A stretch of DNA of 64,000 bases, from assembly GCA_964532495.1 (NCBI GenBank), contig CAZHJZ010000001.1, positions 108,890-172,889 of the forward strand. Reading direction: 5' to 3'. The notes beneath the pieces were generated by a model. The model was not told the DNA's origin and searched no databases. It saw only the letters and a list, made by a program, of their open reading frames with translations. The translations under genes were made by a program, and so were the position numbers. This DNA comes from an uncultured Candidatus Saccharibacteria bacterium (GTDB lineage Bacteria > Patescibacteriota > Minisyncoccia > Phycocordibacterales > UBA9973). Of this stretch, positions 1 to 64,000 are shown piece by piece. Within the stretch, counting starts at the first letter, position 1, and the number at the start of each line of letters is the position of its first letter.

Positions 1-1504
1 TAGCGATAAGCGTTACCGCACTTTCATAGTTATTGTTTTTAGTTGCTATCTGCGAGCGCGAGTATAGAACGAGTGAAGCAAATTTTTCTGCGCCGGTAAA
101 CAAAACAAACACTGAACCAAGGAGGAACAACACCAGGAGCATAATAGCAAAGAAGCTATGCCGAGGATCCTTCAAAAAATGAATCTGACGATTTGGAATG
201 CGGCCGCTTGTATTTAAGATGCCAAAGAATGCTCCAGATGACGCAAACGCCACCGCCAAAGCAACAACGCCAGGATTATAGAGAAATGCGATAATCCATG
301 AGAATATTGCAATCACAAACGAAGAAACGAGATATGCATGTGTCCTGCGATCTGAACTGCCCTTCAAAACTTGAAATGCTCCGCCAAGAATGAATAAGAG
401 GAGGAAAGCTATCAGTGCGAGGCCTCCAATGATACCTGTTGTAACAAGTACGGTAGGAATAAAGCCAGATCCGGCTGGGAATGAAACGTTCCAGAATCCA
501 GACTGGATGATGGATGAAGGCTGATATAGAAACCATGCATTTGAAAATCGCTCAGGTCCAACACCAACTATTGGATGATGGAGCATTGTCTGACCGAGAA
601 CGTGGCCAGTGGCAATGATGGATGGTCTGACTTCTGTCTGTGCGACCCCAAAGGTTTGGCCGACAAATGTTCCGATAATTGGATTCGCAAGGAAAAAGAA
701 AAGCGAAAGAACCAAGATAATAAATGGTGCAGTTGGAAACCGATAGCCAAGCTCTTCGTTTCCCGCACGAAACACGAGCAATGAATACACAAACACCACA
801 AGCGCGACAAACCCAATAACCGCCCAGAGCATGGTGAAGTTAATGATAGCAAGGAATAAGAATGAAAAAATGCCAAGTACGAGCGCTATGATTTTTGAAC
901 GTCGAGCAAGCGGGAAAAATTGAAATGCAACCATGACACCCAGTACAACAACTGCGTACCATAGAGCAAGGTCGTTCCACTTTCCAACTACATTAGAAAC
1001 AGAAGTATAGAATGTACCGACAGATAACAACCCTGGTCCAGCCAGCAAGTATGCTAACTGGAAGACAGTAATGACAGCAGTGACAATTGCCGCAACTTTC
1101 ACCAACAGTGTGATTTTTTGCTCGCTATTGATATAGAAAACTGAACCGGCAAAAATCAGAACAAGTATCGTTATTCCAACAACAGTGCCGCTTCCTAGGA
1201 ATAATCCGCTCAATGAAACTTTCCATGCTGGTGAAAAAAAGGCGGAGATCAAGAAAGCCACCGGCAGAAAAAGCCCGGCGAGCAATACGGGAGTTTTTGG
1301 AATCGTCAGCACGCCCTGCACGAGACGAGCAATGATCCAGGTCACAAAGACTATCAAAACGCCGAGCGCAATGAAGTATGACTTGCCTACCAATACCCCG
1401 AATCCAAGATACGGAATAAAAAAGAGCGGGCTTAAGCCAAGTACTGCGATAAGGAGAGTGGACGCGATGGTATCAAAAAAAACTGCTTTTGGTGATTCGT
1501 GCAT
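1..1504 (-). CDS. polytopic integral membrane protein, possible O-antigen ligase/Wzy-like; N-terminus at 1504, C-terminus runs off the window start
   Basis: Manual minus-strand translation from ATG (plus cat 1502-1504) gives an uninterrupted ORF MHESPKAVFFDTIASTLLIAVLGL... to position 1. It has more than 10 hydrophobic segments. A loop motif HHPIVGVGPERF resembles the GxGxGxF loop of Wzy_C ligases. Absent from the ORF track because it has no stop in the window. Confidence 0.6.
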   Translation of the reverse strand, partial: MHESPKAVFFDTIASTLLIAVLGLSPLFFIPYLGFGVLVGKSYFIALGVLIVFVTWIIARLVQGVLTIPKTPVLLAGLFLPVAFLISAFFSPAWKVSLSGLFLGSGTVVGITILVLIFAGSVFYINSEQKITLLVKVAAIVTAVITVFQLAYLLAGPGLLSVGTFYTSVSNVVGKWNDLALWYAVVVLGVMVAFQFFPLARRSKIIALVLGIFSFLFLAIINFTMLWAVIGFVALVVFVYSLLVFRAGNEELGYRFPTAPFIILVLSLFFFLANPIIGTFVGQTFGVAQTEVRPSIIATGHVLGQTMLHHPIVGVGPERFSNAWFLYQPSSIIQSGFWNVSFPAGSGFIPTVLVTTGIIGGLALIAFLLLFILGGAFQVLKGSSDRRTHAYLVSSFVIAIFSWIIAFLYNPGVVALAVAFASSGAFFGILNTSGRIPNRQIHFLKDPRHSFFAIMLLVLFLLGSVFVLFTGAEKFASLVLYSRSQIATKNNNYESAVTLIA

Positions 1505-1566
1505 AAAATTAAATAGGATAAATTACATGGATACACCGTAAGTATAACTTAAAATGCAAGGGGCTG

Positions 1567-4500
1567 CTATATTACGATGTTAATAAGACGTCCTGGAACA
1601 TAGACAACTCGTCGGATTTCTTTTCCTTCAGTCCAAGACACGATAACGGAGTCTTTGAGAGCCAGAGCTTTTACCTCTTCTTCGGGCATTTCCTTAGGAA
1701 TAGTGAGTTCTGCGCGAATCTTCCCATTAATCTGAACAACGATCTTCACTGTATCGCTTACTAGTTTCTTTGGGTCAAATTTTGGCCAGCCAGAAATATG
1801 AATGCTCTTTTTTTCTCCAAGTTCATGCCAGAGATCTTCGGTAACATGGGACGCAAACGGCGCGAGGATCTGCAAAAACATTTTAAAATCCTTTGCAGAA
1901 ATAGCTTCGGATTTTTCCATTTCATTAACACAAATCATCATTGCTGAAATCGCGGTATTGAAATTGAACCCCGCGATATCATCGCCGACTTTCTTAATAG
2001 TTTTGTGCAATACTTTTTCCGCCTCAGGAGATGTCTTCCCTTTTTCCGAAACCTTGAATTGCAAACGCCACACTTTTTCAATAAATCTGCGTGAGCCAAT
2101 GATGCCCTCCGTGCTCCATGGCAAATGCGAATCAAACGGACCGAGGAACATTTCAAAGACACGAAGAGAGTCTGCTCCGTACGTTTTGATTACATCGTCA
2201 GGATTTACAACATTCCCCCATCGCTTGGACATTTTTCGTCCATCTGCTCCGCCAATCATTCCTTGGTTGCGAAGAGCTTTGAATGGCTCAGCTGAAGGCA
2301 CGTATCCCATATCAAACAAGAACTTATGCCAGAAACGAGAATACAGCAAATGTCCTGTCGCATGCTCAGCGCCTCCCACGTACATATCGACGCCGCCATC
2401 TTTTTTACCAAACCAATATGAAAGTGATTTTTTTGAAGCAAACGCAGATTTGTTGAGAGGGTCTGCGTAACGCAAGAAATACCATGATGAACCGGCCCAG
2501 CCTGGCATTGTGTTTGTTTCATATCCCTCTTTTACCCAAGCCTTTACTCCAGCAAGCGGACTCTCGCCGTTTCCAGACGGTTCATATGAAGTGACATTTG
2601 GAAGCTTGAGCGGAAGTTCCTTTTCTTTGAGCGGAACAATCTGGCCGATTTTTGCGTCCAACTTAAGAGGAATAGGTTCGCCCCAGTATCGCTGGCGCGC
2701 AAAGATAGCGTCACGCATCTTGAATTTCGTAACCAATTTCCCGCCAACAGCTTCGGTGATCTGTACGCGAGCTTCTAGAGAATCCAATCCGCTGAATGTT
2801 CCAGAATCAATCAGCATGCCGTCGTCAGTGAAAATATAATCAGGATTTTTAATGAGATCAAGAGCGCGAGTGCCTTCGATGACAGTGAAGTAATTCTTTT
2901 CAAGTTCCGGCAATGTTTTCCAGACAACACTATGGATCGCTGCTTCTTTTTCATCTATAGGATCGCGAGACTCATCAACAAGATCAAACATCAAGAAACA
3001 AAATCGCGCATGGCGGTTCTGCTTTTTGATACGATGATAGAAGAAACTATTAAGTACGATATTAGGATTTTTGACGAGCTTAAGATTTTTATAGCCAGTC
3101 TCTTCTTGGATTTCCCGCTTTGCGGCCTCAACAAGATCCTCGCCATCTTCAACACCTCCGGTAACTAATCCATGCATAACAAAATCCTTCCAATCAGTCG
3201 TGAGGTAGGTATTGTCTTTGGGATTTCGAATGATAGCTGCAGCAGCTGTTCGCTTAATGAATGGTTCCTTTGCTCTAATGCCATCTTCTCCGCCACGGTC
3301 TTCCCAGAATTTTTCTTCAACGACTGTCTTTATCGGCAGATTGTATTTCTTTGCGAATGCATAGTCTCGCTCATCATGCGCTGGCACAGCCATCACAGCT
3401 CCTGTTCCATATCCTGCGAGCACATAGTCAGCAACCCACACAGGAACCTGTTCTCCGTTTGCAGGATTGATTGCATGAACTCCGAGCAATCTAACGCCTG
3501 TTTTTTCCTTGTCAGCATTTGTTCGCTCTTCGGGAGTTTTCTTTTTTACATCTTCGATATATTTTTCAACTTCTTTCCAGTTCAAGACATGAGGCTGGAG
3601 CTTTGAAACAACATCGCTCTCTGGAGCAATGCTGATATAGGTCACGCCAAACAATGTATCTGCGCGAGTGGTAAATACATCAACCGATTCGGAAAGTTTT
3701 ATCCATGGTAGTACTTCGTTTTTCAAACATGACATAAAGACGTTGTAGCGTTCAGCCACTGTCTGGTTGCCTTTGCACACGCCTGTTTCAGCATCTACCA
3801 ACAAACATTCTGTTGGGTATCCCTGCCAAAAACTTCCTTTAATTCGCTTTGATTGGAATTTGTATTCTCGCTGAGCAGAGGAAGTTGTCTTCGTTCCGTT
3901 TTCATCGGTATATGAAAGTCCAAAAATAAATCGTGCTTTTGAGTCACCGACTTTTTTGAGCCACTTTTGAAAAAACGCGATCACATCTTCATCGCTTGTC
4001 TTGTCGTTTCCGTTGCCGGCTTCTTTGCGCATATGTATGACGATCTGATTGTCCTTCGGCCACTTCTCAACCCAAAACACATTGTCAGTGGAAAGCGTCG
4101 GAATGCCGGTTTTCTTGAAATAGAATTCCGACTTCATTTTTGCATTTTCCAAGAAGTCTTGGCCTTCCACTAAGCTTGAGTCATCAACAGGCGGAATATC
4201 ATTCAAACTGATGAGTTCAATACCAGAATCTTTCGGGAAGCATTCTCGGAGCATTTTTACTTTTGCCTCATTTCGAGTACCGACAAGAACCTGCTTCGGA
4301 TGATTTTTTTCCGCCTTGATCTGGAATGGAATAAGCGAGCCTTCGCTTCGTCCAATCCAGTTGCGCTGAATTTCTTTGAGGTGCTCGCTCCAATCAAGCC
4401 CATCTAAATCTTGCAGCAATCGTTCTGCGTACGCAGTAATACGCATGAACCACTGGCGCATGCTTTTCTTCACAACTGGGTATCCGCCACGTTCTGAAAC

Positions 4501-5220
4501 TGGTCCGTTTGGTCCATCAACAATTTCATCGTTTGCAAGAACCGTGCCCATTTCTGGGCACCAATTCACTTCGCTGTACCCTTCGTAGCTCAAGCGATAC
4601 TGCATCAGGATGTTTTCTTTCTGAAGCTTTGAAAAACCTTTCCATTCCTTTGCTGAAAAAACTGATGTCATTTTCGCATCGCAGGCAGCATCAACGCCAG
4701 CATTTCCTTTTTTCTCAAAAATAGAAACGAGCTCAGAAATCGGTCGAGCTTTTTGTTTTGTGTTGTCATACCACGCATTGTAAATCTGAAGGAATATCCA
4801 CTGCGTCCATTTGTAGTATTCAGGATCTGTCGTATTTACTTTGCGAGACCAATCATATGAAAGGCCAATGATAGACATCTGCTTTTCAAACGTCTTCACA
4901 TTTTCATCAACTGCTTTTCGTGGATGCACTTTGTGCTGGATTGCATACTGCTCAGCTGGAAGTCCGAATGCGTCGTATCCCATTGGATGCAGCACATTGA
5001 AACCCTGCATACGCTTCATTCGAGCATAGACGTCAGAACCAATGTAGCCGCGAGGATGGCCGACGTGAAGTCCCGCTCCTGAGGGATACGGAAACATGTC
5101 CAAGACATACATCTTTTTCTTTTTAGAATTCGCCTCAGTCTTGTAGGTCTTGTCGGCCTGCCATTTCTGCTGCCAATGCTTTTCTATCGACGAGTGATCA
5201 TATGCCTTGGGTTTCTTCAT
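1567..5220 (-). CDS. leuS: leucyl-tRNA synthetase, unusually long (1217 aa), with two inserted pyrophosphohydrolase-type domains
   Basis: Class I HIGH motif (HVGHPRGY) and KMSKS (GRKMSKRWGNV). Editing-domain motifs TTRADTLFGV and GTGAVMAVPAHDERDY. Colinear with E. coli LeuRS apart from roughly 200-aa and 160-aa insertions (see findings). Confidence 0.95.
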   Translation of the reverse strand: MKKPKAYDHSSIEKHWQQKWQADKTYKTEANSKKKKMYVLDMFPYPSGAGLHVGHPRGYIGSDVYARMKRMQGFNVLHPMGYDAFGLPAEQYAIQHKVHPRKAVDENVKTFEKQMSIIGLSYDWSRKVNTTDPEYYKWTQWIFLQIYNAWYDNTKQKARPISELVSIFEKKGNAGVDAACDAKMTSVFSAKEWKGFSKLQKENILMQYRLSYEGYSEVNWCPEMGTVLANDEIVDGPNGPVSERGGYPVVKKSMRQWFMRITAYAERLLQDLDGLDWSEHLKEIQRNWIGRSEGSLIPFQIKAEKNHPKQVLVGTRNEAKVKMLRECFPKDSGIELISLNDIPPVDDSSLVEGQDFLENAKMKSEFYFKKTGIPTLSTDNVFWVEKWPKDNQIVIHMRKEAGNGNDKTSDEDVIAFFQKWLKKVGDSKARFIFGLSYTDENGTKTTSSAQREYKFQSKRIKGSFWQGYPTECLLVDAETGVCKGNQTVAERYNVFMSCLKNEVLPWIKLSESVDVFTTRADTLFGVTYISIAPESDVVSKLQPHVLNWKEVEKYIEDVKKKTPEERTNADKEKTGVRLLGVHAINPANGEQVPVWVADYVLAGYGTGAVMAVPAHDERDYAFAKKYNLPIKTVVEEKFWEDRGGEDGIRAKEPFIKRTAAAAIIRNPKDNTYLTTDWKDFVMHGLVTGGVEDGEDLVEAAKREIQEETGYKNLKLVKNPNIVLNSFFYHRIKKQNRHARFCFLMFDLVDESRDPIDEKEAAIHSVVWKTLPELEKNYFTVIEGTRALDLIKNPDYIFTDDGMLIDSGTFSGLDSLEARVQITEAVGGKLVTKFKMRDAIFARQRYWGEPIPLKLDAKIGQIVPLKEKELPLKLPNVTSYEPSGNGESPLAGVKAWVKEGYETNTMPGWAGSSWYFLRYADPLNKSAFASKKSLSYWFGKKDGGVDMYVGGAEHATGHLLYSRFWHKFLFDMGYVPSAEPFKALRNQGMIGGADGRKMSKRWGNVVNPDDVIKTYGADSLRVFEMFLGPFDSHLPWSTEGIIGSRRFIEKVWRLQFKVSEKGKTSPEAEKVLHKTIKKVGDDIAGFNFNTAISAMMICVNEMEKSEAISAKDFKMFLQILAPFASHVTEDLWHELGEKKSIHISGWPKFDPKKLVSDTVKIVVQINGKIRAELTIPKEMPEEEVKALALKDSVIVSWTEGKEIRRVVYVPGRLINIVI

Positions 5221-5263
5221 ATATAGGTCAAAGTATACAGGATTTATAAGGTTTTTCTATATA

Positions 5264-5292
5264 TTGACTATACATAGTATATATGGTATAAT
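5264..5292 (+). promoter_or_regulatory. consensus sigma70-type promoter (TTGACT, 17-nt spacer, TATAAT) upstream of the 5373 gene
   Basis: ttgact at 5264-5269, 17-nt spacer, tataat at 5287-5292. Lies inside the 5210-5296 copy of a duplicated promoter module. Confidence 0.6.
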
Positions 5293-5372
5293 ACTATCAA
5301 GAATCAGTACTGAGATTTCAGAAACGTTCGAGACCGAAACTAAATTTAAAACACCTTTAAAATCACAAAATT

Positions 5373-5798
5373 ATGAAATTCATTCTTACCGCCATTGTAC
5401 TTTTTGTAAATGCTTCACTTTTTGCCCAGTACACAACTTCTTATGAAGGTACTGAAAAGATGATGTATCGCGAAAGCTACTTAACTTTCTACAACAAGTA
5501 CATAACACCGGAAACTAAAACAACGCTTACATTTAAAGGAGCAACCAGCACTGAAAGCCGCGACAAAGTTCAGTCCACAATCGGAACAATGACGCCAGTT
5601 AACATGCTTATGCGCGTCATGGCAAATGTTAGTAAAGATTTTGGCAACTTCAGGTTCATAAGCAAGACGATGCCGAATTTGTTTCTATCAACCGATGGTG
5701 CCATGGTTGTGAAATACGACACTAACTTCAATGCCTGGATGGTATTCCCTGCTACTGGTAAATACTACTGTGAAAACGGATGCATGATATTCAAGTAA
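5373..5798 (+). CDS. small secreted hypothetical protein (141 aa) with signal peptide
   Basis: N-terminal MKFILTAIVLFVNASLFAQ signal-like segment. ATG start. Followed by an intrinsic terminator. Confidence 0.55.
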   Translation: MKFILTAIVLFVNASLFAQYTTSYEGTEKMMYRESYLTFYNKYITPETKTTLTFKGATSTESRDKVQSTIGTMTPVNMLMRVMANVSKDFGNFRFISKTMPNLFLSTDGAMVVKYDTNFNAWMVFPATGKYYCENGCMIFK

Positions 5799-5818
5799 TA
5801 TAGCTATAGAAAAAATAC

Positions 5819-5857
5819 AAACAGCCCGAAATACTATATTTCAGGCTGTTTTTTTAT
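5819..5857 (+). terminator. rho-independent terminator
   Basis: Hairpin acagcc...ggctgt (5821-5849) followed by a T7 run. Confidence 0.7.
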
Positions 5858-5927
5858 TTATTTTCTCAATAATAGGTTTCTTCATATATAGATTAATGAA
5901 TAGAGAATTTATAAAGTTTTGTATGTA

Positions 5928-5956
5928 TTGACCACATGGTTAATACGTGATATAAT
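5928..5956 (+). promoter_or_regulatory. consensus sigma70-type promoter (TTGACC, 17-nt spacer, TATAAT) upstream of the 6026 gene
   Basis: ttgacc at 5928-5933, 17-nt spacer, tataat at 5951-5956. Second copy of the duplicated module (5875-5960). Confidence 0.6.
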
Positions 5957-6025
5957 GCTAACAAGTTTCAATTCTGAAATCCGGGCCGCAGACACCCTTC
6001 TAGAAAGCAACCTTAAAAACAAAAA

Positions 6026-6661
6026 ATGAAACAATCGACCGAATCAATTTTAGCCCTATTGATTAAATCAATACGCCGGGCATTAGGAACATTCTTTGCT
6101 GTATTTGCTTTTTGCTGGTTTGTATTACCAGCAATTAAGGCAGCTCCTACAACTGCTGCATACTATAAGTATGCAATACATCACTCAGAGCTATATGCGT
6201 ACACTGCATTGAATGCGGCAATCTTAGTATTTTTAACAAGCCTTTGTTTTGGACTACACTTTACAAGGTTTGAAATTAACCATGATGGCGACCGTCACTC
6301 ATTTAGCATGATAGGGAGCGTATTTGCTTGGTTAATTTCGATTGTATGTGGAATGTGCTTGGGCGCGGCTATAACTGGAATATATTATCTGCCAGATTTC
6401 AACTTTGACGAAACCGCGTATTTAGTTGGCGGAATTGGAATAGTAATAGGTATATTTGGCAGAACGCCGGCCTTAATATATTTTATTGCAATGGGAGGTA
6501 CGGTAAGCATGCTTACATGCTCTGACCCAGCGCAAACAGGAATTTATTTCGGTTCAGCTGGTGCTGCAGCTTTGATTGGGTTTATTATAAACAGGCTTGG
6601 ATACTTATTTTTTGTATACCGCTTCCCTGTTGAAAAGAATTCAATCCCCACTAAAGCTTAG
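6026..6661 (+). CDS. hypothetical integral membrane protein (211 aa)
   Basis: ORF with several hydrophobic helices. ATG start, own promoter and terminator. Confidence 0.55.
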   Translation: MKQSTESILALLIKSIRRALGTFFAVFAFCWFVLPAIKAAPTTAAYYKYAIHHSELYAYTALNAAILVFLTSLCFGLHFTRFEINHDGDRHSFSMIGSVFAWLISIVCGMCLGAAITGIYYLPDFNFDETAYLVGGIGIVIGIFGRTPALIYFIAMGGTVSMLTCSDPAQTGIYFGSAGAAALIGFIINRLGYLFFVYRFPVEKNSIPTKA

Positions 6662-6710
6662 GGAGACTACAAACCAATCCTCACATTAGAACTAGCATCA
6701 AAAAAAACAA

Positions 6711-6746
6711 ACGCCCCCGAATATTCTTCGCGGGGCATTTTTATTT
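6711..6746. terminator. bidirectional intrinsic terminator between convergent genes
   Basis: GC stem gccccc...gcggggc flanked by an A-run (plus side) and a T-run. Confidence 0.6.
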
Positions 6747-6756
6747 TGCGGAGTTG

Positions 6757-7335
6757 TTAGTCTTTTATCTTTCGAATACCTATCCACACTAGTGCTGCCA
6801 ACGCGCAGGCTAGAACCACAACACGGAGAACATCTTGCATATTGCTCCAGTAGCGCATTGCGCCAATGATGAGCGAAATCACTCCGCCGAGTGAAAATCC
6901 AAGCGAGACTACGCTTGAATAGTTTGTCATGTATGTTCCAAACACAAGCGAGAGGATACCGAGAATGACGAGGACGATGAATACATTTCTGTTATACACG
7001 CTTTCTGCAGAAACATATCCTTGATTGCACGTGTATGTGGCGTTACAGTAACCGGCAACTTTGACTGGATTGTCTACGCGGCTTTCGTCGGGCGTAACTG
7101 GGTATGTGTTCTCAGTCCATTGGCCTCCCGCTTCAGTACACATGATCTTGTCGGTGTATGTCTTTGATGTTAATTCTATTGGGCAGAATTTTTCAAATGT
7201 TGGCTGCTTGTACACCAACGAAATTGCATAGTTAAAGAAGAGGTTGAGCACGACAACGATAGCGGCGATCAATGCCCACTTCACGACGCGGGCTGTTTTT
7301 GCATTATGCGTATTTGGAGTTTGTTGTTCATTCAT
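6757..7335 (-). CDS. hypothetical membrane protein with Cys-containing extracytoplasmic domain (192 aa)
   Basis: N-terminal TM (WALIAAIVVVLNLFF), 8 Cys in the middle domain, two C-terminal TM helices. Confidence 0.5.
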   Translation of the reverse strand: MNEQQTPNTHNAKTARVVKWALIAAIVVVLNLFFNYAISLVYKQPTFEKFCPIELTSKTYTDKIMCTEAGGQWTENTYPVTPDESRVDNPVKVAGYCNATYTCNQGYVSAESVYNRNVFIVLVILGILSLVFGTYMTNYSSVVSLGFSLGGVISLIIGAMRYWSNMQDVLRVVVLACALAALVWIGIRKIKD

Positions 7336-7397
7336 ATAAAATAAGGTGTGTTAGTGATATATTCTCATCATACACCACGCACTAGTGAGACTCAACC

Positions 7398-7910
7398 ATG
7401 AATCCAGATCCCCTCAAACAACTTTCACCGCTTGAACGATTTTCGATCCGCGCAACACGCTGGGTCGGATCGATCCAGTCACTTGTCGTTCACACGATAC
7501 TATTCCTCGTTGCTTTCATATTGATGATTTTCGGCATCAGTTTCGACAAGATACTGCTCGTCCTTACAACAATTGTTTCGCTTGAAGCAATCTATCTTTC
7601 CATTTTTATCCAAATGTCAGTGAATCGCCAAGGCCGCAGGCTGCACGCAGTGTCAAAAGACATTGATGAGATTCAAGAAGATATCGACGAGATCCAGGAA
7701 GACGTTGAAAAAATTGAAAAAGATGTCGATGAAATCCAAGAGGACGTCGAAGAAATTCAAGAAGATGTCGAGGAAATCGGAGAAGATGTTGAAGACATTA
7801 CCGAAGATGACCAAGACGACGATGCGCGCTATGGCCGCATAGAAAAAAACCTGGAGGCCCTCATTCAGGAAATCGGCAGCCTCAAGAAACCGGCAGACAA
7901 AAAGAAATAG
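7398..7910 (+). CDS. DUF1003-like two-TM membrane protein with acidic heptad-repeat tail
   Basis: Segment LVVHTILFLVAFILMIFGI...LEAIYLSIFIQMSVNRQ matches my memory of DUF1003 (LSLEA...MSQNRQ). The C-terminus has seven 7-aa repeats, DIDEIQE-like. Confidence 0.55.
   Translation: MNPDPLKQLSPLERFSIRATRWVGSIQSLVVHTILFLVAFILMIFGISFDKILLVLTTIVSLEAIYLSIFIQMSVNRQGRRLHAVSKDIDEIQEDIDEIQEDVEKIEKDVDEIQEDVEEIQEDVEEIGEDVEDITEDDQDDDARYGRIEKNLEALIQEIGSLKKPADKKK
7659..7805 (+). repeat. 21-bp tandem repeat (7 copies) encoding acidic heptads D[IV][DE]EIQE
   Basis: Units gacattgatgagattcaagaa, gatatcgacgagatccaggaa, and so on, read directly in the sequence. Confidence 0.8.
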
Positions 7911-7958
7911 CATCCGCGGTAAGGCGAGATGCTATTTTAATTTTATAAAGCGAGGTTG

Positions 7959-8471
7959 CTAATTTTCTGATTGAATTTGATTAGCGTGATTAATGTGCAG
8001 GAATGGGCTGCCATATGGGTTATACGGAACAGTCTCCGAAGTTGCAGTAGCATCCCGATGGAAAGTTTTTACTTTCGTACCGTCGGATTGTATTACAGTC
8101 TCTACACCTGTTTCTTCAAAATGCGAGGTGCGGATTACCTGTACTATTTCCGGGGCTTTATTTTTTACAAAGTAAGGTCTTGCTGCCTGTGAAGCAGATT
8201 TCAATCCTAAGTAAATAACAAAGCTTATAATGCACAAAACAATTCCCCATCCGCAAAGCAACTTAAGCGTTTCGGGGTCGGTGTTGAGGTATGCTTGTGG
8301 CGGAAATAAAAAGAGGTATATCAAATACATACAAATACAGTGGACAATACCGACGACACGTACAGATACTTCTGCATACCACTCAAGGAATGCGAATATA
8401 CTATTTTTAAAAGTCGAAAAGAAAAGTTTGAAAGTAGGCAAAAAAGACCGGGAGGTAGGATTTTCTTTCAT
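7959..8471 (-). CDS. hypothetical membrane protein (170 aa)
   Basis: ORF with two hydrophobic helices. No recognisable family. Confidence 0.4.
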   Translation of the reverse strand: MKENPTSRSFLPTFKLFFSTFKNSIFAFLEWYAEVSVRVVGIVHCICMYLIYLFLFPPQAYLNTDPETLKLLCGWGIVLCIISFVIYLGLKSASQAARPYFVKNKAPEIVQVIRTSHFEETGVETVIQSDGTKVKTFHRDATATSETVPYNPYGSPFLHINHANQIQSEN

Positions 8472-8522
8472 GAGCGAAATTTGAGGTTTTAAAATATTTC
8501 TCTAATTGAACCACCGGCAGTT

Positions 8523-9098
8523 TTAAAAGTCAAACCAGGAAACCTTTATTTTCTTGGCTCCTTGGCGAAGTATGACGGGGATTTCTCCCGTAAGATCCAC
8601 AATAGACGACGGCTTTCCCTTTTTGCGCGTACCAGAAATATAGAAATCCATCTGGTCGCAAAAATAATCTTGGGCTTCTGCGACCGTAGTTGCAGGAGTT
8701 TTCCCTTGTGGATTTGCAGAAGGCGCCACAAGCGGTCCCGTCTTTTTCAGCAACGTATGGAGAAATGCATCATGCGGAAGACGGAATGCCAGGGATTTAT
8801 TTCCACGATGAAGATACGCAAATGATTTTTGCGGACACGGAAGTATCACTGACACTGGTCCAGGCCACACCGTTTGTAAAAACTTTTTTTGCGATGCAGT
8901 AAGAGTGATGCTGAATTTCTTGAGTTCAGCGAGTGAGGAAATAAGAATAATGAACGGCTTATGATCGTCTCTTCCCTTCACCTCATAAATACGATCAACC
9001 GCTCGCTTTGAAAAAGCGCTGGCAACGATGCCATACAAGGTGTCAGTCGGAAGGACGCCTACGGCGTCCTTCCGCAAAAGCGAAACAATCTCCTCCAT
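8523..9098 (-). CDS. tsaC: L-threonylcarbamoyladenylate synthase, YrdC/Sua5 family
   Basis: Motifs VLPTDTLYGI, KGRDDHKPF, WPGPVS and PSANPQGK are typical of the YrdC domain. Confidence 0.8.
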   Translation of the reverse strand: MEEIVSLLRKDAVGVLPTDTLYGIVASAFSKRAVDRIYEVKGRDDHKPFIILISSLAELKKFSITLTASQKKFLQTVWPGPVSVILPCPQKSFAYLHRGNKSLAFRLPHDAFLHTLLKKTGPLVAPSANPQGKTPATTVAEAQDYFCDQMDFYISGTRKKGKPSSIVDLTGEIPVILRQGAKKIKVSWFDF

Positions 9099-9102
9099 AC
9101 TC

Positions 9103-9225
9103 CTATTTCGCGCGCTTTCCTTTTGGCTTGAGAGCCGGCGGATGCTTGAGATTAAAATCTTTCTTTTCGCGAGCTGGAAAACCTTTTTCTGGCTTTGGCT
9201 CAGGGCTTTTTGTTTTTGATTTCAT
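9103..9225 (-). CDS. unannotated small basic ORF (40 aa, MKSKTKSPEPKPEKGFPAREKKDFNLKHPPALKPKGKRAK), 4 nt upstream of tsaC
   Basis: Manual translation. ATG start, stop TAG 4 nt before the tsaC ATG. Lys/Pro-rich. Below the ORF-track size cutoff. Confidence 0.25.
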   Translation of the reverse strand: MKSKTKSPEPKPEKGFPAREKKDFNLKHPPALKPKGKRAK

Positions 9226-9256
9226 ATGAAGCAAGTATACCACTTTTTGAAGCAAT

Positions 9257-9293
9257 GAAAAAAGAAAAAGCGGCACATGCTGTGCCGCTTTTT
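9257..9293 (-). terminator. intrinsic terminator downstream of the SWIB gene
   Basis: Stem agcggcaca/tgtgccgct, with a T-run on the minus strand. Confidence 0.65.
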
Positions 9294-9310
9294 CACGTTC
9301 AAATTTGTAC

Positions 9311-9622
9311 TTATGAAAGATGCTTTGAAACCAATTTTGTCATTTCAAACATGCTGACTTCTGCCTTGCCTCCGAATACAGCCTTCAAGTTTGCATCTGC
9401 TACGATGTTTCGCTTGTTCTTTGGATTCTGGAGATTGTTCTTCTTGATGTAGACCCAGAGAGCCTTAACAACTTCTGAACGAGGCATAGGACCCTTTCCA
9501 ACGACTGCTTCCAATTCTGCACTCAATTTCATTGGCTTCATGAAAGCTGAATTTGCCTTCTTTGCCACTGTCTTTTTTTCTGCCATAAATGTTTTTCTGC
9601 CGCCGCCCGAAGGCTTGAGCAA
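9311..9622 (-). CDS. SWIB/MDM2 domain protein
   Basis: LSAELEAVVGKGPMPRSEVVKALWVYIKKNNLQNPKNKRNIVADANLKAVFG is a textbook SWIB domain. The track start is TTG; an ATG 12 codons in (9586) is an alternative. Confidence 0.8.
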   Translation of the reverse strand: MLKPSGGGRKTFMAEKKTVAKKANSAFMKPMKLSAELEAVVGKGPMPRSEVVKALWVYIKKNNLQNPKNKRNIVADANLKAVFGGKAEVSMFEMTKLVSKHLS

Positions 9623-9698
9623 ATGTATGATTATCTGGTAACAACTGGATTATAGCACAGAATGTCTGCTTGGGAATAAGCAAGCAAAAGTTTTCCCC

Positions 9699-10268
9699 TT
9701 AGCCGGCAATTGCATCGATCAATTCCCCTAGTCCCTTCTTGGTTTTTGTAGAATACGGAATTACCACGTACCGCCCGATTTTGTCATGGATTTTCTTCAT
9801 CTGCTTGTGATATTCCGATGCTTTAATCTTATCTATCTTATTTGCTGCAACGATAATATTTTTCCCATGCTGCTCAAGAGCTTCTAGCATATCAAGATCA
9901 TCTGCTGTCGGACCAACGACGGCATCAATAATCATAACGACACTTGATTGCTCATATGAAGAATTGAAAAGATAGCTATTGATAAGCGCCTGCAGTTTTG
10001 CGCGCTCCTCAAGAGAAACTTTCGCAAAGCCGTATCCCGGGAGATCGATTAGGTAAAATTTTTCATTAATCAAAAAGATATTGATCTCTTTTGTCTTGCC
10101 AGGAAATGAACTTGTTTCCGCCAAATCATTTACCTTTGTAATACTGTTGATCGTACTGGATTTGCCGACGTTCGATCGTCCAATAAATGCTACATGCGGC
10201 AATTTAGGAGGAAGCATTCCGGGTACCTGCGTCACACCCTTTATGAAGGTTGCTGAAGTGATTTTCAT
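9699..10268 (-). CDS. engB: ribosome biogenesis GTP-binding protein EngB/YsxC
   Basis: P-loop GRSNVGKSSTIN, DLPGYG, AANKIDK. Confidence 0.85.
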   Translation of the reverse strand: MKITSATFIKGVTQVPGMLPPKLPHVAFIGRSNVGKSSTINSITKVNDLAETSSFPGKTKEINIFLINEKFYLIDLPGYGFAKVSLEERAKLQALINSYLFNSSYEQSSVVMIIDAVVGPTADDLDMLEALEQHGKNIIVAANKIDKIKASEYHKQMKKIHDKIGRYVVIPYSTKTKKGLGELIDAIAG

Positions 10269-10394
10269 ATTCCCCAGTATAGCATCCTCATGCCTGTATG
10301 GCTGTATGGGGTAAAAAAAAGTCCCTCAGCCGAAGCCAAGGGAGTTAGGAGGGAGATACGAAAACCAAAAAATTAGAAACAAAAAAATATACTG

Positions 10395-10658
10395 CTAACT
10401 AGCTGCACTGTGAAAAATGAGGCCGATGATCGGACCGATTCGCAGTGTCATATATGCAGCTTGTTTGTTTTCTGAAATGGTAGTTAGTGTGAGGGCAATA
10501 GAGCGGATGATAAATCCTAGTATTTGCATACAAACTCCAAATAATTGGAAGAGTTTACGTGGAAGTACAAAGATTTTTTTGCAGAGAGTCATAAAGAGCC
10601 AAATAAGGCACATAATAAGGCCAATAATAATTAAAGGCGTTTTCAATAAGAATTTCAT
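10395..10658 (-). CDS. small hydrophobic hypothetical protein (87 aa)
   Basis: ORF with two hydrophobic helices. Weak support only. Confidence 0.3.
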   Translation of the reverse strand: MKFLLKTPLIIIGLIMCLIWLFMTLCKKIFVLPRKLFQLFGVCMQILGFIIRSIALTLTTISENKQAAYMTLRIGPIIGLIFHSAAS

Positions 10659-10758
10659 AGCGTGTTCAAGGTTTATGGTGTGTGTAAAAGGGGTTCCGAA
10701 TCAATTTATTAGCATTATACTCCTTTTTGGCTTAAAAGTCAAAACATCCTTATATGGC

Positions 10759-10787
10759 TTGCTATTTTATGAATTTTAAGCTATAGT
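10759..10787 (+). promoter_or_regulatory. sigma70-like promoter for rpsB-tsf (TTGCTA, 17-nt spacer, TATAGT)
   Basis: Hexamers read directly in the sequence. About 140 nt upstream of rpsB. Confidence 0.5.
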
Positions 10788-10889
10788 AGCGGCATCTCCG
10801 TGAAGGACTTCCCTCTATTCGGGACCCTTTGTAGATTAGCTGAAATGCTTAAAAACGGAGCAAGGCTGTCAAAGCCTTTTATTAATTAA

Positions 10890-10913
10890 CTCTGAGGCTT
10901 ATAGACCTCAGAG
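10890..10913 (+). promoter_or_regulatory. perfect 8-bp stem-loop in the rpsB 5' leader, 14 nt before the start codon
   Basis: ctctgagg, loop cttataga, cctcagag. A second small hairpin ggctgtcaaagcc at 10864-10876. Confidence 0.45.
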
Positions 10914-10927
10914 AGAGAAACAGAAGT

Positions 10928-11617
10928 ATGTCAGATCAGACACTTATCGAGGCCCTCTTTAAAGCGGGTTCTCACTACGGATATTCAAAGACTCGTCGTC
11001 ATCCGTCGACAGCAAAGTTCGTATACACTACCAAGAACAAGGTGGACATTATCGATATCGAGCACACAGCAATGCAGCTCGAAGCAGCGACAAATTTCGT
11101 CAAGGAATTGTCAGCTAAAGGCAAAACAGTCCTCTTCGTAGGCGTTAAGCCAGAAGCAAAAGAATCAGTCAAAGCTGGCGCAGAAAAGATCGCTCAGCCA
11201 TTCATCGTTGAACGATGGGTTGGTGGAGTTCTCACTAACTGGCCAGAAATCAAGAAGCGAATCGCTCGCCTCGTTGATCTCAAAGCTAAAAAAGAAGCTG
11301 GCGAACTCGACAAGTACACCAAAAAGGAACGCCTCCTCATCGACGAAGAGATCGCAAAGATGCACAAGCTCTTTTCAGGTCTCGTTGAAATGAAAGGCAA
11401 GCCTGACGCAGTATTCGTCATCGACCCAAAGCGCGAGCACATTGCAGTTACCGAAGCTCACAAGTTGGGAGTTCCAGTTATCGCTCTTGCGAACACTGAC
11501 ACGAACATCAAGGGCATTGAATACCCTATCGTCGGAAATGACGGATCAGTATCAAGCATTGCATACATCGTTGAAACGATCGTTGCAGCATACCGAAGCG
11601 GCGTTTCAAACGGATAA
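10928..11617 (+). CDS. rpsB: 30S ribosomal protein S2
   Basis: HYGYSKTRRHPS, WVGGVLTNW, and an overall S2 profile. Confidence 0.9.
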   Translation: MSDQTLIEALFKAGSHYGYSKTRRHPSTAKFVYTTKNKVDIIDIEHTAMQLEAATNFVKELSAKGKTVLFVGVKPEAKESVKAGAEKIAQPFIVERWVGGVLTNWPEIKKRIARLVDLKAKKEAGELDKYTKKERLLIDEEIAKMHKLFSGLVEMKGKPDAVFVIDPKREHIAVTEAHKLGVPVIALANTDTNIKGIEYPIVGNDGSVSSIAYIVETIVAAYRSGVSNG

Positions 11618-11678
11618 GTGCGCGTAGCGGTCCGAGTGCGTTTATCAAGTAGTTCTTTTTAACTCACACCTTACATAT

Positions 11679-12455
11679 ATGGCAATCACAACAGAACAAA
11701 TCAAGGAATTGCGAGACCAGACAGGCGTCTCAGTCATGCAGTGCAAAAAAGCATTGGAAGAGGCTGACGGCGACATGGAAAAGGCGCTCATGATCCTCAA
11801 AAAGAAATCAAGCGAAATCGCAGCCAAGAAATCTGACCGCGAAGTATCTGAAGGAGTTATCACTGTTGAACGAAACGGCAACAAAGCAGTTGTCGTCGAA
11901 GTTCTCTGCGAAACTGACTTCGTTGCAAAAAACGAAGACTTCACTAACCTCGCAAAAGCTCTCGCTCAGAAAGCTTCAAACGACGGTATCGAAGCTATGC
12001 AGCAGGCTGCTCCAGACATGATCTCTCCTGTCGTCCAGAAGGTTGGTGAAAACATCCAGCTCGGAAAGGCATTTGAAATCACTGGCGACGTTCTCGGATC
12101 ATACATTCACGACGGTAAAAGCGGCGCTATCGTTTCCCTCAAAGGAGGCGACGAAGCTCTCGCAAAGGACATTGCAATGCAGATCACTGCTATGCGTCCT
12201 GAATACACAAAGCGTGAAGACATTCCAGCTGACATGATCGAAAAGGCAAAAGACTTGTTCAAAGAAGAAGTTGAAAACTCAGGAAAGCCAGAAGACATCA
12301 AAGCAAAGATGCTCGAAGGAAAAGTGAACGCCTACTTCAAGGACCTTACACTCATGGACCAGCCATTCTTCAAGAATCCTGATCTCACGATCGCAAAGCT
12401 CCTCGAACAAGGAAAAGCTACTCTTGATAACTACACTCGCGTAAGCATTAAGTAA
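11679..12455 (+). CDS. tsf: elongation factor Ts
   Basis: N-terminal UBA-like segment IKELRDQTGVSVMQCKKALEEADGDMEKAL. Conserved synteny after rpsB. Confidence 0.9.
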   Translation: MAITTEQIKELRDQTGVSVMQCKKALEEADGDMEKALMILKKKSSEIAAKKSDREVSEGVITVERNGNKAVVVEVLCETDFVAKNEDFTNLAKALAQKASNDGIEAMQQAAPDMISPVVQKVGENIQLGKAFEITGDVLGSYIHDGKSGAIVSLKGGDEALAKDIAMQITAMRPEYTKREDIPADMIEKAKDLFKEEVENSGKPEDIKAKMLEGKVNAYFKDLTLMDQPFFKNPDLTIAKLLEQGKATLDNYTRVSIK

Positions 12456-12460
12456 TATTT

Positions 12461-12871
12461 ATGATCGTCATTTTCACTTTATTCGTACTCTCGCTCATAT
12501 CCCTCGTCGGATTAGTAACCTACCAGGCCTACCTTTTGCGCAAGGGCAAGATTTCAGCGTTTGAATACGACCCTGAAGTGGAAAATCCTCTCTCGGAAAC
12601 GAACATAGCAACCTACAAAAATACTCTTTATTCGTGGCTTGAGGCGCGTACCCGCAAATCCGTGTTGTACGCCCTCAAGTTCTCGATTAAGGTTGGGTAC
12701 TTTGTAAAAATGAAATTAGATGCTATAGTATCAGGCGTCCACCGGAAAGCAGCCAGCCATGAGCGAAAGCTTAGGCAGGAAATGAGTTCTGAGGGATCAT
12801 TCTTGAATACGATCGGCGAATACAAGGAAAAGATCATCAAGAAGAAACGTAGCGTGAAGAAAGAAGAGTAA
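12461..12871 (+). CDS. hypothetical protein with N-terminal TM anchor (136 aa)
   Basis: ORF directly after tsf. N-terminal hydrophobic helix, basic C-terminus. Confidence 0.4.
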   Translation: MIVIFTLFVLSLISLVGLVTYQAYLLRKGKISAFEYDPEVENPLSETNIATYKNTLYSWLEARTRKSVLYALKFSIKVGYFVKMKLDAIVSGVHRKAASHERKLRQEMSSEGSFLNTIGEYKEKIIKKKRSVKKEE

Positions 12872-12904
12872 CCAGTGCGACCAACAGCTCCCCGTGGAGC
12901 ACAT

Positions 12905-12980
12905 GCCGCTTTAGCTCAGTTGGTAGAGCAACAATTTTGTAAATTGAAGGTCCCCAGTTCGAATCTGGGAAGCGGCTCCA
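12905..12980 (+). tRNA. tRNA-Thr (anticodon UGU)
   Basis: Manual cloverleaf fold: acceptor gccgctt/aagcggc, D-stem gctc/gagc, anticodon loop tttgtaa, T-arm cccag-ttcgaat-ctggg, discriminator t, encoded CCA. Confidence 0.85.
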
Positions 12981-12990
12981 ATAAAAAAAA

Positions 12991-13020
12991 TAAAACCCCA
13001 CACACGGGGTTTTATTTTTT
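12991..13020 (+). terminator. intrinsic terminator after the tRNA
   Basis: aaaacccca cacacggggtttt, then a T-run. Confidence 0.7.
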
Positions 13021-13443
13021 TAATATCTTAAGACTTTCTTTTAAAGCTCTCGATTGATCCTTGGGTAAATCATTAATGGGAAACCATTCTGCTTGGGATA
13101 CTTCATGATTCTTACTTAATCTTTTTTCGTGTGTTTTACTATAAAACAAAGAAATAGTATCTTGCTTATATTCAATGGAACTTTTATAAGTACCCAATAA
13201 AATAACGTCTCCAAGGTATATATTAAGTTCTTCTTTAACTTCTCTTTTAATGGCTAACTCAGGAATCTCTCGCAGACCGCAACCACCACCAGGAAGTGTC
13301 CAATAATTTCCGGAATAAGATGTTTTAATTAGTAGGAAGTGGTTATCATTTTCGATGAGGCATTTCACTCCCAGGGTATGAGGACGGAAAACAAACCAAT
13401 AGCATTGTCGGATTGAATTAAGGAATGAGTAGATTATATTCAT
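13012..13443 (-). CDS. NUDIX hydrolase
   Basis: Nudix box GGCGLREIPELAIKREVKEELNI (Gx5Ex7REVxEE). Confidence 0.8.
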   Translation of the reverse strand: MNIIYSFLNSIRQCYWFVFRPHTLGVKCLIENDNHFLLIKTSYSGNYWTLPGGGCGLREIPELAIKREVKEELNIYLGDVILLGTYKSSIEYKQDTISLFYSKTHEKRLSKNHEVSQAEWFPINDLPKDQSRALKESLKILKK

Positions 13444-13458
13444 TGTTTATACATTTAT

Positions 13459-14202
13459 TTAATTTTCTGAAAACCATCCATATAGTCGAAACCGTTTCCA
13501 AAAAGAAAAAAGTTCAAGGAGGGTTTCGAAATATGCCTTGGCATGGATTCTCGAGTTTGGAATGTCTTTCCAAGTAATACCTATTTCATACACTGGGATA
13601 TCATGCTCCCGCGCGATAAGGAGGAGCTCAATATCAAATCCCCAGCCGTGAGCGGATGACTCGTGTACCAAAATATCACGAGTTGCTTTTGTGCAGAGTT
13701 TAAAGCCGCACTGAGTGTCTTTGATGCCCGGCAGTACCAGAAATTGTATCAGCATATTCCCCAACCTACCCAAAATCTGCCGTTCTCTCGTTTGCGGAGT
13801 TTCGATAACCGATCCTGTTACGTGCCGCGAACCAATAGCCAGTCCTGATAGAGATTCTGCAAGAGGCACAAAAAGCTTTTCTACATTCTCTATACGCGTA
13901 GCATTGTCAGCATCCATAAACAGAACATACTCGCCCTTAGCTTCACGCATACCGTTAATAACGGCCATTCCTTTGCTGTTTCCCTTTTCCACAGGAATGA
14001 TGCCAAGATCCAGGATTCTGATCTCTGGGTATGTTTTTGTTACGTTAGAAACAACGTCGGCGGTATTATCCGTACAGTTATTGAGCACGACGAGCAACTC
14101 CCAATCGTAGCCCTTGGTCTTTAGATACTCGCAAGTAGCGCGCAGCGTCGTCTCGATGCGCGATTCTTCGTTGTATGCAGGTATGACAACTGATAGGAAC
14201 AT
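13459..14202 (-). CDS. family-2 glycosyltransferase, DPM1/polyprenyl-phosphate sugar synthase-like
   Basis: VVIPAYNEE, DNT, FMDADN, CGFKL motifs. Confidence 0.75.
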   Translation of the reverse strand: MFLSVVIPAYNEESRIETTLRATCEYLKTKGYDWELLVVLNNCTDNTADVVSNVTKTYPEIRILDLGIIPVEKGNSKGMAVINGMREAKGEYVLFMDADNATRIENVEKLFVPLAESLSGLAIGSRHVTGSVIETPQTRERQILGRLGNMLIQFLVLPGIKDTQCGFKLCTKATRDILVHESSAHGWGFDIELLLIAREHDIPVYEIGITWKDIPNSRIHAKAYFETLLELFSFWKRFRLYGWFSEN

Positions 14203-14203
14203 A

Positions 14204-15706
14204 TTATTTCTTGATTCGAGCTATGACTAATGTACACGACCCTGCTGTTTTTTGAAATATTACTTCCTCTTTTTGGGCAATCTCGGCGCGAACGGAAGAT
14301 TCTTCTGCTTTGCACATAGTCTCTTGGCCTGGAGTGCATGCATGAAGCTCGCAAGTATCATACGCAACATATTGAGCATGAGAGCGCTCTTTCTTGTACA
14401 CAGCGCTAAAATGTTCCCAGGTATTGTATGCGGGTATTAATGACACATGCGAATATGGAGCTATGATGGGTGTGGCGCTTATCACTGTCGCATTCGATGT
14501 TCCCAGCAGTCCTGTATAAAAAGAGTGATACTGACTAACTTCAAGTTTATCATTCTCAAAATAAAACATATTCGAACCTATCCATATGAGTGTGGCGGCG
14601 CCAAGTACGCCAGCAAGATACTGTATGTATTTTCCAGATTTAAACATTCCAATAAAACCATACGCAGCCAATAGCGCGAGCGCTGGCATAACTGGGATGA
14701 TGTATCTGAATTCTTTATGAGGCTGAATTGAAAAATAAATGAGGAAAAACACTATGCTAAGAATTGAAAAAATAATTGCTTTTCCTTTTTGAGTTCCAAA
14801 ACCTTTTTCGCGAACGCAGCTCATGCCCGCAAATAATAGGCCTGGGAGCATCCAAAGTACCCAGAGATTGTGATTGATAATCTGGTTAAGGTAAAACATG
14901 CTATCGCCCTGGTAGAGCCATAAAAAGCCTGTAATCATGCCTGAGGCGTCTGAGAGCACCGAAAAGGCATTGCCGTAGAAATAGATATTTGAGGCGAAGT
15001 ATATAAATGCAGGAATTATAAAACCAAGGCATAGGTATACGCCCTTCCATACCAGGCTTCTAAAACCATCCCATGATTTCCATAAGTTTGGTGTCTCGCT
15101 GATTATCAATGCCAACCCTGCAACTGGCAGTAACATGCCAAGCGGAAAACGAGCAGTAAACGCGAGGCCAATCAGTATTCCTAGCCAGAATATTCTGCCT
15201 TCCACAAACAGCCACAGAGCTGCTGCAACAGCCAAGACTTCAATAACTTCAACCATTGGAGTGTGCGAGTATGCAAAAAACGGTGTTGAAAACGATAGAA
15301 GCAGAGCTGCTACGACTCCGACAAATGCACTTACTTTCTCACCTGCCCGATAAATACAGTACAAAGCAACAAGTGAAAAAAGAACTAAAAGAATAGTAGC
15401 GCTTATTTCCAAAAATGCGGGCGTGCTCAAAGAAAACGGTGCGAGGATAAGAGGCCATAGTACTGGCCTAAAATACTCCCATAAGCCGCTGTGGCCGCTA
15501 TGGGCAATGTATGTCGCCATTCCTAGATATACGCTTCCATCCCAGCTCGGACGAGTCGGCACAAGTACATACATGATTCGGGCAATCAGGGATCCCAATA
15601 TCACAACAGAAACCGCCACGCTAGGCGTGAGCTTCTTTTTCCAATTACTTAAAGACAACATAATTGTAACCGATAAAATTAGTAACCATGCTTCCGGCAA
15701 TGCCAA
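14204..15706 (-). CDS. GT-C fold membrane glycosyltransferase (ArnT/PMT_2-like), about 12 TM
   Basis: Polytopic. The N-terminal loop PSWDGSVYLGMATYIA resembles the GT39/GT83 D-E/D loop. It sits next to the GT2 donor synthase and GtrA. The N-terminal 62 nt overlap the upstream gene in another frame, so the start may be an internal Met. Confidence 0.65.
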   Translation of the reverse strand: MALPEAWLLILSVTIMLSLSNWKKKLTPSVAVSVVILGSLIARIMYVLVPTRPSWDGSVYLGMATYIAHSGHSGLWEYFRPVLWPLILAPFSLSTPAFLEISATILLVLFSLVALYCIYRAGEKVSAFVGVVAALLLSFSTPFFAYSHTPMVEVIEVLAVAAALWLFVEGRIFWLGILIGLAFTARFPLGMLLPVAGLALIISETPNLWKSWDGFRSLVWKGVYLCLGFIIPAFIYFASNIYFYGNAFSVLSDASGMITGFLWLYQGDSMFYLNQIINHNLWVLWMLPGLLFAGMSCVREKGFGTQKGKAIIFSILSIVFFLIYFSIQPHKEFRYIIPVMPALALLAAYGFIGMFKSGKYIQYLAGVLGAATLIWIGSNMFYFENDKLEVSQYHSFYTGLLGTSNATVISATPIIAPYSHVSLIPAYNTWEHFSAVYKKERSHAQYVAYDTCELHACTPGQETMCKAEESSVRAEIAQKEEVIFQKTAGSCTLVIARIKK

Positions 15707-16097
15707 CCAATGCGCTTATATTCAAAGCCAAGAAGGTAGATACGCCGATAGTTGCGATCATGTGATACACGACTGAAGACAGTGCAACGTTGATCAAGAA
15801 GCTTCCGATCGTTACGATAACGAAAAGTGAAAATACGCCCCGGCCTCGGTCTGCAAAGGTGAAGCGTTTATTGAGATAGTAACTCTGGAAGAGCGCGCAC
15901 GCGAATGAAATTGATTTCCATGCTGTATATGACCACCAAGCACCTACGCCGAAAAAGTATGAGAGCAGATTGAGTATTAAAAAATCCAAAGCACTATTGA
16001 GCACTCCGATTACTACAAATAAGGCGATCTTGCGCCCATTTTGTTTCAAGTACGTGCGCATATTAGTTTCCTGTTGTAGTTTGAGGTGCCTGTTCAA
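15645..16097 (-). CDS. GtrA-family membrane protein
   Basis: Four TM helices, about 140 aa. C-terminal NFIGYNYVVFK matches the GtrA signature (N.....R.WVF). Confidence 0.65.
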   Translation of the reverse strand: MNRHLKLQQETNMRTYLKQNGRKIALFVVIGVLNSALDFLILNLLSYFFGVGAWWSYTAWKSISFACALFQSYYLNKRFTFADRGRGVFSLFVIVTIGSFLINVALSSVVYHMIATIGVSTFLALNISALVGIAGSMVTNFIGYNYVVFK

Positions 16098-16899
16098 CTG
16101 GCGGTATTACTGGCTCTTGGCCAGTCGTAGCCGTTCCTGTGCTGCCCTGCGTCCCGTTTGCAGTATCGCCTGTTTTCACTGGAGGTGTGGGTTTTGGTTT
16201 GGGAGCGTTTGCTTTTTCTGCGGCTTCCTTATCAGCTTTTTGTTGTTTAATGATCTCTTGAATTCCTGGAATAAATGCTTCTAATTCTTCAACAGTTTTG
16301 TAGCCGACGAGCGTCTTCCCTTCAAAAGCAAATGTTGGGAATACGTCAGTCACACGATACATCTCGCGCAATGTATTAATCGCTGAGAGGTCGAGATTGG
16401 TATCAAATGCATAAACGCGAAGAGTCGGATATTTATCTCGAAGAGCAGAGATAACATACCATTCACGGCGGCAGTCCTCACAATTGTCAGATGAATAGAA
16501 ATAAAATACGTATACAGCTTTTGTGTGACACTTCTGAGAAATTTCAGAAAGGAGCAAATAATCCTTGATCAGTAAGAGCGAATAATTTTTCTTGAGAGAA
16601 ATAACTTCCGGATTGTTTGAGCCGAACTGATCTTCCATATATCCCAGGCGTTCCGACAAGCGGCTGATCTCAGACGTCAGAATAGATGTTGGGTCTGTAG
16701 TAGTGCTGCAGCTTGAATTGTTAAGCAGGGCGAATTGCGTCTCAGATGAAAGCAAGTCGGTCGTGATCTTGTCTTGGATGGAACGTACTTCATCAAGTCG
16801 CTTCGCGTCAAGCATATTGCTGATATAAAAAACCGTTGCAAAAATGCCGGCGGTCAAGATAAAAGTGACAATATATTTAAACCAATCGTTTTTTTCCAT
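16063..16899 (-). CDS. membrane-anchored thioredoxin-like protein with CxxC (CEDC) motif and Pro/Thr-rich tail
   Basis: N-terminal TM helix. Segment YFYSSDNCEDCRREW ... FAFEGKTLVGYKTVEELEAFI looks like a Trx fold. Confidence 0.5.
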   Translation of the reverse strand: MEKNDWFKYIVTFILTAGIFATVFYISNMLDAKRLDEVRSIQDKITTDLLSSETQFALLNNSSCSTTTDPTSILTSEISRLSERLGYMEDQFGSNNPEVISLKKNYSLLLIKDYLLLSEISQKCHTKAVYVFYFYSSDNCEDCRREWYVISALRDKYPTLRVYAFDTNLDLSAINTLREMYRVTDVFPTFAFEGKTLVGYKTVEELEAFIPGIQEIIKQQKADKEAAEKANAPKPKPTPPVKTGDTANGTQGSTGTATTGQEPVIPPVEQAPQTTTGN

Positions 16900-16903
16900 A
16901 AAG

Positions 16904-18142
16904 TTATCTCCATGTGCTCTTGCGAGAGAGCGTGGCGTTATACATTGCCCGAATGGTCCACACCATTGAGAAATATGAATAAGTAAATATCAGCAGAATG
17001 TCAGCCGACAGCAGGCGCTTTGATTTTAAAATTTTTCTTCCGAGAATGATCGATGTAAAAAGGAAAATAAACAGCACGACAGCCATCAATGTTGCCGGCT
17101 GCGTATTTACATAGAACCATGAAAACGAAAACATGCTTGGGTGAAATCCTACCAGCCAGACATTCTTTATAAAAAGAAAAATACCCTGAAGCATAGAGTA
17201 TATAATAATAGGCACCATAATGACGCTGGAAAAAATACCGAAGGTTGTCATTGGCAAAGAGATCAAACCTACATTTCTGAATTTGCTCTTGAATACCATA
17301 TAGCGGTATTCATACATATTCTTGATGAAGCCGTACACCCATCGTACTCGCTGATGCATCAAGGCCGGAATAGTTGCTGGGCCTTTTGTGTATACGAGTG
17401 AATTTGCAGCAAACGCAATGCGCATGCCGTTTTGCACCATGCGAAGCGAAATCTCAAGATCTTCTGTGTGATGCGCTTCTTTATATGGTCCGAGCTTTTC
17501 AAATACCTCCATGCGGAAGAGAGCGAAGGGGCCAGGCGCAACATAAATAGCTTGGAGTGCTCCGAATGTCTGCTTTCCAAACGTCAGCATTTCGTATTCT
17601 ACTTTTTGAAGTTTTTCAACGAGTTTGTTTGGAGTATCAATCATCATTGCTGGGATAACAGCCATAACTTCCTTATCTTCCATGAATGATCGCACTGAGG
17701 CTCGGAGCGCTCCCACATCAACGCGAGAGTCTGCGTCCAAGCAGCCAACAATAGTGCCTTCTGCGCGAGCTAATCCGAAATTGAGAGCAGCGAATTTACT
17801 GCCTTCATTTTCTTTTTGATACAATTTTATGTTTTCTATATCTTTGTATTTTGAAACGACATTCCAAGTGTTATCTGTGCTGCCATCATCAATCACAAGA
17901 ATCGACAGTTTATTTTTAGGATAATCGAGAGCAAGAAGAGAATCGATAGTCTTTTCAACCGTCTTTTCTTCGTTATAACACGGGACGATTATTGAGACCG
18001 CAGGCAGGCTGCCGTATACGCGTTTTGTCTTTACGACTACAGGCTTTTTGCCCCAACCGAGAAAGGTTAGTAGCATAAAAACCTGGAAGTAAAGTCCAGC
18101 AAAAAGAAGCACATATACAAGGCTGTCTCGGGCGAATTCCAC
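16904..18142 (-). CDS. processive family-2 glycosyltransferase (PgaC/cellulose-synthase-like) with TM helices
   Basis: DDGSTDNT, CLDADS and the QxxRW motif (HQRVRW). N- and C-terminal TM segments. Confidence 0.75.
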   Translation of the reverse strand: MEFARDSLVYVLLFAGLYFQVFMLLTFLGWGKKPVVVKTKRVYGSLPAVSIIVPCYNEEKTVEKTIDSLLALDYPKNKLSILVIDDGSTDNTWNVVSKYKDIENIKLYQKENEGSKFAALNFGLARAEGTIVGCLDADSRVDVGALRASVRSFMEDKEVMAVIPAMMIDTPNKLVEKLQKVEYEMLTFGKQTFGALQAIYVAPGPFALFRMEVFEKLGPYKEAHHTEDLEISLRMVQNGMRIAFAANSLVYTKGPATIPALMHQRVRWVYGFIKNMYEYRYMVFKSKFRNVGLISLPMTTFGIFSSVIMVPIIIYSMLQGIFLFIKNVWLVGFHPSMFSFSWFYVNTQPATLMAVVLFIFLFTSIILGRKILKSKRLLSADILLIFTYSYFSMVWTIRAMYNATLSRKSTWR

Positions 18143-18239
18143 TGCTCAGTACTATACCATAAGAATGGCCTATTTCAAAGGCTCTCCATGAGCTTTTTTC
18201 AGTGGTATACTGGAGTAGTTATTAATAAAAAAATACTCT

Positions 18240-18950
18240 ATGAATACTGAAAAATTAAGCATTCCAGCTGCCATTATCGTGGCCGGACTTATCATCGCCG
18301 TAGCAGTTTTTGCACGAGGCGGAGGACAGGCATCAATGTCATCCAAAAACGAAAAATCAATTGCCGCTAAGGCAGGATTGAATGAGAAAAAGCTCCAGGT
18401 ATGTGCTGCCACAGATAGTTACAAAGAGAAGATACAGGCCGGCAGTGAAAGTGGAGGCCGAGCTATGTCACTTCTCGCCGAAGACATGCGCGGAACGCCG
18501 TATAACGTCGTATATGATGTTAAAACAGGGGTAAAGATCCAGCTTCCTGGTGCATATCCTCATGATGCCTTCAAACAGGCTATCGACCAGCTGATCGCAG
18601 GCACAGCAAAGGGAGAAGCCATCAACCTTGATCCAATTACTGCTACCGACCATTTTTATGGCAACAAAAACGCTGAAGTCGTTATCGTAGAATACGGAGA
18701 CCTCGAATGTCCATACTGCGCAACCGTCCACCCAACGATCCAGAAGATCATTACCGAATACGACGGCAAAGTAGCATGGGTCTTCCGTCACTTCCCTCTC
18801 TCTATTCACGCAAACGCACACATCAAAGCCCAAGCCGCTGAATGCGCATGGGAGCAAGGCGGAGATGAAGCATTCTTCAAATATCTCGACGCGACATATA
18901 GCGCCATCGAAGAACAGATCAATCCGAAGTTCGATACGAGCACGCTGTAA
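18240..18950 (+). CDS. DsbA-like thiol:disulfide oxidoreductase with signal anchor
   Basis: CPYC active site inside a thioredoxin-like domain (VVIVEYGDLECPYCATVHP...RHFPL). Confidence 0.75.
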   Translation: MNTEKLSIPAAIIVAGLIIAVAVFARGGGQASMSSKNEKSIAAKAGLNEKKLQVCAATDSYKEKIQAGSESGGRAMSLLAEDMRGTPYNVVYDVKTGVKIQLPGAYPHDAFKQAIDQLIAGTAKGEAINLDPITATDHFYGNKNAEVVIVEYGDLECPYCATVHPTIQKIITEYDGKVAWVFRHFPLSIHANAHIKAQAAECAWEQGGDEAFFKYLDATYSAIEEQINPKFDTSTL

Positions 18951-18964
18951 TTTTGCAAATTGAA

Positions 18965-19004
18965 ATAAAAGAACGCCACGGTTTATGCCGTGGCGTTTTA
19001 TTTC
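18965..19004. terminator. bidirectional intrinsic terminator
   Basis: aacgccacgg tttatg ccgtggcgtt, flanked by A- and T-runs. Confidence 0.7.
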
Positions 19005-19022
19005 AAATATGTCTCAATGCTA

Positions 19023-20111
19023 CTAGCTATTCATTCCAACCGGAACATCAATAGCCATACCCAAAGCAACTTCATACGTTTTAGAAATCATATCTGGTAT
19101 GATTTCACACATATCATTAGTTGATTTGCATTCCTGCTGCCTCTTAAGCTGGCGCTCAGTACAGCCATCTTTGGTTGGAACTGAATCCCTGCGTTCAATA
19201 AGAGGGTTTTTGTTTTCAAAATCATCCAACAATGAACGAACAGCGGAAACGAATGTTGCTATACTTAGTTCTTGTGCTTCAACATCTGGAATACTGCATT
19301 CGATGTACCCTTTCTTTTTTCCGTTGAGCCATTTTTCAATTTCGTTTCTTTCTTCGCCATACCATTCTTCGGCTTTTAGCTGCATACTTACCAATAAATC
19401 AGGTAAGTTTCTATCCTGTATGCCTTCTTCGGTATAACGACGCAGAATATATTCAATATCATATGCAAGCATTGAACCAACACCGGCTATATACATTGGA
19501 AGCATCTCGGCATTAGCCTGGCGAATTTTTGCCATAGGCTCGAGAAATTTCAAAGCTTCTTTTGCTACAGTGTCTTTAGCTTGATGGCTTGCATATATGA
19601 TACCGTGACCAGTATCCATGTTTATGTTAAGCGTAGCGCTTACTAAGCCAATATCGGCAATACGGTCATTACGAAACACTCTTTTCATGGCAGAAAGTGA
19701 AAAACCTGAGGAATAAGAAATTATGGGAATAATTTTATTTTTTTCTACATAATCATCCTGGTTCAAAAACGTACCAACCTTCTGAAATAATGCAGCAGCA
19801 GCTTCTGTTTTAGGCGGGATGCCTAGGAATACTAAGTCTGCTTTGGCAAGCAAACTGTAATCGCTAGAAATAATTACATTAAGCCTTCTCAAAATAATAT
19901 TCACAAAGTCTGCAAACATGTCAGCGCGAACTTCAGTCCGTACGCGCAATACAGTTATGATTACTTTCTTGTCTAAATACGTTTTTCTATACCGAAGGAT
20001 AGCTTGTATTAATCTCAATCCTACCTTGCCTGCTCCTCCAATAAGTATTACGGAGAATGTTTCTGTTTTAGGCAATGCGTCTTTTGTCTGCTGGTTGTGT
20101 TCGTCGTTCAT
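19023..20111 (-). CDS. ProC-like NAD(P)-binding Rossmann-fold reductase family protein with Cys-containing C-terminal extension; function uncertain
   Basis: VILIGGAGKVGLRL dinucleotide-binding motif. Loose colinearity with pyrroline-5-carboxylate reductase (ADLVFLGIPP, ISYSSG, MYIAGVGSMLAY). Confidence 0.4.
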   Translation of the reverse strand: MNDEHNQQTKDALPKTETFSVILIGGAGKVGLRLIQAILRYRKTYLDKKVIITVLRVRTEVRADMFADFVNIILRRLNVIISSDYSLLAKADLVFLGIPPKTEAAAALFQKVGTFLNQDDYVEKNKIIPIISYSSGFSLSAMKRVFRNDRIADIGLVSATLNINMDTGHGIIYASHQAKDTVAKEALKFLEPMAKIRQANAEMLPMYIAGVGSMLAYDIEYILRRYTEEGIQDRNLPDLLVSMQLKAEEWYGEERNEIEKWLNGKKKGYIECSIPDVEAQELSIATFVSAVRSLLDDFENKNPLIERRDSVPTKDGCTERQLKRQQECKSTNDMCEIIPDMISKTYEVALGMAIDVPVGMNS

Positions 20112-20161
20112 AATTAGTAATTTAATTTACGTGGTTTAAAAATGTTTTGTTATAAAAGAAA

Positions 20162-20189
20162 AGAGAGTCCTCAGTTTGAAGGACTCTCT
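20162..20189. terminator. strong 9-bp hairpin with flanking A/T runs inside a divergent intergenic region
   Basis: agagagtcc tcagtttgaa ggactctct. Confidence 0.4.
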
Positions 20190-20344
20190 TTTATATTCTC
20201 TCGATAGTTACCTATCAGACTGAGCGAACACAAAAGACAACCCTCCATTGGAGATGGGCTTGCAAGGGCAAAGCGGGATGTTTTTGTAATTCATTACCAT
20301 AGGTTGAATATAGCAGACCTGAAAACTAAGTCAAGTCATAACTA

Positions 20345-20842
20345 TTGACATACAAGCTAAACAAGTTTATATTCAGAATACATAGTTATGAGTATGATAT
20401 TTACCCTAAAAGCAAAGAAGTCGAAGAAACTCTCAACCGAGGGCGGCTTTATTTCTTGCTAGATCTCCTACTCAATATCTCGAGTCATCTGCAAAACGCC
20501 CTCACAAAAGGGTGTTTTATTTTGTGGTCTGACTTTTGCACAGAAGAAATTCTATCCAATAGCCAGATCGCCAAAACATACGCGAAAGCTGGGAAATTCA
20601 TTAACAATAAAATACAACAAATGATGGCCACAACACAGACTCATGCAAATCTACAAAAAGCTATTGCCCATATCACGCTGATTCATTTGCAACTTTTACG
20701 TTTCTCAAGGGAAGTCAAAGAGATCGAGGAATTTCGCAAGCAACTTACAAAACCAGAAATTGAATTGCTAGAAAAATATTTCAATTTTTCTAATTCTTTC
20801 AATCCACCGTCATTCCCTTCACTCAAAAAAAATAAAAACTAA
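20345..20842 (+). CDS. hypothetical protein (165 aa) in an AT-rich segment; TTG start, uncertain
   Basis: Open frame only. The first in-frame ATG lies about 92 codons in. No recognisable motifs. Confidence 0.25.
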   Translation: MTYKLNKFIFRIHSYEYDIYPKSKEVEETLNRGRLYFLLDLLLNISSHLQNALTKGCFILWSDFCTEEILSNSQIAKTYAKAGKFINNKIQQMMATTQTHANLQKAIAHITLIHLQLLRFSREVKEIEEFRKQLTKPEIELLEKYFNFSNSFNPPSFPSLKKNKN

Positions 20843-20920
20843 TGAGGGTTAGTTCCCCGCCGTTATGCGCTACACATACAAGCGAGATGTATGTAAAAAA
20901 ATACATTAAAATAAATTATT

Positions 20921-21175
20921 ATGCTTAATCTATTAGGAACTTATGGTACCCAAGATTTTTTTAGAGAACTAAGAAAATTACAGGAAAACAACTTACTTGA
21001 GAAGAATGTAACTATTACTGGAGATACATTGGAAATTACATTTGAAATTGAGCAAGGGGAACTTGGGCAAACGACCGCAAAGTACAGTCTCACAATCAAT
21101 ATTAAAGATTGCTCAGTATCACTGGTTAACCCTAATGCTAATCAGCAAACAGGTAATTCTGATAATTTACAGTAA
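20921..21175 (+). CDS. hypothetical small protein (84 aa)
   Basis: ATG-initiated ORF in the same AT-rich segment. Confidence 0.3.
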   Translation: MLNLLGTYGTQDFFRELRKLQENNLLEKNVTITGDTLEITFEIEQGELGQTTAKYSLTINIKDCSVSLVNPNANQQTGNSDNLQ

Positions 21176-21219
21176 AAGTACCAATTATCGCATCTTCCGA
21201 TAATTTGGCATCGCCAGAA

Positions 21220-21258
21220 GAAAAAACAAAAAGCCCAGCAATTATTTGTTGGGCTTTT
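21220..21258 (-). terminator. intrinsic terminator downstream of rpoD
   Basis: aagcccagcaa ttattt gttgggctt, with a T-run on the minus strand. Confidence 0.65.
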
Positions 21259-21266
21259 CTATCTAC

Positions 21267-22553
21267 TTAGTCGAAATAGTTTCTCAATCGTGAGATCTTA
21301 TCGTTATTGCGCAATTTTTCATGCACCTTGGCTTCGATTTGACGAATACGTTCTCGAGTGACGCCAAACTCCTGGCCTACTTCTTCGAGGGTGTGCTGAA
21401 CGCCATCGTGCAGTCCGTATCGCATTTCAAGGATCTTCTGTTCCTTTGGTGAAAGCTCATTCAATACTTCGCGGATCTGGTCTGAAAGAATGCGTCGTGA
21501 TGACTCCTGGTCTGGACGAAGAATCTTATCGTCGGCGATAAATTCACCGCGAGTAGATTTTTCATCATCATCGCCGATAGGCTGTTCAAGAGAAACAGTA
21601 TCTTGGTTGATGTTTTCAATGATGTGAACTTTTTCTACTTCGATTCCCATTTCAGTAGCAATTTCTTCTGGAAGCGGGTCGCGCCCGAGGTCCTGCGAAA
21701 GACGGCGATAGACTTGCTTGTATTTTGAAATTGTTTCAACCATGTGCACCGGAATACGGATAGTTCGTGACTGGTCGGCGAGGGCGCGAGTGATTGATTG
21801 TCGGATCCACCATGTAGCATAGGTTGAGAATTTGTATCCCTTAGTCCAGTCGAATTTTTCAACGGCCTTAAAGAGACCGAGGTTTCCTTCCTGGATCAAG
21901 TCGAGGAGTGTAAGGTCAGATGAGCGTCCAACATATTTCTTTGCGATTGAAACCACGAGACGGAGGTTAGCTCGAGCCAACAGATTTTTTGCTTCCAAAT
22001 CTCCTTTTTCGATTCGTTTTGCAAGTTCGCGCTCCTGAGCTGCATGGATCAATGGATACTGACCGATTTCCTTGAGGTACATCTGAATAGAATCATACTG
22101 ATGTGATTCCTTGCCGAGCTTAGGGTCTTTTACTGTTGCTTCAACATCAAGCAAATTTCCACCTTCAAGAACATCGACGCCGGCGACGTTGAATTTTTCA
22201 TAAAGTTCATCCAAGAAAAGAATATTGTTTTCAATATCTGGGAATGTCTTTAGGATTTCATCGTATGTGATGAAACCGCGCTTCTTGCCTTTGCCGATCA
22301 AATCATTCGCCTTGGCTTCAAGATCTTTTGCTTTTCGTTCAGCGGCATTCAGCTTTGGTTCTTTTCCCTTTATAATTTTTTCTTTTTTTGGAGCAGCAAC
22401 TTTTTTGACTGCAGTTTTAGGCTTCTTTGGGATGCTTGCCTTTCGCTTTGCAATAAGATTCTTAGCGCTTGGTTTCGCTTTTTTTACTGGAGCTTTTTTA
22501 ACAACCGGCTTCTTTTTCAATTTTGGTTTTTCTTTGCTTTTTGTTTTTTTCAT
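21267..22553 (-). CDS. rpoD: RNA polymerase sigma factor RpoD/SigA with Lys/Ala/Pro-rich N-terminal tail
   Basis: Regions 2-4: [50 protein letters not shown]. The first roughly 95 aa are histone-H1-like ([15 protein letters not shown]...). Confidence 0.92.
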
Positions 22554-22599
22554 AGTGTTTCCAAATTATATACTACTAATGGTTTAAAACTACGTACTT

Positions 22600-24315
22600 C
22601 TAGGTTTCGAGCGTATGTAAAATTGTTGTTTTTTCTCGAACCTCTTCAAGTAGCGCGCTCACATCTTGTCCTGTTTTTTCACCTTCACGTATCTGTCTGG
22701 ATAATTCGTCAAGGCTTCGTTTTAGCTCGCGAACCTGCAATTGTCGAGCCATGAGATCAAATTCACGTTCCAGATTTTGATCGGCACCGAATCCTGCTTC
22801 CGCCTCGAATATAAGCTCTTCTTTGCGTTCGAGGGCCGTATCTCGGACAAGCATCGCTCTATCTCCTCCCAGGGCTGATTTGAGCTTGTCCTCTAATACA
22901 GACGCTTGAACTATCGGTTCCGTTGCAGCTTCTTGCCAGAAGACAATACCATAGAGGCGTTCGGCAAGAGAGAATGTTCGATCCCCCGTTTCCGATTTTT
23001 CTTCCGTGATTGGGGCTGCCTTTGTTTCTTTTTCAATATCATTGAGATCGCTTTTAAGCGCGGCTACCGTTGTTCCGGTAATCTTTTCAACATCGCCCAA
23101 GAAATGTTCCCGTATCAACGCACTCGGTATTTTTACAACAAGCGGCAAAACCAGTTTCTGAATCTTCTTGATCTGCTCCCGCGCGTCTCGCTCCGTTTCC
23201 ATTATATGCTTTGCGAAAAATGAAACGGCCGGTTCTGTCGACTTGAGAATGCGGAGCCAGAGCTCTTTGTCTTCTCGGATAACATCGGCGGGATCTTTTC
23301 CGGTTGGCAATTTTGCCACTTTGACATCCATGCCGAGACCGAGCGCGAGGATAGAACCGCGGTATGCGGCGTTAATCCCAGCCTTGTCTCCGTCGAATCC
23401 AAATAAAATATTTTTTGAGAATCGGGAAATCATCTGCAAGTTTGTCACTCCTCGATCCCCGCTTGGCACATTGTCTGACAATGCAGTGCCTGAAGCGGCC
23501 ACTGTATTTATGAGACCTGCTTGGTGGGACAAGAGAAGATCAAACTGTCCTTCGACAACGATCGCATAGTCTCGCTTGCGAATCGCTTCCTTTGCGCGAT
23601 CAATACCATACAGAGCTGAAGATTTGTCGAAGAGCGGCGTGTCGGGACTGTTTAAGTACTTAGGCGTTGCATCATCAGTAACCATTGTTCGGCCAGAGAA
23701 CGCTATGATGCGTCCCGTTGAATCCATAATCGGAAACATGGCGCGATTTCTGAAACGATCGTAAAATCCTTTTTCTGTCTGCTTGATCAATCCTGCTTTT
23801 TCCAATATTGCTTCTGGAAATTTTTTTCCAGCAAGGTGGGTAGACAATGTTCTCCATCCGTCCGGAGCAAAACCGATTCGGAATGAGGTAATCGTTTCAT
23901 CTGTGAGCCCGCGATCATGAAGATACTTCAATACCTCTGGATGCTTTTTTAATTCGCCCTCATAGAAAGCAGTTGCTGATTCCATGACGGCAAATAATTT
24001 TTCTTTTTCATCAGTGTTCTCTGCTTTGAATCCAGTGAGTGGAACTCCTGCACGATCGGCAAGCACTTTCAGTGCGCCTTTGAAATCTAAACCTTCGTAG
24101 GCTTGAACAAACGAGAAGATATCCCCTTTTGCTCCGCAGCCGAAACAATAGTAGCTGCCGCGGCCTGGAGAAATATAGAACGATGCTGTTTTTTCATTAT
24201 GGAAGGGACAGCGGGCCTTATAGTTTATGCCTGATTTTTCGATTTTTATGTATGACGAAAGAACGTCTGAAACGGAAAGTCTTGCTTTAATTTGTTCCAC
24301 GTTTGTATTCGCCAT
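22600..24315 (-). CDS. dnaG: DNA primase
   Basis: Zinc ribbon CPFHNEKTASF...CFGCGAKGD. TOPRIM VVEGQFDLL. Conserved dnaG-rpoD order. Confidence 0.92.
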   Translation of the reverse strand: MANTNVEQIKARLSVSDVLSSYIKIEKSGINYKARCPFHNEKTASFYISPGRGSYYCFGCGAKGDIFSFVQAYEGLDFKGALKVLADRAGVPLTGFKAENTDEKEKLFAVMESATAFYEGELKKHPEVLKYLHDRGLTDETITSFRIGFAPDGWRTLSTHLAGKKFPEAILEKAGLIKQTEKGFYDRFRNRAMFPIMDSTGRIIAFSGRTMVTDDATPKYLNSPDTPLFDKSSALYGIDRAKEAIRKRDYAIVVEGQFDLLLSHQAGLINTVAASGTALSDNVPSGDRGVTNLQMISRFSKNILFGFDGDKAGINAAYRGSILALGLGMDVKVAKLPTGKDPADVIREDKELWLRILKSTEPAVSFFAKHIMETERDAREQIKKIQKLVLPLVVKIPSALIREHFLGDVEKITGTTVAALKSDLNDIEKETKAAPITEEKSETGDRTFSLAERLYGIVFWQEAATEPIVQASVLEDKLKSALGGDRAMLVRDTALERKEELIFEAEAGFGADQNLEREFDLMARQLQVRELKRSLDELSRQIREGEKTGQDVSALLEEVREKTTILHTLET

Positions 24316-24351
24316 GGTTTTTGGGATTACTGTTCTCGGAGAGCGCTACGC

Positions 24352-24446
24352 TGCATACTATGGAAAGGACACGCCATAAAACCTTGAGAAGTTTTTGGCT
24401 GATGCTCGCGCCGTCGCGCTCCGCAACGCCCTTTCCATAGTATGCA
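24352..24446 (-). ncRNA. structured element in the dnaG 5' leader: perfect 17-nt inverted repeat separated by 61 nt (candidate regulatory RNA structure)
   Basis: tgcatactatggaaagg at 24352-24368 pairs with cctttccatagtatgca at 24430-24446. The region is GC-richer than its flanks. It starts 37 nt upstream of the dnaG ATG. Confidence 0.35.
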
Positions 24447-24660
24447 ACTCCGCGCCCTGAGCTGCTTGGTGCCAAAAGTGACACATAACCCAGAGTTCTA
24501 CCCGTAAAAAATCAATGAAAAATTTGGTCTCGCCTGATCGCTGAAAATTGTATTTCTCACGCGGCTCGATCCAAATTGTCTACCAACAATTTGCCTACGG
24601 GACGCCGGAGGACGGTATAAAATTTGTGAGTTTACGAACAAATTTTCATACCTCCGAAGG

Positions 24661-24699
24661 CAACAGGTAATAAATATTCAATGAACATTTATTACCTGT
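24661..24699 (-). terminator. 14-bp perfect hairpin immediately downstream of the rpoC stop
   Basis: aacaggtaataaat, 11-nt loop, atttattacctgtt. Confidence 0.55.
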
Positions 24700-24706
24700 T
24701 TATTAA

Positions 24707-27700
24707 TTATTCCTCCTTCTTTTCTACCTTTGGTCCGATTGGTCCGCGGAATCCTGTTCCCGCTGGGATCAAGCGTCCAATGATTACGTTTTCCTTCAAG
24801 CCACGGAGCTTGTCCACTCCACCGCGAACTGCGTTGGTGATAAGGACACGGTTCGTGTTCTGGAACGAAGCAGCTGAGAGCCAGCTTTTTGTTGTAAGGG
24901 ATGTTTCAGAGATACCGAGAACGAGAGATTCTGCTTTCGCTTCATCGCCTCCTTCTTTGATAATGCGCTCGTTTTCTTCAGTGAGTTCGATGTTTTCAAC
25001 AATCTCGCCTGGTGAGAATTCAGATGCGCCTGGGTGCTTGATACGCTTTCGTGAGAACATTTGGCGGATAATGATTTCGATGTGCTTTCGAGAAATAGAC
25101 GCGCTCTGGAGTTCGTACACTTTGTTGATTTCACGGATGATGTATTCTTCCGCGAGTTCAGGCGTACCATATTTGAAGATCTCAGCGATATCGGCTGAAC
25201 CGTCAGTCAAAATCTGACCAGCGAAAAGTCGGTCACCGGCTTTAACTTGAGGAGTTCGTCGGAATGGAACTGGATATTCAACTGTGTTTGATTTCTTGTC
25301 GCCTTTTGTGTCATTCAAGACAATGAGAGTCTTCTCCTTGCCTTCAACTTTCACTTCAATGACTTCACCTGCTGCATGAGCAATAACTGCTGGGTTCTTT
25401 GGAATTCGGCGTTCGAAGATTTCTTCGACACGAGGAAGACCAGCAGTAATGTCGAGCTGCGCGACTCCACCGGCGTGGAAGGTTCGGAGTGTGAGCTGTG
25501 TACCTGGTTCACCGATAGCCTGAGCTGCGATGATACCGACTGCTTCACCAAGATCAACGAGCTTGTTGCGTCCAAGGTCAAGACCGTAACACATCTGACA
25601 GATACCGTGTGCTGTCTTACAAGTCAAAGGAGTGCGGATGAAGACTTTTTCAACACCAGCTTTCTGGATCAACATTGCATCTTCGCGAGTAAGCATTGCT
25701 CCGCGCTTGTATGAATATGTTCCATTTTCGTCTTTCAAATCAGCAGCGAGAATGCGTCCGCGGAGGTTTTTCGAAATTGGAATTTCGATACCAAGCACGT
25801 TGTCGGCTTTCGCCCACTTTCCTTCTTTTGTTCCGCAATCTGTTTCAGTAATCACCACATCCTGAGCAACGTCAACGAGACGTCGAGTGAGATAACCGGC
25901 TTTCGCAGTGTTCAAAGCCGTGTCGGCCAAACCTTTACGTGAACCGTGGGTAATAATGAAGTATTCAATTGGAGAAAGACCTTCTTTGTATGATGGAATA
26001 ACTGGGAAGTCGATCGTTCGTCCTTGCGTGTTGATGATCAAACCTTTCATACCGGCCATCTGAGTAACCTGTCCGATAGATCCGCGGGCTCCGGAAGTAA
26101 CCATGTCGTACACTGATCCAGCTTTTGCCAACGCTTCAGGAATAAGTTTTTCAACTTCTTTCTTTGCGCGTTCCCAGACTTCGATAACTTTCTGGTACTT
26201 TTCTTCGTGAGACAAGAGACCGTCGTTATACTGGCTGATGATTGTTTCTTCTTCAACTCGTGAAGCTTTGATGATTGCAGGCTTTCCTTCTGGAACCTTA
26301 ACGTTGTCCATACCGAATGTAGTACCTGATTTTGTAGCGTACTTGTAACCGAACGCCTTCATCTTGTCGAGCACATCTGGAGTACCGTCAATGCCGTGCT
26401 TCAAGATCAAGTCATCTACGAGTGTAGACATTCGTTTCTTGGTGATTTCTTCGTTGATGTATGGGAAGTCGTCAGGAAGAACTGAGTTGAACAAGATTCG
26501 TCCAACAGTCGTCTCGAATGGCTTGCCGCCAAACTGAGCGTACTTTTCCTTTTCTGTACCGAGCACTTTGATCTTTGCGCGGAATGAAACTGCGCCGTAG
26601 TCGTAGGTCGTAATAGCTTGGTTTGGGTTTGAGAAGATCATTCCCTCGCCTTTTTCTCCTTCGATCAATTTGGTCATCCAGAAACATCCAAGAATAATAT
26701 CTTGTGATGGGTTTACGATTGGTTCGCCAGACTGAGGTTTCAAGAGGTTCTTGTTTGAAGCCATGAGATCACGAGCCTCAGCCTGTGCTTCTTCTCCGAG
26801 CGGCAAGTATACCGCCATTTGGTCTCCGTCGAAGTCAGCGTTGAAGGCCGCACACACGAGTGGGTGAACCTGGATAGCATTACCTTCGATAAGGATAGGA
26901 TTGAAAGCCTGAATACCGAGACGGTGGAGCGTAGGAGCACGGTTCAAGAGAACGTACTTGCCTTTAATCACCTCTTCGAGAATTGCCCATACTTCTGGAA
27001 CACCTTCTTCAATGAGCTTGTTTGCGCCGCGGATGTTAAATGCAAGTTCTCCTGCGAGAATCTTTGAGATAACGAATGGGCGGAAAAGTTCAAGCGCCAT
27101 GTGTTTTGGAAGTCCGCACTGATTGAGTTTGAGCGTAGGACCGACGACGATAACTGAACGTCCTGAGTAGTCCACACGCTTACCGAGCAAGTTCTGTCGG
27201 AACAAACCTTGCTTTGATTTCAAGTTGTCTGAAAGTGACTTCAATGCTCGTCGCTGTGACTGAGACATTGCCTGAGCGTCGTTCTGGCTTGCGATTGAGT
27301 TGTCGATGAGTGCGTCGATAGCTTCCTGGAGGATACGCTTTTCGTTACGCAAGATAACATCTGGAGCGCCGATTTCTTTGAGTTTTCGGAGACGATTGTT
27401 TCGGTTGATCACGCGTCGGTACAAATCGTTCACGTCAGATGTCGCATGTCGTCCGCCATCAAGAGCAACCATCGGTCGCAAAGCTGGTGGGATAACTGGA
27501 ATAACAGTGAGGAACATCCATTCAGGACGGATGTGAGCGTGGATCATTGAGCGGATCAATGCAACGCGCTTCTCCAATTTTTCACGTTCGATAGAACTAG
27601 CCTTTTCAAGCTGTACTTCTGTGATCTTCTTCAATTTCTCGAGGTCGATGTTTTTGAAAAGCGTGTAGATTGCTTCAGCTCCGATTGATGCTTCGAAACA

Positions 27701-28330
27701 AGTACCGTACTTCAAGCTGAAGTGGTGGTACGCAATTTCGTTCAAGACTTTTCCTTCGTAGATATCGCCGATTTCTTTCTTCGTGCTTGAGAGGAGGTTT
27801 TTCAATTTCTCCTTTGTCTCTTCGTCAGCGACTGACTTCATTTTTGACTTGTATTCGCTTTCGAGGTTTTTTACAACTTCTTCCTTTTCCTGTTCGTGAA
27901 CTTTCGTGATGATGTATCCAGCGAAGTAAACGACTTTTTCAAGTTCGCCGACAGGGATATTCATGAGGACTGACATTCGTGATGGAACGCCCTTCAAGAA
28001 CCAGATGTGTGCGACTGGTGAAGCGAGCTCGATGTGACCCATACGGTCGCGTCGAACGATTGATTTTGTGACTTCGACTCCGCATTTTTCACAGACAATA
28101 TCCTTATATCGGATTCGGCGATATTTTCCGCAGTAACATTCGTAGTCTTTTTCAGGACCGAAGATTCGTTCGTCGAACAAACCGCCGCGTTCTGAACGTC
28201 CAGTACGGTAGTTGATAGTTTCAGGCTTCGTGACTTCGCCGTATGACCATTCGCGGATGCGATCTGGCGATGCGAGCTTAAGGACGATATCCTCGAAATT
28301 AGTTGTGTCGATTGTTTTTGAATTGCTCAT
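24707..28330 (-). CDS. rpoC: DNA-directed RNA polymerase subunit beta'
   Basis: [14 protein letters not shown] catalytic motif. Zn-finger Cys at the N-terminus. Full-length colinearity. Confidence 0.97.
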
Positions 28331-28346
28331 ATATATGTAGAGAGAA

Positions 28347-31300
28347 TTACGCTTCTTCCGATTCGTCTTCGGATTCTTCGACCGCTTTGGAACTTCTGAG
28401 ATCTACATCGAGAGCGAGGCCTCGGAGGTAGTTCAACATGACTGAGAATGATGCTGGAGCGTTTGGAGACTTGATCTTTTCACCCTTGATGATGGAATCG
28501 AATGTCGCTGAACGTCCTGCGATATCGTCGGATTTGATAGTAAGCATTTCGCGAAGCGTGTGGGCTGCACCGTAACCTTCAAGTGCCCAGACTTCCATTT
28601 CTCCGAAGCGTTGTCCTCCGCCTTGAGCTTTACCTCCGAGCGGCTGCTGCGTAATGAGACTGTAGGGACCAATCGATCGCATATGGAGCTTGTCTTCCAC
28701 CATGTGGTGCAGTTTCAAGACATGCATGATACCGACGGCAACTTCCTGTTCGAAAGCTTCACCAGTTCGTCCATCGTACAATTGTACGCGGCCGTGTTCT
28801 GGCAATCCTGCCTTAACCAATTCATCGCGGATTTCCTGTTCTGAAGCACCAGAGAAAGCTGGCACGATAGCCTGGTAGCCAAGCGTTTCAGCAGCGAGAC
28901 CCAAGTGCATTTCCAAGATTTGTCCAAGGTTCATACGAGATGGGACACCGAGTGGAGTCAAAATGACATCAACTGGCGTTCCGTCTGCCATGTATGGCAT
29001 GTCTTCATCTGGAAGGATTGTTGAGATAACACCTTTGTTTCCGTGTCGTCCAGCGAGCTTGTCACCCACTGAGATATTTCGGAGCTGCGCGATTTCGATG
29101 ACAACTTTTTTAATGATGCCAGATTCGAGCTGGTGGCCCTGTTCGCGTGAGAAGATTTTCACGCCGATAACGCGTCCGCGCTTGCCGTGTTCAAGACGCA
29201 TTGAAGTGTCTTTCACATCGCGAGCCTTTTCAGCAAAGATTGATCGGAGCAAGCGTTCTTCCGGAGTAAGTTCTGTTTCGCCTTTCGGAGTAATCTTACC
29301 GACGAGAATATCGTTTTCACGAACTTCAGCACCGATGCGGATAACGCCTTCTTCGTCGAGGTCTTTGAGTTTCAATTCACCAACGTTTGGAATATCGCGA
29401 GTTGTAATTTCAGGTCCGAGTTTTGTATCACGAACGAGCGCTGTGTATTCTTCAACGTAGATAGAAGTAAATTTTGAGTTCTTAACGAGACGCTCTGAAA
29501 GAATGATCGCGTCTTCGTAGTTAGCACCGTTCCATGCCATGAAGGCTACGCGGACATTCTGTCCGAGAGAGACCTGTCCCATTGCAGTAGAAGATGTGTC
29601 AGCGAGAACCTGATTCTTTTTGACTTTATCTCCGACTGAAACGATAGGACGCTGGTGGAATACAGTAAAGTTGTTTGTTCGTTCAAAGTTTGTGAGCTTG
29701 TGGAGGTGATCCTTGCCTTTGTCGTCTGTGACAATAATGTGTCGAGCATCAACTGCTTTAACAACACCGTTTTCACGAGTGACAGCAACACGGCCAGATT
29801 CGCGAGCAGCAATCTTTTCAATACCGGTCGCAACGTATGGTACGTCAGGAACGATACATGGAGTTGCTTGTTTCTGCATGTTCGATCCCATCAATGCGCG
29901 GTTCGCGTCATTGTGTTCGAGGAACGGAACAGTTGAGGTAGCGATAGAAAATGCCTGGTTTGTTGCAACGTCGATATAATCAACTTTGCCTTTTTCAATC
30001 AAACCTGGTTCTGTGTGAATACGAGCTTCAACTTTGTCGTCAGTGATAACACCCTTGTCGTCATATTTGATACCTGCGTGAGCGATGATGAATTTTTCTT
30101 CTTCAAGCGCATTCAAGTAGTCGATCTGATCTGTAATCTTTCCGTTCTTTACTTTGACGTACGGAGTTTCAATGATACCGAAATCATTGACGCGTGCGTA
30201 GTTTGAAAGGTGAAGAATAAGACCGATGTTCGGACCTTCAGGAGTGTGGATAGGACAAACGCGGCCGTAGTGAGAAGTGTGCACGTCGCGAACTTCAAGG
30301 CCTGCGCGCTCACGAGTGAGACCGCCGGGACCAAGTGCTGACAATGTGCGCAAGTGCTCAAGCTCAGCCAAGACGTTTTCCTGGTTCATAAACTGTGAGA
30401 GCTGGTTGGTTGTGAAAAATTCCTTGATACGAGCCTGGAGCGGACGCTGGTTGATGATAGCGATCGGAAGCGTTGTGCCTGTATCAATAGTAGACATGCG
30501 ATCCTGAATGTTTCGCTTGATCTGAGTCATACCGACGCGAGCTTTCTGCTGGAGCAATTCTCCAACATAACGCACGCGGCGCTGTCCCAAGTGGTCGATA
30601 TCGTCAGCCTTAGATCCTGGAGTCGAGTTCAAGACCATGACGTTTTCCAAAACAGTAACAAGGTCAGCTGCTGAAATAGTGCGGCGTTCCATTTCCTTTG
30701 CATCCATATCTTTGTTGAAGCGCTGGTTGAAGCGGAATCGTCCGACAGGAGAAAGGTCATATCGTTCTGTGCCGAAAAGTGAGTTGATGAATTCTTTTGC
30801 GTTTTCCGCAGTAGCAAGGTCTCCATCGCGGAGGCGCTTGTAGATTTCTGTGTATGATTCTGAGAGCTGCTTAGCTGGATCCTTTTCAACCTGAAGCTTG
30901 ATAGCGTCAGCAAATGGAGAATCTTTAAAAGCCTTCATGATTTCTTCATCTGTGTGCAAGCCCAAAACGCGCAACAATGAAATTGCGGGGAATTTTCGCT
31001 TTTTGTCGATGCGGACTACGAGTGATCCGTCAGTGTCAGTTTCGATTTCAATCCATACTCCGCGAGCTGGAATGATCTTTGCACCAAAGTGCTTCTTGCC
31101 CTTCAATTCTTCTTCAGTAAAGAAGATACCGAATGAACGTGCGAGCTGTGGCACGACCACGCGCTCGACACCGTTGATGATGAATGTACCGTGGCCAGTC
31201 ATCAATGGCACATCTGCCATGAAGATTTCCTGTTCCTTAGTCTCGTTCAACATTTTGTTTGTGAGCTTGACGCGAGCTTTCAACTGTCCTTCGTAGGACA

Positions 31301-31547
31301 CTTTGTTTGCTTTTGCGTAATGCTCATCGTACTTCGGCTCACCAAGGGTGAATGAAGTGAAGTTCAATTCGAACTTCTTCCCAGAGTAATCTGAGATCGG
31401 TGAAAACTCTTTAAACACTTCCTTGAATCCATTCTCAACCAGCCACGCAAATGATACGAGCTGAGTTTCGAGGAGATTCGGGAACTGAGCCAATGGCTCT
31501 TTGTACTTCGCAAAGTACTTCTCGGGCAACGCTGTTCTTTTCGACAT
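28347..31547 (-). CDS. rpoB: DNA-directed RNA polymerase subunit beta (compact, 1066 aa)
   Basis: Conserved blocks GDKLAGRHGNKGV and MHVLKLHHMVEDKLHMRSIGPYSLITQQPLGGKAQ. 16 nt upstream of rpoC. Confidence 0.97.
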   Translation of the reverse strand: MSKRTALPEKYFAKYKEPLAQFPNLLETQLVSFAWLVENGFKEVFKEFSPISDYSGKKFELNFTSFTLGEPKYDEHYAKANKVSYEGQLKARVKLTNKMLNETKEQEIFMADVPLMTGHGTFIINGVERVVVPQLARSFGIFFTEEELKGKKHFGAKIIPARGVWIEIETDTDGSLVVRIDKKRKFPAISLLRVLGLHTDEEIMKAFKDSPFADAIKLQVEKDPAKQLSESYTEIYKRLRDGDLATAENAKEFINSLFGTERYDLSPVGRFRFNQRFNKDMDAKEMERRTISAADLVTVLENVMVLNSTPGSKADDIDHLGQRRVRYVGELLQQKARVGMTQIKRNIQDRMSTIDTGTTLPIAIINQRPLQARIKEFFTTNQLSQFMNQENVLAELEHLRTLSALGPGGLTRERAGLEVRDVHTSHYGRVCPIHTPEGPNIGLILHLSNYARVNDFGIIETPYVKVKNGKITDQIDYLNALEEEKFIIAHAGIKYDDKGVITDDKVEARIHTEPGLIEKGKVDYIDVATNQAFSIATSTVPFLEHNDANRALMGSNMQKQATPCIVPDVPYVATGIEKIAARESGRVAVTRENGVVKAVDARHIIVTDDKGKDHLHKLTNFERTNNFTVFHQRPIVSVGDKVKKNQVLADTSSTAMGQVSLGQNVRVAFMAWNGANYEDAIILSERLVKNSKFTSIYVEEYTALVRDTKLGPEITTRDIPNVGELKLKDLDEEGVIRIGAEVRENDILVGKITPKGETELTPEERLLRSIFAEKARDVKDTSMRLEHGKRGRVIGVKIFSREQGHQLESGIIKKVVIEIAQLRNISVGDKLAGRHGNKGVISTILPDEDMPYMADGTPVDVILTPLGVPSRMNLGQILEMHLGLAAETLGYQAIVPAFSGASEQEIRDELVKAGLPEHGRVQLYDGRTGEAFEQEVAVGIMHVLKLHHMVEDKLHMRSIGPYSLITQQPLGGKAQGGGQRFGEMEVWALEGYGAAHTLREMLTIKSDDIAGRSATFDSIIKGEKIKSPNAPASFSVMLNYLRGLALDVDLRSSKAVEESEDESEEA

Positions 31548-31857
31548 AATAAGTCTAATCCTGAGGAAAAAGAGCGGGGCAAGCTAAACGAAAAAAGACG
31601 AGAGTAAGGCTAAACTCCCGGGGTTTTTTCTTCTAGTGAGCGCACGCGGTTATATCCTGCAAGATATGTATACGTTTTAGTGTTAATAACACCAAAGCGA
31701 GGTCGTAACTCATTCGTGCTTTAGTAAGTCCTATATTACTCGGATTTGATAAAAAGTCAAGGAATTCTTCATATTTTTCTGTTAGAGCGGCCTAAATACT
31801 TGTCAAATATAGGTTTATGTGGTATTTTAAGGAAAATTCACAATCTAAATACACACC

Positions 31858-32556
31858 ATGAAGAAGTATATTGTTAGATTTCTTGCAATTGTAGCTAAGA
31901 TATATACCTTTCTCGGAGGATTTGTCGTTAGCCTTATATTTTTATTCTTATCATTTGACTGGCTCACCTATAACCACCATTCGCTTGAAGCGAGAAAAAT
32001 TGATGAGCTTGGGAAAAAACCGACTTCCCTAATGAGCTTTGAAGCAGCACGAATAATGCTCGAAGAAAAAAACATTTTTTGGGTATCCATACAAGAACGC
32101 GAAGAAAGTAATTACTACATACATGAAACACGAACAATCTATTTATCTCCAGATGTTTATCATTCTTCTTCCGAAGCAGCAGTAACGGTAGCTTGCCATG
32201 AAGCTGGTCACGCCATTCTGTGTAACAAAATAGATATACAATTAAACAAGCGGATATATATGATAAGTATTGTCAGTATATGTTTTGCAGTTTTTATTTG
32301 CTTTAAACTCAAAGACCAATTGTTTGTTCTTACAATTTTGAGCATATTATGTTTTGTGTATCTCTATCCTGAAATAGACGCAAGCATGGCAGCTGACAAA
32401 TGGCTGACTTCTAACAAAGTGATAACAATGAGTGCTTGGCGGATTTTATGGCCAGCACTTGGAACATATATTGCCACTTTTTCTATATATTTATTCGTAA
32501 ACCTAACAATTACCCAAATAAACTTTGGAAAGTATTTTCTTAAAAAGAAGACTTAG
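31858..32556 (+). CDS. membrane zinc metallopeptidase, Zn_peptidase_2 (YugP-like) family
   Basis: HExxH as VACHEAGHAI. N-terminal and C-terminal TM helices. Size about 230 aa. Confidence 0.6.
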   Translation: MKKYIVRFLAIVAKIYTFLGGFVVSLIFLFLSFDWLTYNHHSLEARKIDELGKKPTSLMSFEAARIMLEEKNIFWVSIQEREESNYYIHETRTIYLSPDVYHSSSEAAVTVACHEAGHAILCNKIDIQLNKRIYMISIVSICFAVFICFKLKDQLFVLTILSILCFVYLYPEIDASMAADKWLTSNKVITMSAWRILWPALGTYIATFSIYLFVNLTITQINFGKYFLKKKT

Positions 32557-32588
32557 TTCTAAAAGGACTTACTACTATATTTCACAAT

Positions 32589-32620
32589 AACCATTCATAC
32601 ACGTGAATGGTTATTTTTTT
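32589..32620. terminator. bidirectional intrinsic terminator
   Basis: aaccattca tacacg tgaatggtt, then a T9 run. Confidence 0.7.
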
Positions 32621-32627
32621 ATGATTT

Positions 32628-33323
32628 TTAAAGTTCCCCTTTCTTCCACGCTTCAATTTTCTTATGATCACCGGATTTGAGAACTTCAGGAATCTTGTGC
32701 TTCTTCCCTTTCCATTCGAGGACTTCCGGACGAGTATAAAACTCTGGCGATGAAACGCGCTCTTCTTCGCGCGAGTCAAAATTGCCGAGCACGCCGGGAA
32801 TTTGGCGAGACATGCAATCGATCAATATCATCGCTGGCAATTCGCCTCCAGTAAGCACATAGTTCCCTACTGAAATATCTTCGGGTTTGAGAATTTTCTG
32901 CACTCGAGCATCAATGCCTTCGTATCGGCCAGAGATCATCACAACGTCAGTGTATTTTTTTGTCGTTTCTTTTGCGTATTCCGTGTCGAATATTTTTCCA
33001 GTAGGACTGAAAAAAATAACTTTTATTTTAGCTTTTGTTTTTCTTGTCTTTGAATTTATTTTTGAAAGCGCTTTTTCTACTGCCTTGAGTACTGGCTCAG
33101 CGCGCATGATCATGCCGGGGCCTCCGCCGTACGGACGGTCATCGACAATGCGAGACACATTTCCGTCAGGCCACACCTTTTTGTATTTTTTGCCAGTGAC
33201 GAAATCGCGAGGATTATAGAAGCTGATCTTTATTTTCTTTGCTTGTATCGCACGCCCAATAATCGACTCCGCAAGGTATGAGTCGAAGGATTCCGGAAAT
33301 AATGTAATGATGTGAAAATGCAT
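32628..33323 (-). CDS. trmD: tRNA (guanine37-N1)-methyltransferase
   Basis: HFHIITLFPE, GRYEGIDAR, LTGGELPAMILIDCMSR. Confidence 0.92.
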   Translation of the reverse strand: MHFHIITLFPESFDSYLAESIIGRAIQAKKIKISFYNPRDFVTGKKYKKVWPDGNVSRIVDDRPYGGGPGMIMRAEPVLKAVEKALSKINSKTRKTKAKIKVIFFSPTGKIFDTEYAKETTKKYTDVVMISGRYEGIDARVQKILKPEDISVGNYVLTGGELPAMILIDCMSRQIPGVLGNFDSREEERVSSPEFYTRPEVLEWKGKKHKIPEVLKSGDHKKIEAWKKGEL

Positions 33324-33419
33324 TTGTTCTTATAGACTATAGGATTTGATGGAAAATGCAAATAAAAAATGCATGGGGGTTCCATGCATATAGTCTGTAC
33401 GTCTCTTCAGCAAGACATA

Positions 33420-34130
33420 TTATTTCTTTTTTAGAATCATATATTTTTGCTTGTCTATAATATTTTTTCCACTTTTAACTGGCGTTTCCTGGGCCATTCC
33501 AAATTTTTGGTCAATAATTGCAAGCCCTATTGAATCTAATTTAGAATTAACCATTTCTATCGGGAAATATGCAAACGGCAGAAGAAATTGATCCTGATGG
33601 TAACCTGCAAAATATTCGATATCGTTTCCCTCGTGTGTAGATAGGTCAATAACCATTATTCCATCTTTTTTTAGATAAGAAATGGCCTTATTCAAAAAGA
33701 TATCAATATCAAGCAGATAGTTTATTGTCCTAAAAGAAGTAAGTACATCGATCGACTCTTTGGCTACGGGAATTTCATCAGTCAAAAAATTTGCCTCGTG
33801 TGCATGAAATTCCGTTACCAATTTTGACTTAATCCTTCCCGCATTAGTAGTCAAAAGTTCGAGCAACCTGGGTGCACCATCAACGCAATGACAGTACGCT
33901 GGGTGTTGGGTAAAATTCGATAATAATGAAAATAACTTATCACCAGTAGAGCTTCCGATATCCATCATCGAATAATTCTTATCTAGTTTTATATTATTTT
34001 TTGACATTAATAAGGCAATGGTCCTTGCTTCCACGCTAGCCATCATAGCTGTCATGTAATTGCTCTCGTAATTAACTCCAGCGTTAGAGTTAAAATACTT
34101 AACTGCGATTAGTTCTGTTTTTATCGACAT
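33420..34130 (-). CDS. class I SAM-dependent methyltransferase of unknown specificity
   Basis: Motif I MMDIGSSTGD. Motif post-II IDVLTSFRTINYL. Rossmann-fold MTase length. Confidence 0.6.
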   Translation of the reverse strand: MSIKTELIAVKYFNSNAGVNYESNYMTAMMASVEARTIALLMSKNNIKLDKNYSMMDIGSSTGDKLFSLLSNFTQHPAYCHCVDGAPRLLELLTTNAGRIKSKLVTEFHAHEANFLTDEIPVAKESIDVLTSFRTINYLLDIDIFLNKAISYLKKDGIMVIDLSTHEGNDIEYFAGYHQDQFLLPFAYFPIEMVNSKLDSIGLAIIDQKFGMAQETPVKSGKNIIDKQKYMILKKK

Positions 34131-34227
34131 AGTCTTTTTATTTAAATGTGTTTATTTTCAAATTAACACATAACATCAAAATGTAAAGCAAAAATCCCCT
34201 TTCGGGGATTTTTGCAATTCTTTTGAA

Positions 34228-34548
34228 TTAGATGTTCTTGAGGTCTTCCATCGCTTCATCAACTGCTGATGTAGGATTTGCTGACTTTGTTCCACCTTCT
34301 GGTTCGTTGATTTTGAGGTTAACGCGAGCGTTATTCTTCATACCAATGACTCGGAGAAGTGTTCGGATTGCTTTTGCGGTGTTACCCATGCGGCCGATGA
34401 TTTTGCCCATGTCTGCAGGGTTAACAGTAAGAGTGATCAATACGCCCATTTCATCAACAGTGCGGTCGATCTTTACATCATTAGGGTTGTCTACCAATGC
34501 TTTTACAACGTACTCGAGAAATGCCTTATCATCCATCATATCGTTCAT
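34228..34548 (-). CDS. KH-domain RNA-binding protein (KhpA/YlqC-like)
   Basis: GKIIGRMGNTAKAIRTLL type-II KH GxxG loop. Start set at an internal Met (MNDMMDDKAF...). Confidence 0.7.
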   Translation of the reverse strand: MNDMMDDKAFLEYVVKALVDNPNDVKIDRTVDEMGVLITLTVNPADMGKIIGRMGNTAKAIRTLLRVIGMKNNARVNLKINEPEGGTKSANPTSAVDEAMEDLKNI

Positions 34549-34701
34549 ATATATGTAAACTTGTAATTTAAGCAGCAAACGACTGTCTCACTGCTTACGT
34601 TATCAGTATACCGTGAGTGTCAGTTTCGGTCAATGAAATTGCTTGAAAAAACGAGGTTGTATGGTAAGGTAAAAGAAATTTTCTAACCAATACATTTTTA
34701 T

Positions 34702-35847
34702 ATGAAAAAAACATTTGGGATTACTGGCGGAGGCCAGCTCGCATTTATGCAAATCCAATCGCTGCGTAAAAAGGCAAAAGATTGCTACATCATTATTTTC
34801 GACAACCAAAAAGAAGGCTGTGCGCATGCGCATGCTGACGAAGTAATTGTTGGCGAATATACTGATATCGGCAAGCTAACCATTTTTGCCCAACGCTGCA
34901 ATGGAGGTATTACTACTGAGTTTGAAACAGTACCTGCAAGCGCGTTTAAAATTTTCAAAGACCATACGCACATCTGCCCTGAGCCAAATGTTATTGAAAT
35001 TGGCCAAGACAGGCTGAAGGAAAAGAACATGGCTCACAGTATAGGTATTAAAACCCCTGACTATTGGGATGTTATGGAAACTACATTGGCGGCATGGGAG
35101 CAAGGAGTAAATGTTCCGGCATTTCCTCTTATTCTTAAATCGCGCAAGGGCGGTTACGATGGAAATAATGCCTGGAAAGTAAACAGCTTGGCAGAACTAC
35201 GCAGCAAGTGGGAAGAAATTAAAAAAATACTCTGCATCGTTGAATCAATAGTACCCTTCACTTTTGAATTATCTGTAATTGTTGGCAGAAATTCAAAAGG
35301 AAAAGTAGTATGCTATCCTGCGTTTCAGAATACTCACAAAACAGTGAGCACGCCTAAAGGCCCGGCTACATTGCTGGATACAACTACGTTTCCTGGCAAA
35401 GATATTACGCAGACTATCAACATGCGTGCGCAAGAGATTGCGATTAAAATCGCACGATTTCTGAACCTTACCGGCATCCTTGCAGTTGAGCTATTTTACG
35501 TTAAAGAAACAGATGAAATTTTATTTAACGAAATAGCACCGCGCCCGCACAACAGCGGCCACGGCACACGCAGTACCCACACCGTTAGCCAGTTCGATAT
35601 GCTTGCTTCAATATTGTGCGATGATATCGTTCCAATACCACGGGCAATTTCCGGTGGTATTATGAAAAATATTATTGGCTCCGAAGTAAGCCTATACACC
35701 GAAAACCGCCAGGAACATAATTTACTGGTAACCCTATATGGCAAAGAACAGAGAGACGGCAGAAAATGCGGACATACTGATTCGTTATTTACGTTACCTG
35801 TTACGGCATATGGAAACTTGGTGTTTGACCCGCAAGCATCCAGTTAG
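34702..35847 (+). CDS. purK: PurK-like ATP-grasp protein (N5-carboxyaminoimidazole ribonucleotide synthase family)
   Basis: N-terminal GITGGGQLAFM. KSRKGGYDGNNAWKV. NEIAPRPHNSGH, which matches the PurK motif NEIAPRVHNSGH rather than the PurT motif SPRPHDTG. Confidence 0.6.
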   Translation: MKKTFGITGGGQLAFMQIQSLRKKAKDCYIIIFDNQKEGCAHAHADEVIVGEYTDIGKLTIFAQRCNGGITTEFETVPASAFKIFKDHTHICPEPNVIEIGQDRLKEKNMAHSIGIKTPDYWDVMETTLAAWEQGVNVPAFPLILKSRKGGYDGNNAWKVNSLAELRSKWEEIKKILCIVESIVPFTFELSVIVGRNSKGKVVCYPAFQNTHKTVSTPKGPATLLDTTTFPGKDITQTINMRAQEIAIKIARFLNLTGILAVELFYVKETDEILFNEIAPRPHNSGHGTRSTHTVSQFDMLASILCDDIVPIPRAISGGIMKNIIGSEVSLYTENRQEHNLLVTLYGKEQRDGRKCGHTDSLFTLPVTAYGNLVFDPQASS

Positions 35848-35875
35848 AAATAGAAATGTATTGCACAAAAAAAGC

Positions 35876-35910
35876 AAAACGCGCTCCGATTTCTCGGAAC
35901 GCGTTTTTTA
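35876..35910. terminator. bidirectional terminator between purK-like (+) and rpsP (-)
   Basis: aaaacgcgctccga tttc tcggaacgcgtttt, with A/T runs on both sides. Confidence 0.65.
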
Positions 35911-35917
35911 TTGCCTA

Positions 35918-36229
35918 TTAGCCTTGCTTCAATTCCTTTCGCTTCTTTGTCGGAGACTTCTTGGAGAGAACGTTTACTTTCTTTCCTTCGATAAGCTTCT
36001 CGTGAACGAGGAAGTTGTGGACTGTGTCAGAGAGCTGAGCGCCTTTGCTCATCCAGTGCTTGATCTCGTCGATCTTGAATGAAGTTCGGTTCTCTTTGAC
36101 CTTAGGGTTATAAGTTCCCAAGATTTCGAGGAATCGTCCGCTCTTGGCTGCGTTTTTGTGGTCGGTCAAGACGACTCGGAAAGACGGGTCATTCTTGCGG
36201 CCGATGCGCTGTAATCTGATCATTAACAT
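35918..36229 (-). CDS. rpsP: 30S ribosomal protein S16
   Basis: MLMIRLQRIGRKNDPSFRVVLTD matches the S16 N-terminus. The start is moved to an internal ATG. Confidence 0.85.
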   Translation of the reverse strand: MLMIRLQRIGRKNDPSFRVVLTDHKNAAKSGRFLEILGTYNPKVKENRTSFKIDEIKHWMSKGAQLSDTVHNFLVHEKLIEGKKVNVLSKKSPTKKRKELKQG

Positions 36230-36292
36230 AGGCCCCATCTTATCAGAGTATTAATAAATGTCAACATACAACTTTTATGCTATAGTAAACAG

Positions 36293-38362
36293 GTGAAAAA
36301 CAAACCATCATCCCCTAAAAAACAAGGAAAACATGTGAGCGGCCATATTCAAAAAAGCGGCACATCTAAGGGAAAACAAACTCATACAAAATCTCATTCG
36401 AAATCGGGATCATTTACCAAGCGGCCTTTCGGCAAGCGAGGCGACGCGCACCCAAAAACAAAGCCGGGTGCTCCCCTCGTTGGAACGCTACTCGTGTCAG
36501 CTCGTGGATTCGGCAATGTCCGCATCGAAGGATGGAAAGACAACGTCAGTGTTGAACCGACAGATCTCAATACGGGCCTCCACGGAGACCAAGTGGAGAT
36601 TGTTTTGAATGCTCAGACAAAAAGATACTCAACCGCTCGCATCACTAAAGTCCTTTCACGAAGCAAAGTCGGTTTCGCTGGTACACTCGTACTTACTGAC
36701 AGCATTTTCCAACTCAAGCCCGATGATCCTCGCATGTATCGACAAATTATTATTCCAAAAGAATCTCTAAACGGCGCCAAGAACGGAGAAAAAGTATTTG
36801 CTGAGATCACAGAATGGACAGATAGCAAAGCAGAACCAATAGGAAAAGTAACTAAGATATTAGGCTTGCCTGGAAACAATAATGCGGAAATGGTTGGTAT
36901 CGCTCTTGAGCGAGGCTTCCCGTCCGACTTCCCTGCAGACGTTGAAGCAGAATCTCAAGCGTTGGCGCAAAAAGGAATTACTCCCGATGAAATCCAGGGC
37001 CGCCGCGACATGCGATCAATCCCAACATGCACTATCGACCCCGTGGATGCAAAAGACTTTGACGATGCTCTTTCAGTTCGGATGCTTCCAGATGGAAATA
37101 TCGAAGTCGGTATTCACATCGCAGATGTTTCTCATTACGTACGTCCGGGTACAGCCCTCGACCGCGAAGCATTCCAGCGAGGAACATCTGTGTATCTTGT
37201 TGACCGAACTATTCCTATGCTTCCCGAAGCGCTTTCAAACGATCTCTGCAGCTTGAAACCAAACGTAGATCGTCTTGCGATGAGCGCTATTCTTACCCTC
37301 AATCCTGAAGCACGCATCGTGAGCACCTGGTATGGCAAGACAGTTATTCATTCAGCAAAACGTTTCTCATATGAAGAAGCCCAAGGTGTGCTCGATACTG
37401 GAACAGGTCCGATGGCGACTGAACTTCAGACGCTCGACACCTTGGCGAAAAAAATATTGGCAAAGCGCGTTCAAGAAGGCACGCTTATTCTTGATACCGA
37501 TGAAGTAAAATTCGAACTCGACAAAGACGGCGTCCCGCTTCGTGCATATCGAAAAGTCCGCGGCGATACGCACAAGCTTATTGAAGAATTCATGCTCCTC
37601 GCAAACCGCAAAGTGGCTGAAGTATTCAAAGCTGAAGAAAAACGCGATGGTATCGGCGTGTACCGTATTCACGATCTCCCTGACGCTGAAAAAATCGAAG
37701 ATTTTAGATTCCTCGTTGAAAGCCTCGGCTATGATGTTCCCAAGGGAAAGTTGCAGCCAAAAATGTTCGATACTCTTCTCAAAGAACTCGCTCATGCTCC
37801 AGAAAAAGACATGATCACGAGCGTTCTCATCCGCTCGATGGCAAAAGCTATCTACTCTACAAAAAACATCGGACACTTCGGGCTTGGCTTCGAAGACTAC
37901 ACGCATTTTACCTCTCCGATTCGCCGCTATCCTGACCTTGTCGTGCACCGCCTGTTGCAGCATATTCTTACTCACAAGCCAATCCGCACCAAAGAACAGA
38001 AAAACTTCGAGCGCATGATGGTTCATTCATCCGACAGAGAACGAAGCGCGGCCGAAGCAGAACGTGCTTCGATCAAATACAAACAGGTTGAATATATGCA
38101 GACACGCATTGGCTCTGAATACGTCGGTGTTATCACCGGCCTGACTGAACGCGGACTCTTTGTCGAAGAACTCGAAACTAAATCCGAAGGCATGATACAA
38201 TTGAAGGAACTTGGTACCGATATGTTCAAGCTTGCCGAACGAGATATGGCTCTTGTCGGGCAAAAGACCAAGAAGCGATTCCGAGTTGGCGACCAGATCA
38301 AGATCAAAGTGCTTCGCGCAGATCTTGCGGATCGAGTTATCGACTACGGTTTGGCAAACTAA
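36293..38362 (+). CDS. rnr: ribonuclease R (RNB family 3'-5' exoribonuclease) with basic N-terminal tail
   Basis: RNB motif TIDPVDAKDFDDALSV. Cold-shock/S1 regions. C-terminal S1 (GVITGLTERGLFVEL). GTG start in the track. Confidence 0.88.
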   Translation: MKNKPSSPKKQGKHVSGHIQKSGTSKGKQTHTKSHSKSGSFTKRPFGKRGDAHPKTKPGAPLVGTLLVSARGFGNVRIEGWKDNVSVEPTDLNTGLHGDQVEIVLNAQTKRYSTARITKVLSRSKVGFAGTLVLTDSIFQLKPDDPRMYRQIIIPKESLNGAKNGEKVFAEITEWTDSKAEPIGKVTKILGLPGNNNAEMVGIALERGFPSDFPADVEAESQALAQKGITPDEIQGRRDMRSIPTCTIDPVDAKDFDDALSVRMLPDGNIEVGIHIADVSHYVRPGTALDREAFQRGTSVYLVDRTIPMLPEALSNDLCSLKPNVDRLAMSAILTLNPEARIVSTWYGKTVIHSAKRFSYEEAQGVLDTGTGPMATELQTLDTLAKKILAKRVQEGTLILDTDEVKFELDKDGVPLRAYRKVRGDTHKLIEEFMLLANRKVAEVFKAEEKRDGIGVYRIHDLPDAEKIEDFRFLVESLGYDVPKGKLQPKMFDTLLKELAHAPEKDMITSVLIRSMAKAIYSTKNIGHFGLGFEDYTHFTSPIRRYPDLVVHRLLQHILTHKPIRTKEQKNFERMMVHSSDRERSAAEAERASIKYKQVEYMQTRIGSEYVGVITGLTERGLFVEELETKSEGMIQLKELGTDMFKLAERDMALVGQKTKKRFRVGDQIKIKVLRADLADRVIDYGLAN

Positions 38363-38371
38363 CCCAACCTC

Positions 38372-40672
38372 ATGAAGGAACGAATCTACACTTTCATTCG
38401 AGATCACCGAGACCGACTGATCATCGGCGTCTGTTGCGTGGTCGCACTCGGAGCAGCCACAGCAACCTTCATTCAACATAGTAAAACCTCGAACGCTGTA
38501 GAAAATGAATCCACTAAGGCTTCATATCAAGTTGCAAATGAAAGTACGATTCCCGTCCCCGATGTTCCCGTAAATATCTCATTTGAAAATATTCCCGACG
38601 ATTCATTCCTACCAGCAAAAACAGGAAAACTCATCCGCGTTAACTTAGTCACGATGGCGCTCAATCGATATGAGAATGGCCAGCTGGCCGGAGAACCAAT
38701 GCCCATTCTTGCAAAAGGAAAGCTTGGCTCATTTTGGGAAACTCCGGGCGGAAGCTACCCTATCATCGACTCGCAAGAAGAATACTATTCGGAAAAAGCC
38801 GGTGCGTTTTTCCCATATACGCTGCACCTCTTTGGAAACTACATGATCCATGGTGAGCCACATGACAAAAACAACCGCTTGGTCAAAACCACGAGCGGCG
38901 GCATTAGACTTTCCAACGAAGATGCTAAAACTATATATGTTTGGTCTGACGCCGACACTCGCGTTTCAGTCTACAGCGACAGCAAACTCAAGCCGCAGAC
39001 GCTTTCATCTGAATCTACGTACATTACGGAAACAGGAGAAACCTTGCCGAAAGTAACAGCCGAAAGTTACATTGTTGCAGATCTTGATACTGGTGAAGTG
39101 ATCCTTCACAGCAATAAAGATGTGCCTCACCCTATCGCCTCTGTTTCGAAACTCATGACGGCGCTTGTATCGACTGACACGATGAATCAATTCGAGTTCG
39201 CTACCGTTTCAAAAAAAGCTACGCAAGTATACAGCGTCAACAAATTTGCCGTCGGAGAGAAGATCGCACTTTCCAATCTCATCTACCCCCTCCTCCTTCC
39301 TTCAAGCAATGTCGCAGCAGAAATAATCGCCGAACACGCAGGACGAGACACCTTCATGTCTGAGATGAATGCTGAAGCACTAAAGCTTGGCATGACAAAA
39401 ACCCACTACGACGATCCGTCAGGACTTTCCGCAAAAAACGTTTCAACGGCATCTGATCTTTTTTTACTGACGCAAGCAATCTTCAAAGACCGGCCGTTTA
39501 TTTTTAATATTACTCTTGTCCCATCCTACAGCGCGCAAGGACACTCATGGAAAAACATCAGCCAGTTCATGAAAGTGCCTGGCTACATCGGCGGTAAAAG
39601 CGGACAGACAGACGAAGCGCGGCAATCAAACGTCGCAATCTTCAAGCTTCCCCTTTCAGAAGCCGGCACACGAAACATCGCAATCATTGTGCTTCGCTCA
39701 AACGACCGCTACACCGACACTATGAAAATCTTTAATTTCGTCAAAAGCCGCGTAGTATACGGAAGCAGCAAGAATGTCACGATCACCGACGGCAACGATC
39801 TTTCAAGCAACATCGTGCTTACCTTCGTCGGAGATATGATGCTCGATCGCGGGGTGAAGTTTTCGGTCAGAAAAAATTTTGGAGGCGACTACTCAAGGCT
39901 TTTCGCAAACATGGGTCTGATTCAGAAAAGCGATCTTGCCTTTGCAAACCTCGAAGGTCCAGTGTCAGACAAGGGCGACGACCTCCACGATCTCTATTCG
40001 TTCCGCATGGATCCGAGCGTTCTTGAAAACGTCCGTTCAGCAGGCTTTGACATCCTTTCATTTGCGAACAATCACGTTGGAGACTGGGGTCACGAAGCGT
40101 TTGATGACAGCATGGCGCGCATGGAAAATGCCGGCCTCAAATACATTGGTGCAGGAGAAACAAAAGAACAGGCCGTTCAGCCTGTCATAGAAACAATCAA
40201 AGGAACAAAATTCGGCTTCATCGGATTTACCGATGTCGGACCAGACAAGCTTGCCGCAACAAGCATGGATTCTGGTGTCCTCCTCGCAAGCGATCCAGAT
40301 TTTACAAAGATCATCGCCAATGCAAAGAAACAAGCAGATGTCCTGATCGTCTCATTCCACTGGGGCGTAGAATACAAAGAGCATACTACGCGGCAGACCG
40401 AACTAGCTAAAAAAGCAATCGATGCCGGTGCAAATATTATTATCGGTACGCACCCGCATGTCGTTCAAGATGTAGAAATATACAATGGCGGCCTTATCGC
40501 CTACTCGCTTGGAAACTTTATTTTTGATCAAACCATGTCTGCTGAAACAATGCGCGGCATGCTTCTCCAAGTTACCTTTGACGCACGCGACAAATCTCTC
40601 AAACGATATGACAAGTATACAGTCAACATTTCAAACCAGTTTCAGCCGCAAGTTCCTGAGCTGGTGAGATAG
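38372..40672 (+). CDS. tri-domain cell-wall protein: L,D-transpeptidase-like (YkuD) domain, S11 D-Ala-D-Ala carboxypeptidase domain, CapA/PgsA-type metallophosphatase domain
   Basis: YkuD-like YMIHGEP...TSGGIRL (the Cys of SHGCIR is Gly here). SxxK ASVSKLMTA, SxN LPSSNVAAE, KTG-like GGKSGQT. CapA motifs VLTFVGDMML, FANLEGP, HWGVEY, IIGTHPHVVQ. Confidence 0.7.
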   Translation: MKERIYTFIRDHRDRLIIGVCCVVALGAATATFIQHSKTSNAVENESTKASYQVANESTIPVPDVPVNISFENIPDDSFLPAKTGKLIRVNLVTMALNRYENGQLAGEPMPILAKGKLGSFWETPGGSYPIIDSQEEYYSEKAGAFFPYTLHLFGNYMIHGEPHDKNNRLVKTTSGGIRLSNEDAKTIYVWSDADTRVSVYSDSKLKPQTLSSESTYITETGETLPKVTAESYIVADLDTGEVILHSNKDVPHPIASVSKLMTALVSTDTMNQFEFATVSKKATQVYSVNKFAVGEKIALSNLIYPLLLPSSNVAAEIIAEHAGRDTFMSEMNAEALKLGMTKTHYDDPSGLSAKNVSTASDLFLLTQAIFKDRPFIFNITLVPSYSAQGHSWKNISQFMKVPGYIGGKSGQTDEARQSNVAIFKLPLSEAGTRNIAIIVLRSNDRYTDTMKIFNFVKSRVVYGSSKNVTITDGNDLSSNIVLTFVGDMMLDRGVKFSVRKNFGGDYSRLFANMGLIQKSDLAFANLEGPVSDKGDDLHDLYSFRMDPSVLENVRSAGFDILSFANNHVGDWGHEAFDDSMARMENAGLKYIGAGETKEQAVQPVIETIKGTKFGFIGFTDVGPDKLAATSMDSGVLLASDPDFTKIIANAKKQADVLIVSFHWGVEYKEHTTRQTELAKKAIDAGANIIIGTHPHVVQDVEIYNGGLIAYSLGNFIFDQTMSAETMRGMLLQVTFDARDKSLKRYDKYTVNISNQFQPQVPELVR

Positions 40673-40707
40673 CATTTTCAAATATATTTTCGGATTCGGA
40701 AATAAAA

Positions 40708-40738
40708 AAACAGTTCCGGGTTTTAATCGGAACTGTTT
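40708..40738. terminator. bidirectional intrinsic terminator
   Basis: aaacagttccgg gttttaat cggaactgttt. Confidence 0.7.
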
Positions 40739-40760
40739 ACTAATTTAAACTAAACTAACT

Positions 40761-41636
40761 TTAAGCACGTGCGGGTGTTAACCGGCGTCCTGCGGAAAAA
40801 TTCATTCCTTGCCTTACTAAATACGCAAAGAAAGAAAAAATCCCGAAAATAACTAAAGCCATAACCAACAAGGCGGAACCAGCTTCGAATCCGGATAATT
40901 CCTCAGCAGGCTTACCCCACATAGCATGTCCAGCCATATCTATTACACCGCCAATTAAGCCCTTAGAGCTAAATCCGGTTGTACCAGAAGCGCCGGTAGT
41001 ACCAGGTGCGGCCGTAATGGGTGCAGCAGTAGCAGTGGTCGTAGGAGCAACGCTTCTACGAAGGAAGTTACTGTTACCGGCAAACATTATGATTGAATCT
41101 CCATAAACAAAAACTTCGCATTCCAAATCATACGCAAGCGGTGTCCAAACTAAATCAGTACCGCAACCATCGCGTTTTGCAACATCCCAAGCGCCTTTGC
41201 GAAGGGTGTCAGTTGCTAAGCGCAAATTATCTCTTAGCGCACCGGCAAGTGCCAGCGAGCTTTGAAACGTACTAGTTGTGCGTTGAGTAACCTGCGCTGA
41301 AATTAAATTTGCATACACGGTATTGTCATGCGAATTACTGCAGTTAAATACTTTTTCACTTACCTGGCATGGTGCATCCAAACCGGAAGCAATGTTTACC
41401 AGTGAGCAATCAAGTACACGGCAATGGCCATTATCGGTAGGTGTTTTGGTGTTTGCAACAGCAGTATGTGTGTGCTTTTTTTTGTTTTTGCACGGGCAAT
41501 CTTTGTTGGGTTCGTCAGCTAGTTTTGTATCAGGCTGTGCGGTAGTGGTATCTGCGGGCTTAGCCATGCTAAATCCTCCAGCGTTTGCGTTTGCAAAAAA
41601 TAATACCAGGGCGATTGAAAGGATGAAGTTTTTCAT
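40761..41636 (-). CDS. Cys-rich secreted/surface hypothetical protein with signal peptide and C-terminal TM anchor
   Basis: MKNFILSIALVLFFANANA signal. 12 Cys. Thr/Ala/Gly-rich linker, then a hydrophobic C-terminal helix and basic tail. Confidence 0.5.
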   Translation of the reverse strand: MKNFILSIALVLFFANANAGGFSMAKPADTTTAQPDTKLADEPNKDCPCKNKKKHTHTAVANTKTPTDNGHCRVLDCSLVNIASGLDAPCQVSEKVFNCSNSHDNTVYANLISAQVTQRTTSTFQSSLALAGALRDNLRLATDTLRKGAWDVAKRDGCGTDLVWTPLAYDLECEVFVYGDSIIMFAGNSNFLRRSVAPTTTATAAPITAAPGTTGASGTTGFSSKGLIGGVIDMAGHAMWGKPAEELSGFEAGSALLVMALVIFGIFSFFAYLVRQGMNFSAGRRLTPARA

Positions 41637-41667
41637 TTTGTTCTTTTTTTTGTTTTTGAATTAGATA

Positions 41668-41716
41668 ATTGAGATTTTTATACCTACTGTCGCCAGTCGG
41701 TGCAAAAATCTCAATT
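41668..41716. promoter_or_regulatory. 12-bp perfect inverted repeat (attgagattttt ... aaaaatctcaat) in a divergent promoter region
   Basis: Read directly. 24-nt spacer. Lies between divergently transcribed surface-protein genes. Confidence 0.4.
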
Positions 41717-41774
41717 TCTAAGCATTTTCAAGGTATCTGGAGCTATTGTGTACATTATAGCATATTGTGAGTTA

Positions 41775-41829
41775 TTGTCAACTACCCCATGCCCCATACC
41801 TTGACAAATAAGGATAAACAGTGTATAAA
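41775..41829. promoter_or_regulatory. divergent promoter pair with inverted -35 elements (ttgtcaa / ttgacaa)
   Basis: Plus strand: ttgaca (41801-41806), 17-nt spacer, tataaa (41824-41829) with an upstream TG. Minus strand: ttgaca (rc of 41775-41780), 16-nt spacer, tataat. Confidence 0.5.
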
Positions 41830-41847
41830 TACAAAAAAATACTTTCC

Positions 41848-42957
41848 ATGAAAATAAGACTCATCTCCACCCTTATAGCAGTGATTACTTTTCTCTATAC
41901 CAATGCGCAGACCGATTTCAGGGCTTTGCCTGGCTACAACAAGTACGAAGGCCTCGCACATGTCCCCCGCTTATTGGCCGACATGCGCATGTGGGCAGCC
42001 CAATACCCTGAGCTGATCCGCGAAACCGGCAACAAATTTCATATGGATTCAAAAGGCAACTGCAAGCTGTTCAATGCTCCAGTTGTTTCCACCGATCCGT
42101 TCTTCAAGTCAAAAGAACTCGGGAAGTTCGCTATGAAATTCGACGCAACAGTATATGAATTTGAATATACGGGCGGAAGTACCGTGAATGAAAATGCATC
42201 TGAACATGTAAGTATCAGTATGAGCTCAAACAGTTCAAACAAAGGAACTGCGAAGCGCACTACTGATACTCTTTCGCGCCAACAAAAGAAGGAACTCGAA
42301 GACGCCGTTGGGCTTACATTAGGCACGTGCATTCTCGGTGAAGAAAAAGGAATGTTGTTTACCAACAATGCAGCCATCATCAATCCAACGCCAGCTGATT
42401 ACAATAAATTATATGTAATCGTATACAGCGATATTGAAGACAACGGGTGCTCAGCTGTTCAAACATTGTATTTGCCTGTAATGATATCTACCGGCGTTAA
42501 GAACCCGGTAAACAATCAACATCATGGCCCGCAAATATATTACCTCGCAGTGCTTGGCAAAAACGCGCCATCGCAAGGCGAATTGAATGAACACATGGTT
42601 GAATCAATGTTCCATGCGGGAAAACCCGCTCCAATGTTTGAATCCAACACCACGTATCGTAAAACAAATCTCGACCATCTTGATTTCGTTTTCAATCAGG
42701 GCGGCGAGAACCTGTATACGATCCTTGTAGACGGAATGCCAATATATAGGGATATATCTCTGAGTGGAGCAGACAAGAAAACGCTAAGCTTGCCATTAAC
42801 ACCAAAATCACACGCCAAAATCACGATACGGATAACTAACACTGGAAATCTTTCAGGCGGAACGATAAACGTAACGTGCGAAAACGTAAACATTCATTCA
42901 GCTTTTCCATTTAAAAAAGTGAACGAAGAAGCATATATAGATATAGAACGAGAGTAA
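41848..42957 (+). CDS. secreted hypothetical protein (about 369 aa) with signal peptide
   Basis: ATG at 41848 gives MKIRLISTLIAVITFLYTNAQ. The track ORF begins at an upstream GTG. Confidence 0.55.
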   Translation: MKIRLISTLIAVITFLYTNAQTDFRALPGYNKYEGLAHVPRLLADMRMWAAQYPELIRETGNKFHMDSKGNCKLFNAPVVSTDPFFKSKELGKFAMKFDATVYEFEYTGGSTVNENASEHVSISMSSNSSNKGTAKRTTDTLSRQQKKELEDAVGLTLGTCILGEEKGMLFTNNAAIINPTPADYNKLYVIVYSDIEDNGCSAVQTLYLPVMISTGVKNPVNNQHHGPQIYYLAVLGKNAPSQGELNEHMVESMFHAGKPAPMFESNTTYRKTNLDHLDFVFNQGGENLYTILVDGMPIYRDISLSGADKKTLSLPLTPKSHAKITIRITNTGNLSGGTINVTCENVNIHSAFPFKKVNEEAYIDIERE

Positions 42958-42968
42958 TACTACTCTTA

Positions 42969-42978
42969 CCCCCCCCCC
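42969..42978 (+). repeat. C10 homopolymer tract just after the stop codon
   Basis: cccccccccc read directly. Confidence 0.9.
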
Positions 42979-42980
42979 AA

Positions 42981-43020
42981 TTGCCAAACCTTTCATATGA
43001 TCGGTTTGGCAATTTTTATT
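42981..43020 (+). terminator. intrinsic terminator
   Basis: ttgccaaacc tttcatatgatc ggtttggcaa, then a T-run. Confidence 0.7.
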
Positions 43021-43102
43021 ACCCAATTTAATACTATATAAAAAAAATAAACGCTTCTGAAAAAACAGAAGCGTTTAACTACATTTAAAACCAGGTGTGT
43101 AC

Positions 43103-43504
43103 TTACTTTTTCTTTAGGGTATCAGCCTGCAAGTACTTCATGTACTTATCAAAATAAGCTGTTGAATACTTGCCAGCTTTTACGCCGATAATATCAAACG
43201 TTTTCGTTTGCTTATCACGGTCGCGATGGATAACTACTGAATCGCCAACCGCTAAGGTAATCTTGGCGTGGGTAAGGTACATAGTTACATTATCAATAAT
43301 GTTCGCTGTATCTTCCCGCAAAACCGGCAATCCAGTTCTATTGTCTACTTCGTAGTACAGTACAGTGGCCGCTTTACCTTTGGCAGTAGGAACACGGGAA
43401 ATTACCCCGGCTTTGGCAACCCTGAAATCAGATTTATCGTAACCACCACATGAAGATAGTAATAGAATTCCGCACGCAAAAAGAAAAGAAAATATATGTT
43501 TCAT
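43103..43504 (-). CDS. hypothetical lipoprotein
   Basis: MKHIFSFLFACGILLLSSCGG lipobox (LSSC) from an internal ATG. Confidence 0.55.
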   Translation of the reverse strand: MKHIFSFLFACGILLLSSCGGYDKSDFRVAKAGVISRVPTAKGKAATVLYYEVDNRTGLPVLREDTANIIDNVTMYLTHAKITLAVGDSVVIHRDRDKQTKTFDIIGVKAGKYSTAYFDKYMKYLQADTLKKK

Positions 43505-43610
43505 AAAAAGGGTTTTGTGTTCAAAACGTGCGATATGCATCCATTTGAACTGGTTTAGAATTTTTCAAACTATAGCATCTGTTTGTTAATTGTCAATACT
43601 TATACAATAT

Positions 43611-43640
43611 AAAAAAACTCCCACACTAGGGAGCTTTTTT
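43611..43640. terminator. bidirectional terminator downstream of smc
   Basis: A7, then ctccc acacta gggag, then T6. Confidence 0.65.
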
Positions 43641-43644
43641 GAAT

Positions 43645-45918
43645 TTATTTTGCGATCTTTACCGCTTCATCGAACTTGATTGAAAGGAGTTTTGATCCCC
43701 CATCAGCGCCGATTGTAACGCCGTAGAGAACTTTTGCTCGGGACATTGTTTCGCGATTGTGAGTAACCACAATGAGCTGTGAATAGTGAGAGAGGTTTTC
43801 GATCATATCTCCGTAGCGGCGTGAATTTGCTTCATCAAGAGCGGCGTCAGTTTCGTCTAGAACAAGGAATGGAGGCGGGTTGACCTGCGACATTGCAAAG
43901 AGGAGCGCAATAGAAGTAAGAGAACGCTCGCCACCCGAGAGCATATGCAGGTCTTTTACTTTTTTATGAGGAAGGGAGACATTGATCTCAATACCTCGCT
44001 CAAACTCGAAGTCGGCGTCATTTGCTACAGGTATTTCATCGGCTTCTTCATCGCCGTCTTTGGTTGGGCGTTTGTGTTCCACCACAATTGAAAGGAAAGC
44101 ATGTCCCCCGCCGAACATGAGCGAGAAGAAGTTGGTAAATTCCTTGTTGATCTTTTCAACACCCATCTTAAATTCGCTATCGATCTTTTGCTTGAGATCG
44201 CTGATGAGCGCGCGCAGTTCGGTAATAGCCTGATCAATATCTGAAAGCTCACGAGCGAGGAATTCGTCTCGAGATACTGTTTCTTCGTATTCTTTTACAA
44301 CTTCCGTTCCGCCTTGAGCACCGGCATCTTCGAGCTTGTATTTGATACGATCAATCTTTTTCTTGAGTTCGTCTTGCTCGGCTTTTGGAGCGATCTCTGT
44401 GCCTGGAGTAAATCGGATTGCTTCAGGCCCGACAAGGATGCTTGCCTGCTTGAGTTCGTCTTCAAATTCCATTTCTACGCGGCCGAGATTCTCTCGCTCA
44501 AGCGTAACCATGCGGAGTTCGGATTCGAGTTCCTGCTTCGCTGCCTTGAGCTCGTAGTACGCACGCTCCTGCTCTCGAATGACGCTTTCGTCGGATTTCT
44601 TTTCTGATTGGAGTTTTGTTATTTCAGTCTGAAGCTGCATTTTTGCAGTATCAAGTTCGGCGATCTCGTTTTCAACTGACTGGATGCTATCCCGCAATGT
44701 CTGGATTTGAGCTTCAACATGGGAACGGTCAACGATGGGGCCCTGGTTTTTGTCTGTCTTTCGGTAGTAAATAAATTGTTCGAATGTTTCTCGTACGCGC
44801 GTAATCGAGTCGCGGATTTCCGCAACATCATCCTGAGAAAGTAATCCTGCGAGCTCTCGATCTATGTCAGTGAACAATCCTTCAATTTCTTGAAGTGATA
44901 CTGCGATGTTTTCTGGAGTGCGCTCTTTTTCTGGAGCGTTCAGTTGTTCTTCTAAAAGTGCAATAGAACCTTCAACTCGTCCGAGTTTGCGAGTAAGTTC
45001 GGCCTGTGAGGTCAGATGCTTGTTGTATTCAGTCTGAAGACGAGCAACTTCGAGCGAAGTTCCCGCGTCTTCTACTGGAGCGTTGTGTGAAGCTTCTTTT
45101 GATTTGATGTTATTTTCTGCTTCAGTAATGCGAGTCTGAAGAGTAGTTCGCTTTTCTTCAAGGCCGTTCTTTTCATGAGTGATGAACGCAGTCTGTTTTG
45201 TGAAATAGTCTCGATACAAGCCACCGAGTTCAACGCGAAGTTCCTGAGCCTTCTCTATTTTCTCTACCTGCTTTTTCAAGAAGCCGATATGCGGAGCAAT
45301 CTCGCGGCGGAGTGACTGCACTTCTTTCATATTGGAAAGCGTCTTATCGAGCTTTCGTTCGCTCTCGCGGAGACGATACTGATACACTCGGAGGCCAAGA
45401 GCATCTTCGATCATGCCGCGACGATCCTTTGCATTTGCCGAAAGAAGCCGGTCTGCTTCACCCTGAGAAATGATGTGGTGGCCAGACGAGCCGATGTTGA
45501 CCGAAGCCACAAGTTCTAAAATATCCTTGAGACGAACTTCAGTATTATTTAACTTGTATGTGTTAGATCCATCGCTGAACACTTCGCGGGAAATAGAGAT
45601 TTCATCGAAGTCTAAGTTCAGTGCCTTCTCCCCTGTTTTTGGCAATGAAAATACTTTGCGTGAATTATCAAAGACAATGGTAACACTCGCGCGCGAAAGA
45701 GACCCCAATGCCTTGGAACCTTTGAAGATCATGTCAGCCCCGCCTTTTCCGCGGAGAGATTTGATGGATTGTTCACCGAGCACGAAACGGACGGCCTCAA
45801 CAACGTTCGACTTTCCAGAACCGTTCGGTCCAACAATCGCTGTGACGGGCGCATCGAAATCAAGCGTCGTTTTTTTTGCAAACGATTTGAAACCTGAGAG
45901 CTCGAGGCGTTTTAACAT
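43645..45918 (-). CDS. smc: SMC chromosome-condensation ATPase, short hinge-less form
   Basis: N-terminus LELSGFKSFAKKTTLDFDAPVTAIVGPNGSGKSNVVEAVRFVLGEQS. C-terminal signature LSGGERSLTSIALLFA and Walker B LVLDETDAALD. Continuous coiled coil in between with no Gly-rich hinge. rnc-smc synteny. Confidence 0.8.
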   Translation of the reverse strand: MLKRLELSGFKSFAKKTTLDFDAPVTAIVGPNGSGKSNVVEAVRFVLGEQSIKSLRGKGGADMIFKGSKALGSLSRASVTIVFDNSRKVFSLPKTGEKALNLDFDEISISREVFSDGSNTYKLNNTEVRLKDILELVASVNIGSSGHHIISQGEADRLLSANAKDRRGMIEDALGLRVYQYRLRESERKLDKTLSNMKEVQSLRREIAPHIGFLKKQVEKIEKAQELRVELGGLYRDYFTKQTAFITHEKNGLEEKRTTLQTRITEAENNIKSKEASHNAPVEDAGTSLEVARLQTEYNKHLTSQAELTRKLGRVEGSIALLEEQLNAPEKERTPENIAVSLQEIEGLFTDIDRELAGLLSQDDVAEIRDSITRVRETFEQFIYYRKTDKNQGPIVDRSHVEAQIQTLRDSIQSVENEIAELDTAKMQLQTEITKLQSEKKSDESVIREQERAYYELKAAKQELESELRMVTLERENLGRVEMEFEDELKQASILVGPEAIRFTPGTEIAPKAEQDELKKKIDRIKYKLEDAGAQGGTEVVKEYEETVSRDEFLARELSDIDQAITELRALISDLKQKIDSEFKMGVEKINKEFTNFFSLMFGGGHAFLSIVVEHKRPTKDGDEEADEIPVANDADFEFERGIEINVSLPHKKVKDLHMLSGGERSLTSIALLFAMSQVNPPPFLVLDETDAALDEANSRRYGDMIENLSHYSQLIVVTHNRETMSRAKVLYGVTIGADGGSKLLSIKFDEAVKIAK

Positions 45919-45987
45919 CAGCATATTACAAGCTCAATTTTACACTGAAAAGGTAAATATACCAACGGGGATAACTGGAATCACGTC

Positions 45988-46004
45988 CTCGGAGAGCGCT
46001 ACCG
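45988..46004. repeat. copy of a 16-17-nt motif ctcggagagcgctac(c)g, also present at 24335-24350
   Basis: Direct comparison of the two intergenic regions. About 22 of 25 nt are identical around the AGCGCT core. Both copies lie in the leader of a minus-strand gene (dnaG, smc). Confidence 0.6.
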
Positions 46005-46200
46005 TCGCACTGAACAGCTTATCGCCATACTCATTTAAACAATCGCCACTCTTTACCGTAAGAGTGGTGATTGAAATCTATATGGAGAGAAGATGTTCAG
46101 GATGACTGAGCAGTACTTTTGAGCGCGAGGCCTTTGTGGTTAGGGCCGAGTCGATCATAAAGTACTGCGAAGGCTTCTCCGAGAACGATGTTCGGGATCC

Positions 46201-46896
46201 CTAGTCAAACCACTTCTTCACCTGCACCGCAGCCTCAGCTGCTTTGGTTTCAGCTTCCTGTTTTGATTTACCTTTTCCTGATGCGATCAGTTCATTTCCG
46301 AAGTAAATACCGACGGTAAAATGCTTGTCATGATCCGGTCCGCTTTCCGCCATGACTTTGTATGAAGGAGTGACGTGCACGAATTCCTGTGCTTTTTCTT
46401 GGACCAAACTTTTTGGATCGCGCCACAATTTCTTTTTAACGATTTCATCGAGACGTCCAAAGAGCGCGCCGCTAATGAACTTTGCACAAGCATCATATCC
46501 TTGATCGAGATAGAGAGCGCCAGTAAATGATTCAAATGTATTCGCTAGGATATTCATGCGGGCTTTTCCACCATCCTTGCTCTCTCCTTTTGAAAGGAGC
46601 AAATATTCATTCATGCCGAGCTCAGATGCAACATCTGAAAGCACCACTGCGTTTACGAGCGATGAACGGTATGCAGTGAGCTCGCCTTCCGGAGCGCCTT
46701 GATACATGCGATAGAGATAGTCAGTAACAACGAGTTCCAAAACTGCATCGCCCAAAAACTCCAAACGTTCGTTGTGGGAAAGTTTGACGCCTGGATTTTC
46801 GTTGATATATGAACGGTGAATAAACGCTTGTCGGAGCAATTCTTTGTCTTTGAACGACACTTGTGTCGCCTGTTCGAACTTTGAGAAATCAATCAT
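46201..46896 (-). CDS. rnc: ribonuclease III
   Basis: ERLEFLGDAVLELVV catalytic signature plus a C-terminal dsRBD. Confidence 0.92.
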   Translation of the reverse strand: MIDFSKFEQATQVSFKDKELLRQAFIHRSYINENPGVKLSHNERLEFLGDAVLELVVTDYLYRMYQGAPEGELTAYRSSLVNAVVLSDVASELGMNEYLLLSKGESKDGGKARMNILANTFESFTGALYLDQGYDACAKFISGALFGRLDEIVKKKLWRDPKSLVQEKAQEFVHVTPSYKVMAESGPDHDKHFTVGIYFGNELIASGKGKSKQEAETKAAEAAVQVKKWFD

Positions 46897-46982
46897 GCAG
46901 ATAAAAGGATAAAGGAGTAAGACTATTGGTATACTCTTGCTTCTTTAGCCTTGATTATATTGTTAATTTGCCGCCAGAGACT

Positions 46983-47888
46983 TTAGCGCTTTCCAGTAAT
47001 GATAGGAATAGCCTTGGCGATCAATGCCGTCACACTATCATACATGTGGAGGGTTGTCACCTCTTTCAATGAGAACCATTTGCAGTCATCAAGGCCGCCT
47101 GAGGTTGACTCAAGTTTGACTGGAACGTACGAAGACTCGCCCAAATAAAAGATCACCTGCTTGCGGATCTTACCTTTTTGAGGATGCGATGCGACGTATT
47201 CATCGTCGCCAAGCTTTTCGACAATCTTCATGTCGAGGCTCATTTCTTCTTTGATCTCTCGGATCGCAGCTTGCTCCGGTGTTTCTCCTTCTTCAACGCT
47301 TCCTTTTGAAAGTGTCCAGTAGCCGAACACATCATGCACCATGGCAAGGTAAATCTCGCCCTTATCTATGGCGTATACGACTGCGCCCGCCTTGCTTTCA
47401 ATCGGGAGCTTGGTGATGTCCACGGGCTCATCTTTCATCTGTCGTTTTGACTTCTGGTCTTTGCCTGGTTCGCCAAGTTCTTTGTACACCGCACCCAATA
47501 CGCCGTTCACAAATCGTGACGAGCTGTCTGAGCCGAATGTTTTCGCAAGTTCGATCGCTTCATTAATAGAAACTTTTGGAGGAACTTCGTTGTGATCGCC
47601 AAACAAAAGCTCAGCAAGTCCCATGCGAAGAATATTTCGATCAACTGCATTGATCTTGTCGATCGGCCATTCTGGAGCAGCCTTTGCAACAATTTCATCA
47701 ATAAGATCCTTTTTGCGAATAACGTTCATAGTGAGCGTTGTCATAAACGGCAAGTCTTCGAGACCTGGAGCGAACTCTTCTGAGTTGCGCTTCAAAATAC
47801 CCTCGACATCGCTGTCTGGCTTACCTTTAAAATCCCACTCGAAGAGGGTTTGGAGAATCACTGAACGTGAAAGATGACGATTTGCCAT
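46983..47888 (-). CDS. nusB: NusB antitermination factor fused to a C-terminal NUDIX hydrolase domain
   Basis: NusB fold over residues 1-140 (ILQTLFEWDF, LRMGLAELLF). Nudix box GSVEEGETPEQAAIREIKEEMSL in the C-terminal 140 aa. Confidence 0.8.
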   Translation of the reverse strand: MANRHLSRSVILQTLFEWDFKGKPDSDVEGILKRNSEEFAPGLEDLPFMTTLTMNVIRKKDLIDEIVAKAAPEWPIDKINAVDRNILRMGLAELLFGDHNEVPPKVSINEAIELAKTFGSDSSSRFVNGVLGAVYKELGEPGKDQKSKRQMKDEPVDITKLPIESKAGAVVYAIDKGEIYLAMVHDVFGYWTLSKGSVEEGETPEQAAIREIKEEMSLDMKIVEKLGDDEYVASHPQKGKIRKQVIFYLGESSYVPVKLESTSGGLDDCKWFSLKEVTTLHMYDSVTALIAKAIPIITGKR

Positions 47889-47969
47889 AAAAGAACAATA
47901 AAGAACTAAGTATTAGTAAAAGAACAATAATGAAGGTCAATAAAGATATTGAAAACGAAAAGCAAAAGC

Positions 47970-48182
47970 TTATTTAGCCTTTGCTTTTGCCTGCTTCTTC
48001 TCAACTTTCGCAACTACATCGATAACTTTCTTGCCACGGTACATGCCAGTTGCCATGTCGACGCGGTGTCGAAGGTGAGTCGATCCAGTCTTGGAGTCAA
48101 CAGAAAGAGCTGCGCCCTTAACCTTATGGTGCGAACGGCGGTTAGCCGTGTGCGCACGTGTGTGTCTCATTCGTACTACCAT
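47970..48182 (-). CDS. rpmF: 50S ribosomal protein L32
   Basis: RRSHHKV...LSVDSKTGSTHLRHRV...YRGKKVI matches L32. Confidence 0.85.
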   Translation of the reverse strand: MVVRMRHTRAHTANRRSHHKVKGAALSVDSKTGSTHLRHRVDMATGMYRGKKVIDVVAKVEKKQAKAKAK

Positions 48183-48281
48183 ATACCGCTATAGTACCAG
48201 AAAAGATAATAAATGCAAGTTTTACGAGCAATTTAAATAAGAGTTCTGTGAGAACGCTCCGCACCATATGTATTTCAATTA

Positions 48282-48923
48282 CTACCCTTTAGCCAAGACG
48301 CTCGTGAGAAATGACTTGCGGTGGTATGGAGTGATACCATGTTTTTTGATGGCCTTGTAATGCTCAGCCGTGCCGTAGCCTTTGTGATTCTCGAAACCAT
48401 ATTCAGGGTGGACATCGGACAGTTCTTCCATCATCTGGTCGCGGAGTACTTTTGCAGCAATTGAAGCAAGAGCAATCACCGGCTCCTTTTCGTCTCCTTT
48501 GATGATCGTTTCTTGATGCGGATATTCTTCCGGCGCATGCAATCCACCGTCGAGCAGAATATGCACATGCTGCGGATCAGCCTGCAGTCTTGCCAAAGCC
48601 TCGACTAAAGCACACTGAATAGCATTTGAAATGCCGACAACATCTATGTCTTCCGCAGAAACATACGCAACAGCATATTCAAGAATGCCTTTTTCGCGCC
48701 ATTCTTCAATCTGCTCGAACCATTGTTCTCTTTTTTGAGGAGAAAGTTTTTTGGAATCTTTGATATGAGCTGGAGGGTCAGTTTCCCTATCCTTCCAGAT
48801 AAGTGCGCAAACTGCCACAGGACCGGCGATCGGGCCTCTGCCGACTTCGTCGATGCCTATTAAAAATTTTGGCGTTTGGCGTATTAACACTCCACTAAGT
48901 ATATCAAACATTTGGAACTGCAA
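48282..48923 (-). CDS. rnhB: ribonuclease HII
   Basis: GIDEVGRGPIAGPVAVCA active-site motif. Confidence 0.9.
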   Translation of the reverse strand: MQFQMFDILSGVLIRQTPKFLIGIDEVGRGPIAGPVAVCALIWKDRETDPPAHIKDSKKLSPQKREQWFEQIEEWREKGILEYAVAYVSAEDIDVVGISNAIQCALVEALARLQADPQHVHILLDGGLHAPEEYPHQETIIKGDEKEPVIALASIAAKVLRDQMMEELSDVHPEYGFENHKGYGTAEHYKAIKKHGITPYHRKSFLTSVLAKG

Positions 48924-48999
48924 CTACCTGGATAAAAAAATAAAACCGCTGATCATAGACCAACGGTTTTTAAATAAATTGCATGCTCTCGTTTACCAA

Positions 49000-49617
49000 T
49001 TAAAGATCGGTAAACATGTCTTTTGTTTTTAGATTGTGCCGGATATATTGAATGGCGTCTTCTAAATACGGGCGGTGGTTCTTAAATAATGTGAAGCACA
49101 AATTGTGCTCAAGCCAGAATGGCTCGCTGGTTTCGCCTCCCTTTGGTGCTTTGGTGATCAACTCACCACTCCATTCCGTAACAACACACCCGAATTTGGT
49201 GTGGTCCTCATTCATACGTTTAGGATCCTGAGGAGAGGTTGGCCGCGTTGCTTCAGAAAGGTAAATCACTTCGGTTGGAGTTAGGCCAGTTAAAAACTTC
49301 ATTTTGCGATCAAGAGTTTGAGCAATAGTCTCATGTTCCTCTCCTGAACCTGCAGTAAGTCTTGTTGTAGTGCCATGCGTCTCATCGGTGTGTCTCACCA
49401 ATAACACTTGGGTTTGCTTAGTTTCGATATTGAATTGAATAACTGCCGCTATCACAGCGTGAGTTAAGTCACCTTCAATTGATAGGCGTTTCAAATCAAT
49501 AGTAGTAATACCATGCTTGTTATTCCTGCTCATGTTTTTCCCTTTGGGAACCCAATGTTCATGAATATTCTTGTCTTTGGTATCGTTTTTGAGTACGTTA
49601 ATGTGTTTATTTGCCAC
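49000..49617 (-). CDS. hypothetical protein, possibly a degenerate Nudix-like fold
   Basis: Segment AGSGEEHETIAQTLDRKMKFLTGL loosely resembles a Nudix box. Weak. Confidence 0.35.
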   Translation of the reverse strand: MANKHINVLKNDTKDKNIHEHWVPKGKNMSRNNKHGITTIDLKRLSIEGDLTHAVIAAVIQFNIETKQTQVLLVRHTDETHGTTTRLTAGSGEEHETIAQTLDRKMKFLTGLTPTEVIYLSEATRPTSPQDPKRMNEDHTKFGCVVTEWSGELITKAPKGGETSEPFWLEHNLCFTLFKNHRPYLEDAIQYIRHNLKTKDMFTDL

Positions 49618-49826
49618 GGTATTGCGTTTTAGTGACCGCAGCCTTCTTCATCTTTTTTCCTTTCAAAAAATGAGGAAAAAGAATGGGGTCACTAAACCAA
49701 TACACATGAAGTACGTTTGTGGCTAATTATATCACAAACACAGTTAATGTCAATAGCATTTTACGCTTGATTTAAAAGGTCATTTGGCCTTGAAGTAAGC
49801 ACACAAAACCTGTACACTCTACCCAC

Positions 49827-52800
49827 ATGGCATCTAACTTCGTCCATCTTCATACCCACTCGCACTATTCCCTATTGGACGGACTTACAAAACTCGACGA
49901 CATGGTCAAGATCGCCAAAGATCATGGCATGACGGCAATCGCTCTCACTGATCATGGCAACATGTATGGCGCTATCGAGTTCTACAAGATCTGCAAAAAA
50001 AATGGCATCAAACCTATCATTGGAGTGGAGGCATATGTCACCGCAGGTTCACGCCATGACAAGACAGCAAACACGGATGGCGGCAAGCGCTACTATCATA
50101 TGATCCTGTTGGCAAAAAATTTGCAGGGATACAAAAATCTGATTCGCCTAGTCACTAAAGCAAACCTTGAAGGCTACTACTACAAGCCTCGAATGGACAA
50201 AGAAATCTTGCGAGAATTTCATGAAGGAATTGTCGCTCTTTCCGGCTGTATGGGCGGCGAACTTTCTCAGACTATTATGAAAGGAAATTGGGAGAAGGCG
50301 GATGAGATTATCCGGGAATCTCAAGAAATTTTTGGCAAAGAAAATTATTTCATCGAAATCCAATCGCATCCTTCTATTCCTGGCGATCCGGAACTGCGAC
50401 GCGATCTCGTGAAGCTCGCGGCAAAACATGGCATTCCAACTGTTGCAACACAGGATTCCCATTATCCATGCCAAGATGATCATGAGGCGCACCACACGCT
50501 GCTTGCTATCAACACGCAAAGTGACGGCAACGCGGGATTGGAATTTTCAAAAGATGACTTTTCTTTGATTGATGAAAAGACGGCACTGGATTATTTTAAA
50601 GATGTTCCTGAGTCTGTTGGGAATACCATGAAAGTCGCAGATCTCTGCGAAGATTATGAGATCGAACTTGGCGTGGCGTACTTCCCTGAATTTCCTCTGC
50701 CAGAAGGAATCACTGCCGATCAAAAATTGCACGAACTAGCGCATGCTGGATTTGCATACCGCGAGATCGAGGTAACAAAAGAATATGCAGACCGCTTGGA
50801 TTATGAACTGAGCGTTATCAAGCAAAAAGGCTACGCCGGATACTTCCTCGTTGTGGGAGATCTTTTGAAATTTGCACGTGAGAATGGAATCCTGACAAAT
50901 ATTCGAGGATCGGTTGCTGGATCGCTTACTACATACTTGATCGGTATTACGAACGTAGATCCGCTTGTGTACAAGCTTCCCTTCGAACGCTTCTTGAACC
51001 CTGAACGTCCGTCGCTTCCCGATATCGATATGGACTACGCCGATAACCGCCGCGGTGAAATGATTGAATATGCAAAACGCAAATACGGAGAAGATCATGT
51101 AGCTCAGATTGGTACCTTTGGTACCATGATGGCCAAAGGCTCTGTGCGCGATGTAGCGCGCGCCCTTGGCTTCCCGTATGCAATTGGCGACAGGCTTTCG
51201 ACTATGATCCCTATGGGCTCACAGGGCTTTCCTATGACGATCGAGCGTGCAATGGAAATGGTGCCAGAACTCGCCAAAGCATACAAACAAGAACCAGAAA
51301 CAAAACGCATTATCGACCTTGCCAAGAAAATGGAAGGTTGTGTTCGTCACGTCTCTGTTCACGCTGCTGGCGTGGTGATCGCCCCAAAACCGTTGTACGA
51401 ATTTGCTCCGACTCAATACGACCCGAAAGGTGACGCGATCATTACTCAATATGACATGCATTACATCGAAGATGTAGGATTGCCGAAGTTCGACTTCCTT
51501 GGAATTCGAAACCTCGCTATTCTTGCGGATGCAGTTACGCTCGTAAAGCAGCTCCGAAATATTGATGTTGATCTCGACCGAGTAGATATCGAAGACATGC
51601 CGACATTCCACATGCTTGCCCGTGGAGAAACCATGGGGCTCTTTCAGCTCAACGGTGGCGGCATGACTGCATATCTCAAACAGCTTCGCCCAACAACTAT
51701 TCATGACATCAATGCCATGGTTGCGTTGTATCGTCCGGGTCCTATGGAAATGATTCCCGAATATATCAAGCGCAAACACAACAACTCGCTTGTACGATAT
51801 CTCGATCCGCGCATGAAAGATATTCTCGATCAATCATACGGAGTTATCACCTACCAGGACGATGTCATGATGATCGCTATCAAGCTCGCCGGATATAGCT
51901 GGCTTGAAGCCGACAAACTCCGAAAAGCCATGGGTAAGAAAATCCCGGCAGAAATGGAAGCGCAAAAAGAAAAATTGCTCACTGGATTCATTGCCAATGG
52001 CTTAGATCAGAAGAAAGCCCAGAAACTTTGGGAACTGATCGAACCGTTTGCCGCCTATGGATTTAACAAAGCGCATGCTGCTTCATACGGTCGCGTATCG
52101 TACCAGACAGCCTACATGAAGGCCAACTTCCCCGTCGAATATATGACGGCTATTCTCACTGCTGAATCCGGCGATGTGGAAAAAGTTGCCGAAATCATCC
52201 ATGAATGTGAAAAGATGAATATCGAAGTCTTGCCTCCAAACGTAAACGAAAGTTTTGGCGGATTTACTGTGATTGAAAATATCGCAAAAGAAGATCCTGC
52301 CCAGCCAGGACACATGAAAACGGGCGTGATCCGTTTCGGATTTTACACTATCAAAAACTTGGGAACAGATATTTCTGACGCTATCATCGCCGAACGAAAA
52401 GCTAACGGGCCATTCCAAACGATCGGTGATTTCCTCGATCGCATCAAGAATAAGAACTTGAATAAGAAATCTTTAGAGGCGCTTATCAAATCCGGAGCGA
52501 TGGATGCTTTCGGCGAACGAGGCCAGCTTCTCTCAAACATGGAAGACATGCTCCATTACAATCGCGAGAGCACCAAAGATACTAACCAAATCTCACTCTT
52601 TGGAGATTCTCCTGAACTTTTCAATACGAGCTTCAACCTCAAGCCCGGCGAACCAGCCGCCCAGAAAGATATGCTGATTTGGGAAAAAGAATTGCTCGGC
52701 CTATTCGTATCCGGACATCCGCTGAATGCCTTTCGAGAAAAGATCGAAAAAAATGGAATTACCATTAAAAAAATCCGAGAGGAATTGGTAAAGGACGCAC

Positions 52801-53039
52801 CGGTAACATTTGCCGGCATCATCGAAGAAGTTAAGATCGTCATCACAAAAAATAACGACAAGATGGCCTTCATGCGCATGGCTGACTTTACAGGCGCAAT
52901 GGAGACGGTGGTATTTCCAAAAGTATTCAAAGAGTTTGGCGACAAGCTTGTGGTAGACGCGATTATTGCGATTAAGGGGAAAGTTTCTGAACGAAAAGAA
53001 GAGAAGAGCGTGCTGATCGACGGAGTGAAGGTGCTCTAA
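49827..53039 (+). CDS. dnaE: DNA polymerase III alpha subunit
   Basis: PHP domain HLHTHSHYSLLDG. Polymerase core and OB fold. Length 1070 aa. Confidence 0.95.
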   Translation: MASNFVHLHTHSHYSLLDGLTKLDDMVKIAKDHGMTAIALTDHGNMYGAIEFYKICKKNGIKPIIGVEAYVTAGSRHDKTANTDGGKRYYHMILLAKNLQGYKNLIRLVTKANLEGYYYKPRMDKEILREFHEGIVALSGCMGGELSQTIMKGNWEKADEIIRESQEIFGKENYFIEIQSHPSIPGDPELRRDLVKLAAKHGIPTVATQDSHYPCQDDHEAHHTLLAINTQSDGNAGLEFSKDDFSLIDEKTALDYFKDVPESVGNTMKVADLCEDYEIELGVAYFPEFPLPEGITADQKLHELAHAGFAYREIEVTKEYADRLDYELSVIKQKGYAGYFLVVGDLLKFARENGILTNIRGSVAGSLTTYLIGITNVDPLVYKLPFERFLNPERPSLPDIDMDYADNRRGEMIEYAKRKYGEDHVAQIGTFGTMMAKGSVRDVARALGFPYAIGDRLSTMIPMGSQGFPMTIERAMEMVPELAKAYKQEPETKRIIDLAKKMEGCVRHVSVHAAGVVIAPKPLYEFAPTQYDPKGDAIITQYDMHYIEDVGLPKFDFLGIRNLAILADAVTLVKQLRNIDVDLDRVDIEDMPTFHMLARGETMGLFQLNGGGMTAYLKQLRPTTIHDINAMVALYRPGPMEMIPEYIKRKHNNSLVRYLDPRMKDILDQSYGVITYQDDVMMIAIKLAGYSWLEADKLRKAMGKKIPAEMEAQKEKLLTGFIANGLDQKKAQKLWELIEPFAAYGFNKAHAASYGRVSYQTAYMKANFPVEYMTAILTAESGDVEKVAEIIHECEKMNIEVLPPNVNESFGGFTVIENIAKEDPAQPGHMKTGVIRFGFYTIKNLGTDISDAIIAERKANGPFQTIGDFLDRIKNKNLNKKSLEALIKSGAMDAFGERGQLLSNMEDMLHYNRESTKDTNQISLFGDSPELFNTSFNLKPGEPAAQKDMLIWEKELLGLFVSGHPLNAFREKIEKNGITIKKIREELVKDAPVTFAGIIEEVKIVITKNNDKMAFMRMADFTGAMETVVFPKVFKEFGDKLVVDAIIAIKGKVSERKEEKSVLIDGVKVL

Positions 53040-53046
53040 TACGCAA

Positions 53047-53078
53047 ATAAAAAAACCGCCTTTTATCAAAGCGGTTTA
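53047..53078. terminator. bidirectional terminator
   Basis: aaccgc cttttatcaaa gcggtt. A strong T-run on the minus strand. Confidence 0.6.
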
Positions 53079-53105
53079 CATACCAATTATGGTGGACTAA
53101 TTATT

Positions 53106-53708
53106 TTATTTCTTTGTTCTTGTTTTGCGTTTATTTACCATCCAGGCTTCTGCTTCTGCTAAAGAAGTGAATGGGGCCGCCGGGCGTTCATCATCGTCTC
53201 CAGAAGTGTCTATTGGCGAAGCGGAAGAATACAGGGTGCGGTTGCTCTCAGTATTATTGGTTACGATGTGAAAAAAGGGATCTTCAGCTCTGCGTATTTC
53301 TACGTTATTTACATACAACATTCCTTTATGCGAAATGGCGAAAAGTGTATTTCCTTTCGATATGCGAATGATTCTATATTCATCGCTGTAATTTCTGCTT
53401 TCTGGCAATGAAGAATTAACCATTTCGAGGCATTCTTGTATTTCTCGTACATTGAGCGTTCTTAGGGAAGCTTGAGCTGCCACAGTCGCGATTGCTCCTG
53501 TTGAAGTGATACAACCTTTGCTGGTATCAAATGTAGTAATTTTACCATTGGAAGCGTAGAAGTAACCGATAAAACTTTGATCTAGTTCAGCAAAAAAATG
53601 AATTTTTACCATGTTTTCTTTATCAGTTTTATACACATTGGCAATGTGAACAAGAAGAGGTGAATATTCCATTTGGTCTGTATTTAAGTTAACGAATACC
53701 GAACTCAC
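53106..53708 (-). CDS. hypothetical protein (200 aa)
   Basis: ORF with its own terminator. No motifs recognised. Confidence 0.45.
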   Translation of the reverse strand: MSSVFVNLNTDQMEYSPLLVHIANVYKTDKENMVKIHFFAELDQSFIGYFYASNGKITTFDTSKGCITSTGAIATVAAQASLRTLNVREIQECLEMVNSSLPESRNYSDEYRIIRISKGNTLFAISHKGMLYVNNVEIRRAEDPFFHIVTNNTESNRTLYSSASPIDTSGDDDERPAAPFTSLAEAEAWMVNKRKTRTKK

Positions 53709-53871
53709 GACGAGGTCATGCCCTTGGTATTCGCTACCTTTGTTTTAAGGAATATGTCAGTTCACTATATAATAAAAACGGGATATGTCAATGTTATATT
53801 AATTAGATAATTTTAAATTGCGTAAAAAATTACCTTTAAAAACAGCACATTACATGCTAGTATAGAATTCT

Positions 53872-55614
53872 ATGAATCCAGAAGAACTATCAAAAGTCCG
53901 CCATACATTGGCACACTTACTCGCCCAATCAGTACAGGCTCACTACCCTGCTGTACAGCTCACGCTTGGGCCTGCAGTCGATAACGGCTTCTACTACGAT
54001 ATGGATTTTGGTACCGAAAAAATCGGCGACTCTGATCTCGGCAAAATCCAGACAACAATGCGAAAGAATCTTTCGAAGTGGGTTGCTTTCACGCACCGTG
54101 AAGTCACCAAAGATGAAGCGCTCGCTCTCTTTGCTGGTAACCCATACAAGACCGAACTCATAAACGAAATTGCAGACCGCGGAGAAAAGATCACTCTTTA
54201 CTCTTGTGGAGGATTTGAAGACTTGTGCCGCGGAGGACATGCAGAAAATCCGGGCAAAGAAATTTCAGCGGACTCATTCAAGCTTGACCGCGTAGCCGGC
54301 GCATACTGGCGCGGAGACGAGAAGAATCCAATGTTGACTCGTATTTACGGATTGGCCTTTGAATCAAAAGATGCGCTCGATGCGTACATCGCTCAACAAG
54401 AAGAAGCGAAGAAGCGCGACCACCGAAAGCTCGGAAAAGAAATGGGCTTGTTCGTTTTCTCCGATCTCGTCGGTCCTGGACTTCCCCTCTGGACTCCAAA
54501 AGGAACTTTCATTCGTGAGGCATTGAATGACTATGTATGGTCACTTCGAAAGAAAAAGGGCTATCAAAAAGTCACTATCCCTCACATCACTAAAAAAGAA
54601 CTCTACGAAACTTCAGGCCACTGGGCGAAGTACGCTGACGATTTGTTCAAGATCCACACTCGCGAGGATCATCTCTTTGCGATGAAGCCAATGAACTGCC
54701 CGCATCACACGCAGATCTTCGACAGCGAACCTAGAAGCTACCGAGACATGCCACAGCGATATGCTGAGACAACGATGGTGTACCGTGACGAACAGTCTGG
54801 GGAACTCTCTGGACTCTCACGCGTGATCTCAATTACTCAGGATGATGCGCACGTATTCTGCCGAGAAAATCAGATCGAGGTTGAAGCAATGGCTATCTGG
54901 GACATCATTGAAACATTTTACGGAACATTCGGATTTGATTTGAAAGTCCGCTTCTCTCGCCACGATCCTTCACAGATGGAAAAATATTTGGGCGGACCAG
55001 AAGTCTGGGCGAAAGCAGAAGGTGCGCTTGAAAACCTTATGAAATCAAAAGGCGTGACTTGGATGGACGGTCTCGGCGAAGCAGCATTCTATGGACCAAA
55101 GATCGACTTCATCGCGCATGACTCTATTGGCCGAGTACTTCAAGTTGCGACAATCCAGCTCGACTTCAACCAGCCAAAGAACTTCGGGCTTGTATGTACT
55201 AACGAGAAAGGAGAAAAAGAACAGATCGTCATGATCCACGCAGCGATTATGGGATCAATCGAACGATTCATGTCCACAATGATCGAACACCTCGCTGGAA
55301 ACTTCCCAACATGGCTCTCTCCTACTCAAGTTACCATCGTTCCTATCCGTGAAGAACATGGAGCATTCGCGCAGAAGTTAAACGACATGTTATTGGAAAA
55401 TGATATCCGCGTGAAGTTGGATGCCGGAAAAGACTCTATGGGCAAGCGTATTCGTGAATCAAAGACACAACGCATTCCATATACGATCGTTATCGGAGAT
55501 CAAGAATCAGCAAGCGGTATTCTCACTATTGAAACTCGAGGTGGTGAAAAACTTCAGATAAGTGGTGATGAATTTCTCGCTAAGGTAATCGAAGAAGTTA
55601 AGACCAAAGCGTAA
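53872..55614 (+). CDS. thrS: threonyl-tRNA synthetase, lacking the N-terminal TGS domain
   Basis: Editing-domain HxxxH (VRHTLAHLL). Class II motifs RDHRKLG and KPMNCPHH. C-terminal anticodon-binding domain. Confidence 0.93.
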   Translation: MNPEELSKVRHTLAHLLAQSVQAHYPAVQLTLGPAVDNGFYYDMDFGTEKIGDSDLGKIQTTMRKNLSKWVAFTHREVTKDEALALFAGNPYKTELINEIADRGEKITLYSCGGFEDLCRGGHAENPGKEISADSFKLDRVAGAYWRGDEKNPMLTRIYGLAFESKDALDAYIAQQEEAKKRDHRKLGKEMGLFVFSDLVGPGLPLWTPKGTFIREALNDYVWSLRKKKGYQKVTIPHITKKELYETSGHWAKYADDLFKIHTREDHLFAMKPMNCPHHTQIFDSEPRSYRDMPQRYAETTMVYRDEQSGELSGLSRVISITQDDAHVFCRENQIEVEAMAIWDIIETFYGTFGFDLKVRFSRHDPSQMEKYLGGPEVWAKAEGALENLMKSKGVTWMDGLGEAAFYGPKIDFIAHDSIGRVLQVATIQLDFNQPKNFGLVCTNEKGEKEQIVMIHAAIMGSIERFMSTMIEHLAGNFPTWLSPTQVTIVPIREEHGAFAQKLNDMLLENDIRVKLDAGKDSMGKRIRESKTQRIPYTIVIGDQESASGILTIETRGGEKLQISGDEFLAKVIEEVKTKA

Positions 55615-55622
55615 TACCTCAT

Positions 55623-55656
55623 AAAAGAGCGGCGCCTTCGGCGCCGCTCTTTTATA
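55623..55656. terminator. strong bidirectional terminator
   Basis: aaaagagcggcgcc ttcg gcgccgctctttt. Confidence 0.8.
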
Positions 55657-55659
55657 TTC

Positions 55660-56124
55660 TTACAGATATTTTATTTCTTTCCCTAATTCTTTAATTAAAT
55701 TATGCTCCCATTTTGCACCAGTGGAACTTTCCCAATTCGGTAAGAAATAAAATGTCTTCACCTTGTCATTCTTCATCAGCGGCAAATAAAAATCATCTAA
55801 GATACTAAAGGCATATTCGCCCGGTTTTAAATCCTTCTTGAGACCTTGCATCGGTTTTTCAAATGGCATTTGATCAAACACATGAATGCCTTCTGCTTGA
55901 AGTTTTTTGATCTGAGCATTGAAAGCTAGCATATTCGCCTCAAGAGATCCTAAGCCTCCAGTAGCGATTGGCCCGCAGACTTGAACGATATCCTCTGGCA
56001 TGCGTGACAAGACCCGTTCAGCTACTGCATACATTTCTTTGGCCGTAACAGCATGGTCAAGATCCTGCCAATCCTGCTCTGTCCAAAACGAATCTGTGAT
56101 TGTGTTGTTATTTTTTGTAAACAT
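55660..56124 (-). CDS. DUF4406-like (nucleoside 2-deoxyribosyltransferase-like fold) protein, tentative
   Basis: VCGPIATGG...SLEANM pattern resembles the N-terminal glycine-rich loop of the NDT-like DUF4406 family. Confidence 0.4.
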   Translation of the reverse strand: MFTKNNNTITDSFWTEQDWQDLDHAVTAKEMYAVAERVLSRMPEDIVQVCGPIATGGLGSLEANMLAFNAQIKKLQAEGIHVFDQMPFEKPMQGLKKDLKPGEYAFSILDDFYLPLMKNDKVKTFYFLPNWESSTGAKWEHNLIKELGKEIKYL

Positions 56125-56127
56125 AGA

Positions 56128-56571
56128 TTATTTATTTTCGTAATAATATTTGAGACACTTATCTTCTTCTACCATAAGCTTTGTTTCAAACGCTTCCTTT
56201 TCTGTTACCCAGGCAAATGCTATATGTTCTGTAGGATTTATTTTAACTTCAGGTAGCACCTCAAATCTAATCCTGTAATTATAAAATTTGAAGTTCTTAT
56301 TTAATGGTTCGTTTACTACATAGAATGTAGTAATATATTCAAATTTTTCTGGAGGTATTTGAATACCTGTTTCTTCAAAAAGTTCTCTTGACATGGCGCT
56401 TTTTTTATCAATATCGTTACTATCAACTTTACCGCTTGGTCTACCAAATGCTAGGCCTTCAGGCTTGTCTGGATGGCGCTGAAGCTGCAAAATCTTTCCA
56501 TCACATTCAACAAAGCAGCCAACTACTTCAATGGAATTTTCAAATGATTCGGGTTGCTGGAGGTAAAACAT
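56128..56571 (-). CDS. NUDIX hydrolase
   Basis: GKVDSNDIDKKSAMSRELFEETGI Nudix box with the first Glu replaced by Asp. Confidence 0.7.
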   Translation of the reverse strand: MFYLQQPESFENSIEVVGCFVECDGKILQLQRHPDKPEGLAFGRPSGKVDSNDIDKKSAMSRELFEETGIQIPPEKFEYITTFYVVNEPLNKNFKFYNYRIRFEVLPEVKINPTEHIAFAWVTEKEAFETKLMVEEDKCLKYYYENK

Positions 56572-56573
56572 AC

Positions 56574-57278
56574 TTATTTCTCATTTATTACGTAACATAT
56601 TTTTTCAATAATTTGTTTCATTTCAGAAGCGTGTCCATCAAGCCAAGGCAATAAAGGATGTGTAGCATTAGGTATCGTAATAATTTCTCTCGACTTTGCA
56701 TTTTGTGCTGAATTAAATGTTCTTTCAATTACTTCTTCTGGAATAACATCATCTGATTCAGCCTTAACAACAAGAAGATTGCCTGTATATTTCTCAAGAA
56801 TTTTCCAAGCATCGCTTTCAATCCAACTACCCGGTTTTCGTATGATACTGCTGAAGTCGGGTCCAAAAAGTACTTCATATGCTCGAGCATCATAGACAGC
56901 TGGTGCCAACAATATGAGATTTTCGATTTGAAACATTTCAGTAAGCTTGATTGCAACATAGCCACTCATACTAGATGCCAGTATTGAAAGCGGCTGTGTT
57001 ATTTTTTGATTTTCGATTACTATAGTAGCTTCCTTAACTCTTTGATGAAGCGAAGAAGCTGACATTTCTCCGCCAGTCTCTCCATGTCCACTAAAATCAA
57101 ACGAAAACGAGCTAATACTTTTTTCTAGCAACAATCCTCGTAATATATTAAATTGACTCCGCCCTGTTGCCCCCCCGCCATGCAAACAAACAACAGTATT
57201 CTTTGTTGTAGAGTCGGACATATAGTCACCTTGTAATTGGACAGTATTTTCTTGGACTGGAATTGAAAATTTTAGCAT
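56574..57278 (-). CDS. alpha/beta hydrolase
   Basis: HGGGATGRS. Nucleophile elbow ASSMSGY. Confidence 0.6.
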   Translation of the reverse strand: MLKFSIPVQENTVQLQGDYMSDSTTKNTVVCLHGGGATGRSQFNILRGLLLEKSISSFSFDFSGHGETGGEMSASSLHQRVKEATIVIENQKITQPLSILASSMSGYVAIKLTEMFQIENLILLAPAVYDARAYEVLFGPDFSSIIRKPGSWIESDAWKILEKYTGNLLVVKAESDDVIPEEVIERTFNSAQNAKSREIITIPNATHPLLPWLDGHASEMKQIIEKICYVINEK

Positions 57279-57280
57279 AA

Positions 57281-58153
57281 TTAATTAGTTAAAAAATTTA
57301 CAAGTGATCGTGCGGTCTCTCGAATACTATTATTATCTACTGCGTTCTCACCTTCAGAGGTGTTCATTCTACGAAAATTATGAGCAACTCCTTTTATTAT
57401 TGTCACTTTTATATTACCTCCGGACTGAGATAATTCTTCTGAGAAATTCTTATAGTAATCTTGTATATGCTTAGGAATCGGAGGATCATCATTTTCAAAA
57501 AAACTAATCGCTACCGAACCACCATGTAATACAAAGTTTTTCAATTTTTCAAAAATGGGAGATTCAGCAACATTCCATGATGCATGGATAGTATTTTTAA
57601 ATTCTTCTCCATATGGCATATTCTGGATTTCTTTTGGATATGCTGCTGGAGAAATCAATACAAGTTTTGAAACTGCGATACCTTGGGATTGTAGCCGCTC
57701 CGCAGCACCCACTGCCATATATGCGCCAGCACTAGTCCCAACAAGTTGTACATTAGAAGATTGTAATTCTTTGGAAAAATGCTCTGTCACTTGAACTAGG
57801 GTATCGGTTCGAGACTCCATGCTTTCTATGTCCCAATTTCCCGACGAGCCTCCAGTACCTGGCTGGTTATATAAAACCGCTGATTTTTTATGCTCCAACA
57901 TTTTGAGAGCCAGATGTCCGTATAATTTATTTATAAGTGGCAACTTCCCTCTACGCTCCTTATCTCGAGGAATTCCACCAACCATTGTAATTACAGCCTC
58001 TTGTGGTTGACCTACCGTAACAGCACAACGTATTTCATTTCCGTTAATTGGTATTACTTTTGTTTCAAACTTACCAAACTTTAGCCACTCATCCTCTGAT
58101 TGTGGTAAATAGTCAGGATTATTAAATTTATTTCCAAGATTCGGGTGTTCCAT
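57281..58153 (-). CDS. alpha/beta hydrolase (esterase/lipase-like)
   Basis: GxSxG as GTSAG. Catalytic His VAHNF. Confidence 0.65.
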   Translation of the reverse strand: MEHPNLGNKFNNPDYLPQSEDEWLKFGKFETKVIPINGNEIRCAVTVGQPQEAVITMVGGIPRDKERRGKLPLINKLYGHLALKMLEHKKSAVLYNQPGTGGSSGNWDIESMESRTDTLVQVTEHFSKELQSSNVQLVGTSAGAYMAVGAAERLQSQGIAVSKLVLISPAAYPKEIQNMPYGEEFKNTIHASWNVAESPIFEKLKNFVLHGGSVAISFFENDDPPIPKHIQDYYKNFSEELSQSGGNIKVTIIKGVAHNFRRMNTSEGENAVDNNSIRETARSLVNFLTN

Positions 58154-58205
58154 ATAGAAATAATATCAAATTCATAATTAATTCTGGCCTTTGCAAGCCA
58201 TAATT

Positions 58206-58754
58206 TTATACCTTAAGCTTACTAATCAAATCTCTTACAGCATTTCCTCTATGCGAAAACTTATTTTTTTCTTCCGGAGTAAATTCAAGCATCGGCCGGT
58301 CAGTTCCGTCTACTTGGATGAAAAGATCAAATTCACATGCGCCAGGGTCAACTGGCTTTGGTTTTACAACAACGCCTTCAATAGAGCCTAGACCCATCAC
58401 TGGTTCTTTCTGCCCATCATAAACTCCAAGACGGCAGACAAGCATGATCCTTGATCCAATGAATTTCATTCCCATCTCGTACGGATTAAAACATTCAAGA
58501 AAATCCTTGATATAAGGGCCTGGGAAGCCTTTTAGGGCTTCAAAGTGAAGCGAGGTATCATCTACGAGCACCGGTTCTTTGAACTGCTCATAAGCATATT
58601 GAAGTTTGTGTTTAATTATTTCCTCCGGCTTCCCTTGAATCTCAAAATAACCAGGAAGCACTTTCTGCTCGCAATCAAAAAACTCGCCGAGCGCCAGCGA
58701 AAGCTCTCTAAATTTGAGAGAATTCCCTGTAACGATAGCGAGTTTTTGTTTCAT
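58206..58754 (-). CDS. non-canonical purine NTP pyrophosphatase (Ham1/RdgB/ITPase family)
   Basis: IVTGNSLKFRE, EIQGKPEE, PVLVDDTSLHFEALKGFPGPY, and the FSHRGNA terminal motif. Confidence 0.8.
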   Translation of the reverse strand: MKQKLAIVTGNSLKFRELSLALGEFFDCEQKVLPGYFEIQGKPEEIIKHKLQYAYEQFKEPVLVDDTSLHFEALKGFPGPYIKDFLECFNPYEMGMKFIGSRIMLVCRLGVYDGQKEPVMGLGSIEGVVVKPKPVDPGACEFDLFIQVDGTDRPMLEFTPEEKNKFSHRGNAVRDLISKLKV

Positions 58755-58766
58755 ATAGTTTGGGTG

Positions 58767-60863
58767 TTAGATATCCAATTCCGCCATCTTGGCATGCGTC
58801 TGGATAAATGTTTTGCGAGGAGCAACATCGGAGCCCATGAGCATGTCGAAGACTTTGTCTGCGTCAGCTGCGAGTTCAATGTTCACCTGCTTGATAACGC
58901 GTCGAGCTGGGTCCATAGTTGTTTCCCAAAGCTCTTCGGCATTCATTTCTCCCAAACCTTTATATCGCTGAATGTGGACTTTTACAGCTCGAGGCTTGCC
59001 GTCTTTCACTTCGACAACCTCCACTTCCTCGCCTTCTTCTTCACCACCTCCGTCGCGTTCTGCCTGGGCGATCATTTCATCAAGGTCAACATCTTTCTCT
59101 TGTCCAATGACAGCAACTTTTTCTTCGTCGGAATATGCGTAGAAAATTTCCTTTCCTTTTTTGATCTTGTAGAGTGGTGGCTGAGCGATATAGATAAATC
59201 CGCCATCCAAAAGTGGCTTGAAGTATCGGTACAAGAGCGTGAGGATCAATGTTCGAATGTGCGCTCCGTCCACGTCGGCATCGGTTGCGATGATAACTTT
59301 ATGATAACGAAGTTTGGAAATATCGAAGGTATCTCCGATTGCAGTTCCCAAAGCAACCACGAGGTTCTTGATCTGTTCTGAAGCAAGCATGCGGTCGAGG
59401 CGCGCTCGTTCGATGTTCAAGATCTTTCCTCGAAGCGGCAAGATAGCCTGTGTCTTTCGATCGCGGCCGGTCTTTGCAGTACCTCCCGCAGAGTCTCCTT
59501 CCACAATGAAGAGTTCAGATTCTTCGGCGCTTTTTGACTGACAGTCGGCAAGCTTACCTGGAAGCGTCATTCCTTCGAGTGCGCCTTTTCGCAAAATAGA
59601 GTCTTTAGCTGCTTTCGCTGCTTTGCGAGCTCGAACTGCGAGAATTGCTTTGTTGATGATTGATTTAGCCTGATCTGGATTTTCCTCAAGGAAAGCTGCG
59701 AAAGCATCGCCAAACACCGTTGCTACGGCACCCTGGGCCTCCATAGAGCCGAGTTTGGCCTTTGTCTGGCCTTCGAACTGAATCTCAGCAAGCTTTACTG
59801 AAATAACAGCCGTGAGACCTTCAAGTACGTCTTCACCGGTAAATCCGCCATCAGCTTCTTTGATGAGGTTGTTTTTCTTTCCGTAGGTATTGAGCAAGCG
59901 AGTAAGCGCTGTCTTGAAACCTGTAACATGCGTTCCTCCTTCTGGAGTATGGATGTTGTTAGCAAACGGAACGATTTTTGTTTCAATTTCATCCGTGTAC
60001 TGGAGAGCGATTTCAACGCCGACATTATCTAATTCCTTGTCGACATAAAAAACGGTTTCCTGAATCGCTTTCAATCCTTGGTTGTAGTATTTGACCAATG
60101 ACATCAAGCCTCCTTCGAAATAGAACGAGTATGACGGGACTTCGATGTTGAGATCGCCGAACCAGTATGCATCATCAAGTGAGAATTTTTTGTTAAAAAG
60201 AGTATCAGCGTCCATTTCTCGGGCATCGATAATGGTGAGCTTCAATCCTTTGACGAGATATGCCTGTTGTCGCATGTGGTTGACCACCGTGCTCCAGGTG
60301 AACTTTACGCCTTCTTTGAAGATTTCTGGATCTGGAGAAAATGTCGTGATCGTTCCATGCAATTTTGAAGAACCAACTTTTTTGACATTGGCTTTCTTTT
60401 TACCCTGCGAATACTCTTGCATAAAGATACCGCCATCTCGATGAACGACTACCTTCGTATAGATTGAGAGTGCGTTGACAACGGAAGCACCGACACCGTG
60501 GAGACCTCCGGACACTTTATAGCCAGATCCTTCTCCGCCGAATTTTCCACCGGCATGGAGCGTGGTCATGACCATTTCAAGCGCTGAGAGTTTTGTTTTC
60601 GGATGGATATCAGTTGGAATACCGCGGCCGTTATCTACGACGCGGATAAAGTTATCAGGAAGAAGCGTAACCTCAATGCGGTTCGCATGGCCTGCCATCG
60701 CCTCGTCGCGAGAGTTATCAAAAATTTCCCAGATCAAATGGTGAAGACCATCAGGACCAGTTGATCCGATGTACATTCCGGGACGCTTTCGAACAGGTTC
60801 AAGTCCCTCGAGCACTTGGATCTGCTCGGCACCGTATTTAGCTTTCGATTCGTCTTTGGCCAT
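58767..60863 (-). CDS. gyrB: DNA gyrase subunit B (compact, 698 aa)
   Basis: GHKL ATPase motifs (LHHLIWEIFDNSRDE, GLHGVGASVVNALS). TOPRIM EGDSAGG. C-terminal QRYKGLGEM. Confidence 0.9.
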   Translation of the reverse strand: MAKDESKAKYGAEQIQVLEGLEPVRKRPGMYIGSTGPDGLHHLIWEIFDNSRDEAMAGHANRIEVTLLPDNFIRVVDNGRGIPTDIHPKTKLSALEMVMTTLHAGGKFGGEGSGYKVSGGLHGVGASVVNALSIYTKVVVHRDGGIFMQEYSQGKKKANVKKVGSSKLHGTITTFSPDPEIFKEGVKFTWSTVVNHMRQQAYLVKGLKLTIIDAREMDADTLFNKKFSLDDAYWFGDLNIEVPSYSFYFEGGLMSLVKYYNQGLKAIQETVFYVDKELDNVGVEIALQYTDEIETKIVPFANNIHTPEGGTHVTGFKTALTRLLNTYGKKNNLIKEADGGFTGEDVLEGLTAVISVKLAEIQFEGQTKAKLGSMEAQGAVATVFGDAFAAFLEENPDQAKSIINKAILAVRARKAAKAAKDSILRKGALEGMTLPGKLADCQSKSAEESELFIVEGDSAGGTAKTGRDRKTQAILPLRGKILNIERARLDRMLASEQIKNLVVALGTAIGDTFDISKLRYHKVIIATDADVDGAHIRTLILTLLYRYFKPLLDGGFIYIAQPPLYKIKKGKEIFYAYSDEEKVAVIGQEKDVDLDEMIAQAERDGGGEEEGEEVEVVEVKDGKPRAVKVHIQRYKGLGEMNAEELWETTMDPARRVIKQVNIELAADADKVFDMLMGSDVAPRKTFIQTHAKMAELDI

Positions 60864-61175
60864 ATGTATGTGTTGATTATAAAAATAAAAAAGCGCACCA
60901 GAAATGTTGATTTGTACCTATAAAGTATAGCATGTTTTCAATACAAAAACCAGTACAAAATACCGGTTTTAAGCTTGCAAAATAAGGGTCTTTTAACTCC
61001 ATCGGAGTCTCTGAGGGGACGTCTTACGGCACATTGTTCTCGATAGGCGTATTGTTATCTACAACAATACTTTCATTTGCTACAATTTCGCCATCAGTGC
61101 CTGCATTCATGCAACACCCCACGCCACGCCATCACCAGTGTTTAGAGACACTAGCACAGTGAACATAGAAAACTA

Positions 61176-61210
61176 ATAAAAAAGCCAGTCATATTGCTAT
61201 GCTGGCTTTG
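61176..61210 (-). terminator. intrinsic terminator downstream of the T9SS-CTD gene
   Basis: aagccagtc atattgctatg ctggctt, with a T-run on the minus strand. Confidence 0.65.
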
Positions 61211-61238
61211 TAAAAATATATCCACTAAACTAAATTAA

Positions 61239-62930
61239 TTATTCAATTATTATCTTCTTTGCAGTACTGTTACCTGCTTTTAGGAAGTACATTCCTTTTG
61301 GCCAGTCTACTTGCATTTGTTGTTGACCGGAAGTCAGTCGAACCGGTTTCAGTTTTTTACCAACAATGTCGTATACCTCTATAATACCGATATTCCGATA
61401 ATCTTCACACGCAACAGTAAATGTTCCATTGTTTGGACTGGGATATACAGCAAAAGTAGTCTTTGCAACTGTAGCAACGCTTGTTGGCGTGGCAATAGCT
61501 GGGTATGTTTCAACTCTCAGTGTTGTTGAATCGCCGCCGAACATTTCAGCTCTTATACCTGAAAAAAATTCATATATAAGATTGTTGTATCTCAACTCCA
61601 TATCTACAGTTGTCTGAGCAGGGATTTTACCCGCTTGAATAAACTGCAATGCGCGAGTTGAAATTTGCAACTCATTATCTGAAGGATCGGGGTTAAACAC
61701 CTCAATCCTTGAATTCTGCACGATTGTATCTTCAGGTGCATGGCCTAATTGGAAAGGGTTTGTTGCAGTACTACTGATGTAAATAAACGGCATCCGCATA
61801 TCGGGGCCAATATTTACCTGTCCCGGTTGTGCCGGAATATGAGTGTGTACTGTAAACTTTTCTCTCCAAAAGTTGCAAGAACTTATTTCCCACTGATTTC
61901 CATTTACAATAAGGAAATTGAATTGGGTAAAAATGGTTAGCAGCGCCGAGTCTGGGGCGCGGGGAAACAAGTTGCGGAAAAATGGCATCATACCATCTAT
62001 CCCAAGACTATCCGTCATTTTCATGCCTTCGTAAAAATCGTGAGCTATCACTGGGTTCCCTGTGTCAATGATAAACGCTGGTGAAACAAAACTGAATGTT
62101 AGTGTTTGGCCTGGTAATAATATAATTTTACCGTCCATATCACTACTTTCAAATTGTTTTACCTCGTCATATATGATTGGATCCCTAGTAAAAAACTCAG
62201 AGTAAAATTTGTTTGTTACGTGAGATAACTCGTAACATTCGCCGTTTTCTTTTGTGTAACAATACCGGCGTGATGAATCAAGCCACTCCGAATGCTCCCG
62301 GACATCTTGTGCTGACATGTGATCTTGCGGTACACCCGGAATTGTATCTAGGTACCGCGGTTCTCCATCATCTGGATCATTCAATATAGTGTCACCGTTA
62401 AGAAACACTTCACCGACAGTATGGCCTGATAAAATCACCGTGCGAAGCGAATCCAGCGGAATCATTTGCGTCTCCTTGGTAAGATGATCGAAGAAAATCT
62501 GACGCTCTCCGCACATTTGCGAAGCATTGCTCAAGAAAAACGCACATGGAGAATACTGTTTGCGAGCAAGTAATGTATCAAATCCGTTTATGCCGTAGGT
62601 GCTTGGTGCAGGCCTTCTGCAGTGTACAGTGGAAGGACTTTTTACAATCCTGCCATATTCTCTTATATATGCCATAGGGTCGCCAGTGGCAATCATATGG
62701 TTAAGGAAAGATGGTTTATCAGCAAAAATTAAGTCACCTGGCTTATCGAACTTTGTTAACATATAGAACATTTTGGGAAATGTATCAGTGTTCGTAATCC
62801 TGACTGAAAAGCTGTCACCAGGGTTTGGAACACTAGTGCCAAAACCGTTGAATAAGTTAACAACTTGTGCATTTACAGAAATAGCAAAAAACAAAGCGGC
62901 AACTGCCAACAAAAGGTTATTTTTTTTCAT
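61239..62930 (-). CDS. secreted protein with N-terminal signal peptide and T9SS type-A C-terminal sorting domain (Por_Secre_tail-like)
   Basis: MKKNNLLLAVAALFFAISVNAQ signal. The C-terminal roughly 75 aa, FAVYPSPNNGTFTV...IIEVYDIVGKKL...GMYFLKAGNSTAKKIIIE, match the T9SS CTD consensus. Confidence 0.7.
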   Translation of the reverse strand: MKKNNLLLAVAALFFAISVNAQVVNLFNGFGTSVPNPGDSFSVRITNTDTFPKMFYMLTKFDKPGDLIFADKPSFLNHMIATGDPMAYIREYGRIVKSPSTVHCRRPAPSTYGINGFDTLLARKQYSPCAFFLSNASQMCGERQIFFDHLTKETQMIPLDSLRTVILSGHTVGEVFLNGDTILNDPDDGEPRYLDTIPGVPQDHMSAQDVREHSEWLDSSRRYCYTKENGECYELSHVTNKFYSEFFTRDPIIYDEVKQFESSDMDGKIILLPGQTLTFSFVSPAFIIDTGNPVIAHDFYEGMKMTDSLGIDGMMPFFRNLFPRAPDSALLTIFTQFNFLIVNGNQWEISSCNFWREKFTVHTHIPAQPGQVNIGPDMRMPFIYISSTATNPFQLGHAPEDTIVQNSRIEVFNPDPSDNELQISTRALQFIQAGKIPAQTTVDMELRYNNLIYEFFSGIRAEMFGGDSTTLRVETYPAIATPTSVATVAKTTFAVYPSPNNGTFTVACEDYRNIGIIEVYDIVGKKLKPVRLTSGQQQMQVDWPKGMYFLKAGNSTAKKIIIE

Positions 62931-63058
62931 ACAAAATTTTTATGGGGTTGTTTAAAAGGGTGTAGAGACTGACTTACACTATGCCACAAAAATGCATTTT
63001 TTACAAGGGGACAACAAAATACCCTGATAATTCAGGGTATTTTGACTATGATGATTTA

Positions 63059-64000
63059 TTAAATTTCAGAAACAGGAGCAGGGGTGGGGGTGGGGGTGGG
63101 AGGTGTCTCTGGCTGACTTTGCTCAACGGGTGGGCTTGCGGGTTCATCAGACGGAGTTTCTGCGGTTACAGTATCGTCAACCACTGGAATGACTTCTGGA
63201 TCAGGAGTAGGAGTAGGTCCTGGAGTAGGCTCTGGTGTGGGCTCTGGTGTTGGTGTTGGTGTTGGTGTTGGTGTTGGTGTTGGTGTTGGTGTTGGTGTTG
63301 AAACTTGCTGCTGTGGCAGTAATTGTTTCAATTGGTGAAGCTCGGCTCGAGTGATACATTCGTCTGGATAGCCTTCCTCTGATAAACAAACCTCTCGAGT
63401 AAATATTCGCGTGATACCGTTGCTTGCACTTCCCAACCATGTACTGATCGATGACAAGAAAGTATTGCTTGGCGTGGTGAGAGTATCCATTGATGCTACT
63501 TTCAAATTGAGTTCTTGGACTGACTTGATAAGAAGCGGGATAAATGTCTTGTAATCAACCATCATATATCCATCTGTTCGATGACCTACTGCTTCTGGAT
63601 AAAGAGGTTCGACTTGCTGAGCCAGAACCCCAGTATGCTGCTTGCCGTTATCGTTAATGATTGACTGATCATATGTAAAGTCAACAACGCGGATATCTTT
63701 CAATACGTCCAAACCATAGCCAGTATCAACTATATTCTGCTTTGTGCGCTGGTCTGAAGGAGCAGTTGTATCGATAGTGTTTGTTCCGACATAGAGCGTA
63801 GCTGCTCCGGAACCGCTGGTAGCATTGCTAATCTTATTGTTATCGCCATCAACACCAATACGGAGACCTGTAAGGAAAAAGTTTTGTGCCTCTGCATCAT
63901 TAATATATAAAGCATATTCCGCTCCTCCGGTTGCCTGGAGTGACGCACTGCTGAAGTACAAACCATAGACATCCTGAGCAGTTAGAGAAGGAATGTCTGT
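63059..64000 (-). CDS. tail-fibre-like surface protein with S74 intramolecular chaperone domain and (TP)n linker; N-terminus outside the window
   Basis: SDQRTKQNIVDTGYGLDVLKDIRVVDFTYDQ...GVLAQQVEPLYPEAV...GYMMVDYKTFIPLLIKSVQEL matches the endosialidase/tail-spike C-terminal chaperone signature. The frame stays open to the window edge upstream of the listed TTG. Confidence 0.7.
   Translation of the reverse strand, partial: TDIPSLTAQDVYGLYFSSASLQATGGAEYALYINDAEAQNFFLTGLRIGVDGDNNKISNATSGSGAATLYVGTNTIDTTAPSDQRTKQNIVDTGYGLDVLKDIRVVDFTYDQSIINDNGKQHTGVLAQQVEPLYPEAVGHRTDGYMMVDYKTFIPLLIKSVQELNLKVASMDTLTTPSNTFLSSISTWLGSASNGITRIFTREVCLSEEGYPDECITRAELHQLKQLLPQQQVSTPTPTPTPTPTPTPTPTPEPTPEPTPGPTPTPDPEVIPVVDDTVTAETPSDEPASPPVEQSQPETPPTPTPTPAPVSEI
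63081..63100 (+). repeat. G-quadruplex-type motif GGGGTGGGGGTGGGGGTGGG
   Basis: Read directly. Encodes PPTPTP on the opposite strand. Confidence 0.6.
63245..63300. repeat. (TGGTGT)n hexanucleotide microsatellite, about 9 units, encoding (TP)n on the minus strand
   Basis: Read directly. Confidence 0.9.

Follow-up and report, generated by a model that had tools for sequence, protein, structure and literature searches.

Our analysis identified a complete gene for a secreted protein of 563 aa that ends in a T9SS type-A C-terminal sorting domain (CTD), located in a genome that its gene sequences place among the CPR/Patescibacteria. The reading we favour, to which we give a probability of about 70 %, is that a Bacteroidota-type T9SS cargo gene was horizontally transferred into the CPR, that its product is exported by Sec and that its CTD has been conserved but is probably not used for T9SS secretion. 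The initial annotation had not considered horizontal transfer, which is the simplest explanation because the protein family is otherwise typical of T9SS cargo. We file the protein as a T9SS-type cargo protein outside the usual range of such proteins, not as demonstrated T9SS cargo, because the host lies outside the FCB superphylum, where a functional T9SS cargo would be expected. The features considered here lie on the minus strand of the 64-kb stretch of DNA that was analysed (the window):

58767 to 60863, minus strand: gyrB, the backbone gene bounding the island (ORF list; taxonomy and empty-site comparison)
60864 to 61238, minus strand: 375-bp spacer from the island to gyrB, with weak evidence for the remains of a second S74 gene, found intact in locus L002
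61176 to 61209, minus strand: inverted repeat and T-run just past the stop codon of the target gene (AAAGCCAG...CTGGCTTTTTT), a probable intrinsic terminator, read by eye
61239 to 62930, minus strand: the target gene, encoding the complete secreted protein of 563 aa (ORF list, domain matches and AF2 model)
61242 to 61448, minus strand: T9SS type-A CTD (Por_Secre_tail), aa 495-563 (profile matches)
62316 to 62573, minus strand: putative transglutaminase-like (papain-fold) cysteine peptidase core, aa ~120-205 (conserved residues and model)
62868 to 62930, minus strand: predicted Sec signal peptide, aa 1-21 (MKKNNLLLAVAALFFAISVNA; sequence inspection)
63059 to 64000, minus strand: 3' part of an S74 fibre-like gene upstream of the target gene, large, with a Thr/Pro/Glu-rich tail, running off the window (PF13884, 47.7 bits)

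The target protein comprises, in order, the signal peptide, a catalytic-like region that together with an Ig-like domain spans ~460 aa, and the CTD. An AF2 model based on four close homologues only was unusable in the N-terminal region (pLDDT 36), and an alignment of 60 sequences was used instead, which gave a pLDDT of 88.9 and a pTM of 0.81. The last ~75 aa had been read in the initial annotation as a type-A Por secretion tail, with the TIGR04183 HMM named as the check, and this reading was confirmed. TIGR04183 matched over its full length at 34.2 bits (curated cut-off 23, E 1.9e-8), as did PF18962 (Por_Secre_tail) at 34.1 bits (curated cut-off 27, E 3.5e-8), and the tail aligned residue by residue with the CTD of Flavobacterium johnsoniae NucA (8glk_D), whose structure was determined within the T9SS translocon complex. 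Residues 495-562 of 563 are matched, at the extreme C-terminus of the protein, and include the motifs VYPSPNNG, GMYFLK and AKKIIIE. None of the alleles of the target has lost motif B, D or E, and the C-terminal position is basic in all five (Lys, or Lys/Arg in P0003); in F. johnsoniae the C-terminal Lys of the CTD contacts PorV (PMC12398890). In the model, the domain has an Ig-like beta-sandwich fold like that of solved CTDs. The CTD was also the sole true match when the model was compared with the PDB by Foldseek, the remainder being Ig-like noise with a TM of about 0.1. Every feature of a type-A CTD that could be tested was found in the tail, and its interpretation as a chance match or as a generic FN3 or Ig domain was rejected. 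A search of BFVD returned only weak CTD or Ig-type matches, and this database does hold phage proteins bearing T9SS CTDs. Residues 1-484 matched nothing in NCBIfam or Pfam, and a narrow CTD HMM run on the window and on loci L001-L007 detected no paralogue with a CTD.

At the other end of the protein, cleavage by signal peptidase I is predicted before Gln22, the N-terminus reading MKKNNLLLAVAALFFAISVNA up to the cut and QVV after it; this placement was made by inspection of the sequence. The signal peptide carries no lipobox cysteine, residues 2-17 form a helix in the AF2 model, and the ..A-Q-V-V junction is common to all target alleles. Signal peptides ending in AQ had been taken as fitting an FCB bacterium, an argument that loses its force since the S74 fibre proteins of this lineage also end in ..AQ or ..AA. 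Another AQ-type secreted protein of the window, at 41821-42957, proved to be an orphan for which the homologue search returned itself alone; lacking a homologue, it speaks neither for nor against multiple transfers from Bacteroidota.

The window consists of a run of housekeeping genes (leuS, rpsB, tsf, rpoD, dnaG, rpoB, rpoC, rnr, smc, dnaE, thrS and gyrB) that are CPR-like in style, with one tRNA and no rRNA in its 64 kb. Among 5.8 billion proteins, the named relatives of the window's GyrB, at 75-77 % identity, belong to Ca. Paceibacterota, Ca. Pacebacteria and Ca. Nomurabacteria, apart from one labelled only 'bacterium'. Two genomes with the same gene in the same place were deposited as Ca. 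Paceibacterota and as uncultured Ca. Saccharibacteria, and their GyrB and ThrS are 95-97 % identical to those of the window. Judged on these sequences, the host is a member of the CPR/Patescibacteria and most likely Paceibacteria-like. The earlier statement that the window holds no T9SS machinery genes was borne out among the about 40 ORFs scanned. Neither T9SS components (SprA/Sov, PorK/L/M/N, PorV, PorU or PorT) nor outer-membrane genes were found in these ~40 ORFs or in the ~20-kb flanks of the relatives (about 100 kb); beyond the 64-kb window, the absence of both T9SS and outer membrane is assumed from the lineage. The T9SS and its CTD proteins have been described as limited to the FCB superphylum (PMC12398890), and the CPR have been placed in a monoderm clade (10.1101/2021.05.31.446380).

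The target gene lies in an island between pheT and gyrB. In L014 and L015, whose GyrB proteins are 93 % and 92 % identical to that of the window, pheT directly abuts gyrB, and this adjacency in close relatives indicates that the cassette of S74 gene and target gene, sometimes with a second S74 gene, is an accessory insertion. Peptidase_S74 is an intramolecular chaperone domain. Complete orthologues of the upstream S74 protein, 865-871 aa long, occur in L002, L003 and L016 and have a signal peptide and weak YadA_head matches. A weak trace of the second S74 gene was found in the spacer, where tblastn with the S74b protein of L002 gave a 10-aa match (NTGDGVGWGL against NTGDGVAWGV, E 0.05), and the gyrB-proximal 136 nt of the spacer are 78 % identical in comparison with L002. 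The order S74, target, gyrB recurs in five independent assemblies (the window, GCA_964450735.1, GCA_031973655.1, a JGI contig and JACCDG011957051.1) and a sixth time in a Logan contig. Scanning metagenomes with the narrow alignment A1 yielded one additional locus (L016), and the clade pattern found no relative among 2.9 million viral contigs of IMG/VR.

Comparison of the alleles within this clade revealed a contrast between the backbone and the island. The GyrB and ThrS proteins of the window clade are 95-99 % identical, with a pS of 0.46-0.54, and the flanks of the island are 95-100 % identical overall, whereas the target alleles are 54-81 % identical, most pairs at 54-65 % with a saturated pS of 0.70-0.74 and a pN of 0.23-0.29. 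The CTD is no less conserved than the remainder of the protein and its pN is similar. As pN is far below the saturated pS in every segment, the CTD included, the domain is maintained by selection, an observation that counts against a purely vestigial domain. L003 and L016 are identical in nucleotide sequence (100 %) on both sides and differ in a ~3.7-kb patch over the target gene and gyrB, in which divergence is greatest at the CTD-coding end (58 % nucleotide identity). The target locus is a recombining, hypervariable surface-protein locus under purifying selection. Its GC3 of 0.37, compared to 0.41-0.49 in the housekeeping genes, and its codon usage are mildly atypical; they resemble those of the window's other accessory genes, and composition therefore offers no independent support for transfer.

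The region between signal peptide and CTD contains a candidate catalytic triad of Cys140, His170 and Asp185, accompanied by Asp187. No substitution of His170 or Asp185 occurs across 60 family sequences, and conservation of Cys140 and of Asp187 reaches at least 90 %, with a spacing of C-x29-H-x14-D; the Cys is replaced in some relatives, by Ser in P0009. In the AF2 model Cys140 starts a helix (140-154), and His170 and Asp185 are located on the two strands that come next or past them, a putative Cys-His-Asp arrangement as in transglutaminase-like, papain-fold enzymes. Pfam Transglut_core (PF01841) gave no match to the target at E values up to 1, and matched one of the 60 relatives (E 0.026). A profile of the family matched CTDs alone among PDB sequences and nothing to the catalytic region. 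Within the transglutaminase-like (papain-fold) superfamily, the vasohibin tubulinyl-Tyr carboxypeptidases are a possible structural match. The target differs from the superfamily in its large helical and beta insertions, its extra Ig-like domain and its lack of a significant Pfam match.

A word-based search with the target returned its four closest homologues and none further. The family was defined with a HMMER profile of residues 1-485, from which the CTD had been removed, searched against 1.84 billion (1.84e9) representatives. This recovered 66 clusters, 12 of them at E ≤1e-30. Most members are of 470-660 aa, start with a signal peptide that ends in ..AQ or ..SQ and have C-termini of the PNP type; PF18962 was present in 34 of 60 members and a type-B CHU_C signal in one. 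One of the clusters contains a member with the name 'T9SS type A sorting domain-containing protein [Chitinophagales bacterium]', P0005, the closest outgroup, lies near an OMP beta-barrel gene, and P0016 and P0013 occur in large-genome contexts directly downstream of two-component systems. On account of this name, the OMP neighbour and the large-genome contexts, the family looks like ordinary Bacteroidota T9SS cargo. Two further members have CPR contexts. P0006 (31 % identity) has an internally deleted CTD that has lost its middle and is not matched by PF18962, which indicates that at least one lineage can do without an intact CTD. The P0006 gene is found on a 746-kb contig, at a genomic place other than that of the window clade, with S74 genes on its flanks, one of which shares 38 % identity with the S74 gene found in the window clade; the association of gene and fibre thus recurs. 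P0010, whose CTD is intact, has a gyrB gene 1.3 kb away, and the product of that gene shares 66 % identity with the GyrB of the window, which probably places P0010 in another Patescibacteria lineage. In a rough NJ tree the CPR-context members (the window clade, P0006 and probably P0010) were scattered and formed no single clean clade, a topology that is unreliable at 20-30 % identity and indicative only.

Taken together, the initial annotation's alternative of a T9SS-type cargo signal outside its usual range is upheld, given a CTD that passes TIGR04183 and a CPR host, and transfer from Bacteroidota would account for it. In groundwater, Bacteroidota have been reported as comparatively frequent donors of horizontally transferred genes to Patescibacteria (PMC12455944). 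Domain logic and about eight sampled genomic contexts suggest the direction of transfer, against which stands the lack of one clean CPR clade in the rough NJ tree. The gene, probably acquired from Bacteroidota by a CPR lineage, sits with Peptidase_S74 fibre genes in the accessory, recombining pheT-gyrB island. Its product would be exported by Sec, cut by signal peptidase I before Gln22, and serve as an extracellular enzyme (cysteine peptidase, amidase or transglutaminase-like), possibly working with the S74 fibres in cell-cell contact. As the CPR are regarded as monoderm and a T9SS is not expected, the CTD could not direct outer-membrane secretion here; it may persist as a folded beta-sandwich module in another role, such as stability or binding.

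An unlikely alternative, although the most interesting one, is that T9SS recognition remains the task of the CTD, now aimed at a Bacteroidota host, such that the protein of an epibiont docks on surface-exposed parts of the host's T9SS (the PorV shuttle, SprA or the attachment complex), or is handled by them, in a form of cargo mimicry. Purifying selection on the CTD in a lineage expected to lack a T9SS, seen where synonymous sites are saturated, would fit such a role, as would the retention of motifs B, D and E and of the basic C-terminal residue in all alleles. The linkage to S74 fibre-like surface proteins in two different CPR contexts, and a locus as hypervariable and recombining as expected of host-interaction genes, also agree with it. 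The family has relatives in Chitinophagales-type bacteria, and Bacteroidota co-occur and exchange genes with Patescibacteria (PMC12455944). However, a Bacteroidota host is conjectural, CTDs are normally recognized from the periplasmic side, which makes access from outside speculative, P0006 has lost the middle of its CTD in a CPR context, and conservation of the domain could reflect folding or stability. In its more specific and still more doubtful form, the enzyme and fibre cassette of a CPR epibiont would use the CTD as a hook on the PorV/SprA/attachment machinery of Chitinophagales-like cells. If this were true, the CTD would serve to target the host, and its presence in the genome would point to the kind of cell on which this Paceibacteria lineage lives.

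We consider it improbable that the family is native to the CPR or their phages and moved into Bacteroidota, gaining its CTD there, or that several transfers ran both ways. The scatter of CPR-context members in the NJ tree would be expected under such a history, and the CTD-bearing phage proteins in BFVD could be vehicles. Against this, the package of CTD and signal peptide has its sole known function in FCB bacteria and the CTD is carried by 34 of 60 members, while in the CPR the gene belongs to the accessory genome and its site is empty in close relatives. Furthermore, the viral contigs searched with the clade pattern yielded no relative, and at the low identities involved the tree topology carries little weight.

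The initial annotation's other alternative, a reduced FCB-group symbiont, was rejected, because the GyrB relatives and the syntenic genomes deposited as CPR indicate a CPR host. It is very unlikely that the protein is ordinary cargo, be it of such a reduced FCB bacterium or of a CPR organism with a functional T9SS-like machine. Gln at position +1 after the signal peptide and an intact CTD do look exactly like functional cargo, and the genome was inspected over 64 kb only. However, in addition to the evidence for a CPR host, neither the window nor the about 100 kb of related loci held T9SS or outer-membrane genes, and the published descriptions of the CPR as monoderm (10.1101/2021.05.31.446380) and of the T9SS as FCB-specific (PMC12398890) point the same way. 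An assembly or binning artefact, with Bacteroidota sequence wrongly joined to a contig of the CPR genome, is hardly credible despite the low GC3 of the target, since the same neighbours occur in five independent assemblies (NCBI, JGI, Logan) with alleles 54-81 % identical, synteny that excludes a chimera, and other accessory genes of the window are similar in composition.

The target stands apart from known CTD cargo in its host and its neighbours. The type-A CTD proteins of Bacteroidota (F. johnsoniae NucA, RemA and FspA, T. forsythia mirolase and P. gingivalis RgpB) belong to FCB genomes, whereas the target resides in a CPR genome with no T9SS genes nearby and with neither outer membrane nor T9SS expected, and it is linked to Peptidase_S74 fibre genes, which the sampled Bacteroidota relatives are not. 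T9SS secretion of the target, with cleavage of its CTD by PorU, is therefore unlikely. The horizontally acquired islands described in Patescibacteria (PMC12455944) are similar in being accessory insertions in a syntenic, streamlined genome with Bacteroidota as a plausible donor. Unlike these, the present island is a hypervariable surface-protein cassette and not a metabolic or informational gene, and its target gene bears a secretion signal for a machine that the recipient should lack. The neighbouring proteins of the island resemble phage S74 tail-fibre and tailspike proteins in ending in the S74 chaperone domain and in their fibre-like repeats (weak YadA_head), but they carry cellular signal peptides and sit among housekeeping genes with no other phage genes.

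The literature that was searched, on T9SS or Por secretion in Patescibacteria, CPR, Parcubacteria or Saccharibacteria, contained no description of CTD proteins from the CPR, and an apparent match for Parcubacteria (PMC5596340) concerned SAR406. Our data provide a counter-example, from multiple genomes, to the statement of a recent review that CTD-bearing proteins are restricted to the FCB superphylum (PMC12398890). They also imply that a TIGR04183 or PF18962 match alone is not a taxonomic marker, a sign of a T9SS or a flag of MAG contamination. Two further outcomes are a family of putative secreted, transglutaminase-like enzymes (~66 clusters) that had no annotation, and a hypervariable cassette of S74 fibre genes and a putative enzyme in CPR genomes. 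The locus represents a natural experiment of a T9SS CTD in a lineage expected to lack a T9SS, kept under selection here and partly deleted in another CPR-context relative. Finding the hosts of CPR bacteria is a long-standing problem, and the Chitinophagales-type donor signal gives a lead, which can be tested, as to which organism is the ecological partner of this uncultivated Paceibacteria lineage.

The hairpin of the probable terminator 3' of the target gene, which a simple terminator scan passed over because its loop exceeds 8 nt, suggests that the gene is its own transcription unit.

Comparison of two related CPR loci on contigs of different source, L003 (1-11000) and L016 (1-11876), revealed 100 % nucleotide identity outside a single divergent patch of ~3.7 kb (L016 ~3900-7630). 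This patch covers gyrB and the target gene, which encodes a secreted protein with a T9SS type-A C-terminal domain (CTD). Identity within it ranged from 58 to 99 %, with the minimum at the CTD-coding end and the spacer, and the patch looks like a clean homologous-recombination tract.

Large Peptidase_S74 (S74) fibre-like proteins were found in the window and in the related loci L002, L010 and L016; the spacer that separates the target gene from gyrB in the window is listed with them:

L002 7283-9880 and 11781-14153, large S74 fibre-like proteins
L010 7269-9884 and 11695-13635, large S74 fibre-like proteins
L016 1078-3690, large S74 fibre-like protein
Window 63059-64000, large S74 fibre-like protein
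Window 60864-61238, spacer from target gene to gyrB, 375 bp

Genes of this type are recurrent in these CPR genomes, at up to three per 20 kb; in their products, the signal peptide ends in AQ or AA and the C-terminal tail is rich in Thr, Pro and Glu. In the window copy, the tail-coding part (~63100-63300) is a near-perfect, low-complexity repeat of the ACNCCN type. In the spacer, a 10-aa tblastn match (E 0.05) to the second S74 fibre gene of L002, where that gene is intact, marks a short and weak remnant; because of this remnant, our data suggest that the ancestral cassette was arranged like those of L002 and L010, with the target gene between two S74 genes.

Two non-CPR relatives of the target protein, P0016 and P0013, have a two-component pair directly 5' of the family gene, and this may represent a conserved regulatory link:

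L012 7797-11695 and L019 6110-9889, family gene after OmpR-type response regulator and HisKA kinase

The JGI 3300056825 contig (L005) shows several short ORFs in place of intact gyrB, thrS and target genes, a pattern that looks like indel errors of assembly; the 419-aa family member P0004 is therefore a truncated call, and the underlying allele is full-length and matches L016. Hits in BFVD (A0A6J5M064, A0A6J5L910 and A0A6J5M2J1) indicate that T9SS CTDs are likewise present on DNA of phages or DNA binned as such, and this DNA could have served as a vehicle of transfer.

Furthermore, the window encodes four small predicted secreted proteins or lipoproteins:

41821-42957 (+)
5373-5798 (+)
40761-41636 (-)
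43103-43540 (-)

A Pfam search gave no match for any of the four, and the 378-aa secreted protein matched only itself, with no other homologue among 5.8 billion proteins. These are lineage-specific orphans, and two of the four have signal peptides ending in AQ.

Three further genes in the window were noted:

1567-5220 (-), leucyl-tRNA synthetase, 1217 aa, ~350 aa above usual length
46983-47888 (-), NusB and NUDIX ORF, 301 aa
43645-45924 (-), SMC homologue, 759 aa against a bacterial model of 1181 positions

The synthetase carries a Ham1/ITPase-like (XTP/dITP diphosphatase) insert at residues ~309-450 (NF011397, E 4e-8), and a stand-alone Ham1 gene also lies directly after gyrB (58206-58754). 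An apparent gene fusion joins a NusB domain (residues 7-136) and a NUDIX hydrolase domain (172-279) in one ORF. The best-matching stretch of the SMC homologue spans just the first ~377 model positions, and its coiled coil appears strongly shortened.

What the first reader, a model, noticed from the sequence alone, without database searches (positions are those of the whole stretch)
63059..64000. Tail-fibre-like surface protein with phage-type S74 auto-chaperone domain and (TP)n linker, adjacent to a T9SS-CTD protein
The C-terminal half of this edge-truncated ORF carries a textbook endosialidase/tail-spike intramolecular chaperone domain: SDQRTKQNIV...DFTYDQ...GVLAQQVEPLYPEAV...VDYKTFIPLLIKSVQEL. 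In phages this domain is normally the extreme C-terminus, where it drives trimerisation and then self-cleaves at the Ser of SDxxxK. Here it is followed by about 120 more residues including (TP)11 and a Pro/Glu-rich tail. The N-terminal visible part (YINDAEAQNF...LYVGTNTIDT) looks like beta-helix fibre repeats. In a streamlined, possibly episymbiotic bacterium, a phage-tail-fibre-derived trimeric adhesin is a strong candidate for a host-attachment organelle. The neighbouring T9SS-CTD cargo gene (61239-62930) suggests a surface-display locus.
Basis: partly seen in the sequence, partly recalled or inferred. Interest (0 to 1): 0.62.

Follow-up and report, generated by a model that had tools for sequence, protein, structure and literature searches.

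The report
Phage-like self-cleaving surface fibre, CPR bacterium
The window ends inside a normal chromosomal gene of a tiny candidate-phyla-radiation (CPR) bacterium that encodes a cell-surface fibre built like a phage tail fibre, with an extra conserved tail piece seen here in bacteria labelled CPR but not in phages, which makes it a plausible but untested host-attachment protein.

Summary
On the minus strand, 63059-64000 is the 3' end (313 codons) of an intact ORF that runs off the window. It hits Pfam Peptidase_S74 (48 bits, cut-off 22), keeps the SDxxxK Ser/Lys dyad, and its model matches the MyRF, endoNF and GA-1 chaperone structures.

It is not a prophage gene or a pseudogene. All neighbours are housekeeping genes, synteny holds in four related genomes labelled Saccharibacteria or Paceibacterota, and dN/dS is 0.03-0.04 for the S74 domain.

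Full-length orthologues (783-871 aa) have five parts:
- an N-terminal hydrophobic leader;
- a conserved Cys-loop domain;
- a YadA-like head, as in trimeric autotransporter adhesins;
- a shaft;
- the S74 domain.

The S74 domain is not terminal. A conserved ~60-aa module with two cysteines follows it, then a Pro-rich tail that includes (TP)9. This module has no Pfam model. It occurs in at least 1849 protein clusters, directly after S74. It was found in none of 90 viral S74 ORFs, no match in 50,697 phage records extended through it, and the named Flavobacteriia homologues lack it.

The closest characterised analogue is the Bdellovibrio MAT fibre family. I read it as a new variant of a known kind. 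Adhesion and cleavage are inferred, not shown.

The parts
63758..64000 (-). Last 81 visible residues of the fibre shaft (aa 1-81 of the fragment). The gene continues beyond the window edge; orthologues suggest about 550-640 more codons upstream.
   Evidence: Open frame to the window edge. 64-79% identical to orthologues L003/L004/L005, dN/dS 0.15-0.19. Low-confidence monomer model. Orthologues are 783-871 aa.
63491..63757 (-). Peptidase_S74 intramolecular chaperone/autoprotease domain (aa 82-170): catalytic Ser82 and Lys87 in SDQRTK, a beta-rich core, and a long helix at 150-175. Predicted cleavage site is ...TTAP|SDQR.
   Evidence: Pfam 48 bits. A PDB profile search hits 8jov, 6f45, 7dc3 and 3gud. 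pLDDT is above 90, and Foldseek finds 7dc3 at probability 1.0, then 3gw6 and 3gud. Ser and Lys are invariant. dN/dS is 0.03-0.04.
63305..63490 (-). Post-S74 module (aa 171-232): a helix carrying WLGSASNGI, then a beta-hairpin carrying Cys205 and Cys215, then the helix ITRAELHQLKQLL. In this analysis its named carriers are all CPR, and no Pfam, NCBIfam or PDB sequence match covers it.
   Evidence: Nothing but S74 is found by Pfam at E<=1. PDB profile matches stop at the long helix. The model shows H179-192, E203-206, E214-217 and H218-227. A profile search finds 1849 clusters at E<=1e-3, lying directly after S74. It is absent from 90 viral S74 ORFs and from the named Flavobacteriia homologues. 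dN/dS is 0.035-0.12.
63062..63304 (-). Low-complexity Pro/Thr/Glu-rich tail (aa 233-313; 29 Pro and 20 Thr in 81 aa), including (TP)9. There is no LPXTG motif and no hydrophobic segment.
   Evidence: Composition and the TP run. The tail is variable between orthologues. No LPXTG, and the maximum KD19 is 0.93. The InlK and AaBglC 'hits' are low-complexity matches.
63245..63300 (.). Perfect hexanucleotide microsatellite (TGGTGT)x9.3 that encodes the (TP)9 run.
   Evidence: Tandem Repeats Finder: 100% matches, score 112. Orthologues lack it.
63010..63049 (-). Terminator-like hairpin about 20 nt after the stop codon.
   Evidence: RNA fold -19.6 kcal/mol, z = -6.05, 0 of 200 shuffles as good. The consensus terminator scan did not list it.
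61239..62930 (-). Conserved neighbour: a 563-aa secreted protein with a T9SS-type C-terminal sorting domain. I list it as context, not as a proven part of the system.
   Evidence: Por_Secre_tail 34.1 bits (cut-off 27) and TIGR04183 34.2 bits (cut-off 23). Same position in L002, L003 and L004. 53-59% identity against 94.6% for GyrB.

Best explanation
The window holds the C-terminal third of a chromosomal gene for a trimeric cell-surface fibre of a Patescibacteria (CPR) bacterium.

Shown:
- The protein carries a bona fide S74 intramolecular chaperone/autoprotease domain with an intact Ser-Lys dyad.
- A conserved two-cysteine module and a Pro-rich tail follow that domain.
- Full-length orthologues add a hydrophobic N-terminal leader, a conserved about 100-aa Cys-loop domain, a YadA-like head with 14-residue beta-roll repeats, and a long shaft.
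- The gene is under purifying selection and sits among housekeeping genes.

Inferred mechanism:
1. The chain is exported by Sec through the N-terminal leader. It stays attached to the cell through that leader or through the conserved N-terminal domain.
2. Three chains are registered from the C-terminus by the S74 domain. Here S74 takes the place of the beta-barrel anchor that nucleates trimerisation in trimeric autotransporters.
3. Once the trimer is folded, Ser82 with Lys87 cuts the TAP|S bond. This releases a 232-aa fragment (S74, module and tail) and exposes the distal tip of the fibre.
4. The mature fibre binds a surface structure of a host or partner cell.

The module and tail are an addition seen here only in proteins whose named members are CPR. 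The paired cysteines at both ends of the protein fit an extracytoplasmic location. The role of the module is the least certain step. My best guess is that it stabilises or spaces the chaperone trimer outside a monoderm envelope, or gives the released fragment a function of its own.
For: - S74 identity.
- Catalytic dyad invariant.
- Orthologue architecture: leader helix at 9-30 and KD19 of 2.4; YadA_head by Pfam; Foldseek matches to AtaA, BpaC, BoaA and CbpF heads at probability 1.0.
- Chromosomal, syntenic, no phage genes.
- Purifying selection.
- The fibre (69-77% identity) evolves faster than GyrB (94.6%).
- The module is widespread, sits directly after S74, and is absent from viruses and from the named Flavobacteriia homologues.
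- Experimental precedent for chromosomal S74 fibres that self-cleave at the Ser and act in prey handling: Bdellovibrio MATs, PMC10769870.
Against: - No experiment and no trimer model. Cleavage, trimerisation, surface location and ligand are all inferred.
- The shaft (orthologue aa 316-635; window aa 1-80) is modelled at low confidence.
- Whether the N-terminal leader is cleaved or acts as an anchor is unresolved.
- The adhesive-looking YadA head lies near the N-terminus. With N-terminal anchoring it would sit close to the cell, which is awkward for an adhesin.
- The part that would be discarded (S74 and module) is the most conserved. That also fits a retained function.
- The N-terminus of the window's own gene was not recovered.
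Confidence: 0.6

Rival explanations
1. C-terminally tethered fibre. The Pro-rich tail and the Cys module act as a wall- or S-layer-spanning base, replacing the beta-barrel anchor of trimeric autotransporters. The YadA-like head then projects distally. S74 cleavage either does not occur in vivo or serves to shed the fibre.
For: - The extension is present in the CPR-labelled homologues and absent from the diderm Flavobacteriia homologues.
- Pro/Thr-rich segments resemble the wall-spanning regions of Gram-positive surface proteins; the only non-S74 database hits are to such a region of InlK.
- The head is N-proximal, as in trimeric autotransporters.
- S74 and the module are the most conserved parts.
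Against: - There is no LPXTG motif, transmembrane segment or known wall-binding domain at the C-terminus.
- The tails are acidic and poorly conserved.
- The catalytic Ser and Lys are invariant, which argues that cleavage happens and would sever this tether.
- Orthologues have a strongly hydrophobic N-terminal helix.
Confidence: 0.15
2. Two-product precursor. S74 cleavage yields a cell-bound fibre and also a functional trimeric C-terminal fragment (chaperone, module and variable tail). In many relatives the tail carries an Ig-like domain, and the fragment acts separately, for example as a soluble or matrix-bound binding factor.
For: - About a quarter of sampled family members carry an Ig-like-type tail after the module: 40 of 150 by a sequence-motif count, and PF16403 in 4 of the 10 members scanned with Pfam.
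- The module is under strong constraint.
- In MyRF, S74-type cleavage produces two functional pieces (my knowledge; MyRF ICA fold match).
Against: In the window protein the tail is pure low complexity with a recent microsatellite. No binding domain is present in this member.
Confidence: 0.15
3. Ordinary phage or prophage tail fibre, or a decaying remnant of one.
For: 31 PHROG tail-fibre or tail-spike families and 329 phage records match the S74 part.
Against: - No phage gene lies in 64 kb of window or in the flanks of four syntenic genomes. The neighbours are PheT, GyrB, ThrRS and DnaE.
- Phage matches cover only the S74 domain.
- The intact ORF has dN/dS of 0.03-0.19.
- There is a signal-type N-terminus and a YadA head.
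Confidence: 0.03

Closest known systems
Bdellovibrio bacteriovorus MAT (mosaic adhesive trimer) fibres, S74 subgroup, e.g. Bd3182 (PMC10769870)
   Same: Chromosomal, non-prophage, multi-copy fibre genes of a bacterium that lives on other bacteria. They have a signal peptide, a conserved N-terminal domain of about 130 aa, a trimeric shaft, and a C-terminal S74 with an SDxxxK motif. Self-cleavage at the Ser was shown experimentally, and the fibres are surface-located with a role in prey handling.
   Different: The paper describes the 13 S74 MATs as terminating in the S74 domain; Bd3182 has 140 aa from the catalytic Ser to its end, against 232 aa here. The present family adds a two-Cys module and a Pro-rich or Ig-like tail. 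It has a YadA-type head and belongs to a monoderm CPR lineage. Homology of the two N-terminal domains was not tested.
Phage S74 / C-terminal intramolecular chaperone domain (CIMCD) proteins: K1F endosialidase (3GW6), GA-1 neck appendage (3GUD), T5 L-shaped tail fibre, PblB-type fibres
   Same: The same domain by HMM and by fold, and the same Ser-Lys motif.
   Different: In viruses the domain ends a median of 3 aa before the stop codon, and none carries the post-S74 module. Viral N-termini attach to virions, not to cells.
Myelin regulatory factor (MyRF) ICA domain (7DC3)
   Same: It is the best structural match (probability 1.0). As in the window protein, the S74-type domain is internal and followed by more polypeptide.
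   Different: MyRF is a eukaryotic ER-membrane transcription factor whose downstream part is a transmembrane segment. Here no transmembrane segment follows.
Trimeric autotransporter adhesins (YadA, BoaA, BpaC, AtaA, CbpF)
   Same: The orthologues have a YadA_head left-handed beta-roll with 14-residue repeats: Pfam hits and Foldseek probability 1.0 with 25-37% identity.
   Different: There is no YadA_anchor beta-barrel. The C-terminal trimerisation unit is S74 instead. The host cell has no outer membrane (by lineage; my knowledge).
Flavobacteriia 'tail fiber domain-containing proteins' (YadA_head + S74)
   Same: The same YadA head plus S74 combination, and detectable full-length homology.
   Different: In these proteins S74 is terminal (9-42 aa after the domain in the ten that carry a full S74 match), with no module and no Pro-rich tail. 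They have classical Bacteroidota signal peptides.

Membership tests
Peptidase_S74 / intramolecular chaperone auto-processing domain | HMM match above the curated threshold | tested here: met
   PF13884, 48 bits against a cut-off of 22, E=1.6e-12, aa 82-138.
Peptidase_S74 / intramolecular chaperone auto-processing domain | Catalytic Ser-Lys dyad in an S-D-x-x-x-K motif | tested here: met
   S82-D-Q-R-T-K87. Ser and Lys are nearly invariant in 83 sequences and invariant in 52.
Peptidase_S74 / intramolecular chaperone auto-processing domain | Fold of the solved chaperone domains | tested here: met
   pLDDT above 90 for aa 81-170. Foldseek finds 7dc3 (E=1e-4, probability 1.0), 3gw6 and 3gud.
Peptidase_S74 / intramolecular chaperone auto-processing domain | Autoproteolytic release after trimer folding | not testable with these tools
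   Needs expression of wild type against S82A, or proteomics.
Phage-type terminal S74 (as in tail fibres and spikes) | The domain is the extreme C-terminus of the protein | tested here: not met
   141 aa follow the S74 helix. The viral median is 3 aa. PHROG matches mostly end at the profile ends. Phage CDSs end 3-5 codons after the match.
Prophage tail fibre | Embedded among phage structural or lysis genes | tested here: not met
   Housekeeping genes only, in the window and in syntenic loci.
Trimeric autotransporter adhesin | YadA-like head repeats | tested here: met
   Met in the orthologues, not in the visible window part. Pfam YadA_head 32-101 bits. Foldseek matches TAA heads.
Trimeric autotransporter adhesin | C-terminal YadA_anchor beta-barrel translocator | tested here: not met
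   No such Pfam hit in the window fragment or the orthologues. The C-terminus is S74, module and tail.
Bdellovibrio-type MAT fibre | Signal peptide, conserved N-terminal domain, trimeric shaft and S74 end, encoded chromosomally in several copies | tested here: inconclusive
   The architecture is analogous, and relatives carry a second paralogue nearby. Sequence homology to MAT N-terminal domains was not tested because no MAT sequence was available.
T9SS cargo | C-terminal Por_Secre_tail sorting domain | tested here: not met
   The fibre has none. Only the neighbouring gene has it.
Sortase-anchored Gram-positive surface protein | LPXTG motif, hydrophobic segment and basic tail after a Pro-rich region | tested here: not met
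   No LPXTG-like motif. Maximum KD19 is 0.93. The protein ends ...PAPVSEI.

The most novel reading that the evidence does not exclude
The post-S74 module and its variable tail are not a passive appendix. They would be a Patescibacteria invention that turns the normally disposable phage-type chaperone into a second functional product, or into an envelope-docking base. One precursor would then give both a host-binding fibre and a trimeric C-terminal unit, which carries an Ig-like domain in many relatives. Together these would form part of the still unknown attachment apparatus of episymbiotic CPR cells.
Probability: 0.2. Interest if true: 0.7.

Novelty: new variant of a known kind. Interest (0 to 1): 0.5.

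Why it matters
How ultrasmall CPR/Patescibacteria recognise and hold on to their host cells is largely unknown. [quoted passage not shown]

This gene belongs to a large and fast-evolving family, with at least 1849 clusters for the module alone. The family has a clear, testable biochemical signature: a Ser/Lys self-cleavage site, a YadA-type head, and a module seen here in CPR-labelled proteins but not in phages or Flavobacteriia. Its one characterised analogue, the Bdellovibrio MAT fibres, mediates prey handling.

The family therefore offers concrete candidates for host-range determinants. It also contains a defined, unannotated protein module that deserves a family model. I found no paper linking S74 domains to CPR in the searchable library.

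Tried and rejected
- **Recovering the N-terminus of the window's own gene.** An exact look-up of the neighbouring CTD protein gave only a 2.4-kb Logan contig. The GyrB look-up found nothing, although the cluster table shows the source contig is a 200,139-bp NCBI record. I used orthologues instead.
- **First homology search with the single fragment.** It gave only one hit because of the word index. Profile queries were needed.
- **InlK, AaBglC and AcfD hits.** I rejected them as low-complexity TP/Pro matches.
- **Vibrio phage F86 match reaching query aa 218.** I rejected it because it runs past the end of the annotated CDS.
- **Consensus terminator scan.** It missed the hairpin. Folding showed it.
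- **afdb50 fold search**, intended to give organism names. The library was unavailable.
- **Cluster look-up of ten family members.** It returned no organism names.
- **Literature searches for S74, endosialidase or tail fibre together with CPR or Saccharibacteria, and for T9SS with Saccharibacteria.** Nothing relevant came back.
- **Monomer AlphaFold models.** They do not resolve the shaft, so the beta-helix claim stays open.

Full report
**1. What is in the sequence**

The feature lies on the minus strand. The stop codon is at 63059-63061 and the frame stays open to the window edge at 64000, so 313 codons are visible. Pfam finds Peptidase_S74 at aa 82-138 (E=1.6e-12, 48 bits, cut-off 22) and nothing else at E<=1. 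NCBIfam and a PDB sequence search add only low-complexity matches of the Pro/Thr tail to InlK and similar proteins.

The catalytic motif is S82-DQRT-K87. In an 83-sequence alignment S82, D83, R85 and K87 are nearly invariant. In 52 full-length relatives the Ser and Lys are invariant.

A profile of the region hits four solved structures: tail fibre 8jov, the phage S16 long tail fibre 6f45, the MyRF ICA domain 7dc3 and the GA-1 chaperone 3gud. Every one of these matches stops at the end of the long helix.

An AlphaFold model of aa 1-240 gives pLDDT above 90 for aa 81-170. Foldseek places it with MyRF ICA (7dc3, probability 1.0), the endoNF chaperone (3gw6) and GA-1 (3gud). The S74 assignment is therefore secure.

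**2. The extension**

After the long helix (about aa 150-175) come 141 more residues. They fall into two parts.

- Residues 171-232 are a conserved module: a helix carrying WLGSASNGI, a beta-hairpin carrying Cys205 and Cys215, and a further helix ITRAELHQLKQLL. The model gives pLDDT 77-87 for the hairpin and last helix. The module is 73-85% identical in the two closer orthologues, with dN/dS of 0.035-0.12.
- Residues 233-313 are low complexity: 29 Pro and 20 Thr in 81 residues. They contain (TP)9, not (TP)11, encoded by a perfect (TGGTGT)x9.3 microsatellite at 63245-63300. Orthologues lack this run. There is no LPXTG motif and no hydrophobic segment.

**3. How unusual the extension is**

In phages the S74 domain really is terminal.

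- 31 PHROG families match the protein. In the 25 listed, the match stops at protein aa 142-176, and in nearly all of them within about 0-20 positions of the phage profile's end.
- 329 phage records match, and none covers the module. In two examples the annotated CDS ends 3-5 codons after the match. A third, apparently longer match runs past its CDS end and is spurious.
- In 80 IMG/VR loci I found 90 S74 ORFs. The median distance from domain end to stop is 3 aa, only one exceeds 60 aa, and none hits the module profile.

In cellular metagenomic proteins the picture is the opposite.

- A 61-position profile of the module alone, searched against 1.84 billion cluster representatives, finds 1849 proteins at E<=1e-3 and 560 at E<=1e-10. 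Their lengths reach 2892 aa.
- In the best 150, the module lies directly after an S74 domain, with a median gap of 0. It does so in 118 of them, and most of the other 32 are fragments.
- A tail with a median of 105 aa follows the module. By a motif count on the 150, it is Ig-like-type in 40, Pro-rich in 33, other low complexity in 63, and under 30 aa in 14. Pfam confirmed PF16403 in 4 of the 10 members I scanned.

Among full-length homologues that carry organism names, the split is clean. The Nomurabacteria, Paceibacterota and 'Patescibacteria group' members have the module profile match plus a tail, leaving 109-148 aa after S74. The Pacebacteria member is below the profile threshold but has a comparable 141-aa two-Cys extension. 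In the ten Flavobacterium, Winogradskyella, Hwangdonia, Gelidibacter and Flavobacteriaceae members with a full S74 match, S74 ends 9-42 aa before the stop, and none has the module.

It marks a subfamily whose named members are all Patescibacteria. Exclusivity to that lineage was not tested.

**4. The whole protein**

The window's own N-terminus could not be recovered. A scan of GTDB species genomes found three orthologues. Two are in MAGs labelled uncultured Candidatus Saccharibacteria (L003, 77% identity; L005, 53%). One is labelled Candidatus Paceibacterota (L004, 69%). A JGI contig (L002) carries a frameshifted copy. GyrB of the window and of L004 are 94.6% identical, so these are close relatives.

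The orthologues are 783-871 aa. Their alignment and the 52-sequence consensus show, in order:

- a hydrophobic leader (predicted helix 9-30, KD19 of 2.4) ending in ...VFAA/AP;
- a conserved domain of about 100 aa with a Cys loop (PPxGGY..LDPxCAPGxxxC..GWxLTGNxGT..NFIGTTD..DFVIKTN);
- YadA_head repeats (Pfam);
- a long shaft;
- S74, the module and the tail.

The model of orthologue P0257 has pLDDT 81-98 for aa 130-310, with strands every 14 residues. Foldseek matches that part to the heads of the trimeric autotransporters AtaA, BpaC, BoaA and CbpF (probability 1.0, up to 37% identity). It matches the C-terminal part to MyRF ICA. There is no YadA_anchor.

The protein is thus a chimera: a head of the trimeric autotransporter type joined to a phage-type C-terminal trimerisation chaperone. 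The shaft is not resolved by monomer models, so the 'beta-helix' reading of window aa 1-80 stays unconfirmed.

**5. Context**

The 64-kb window encodes only housekeeping functions: LeuRS, RpoB/C, RpoD, DnaG, RNase R, SMC, DnaE, ThrRS, NUDIX proteins, Ham1, GyrB and peptidoglycan enzymes. It has one tRNA gene.

The order PheT - fibre - CTD protein - GyrB is kept in L002, L003 and L004. This is not a prophage.

The gene is not a pseudogene. dN/dS against L003 and L004 is 0.03-0.04 for S74 and 0.15-0.19 for the shaft. dS is near saturation, so these values are rough.

The window has a single S74 gene. The relatives carry a second paralogue nearby that is missing from both syntenic sites in the window. 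The fibre (69-77% identity) and the neighbouring CTD protein (53-59%) diverge much faster than GyrB. That pattern is expected for exposed surface proteins.

A strong hairpin follows the stop codon (-19.6 kcal/mol, z = -6). The fibre is probably the end of its own transcription unit rather than co-transcribed with the CTD gene.

**6. Mechanism**

The inferred steps are marked as such in the best explanation. In brief:

1. The chain is exported by Sec.
2. It is retained through the N-terminal leader or the conserved N-terminal domain.
3. Three chains are registered from the C-terminus by S74, which replaces the barrel anchor of trimeric autotransporters.
4. The chain cuts itself at TAP|S82 and releases a 232-aa fragment.
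5. The mature fibre binds a partner-cell surface.

The closest experimental precedent is the Bdellovibrio MAT family (PMC10769870). Of its 21 chromosomal fibres, 13 terminate in an S74 domain with an SDxxxK motif. Bd3182 cleaves itself at S782, and the S782A mutant does not. All 21 share an N-terminal domain of about 130 aa after the signal peptide. Family members were found on the predator surface and in the vesicle left at the point of prey invasion.

Two rivals remain open. In one, the module and tail tether the fibre by its C-terminus through the wall. In the other, the released C-terminal fragment is itself functional. The prophage and pseudogene readings are rejected.

**7. Novelty and score**

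Databases already name relatives 'tail fiber domain-containing protein', and cellular S74 fibres are known from Bdellovibrio. The kind is therefore known.

Three things appear to be undescribed in the searchable literature and in Pfam:

- the internal position of S74;
- the conserved two-Cys module, and its large family;
- the combination of a YadA head with S74 in monoderm CPR cells.

I rate it a new variant of a known kind, with interest 0.5. It is a concrete and testable candidate for CPR host attachment, but every functional statement is still inference.

Noticed in passing
window 61239-62930 (-): This 563-aa protein has a Bacteroidota-style signal peptide (…AISVNA|Q) and a T9SS type-A sorting domain above the curated cut-offs. 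It sits in a genome whose closest relatives are labelled Saccharibacteria or Paceibacterota, where no outer membrane or T9SS is expected. It is conserved next to the fibre gene in three relatives and diverges fast (53-59% identity against 94.6% for GyrB). Horizontal transfer from a Bacteroidota host, or a different use of the CTD fold, are possibilities.
   Followed up: partly
window 1567-5220 (-): The leucyl-tRNA synthetase is 1217 aa long and has a NUDIX hydrolase domain inserted at aa 657-773, after the editing domain.
   Followed up: no
window 63245-63300: A perfect (TGGTGT)x9.3 microsatellite encodes (TP)9 inside the fibre's tail. Orthologues lack it, so it is probably a recent slippage expansion and may vary in length between strains.
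   Followed up: yes
window 63010-63049 (-): A strong A-tract/U-tract hairpin follows the fibre's stop codon (-19.6 kcal/mol, z = -6). It looks like a bidirectional terminator. The consensus terminator scan did not report it.
   Followed up: yes
L003 12831-15203; L004 8706-10850; L002 17206-18929; window 60864-61238 and 55615-55659: Related genomes carry a second YadA-head/S74 paralogue a few kb away, at two different sites. The window has neither copy, so fibre gene content differs between close relatives.
   Followed up: partly
proteins P0113, P0120, P0129, P0138, P0145, P0150, P0187, P0205: Many giant proteins (1.4-2.9 kaa) that carry S74 plus the module begin with a conserved HTH-like motif that looks cytoplasmic (…EAA…G…DYI..LCR.GKI.G…GR.WYV) rather than with a signal peptide. 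This suggests a different membrane topology in that branch.
   Followed up: no
window 38372-40672 (+): A single 766-aa ORF fuses YkuD (L,D-transpeptidase), Peptidase_S11 (D-Ala-D-Ala carboxypeptidase) and PGA_cap domains.
   Followed up: no
L002 (JGI 3300056825 contig) 8308-15013: The fibre, the CTD gene and gyrB are each split by frameshifts in this contig, while they are intact in the window, L003 and L004. Assembly errors are the most likely cause, rather than pseudogenes.
   Followed up: partly
L005 10950-12679: Downstream of the L005 fibre gene there is no ORF of 100 aa or more in 1.7 kb, up to the contig end. The CTD-protein gene is not seen there, so synteny breaks in this more distant relative.
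   Followed up: no
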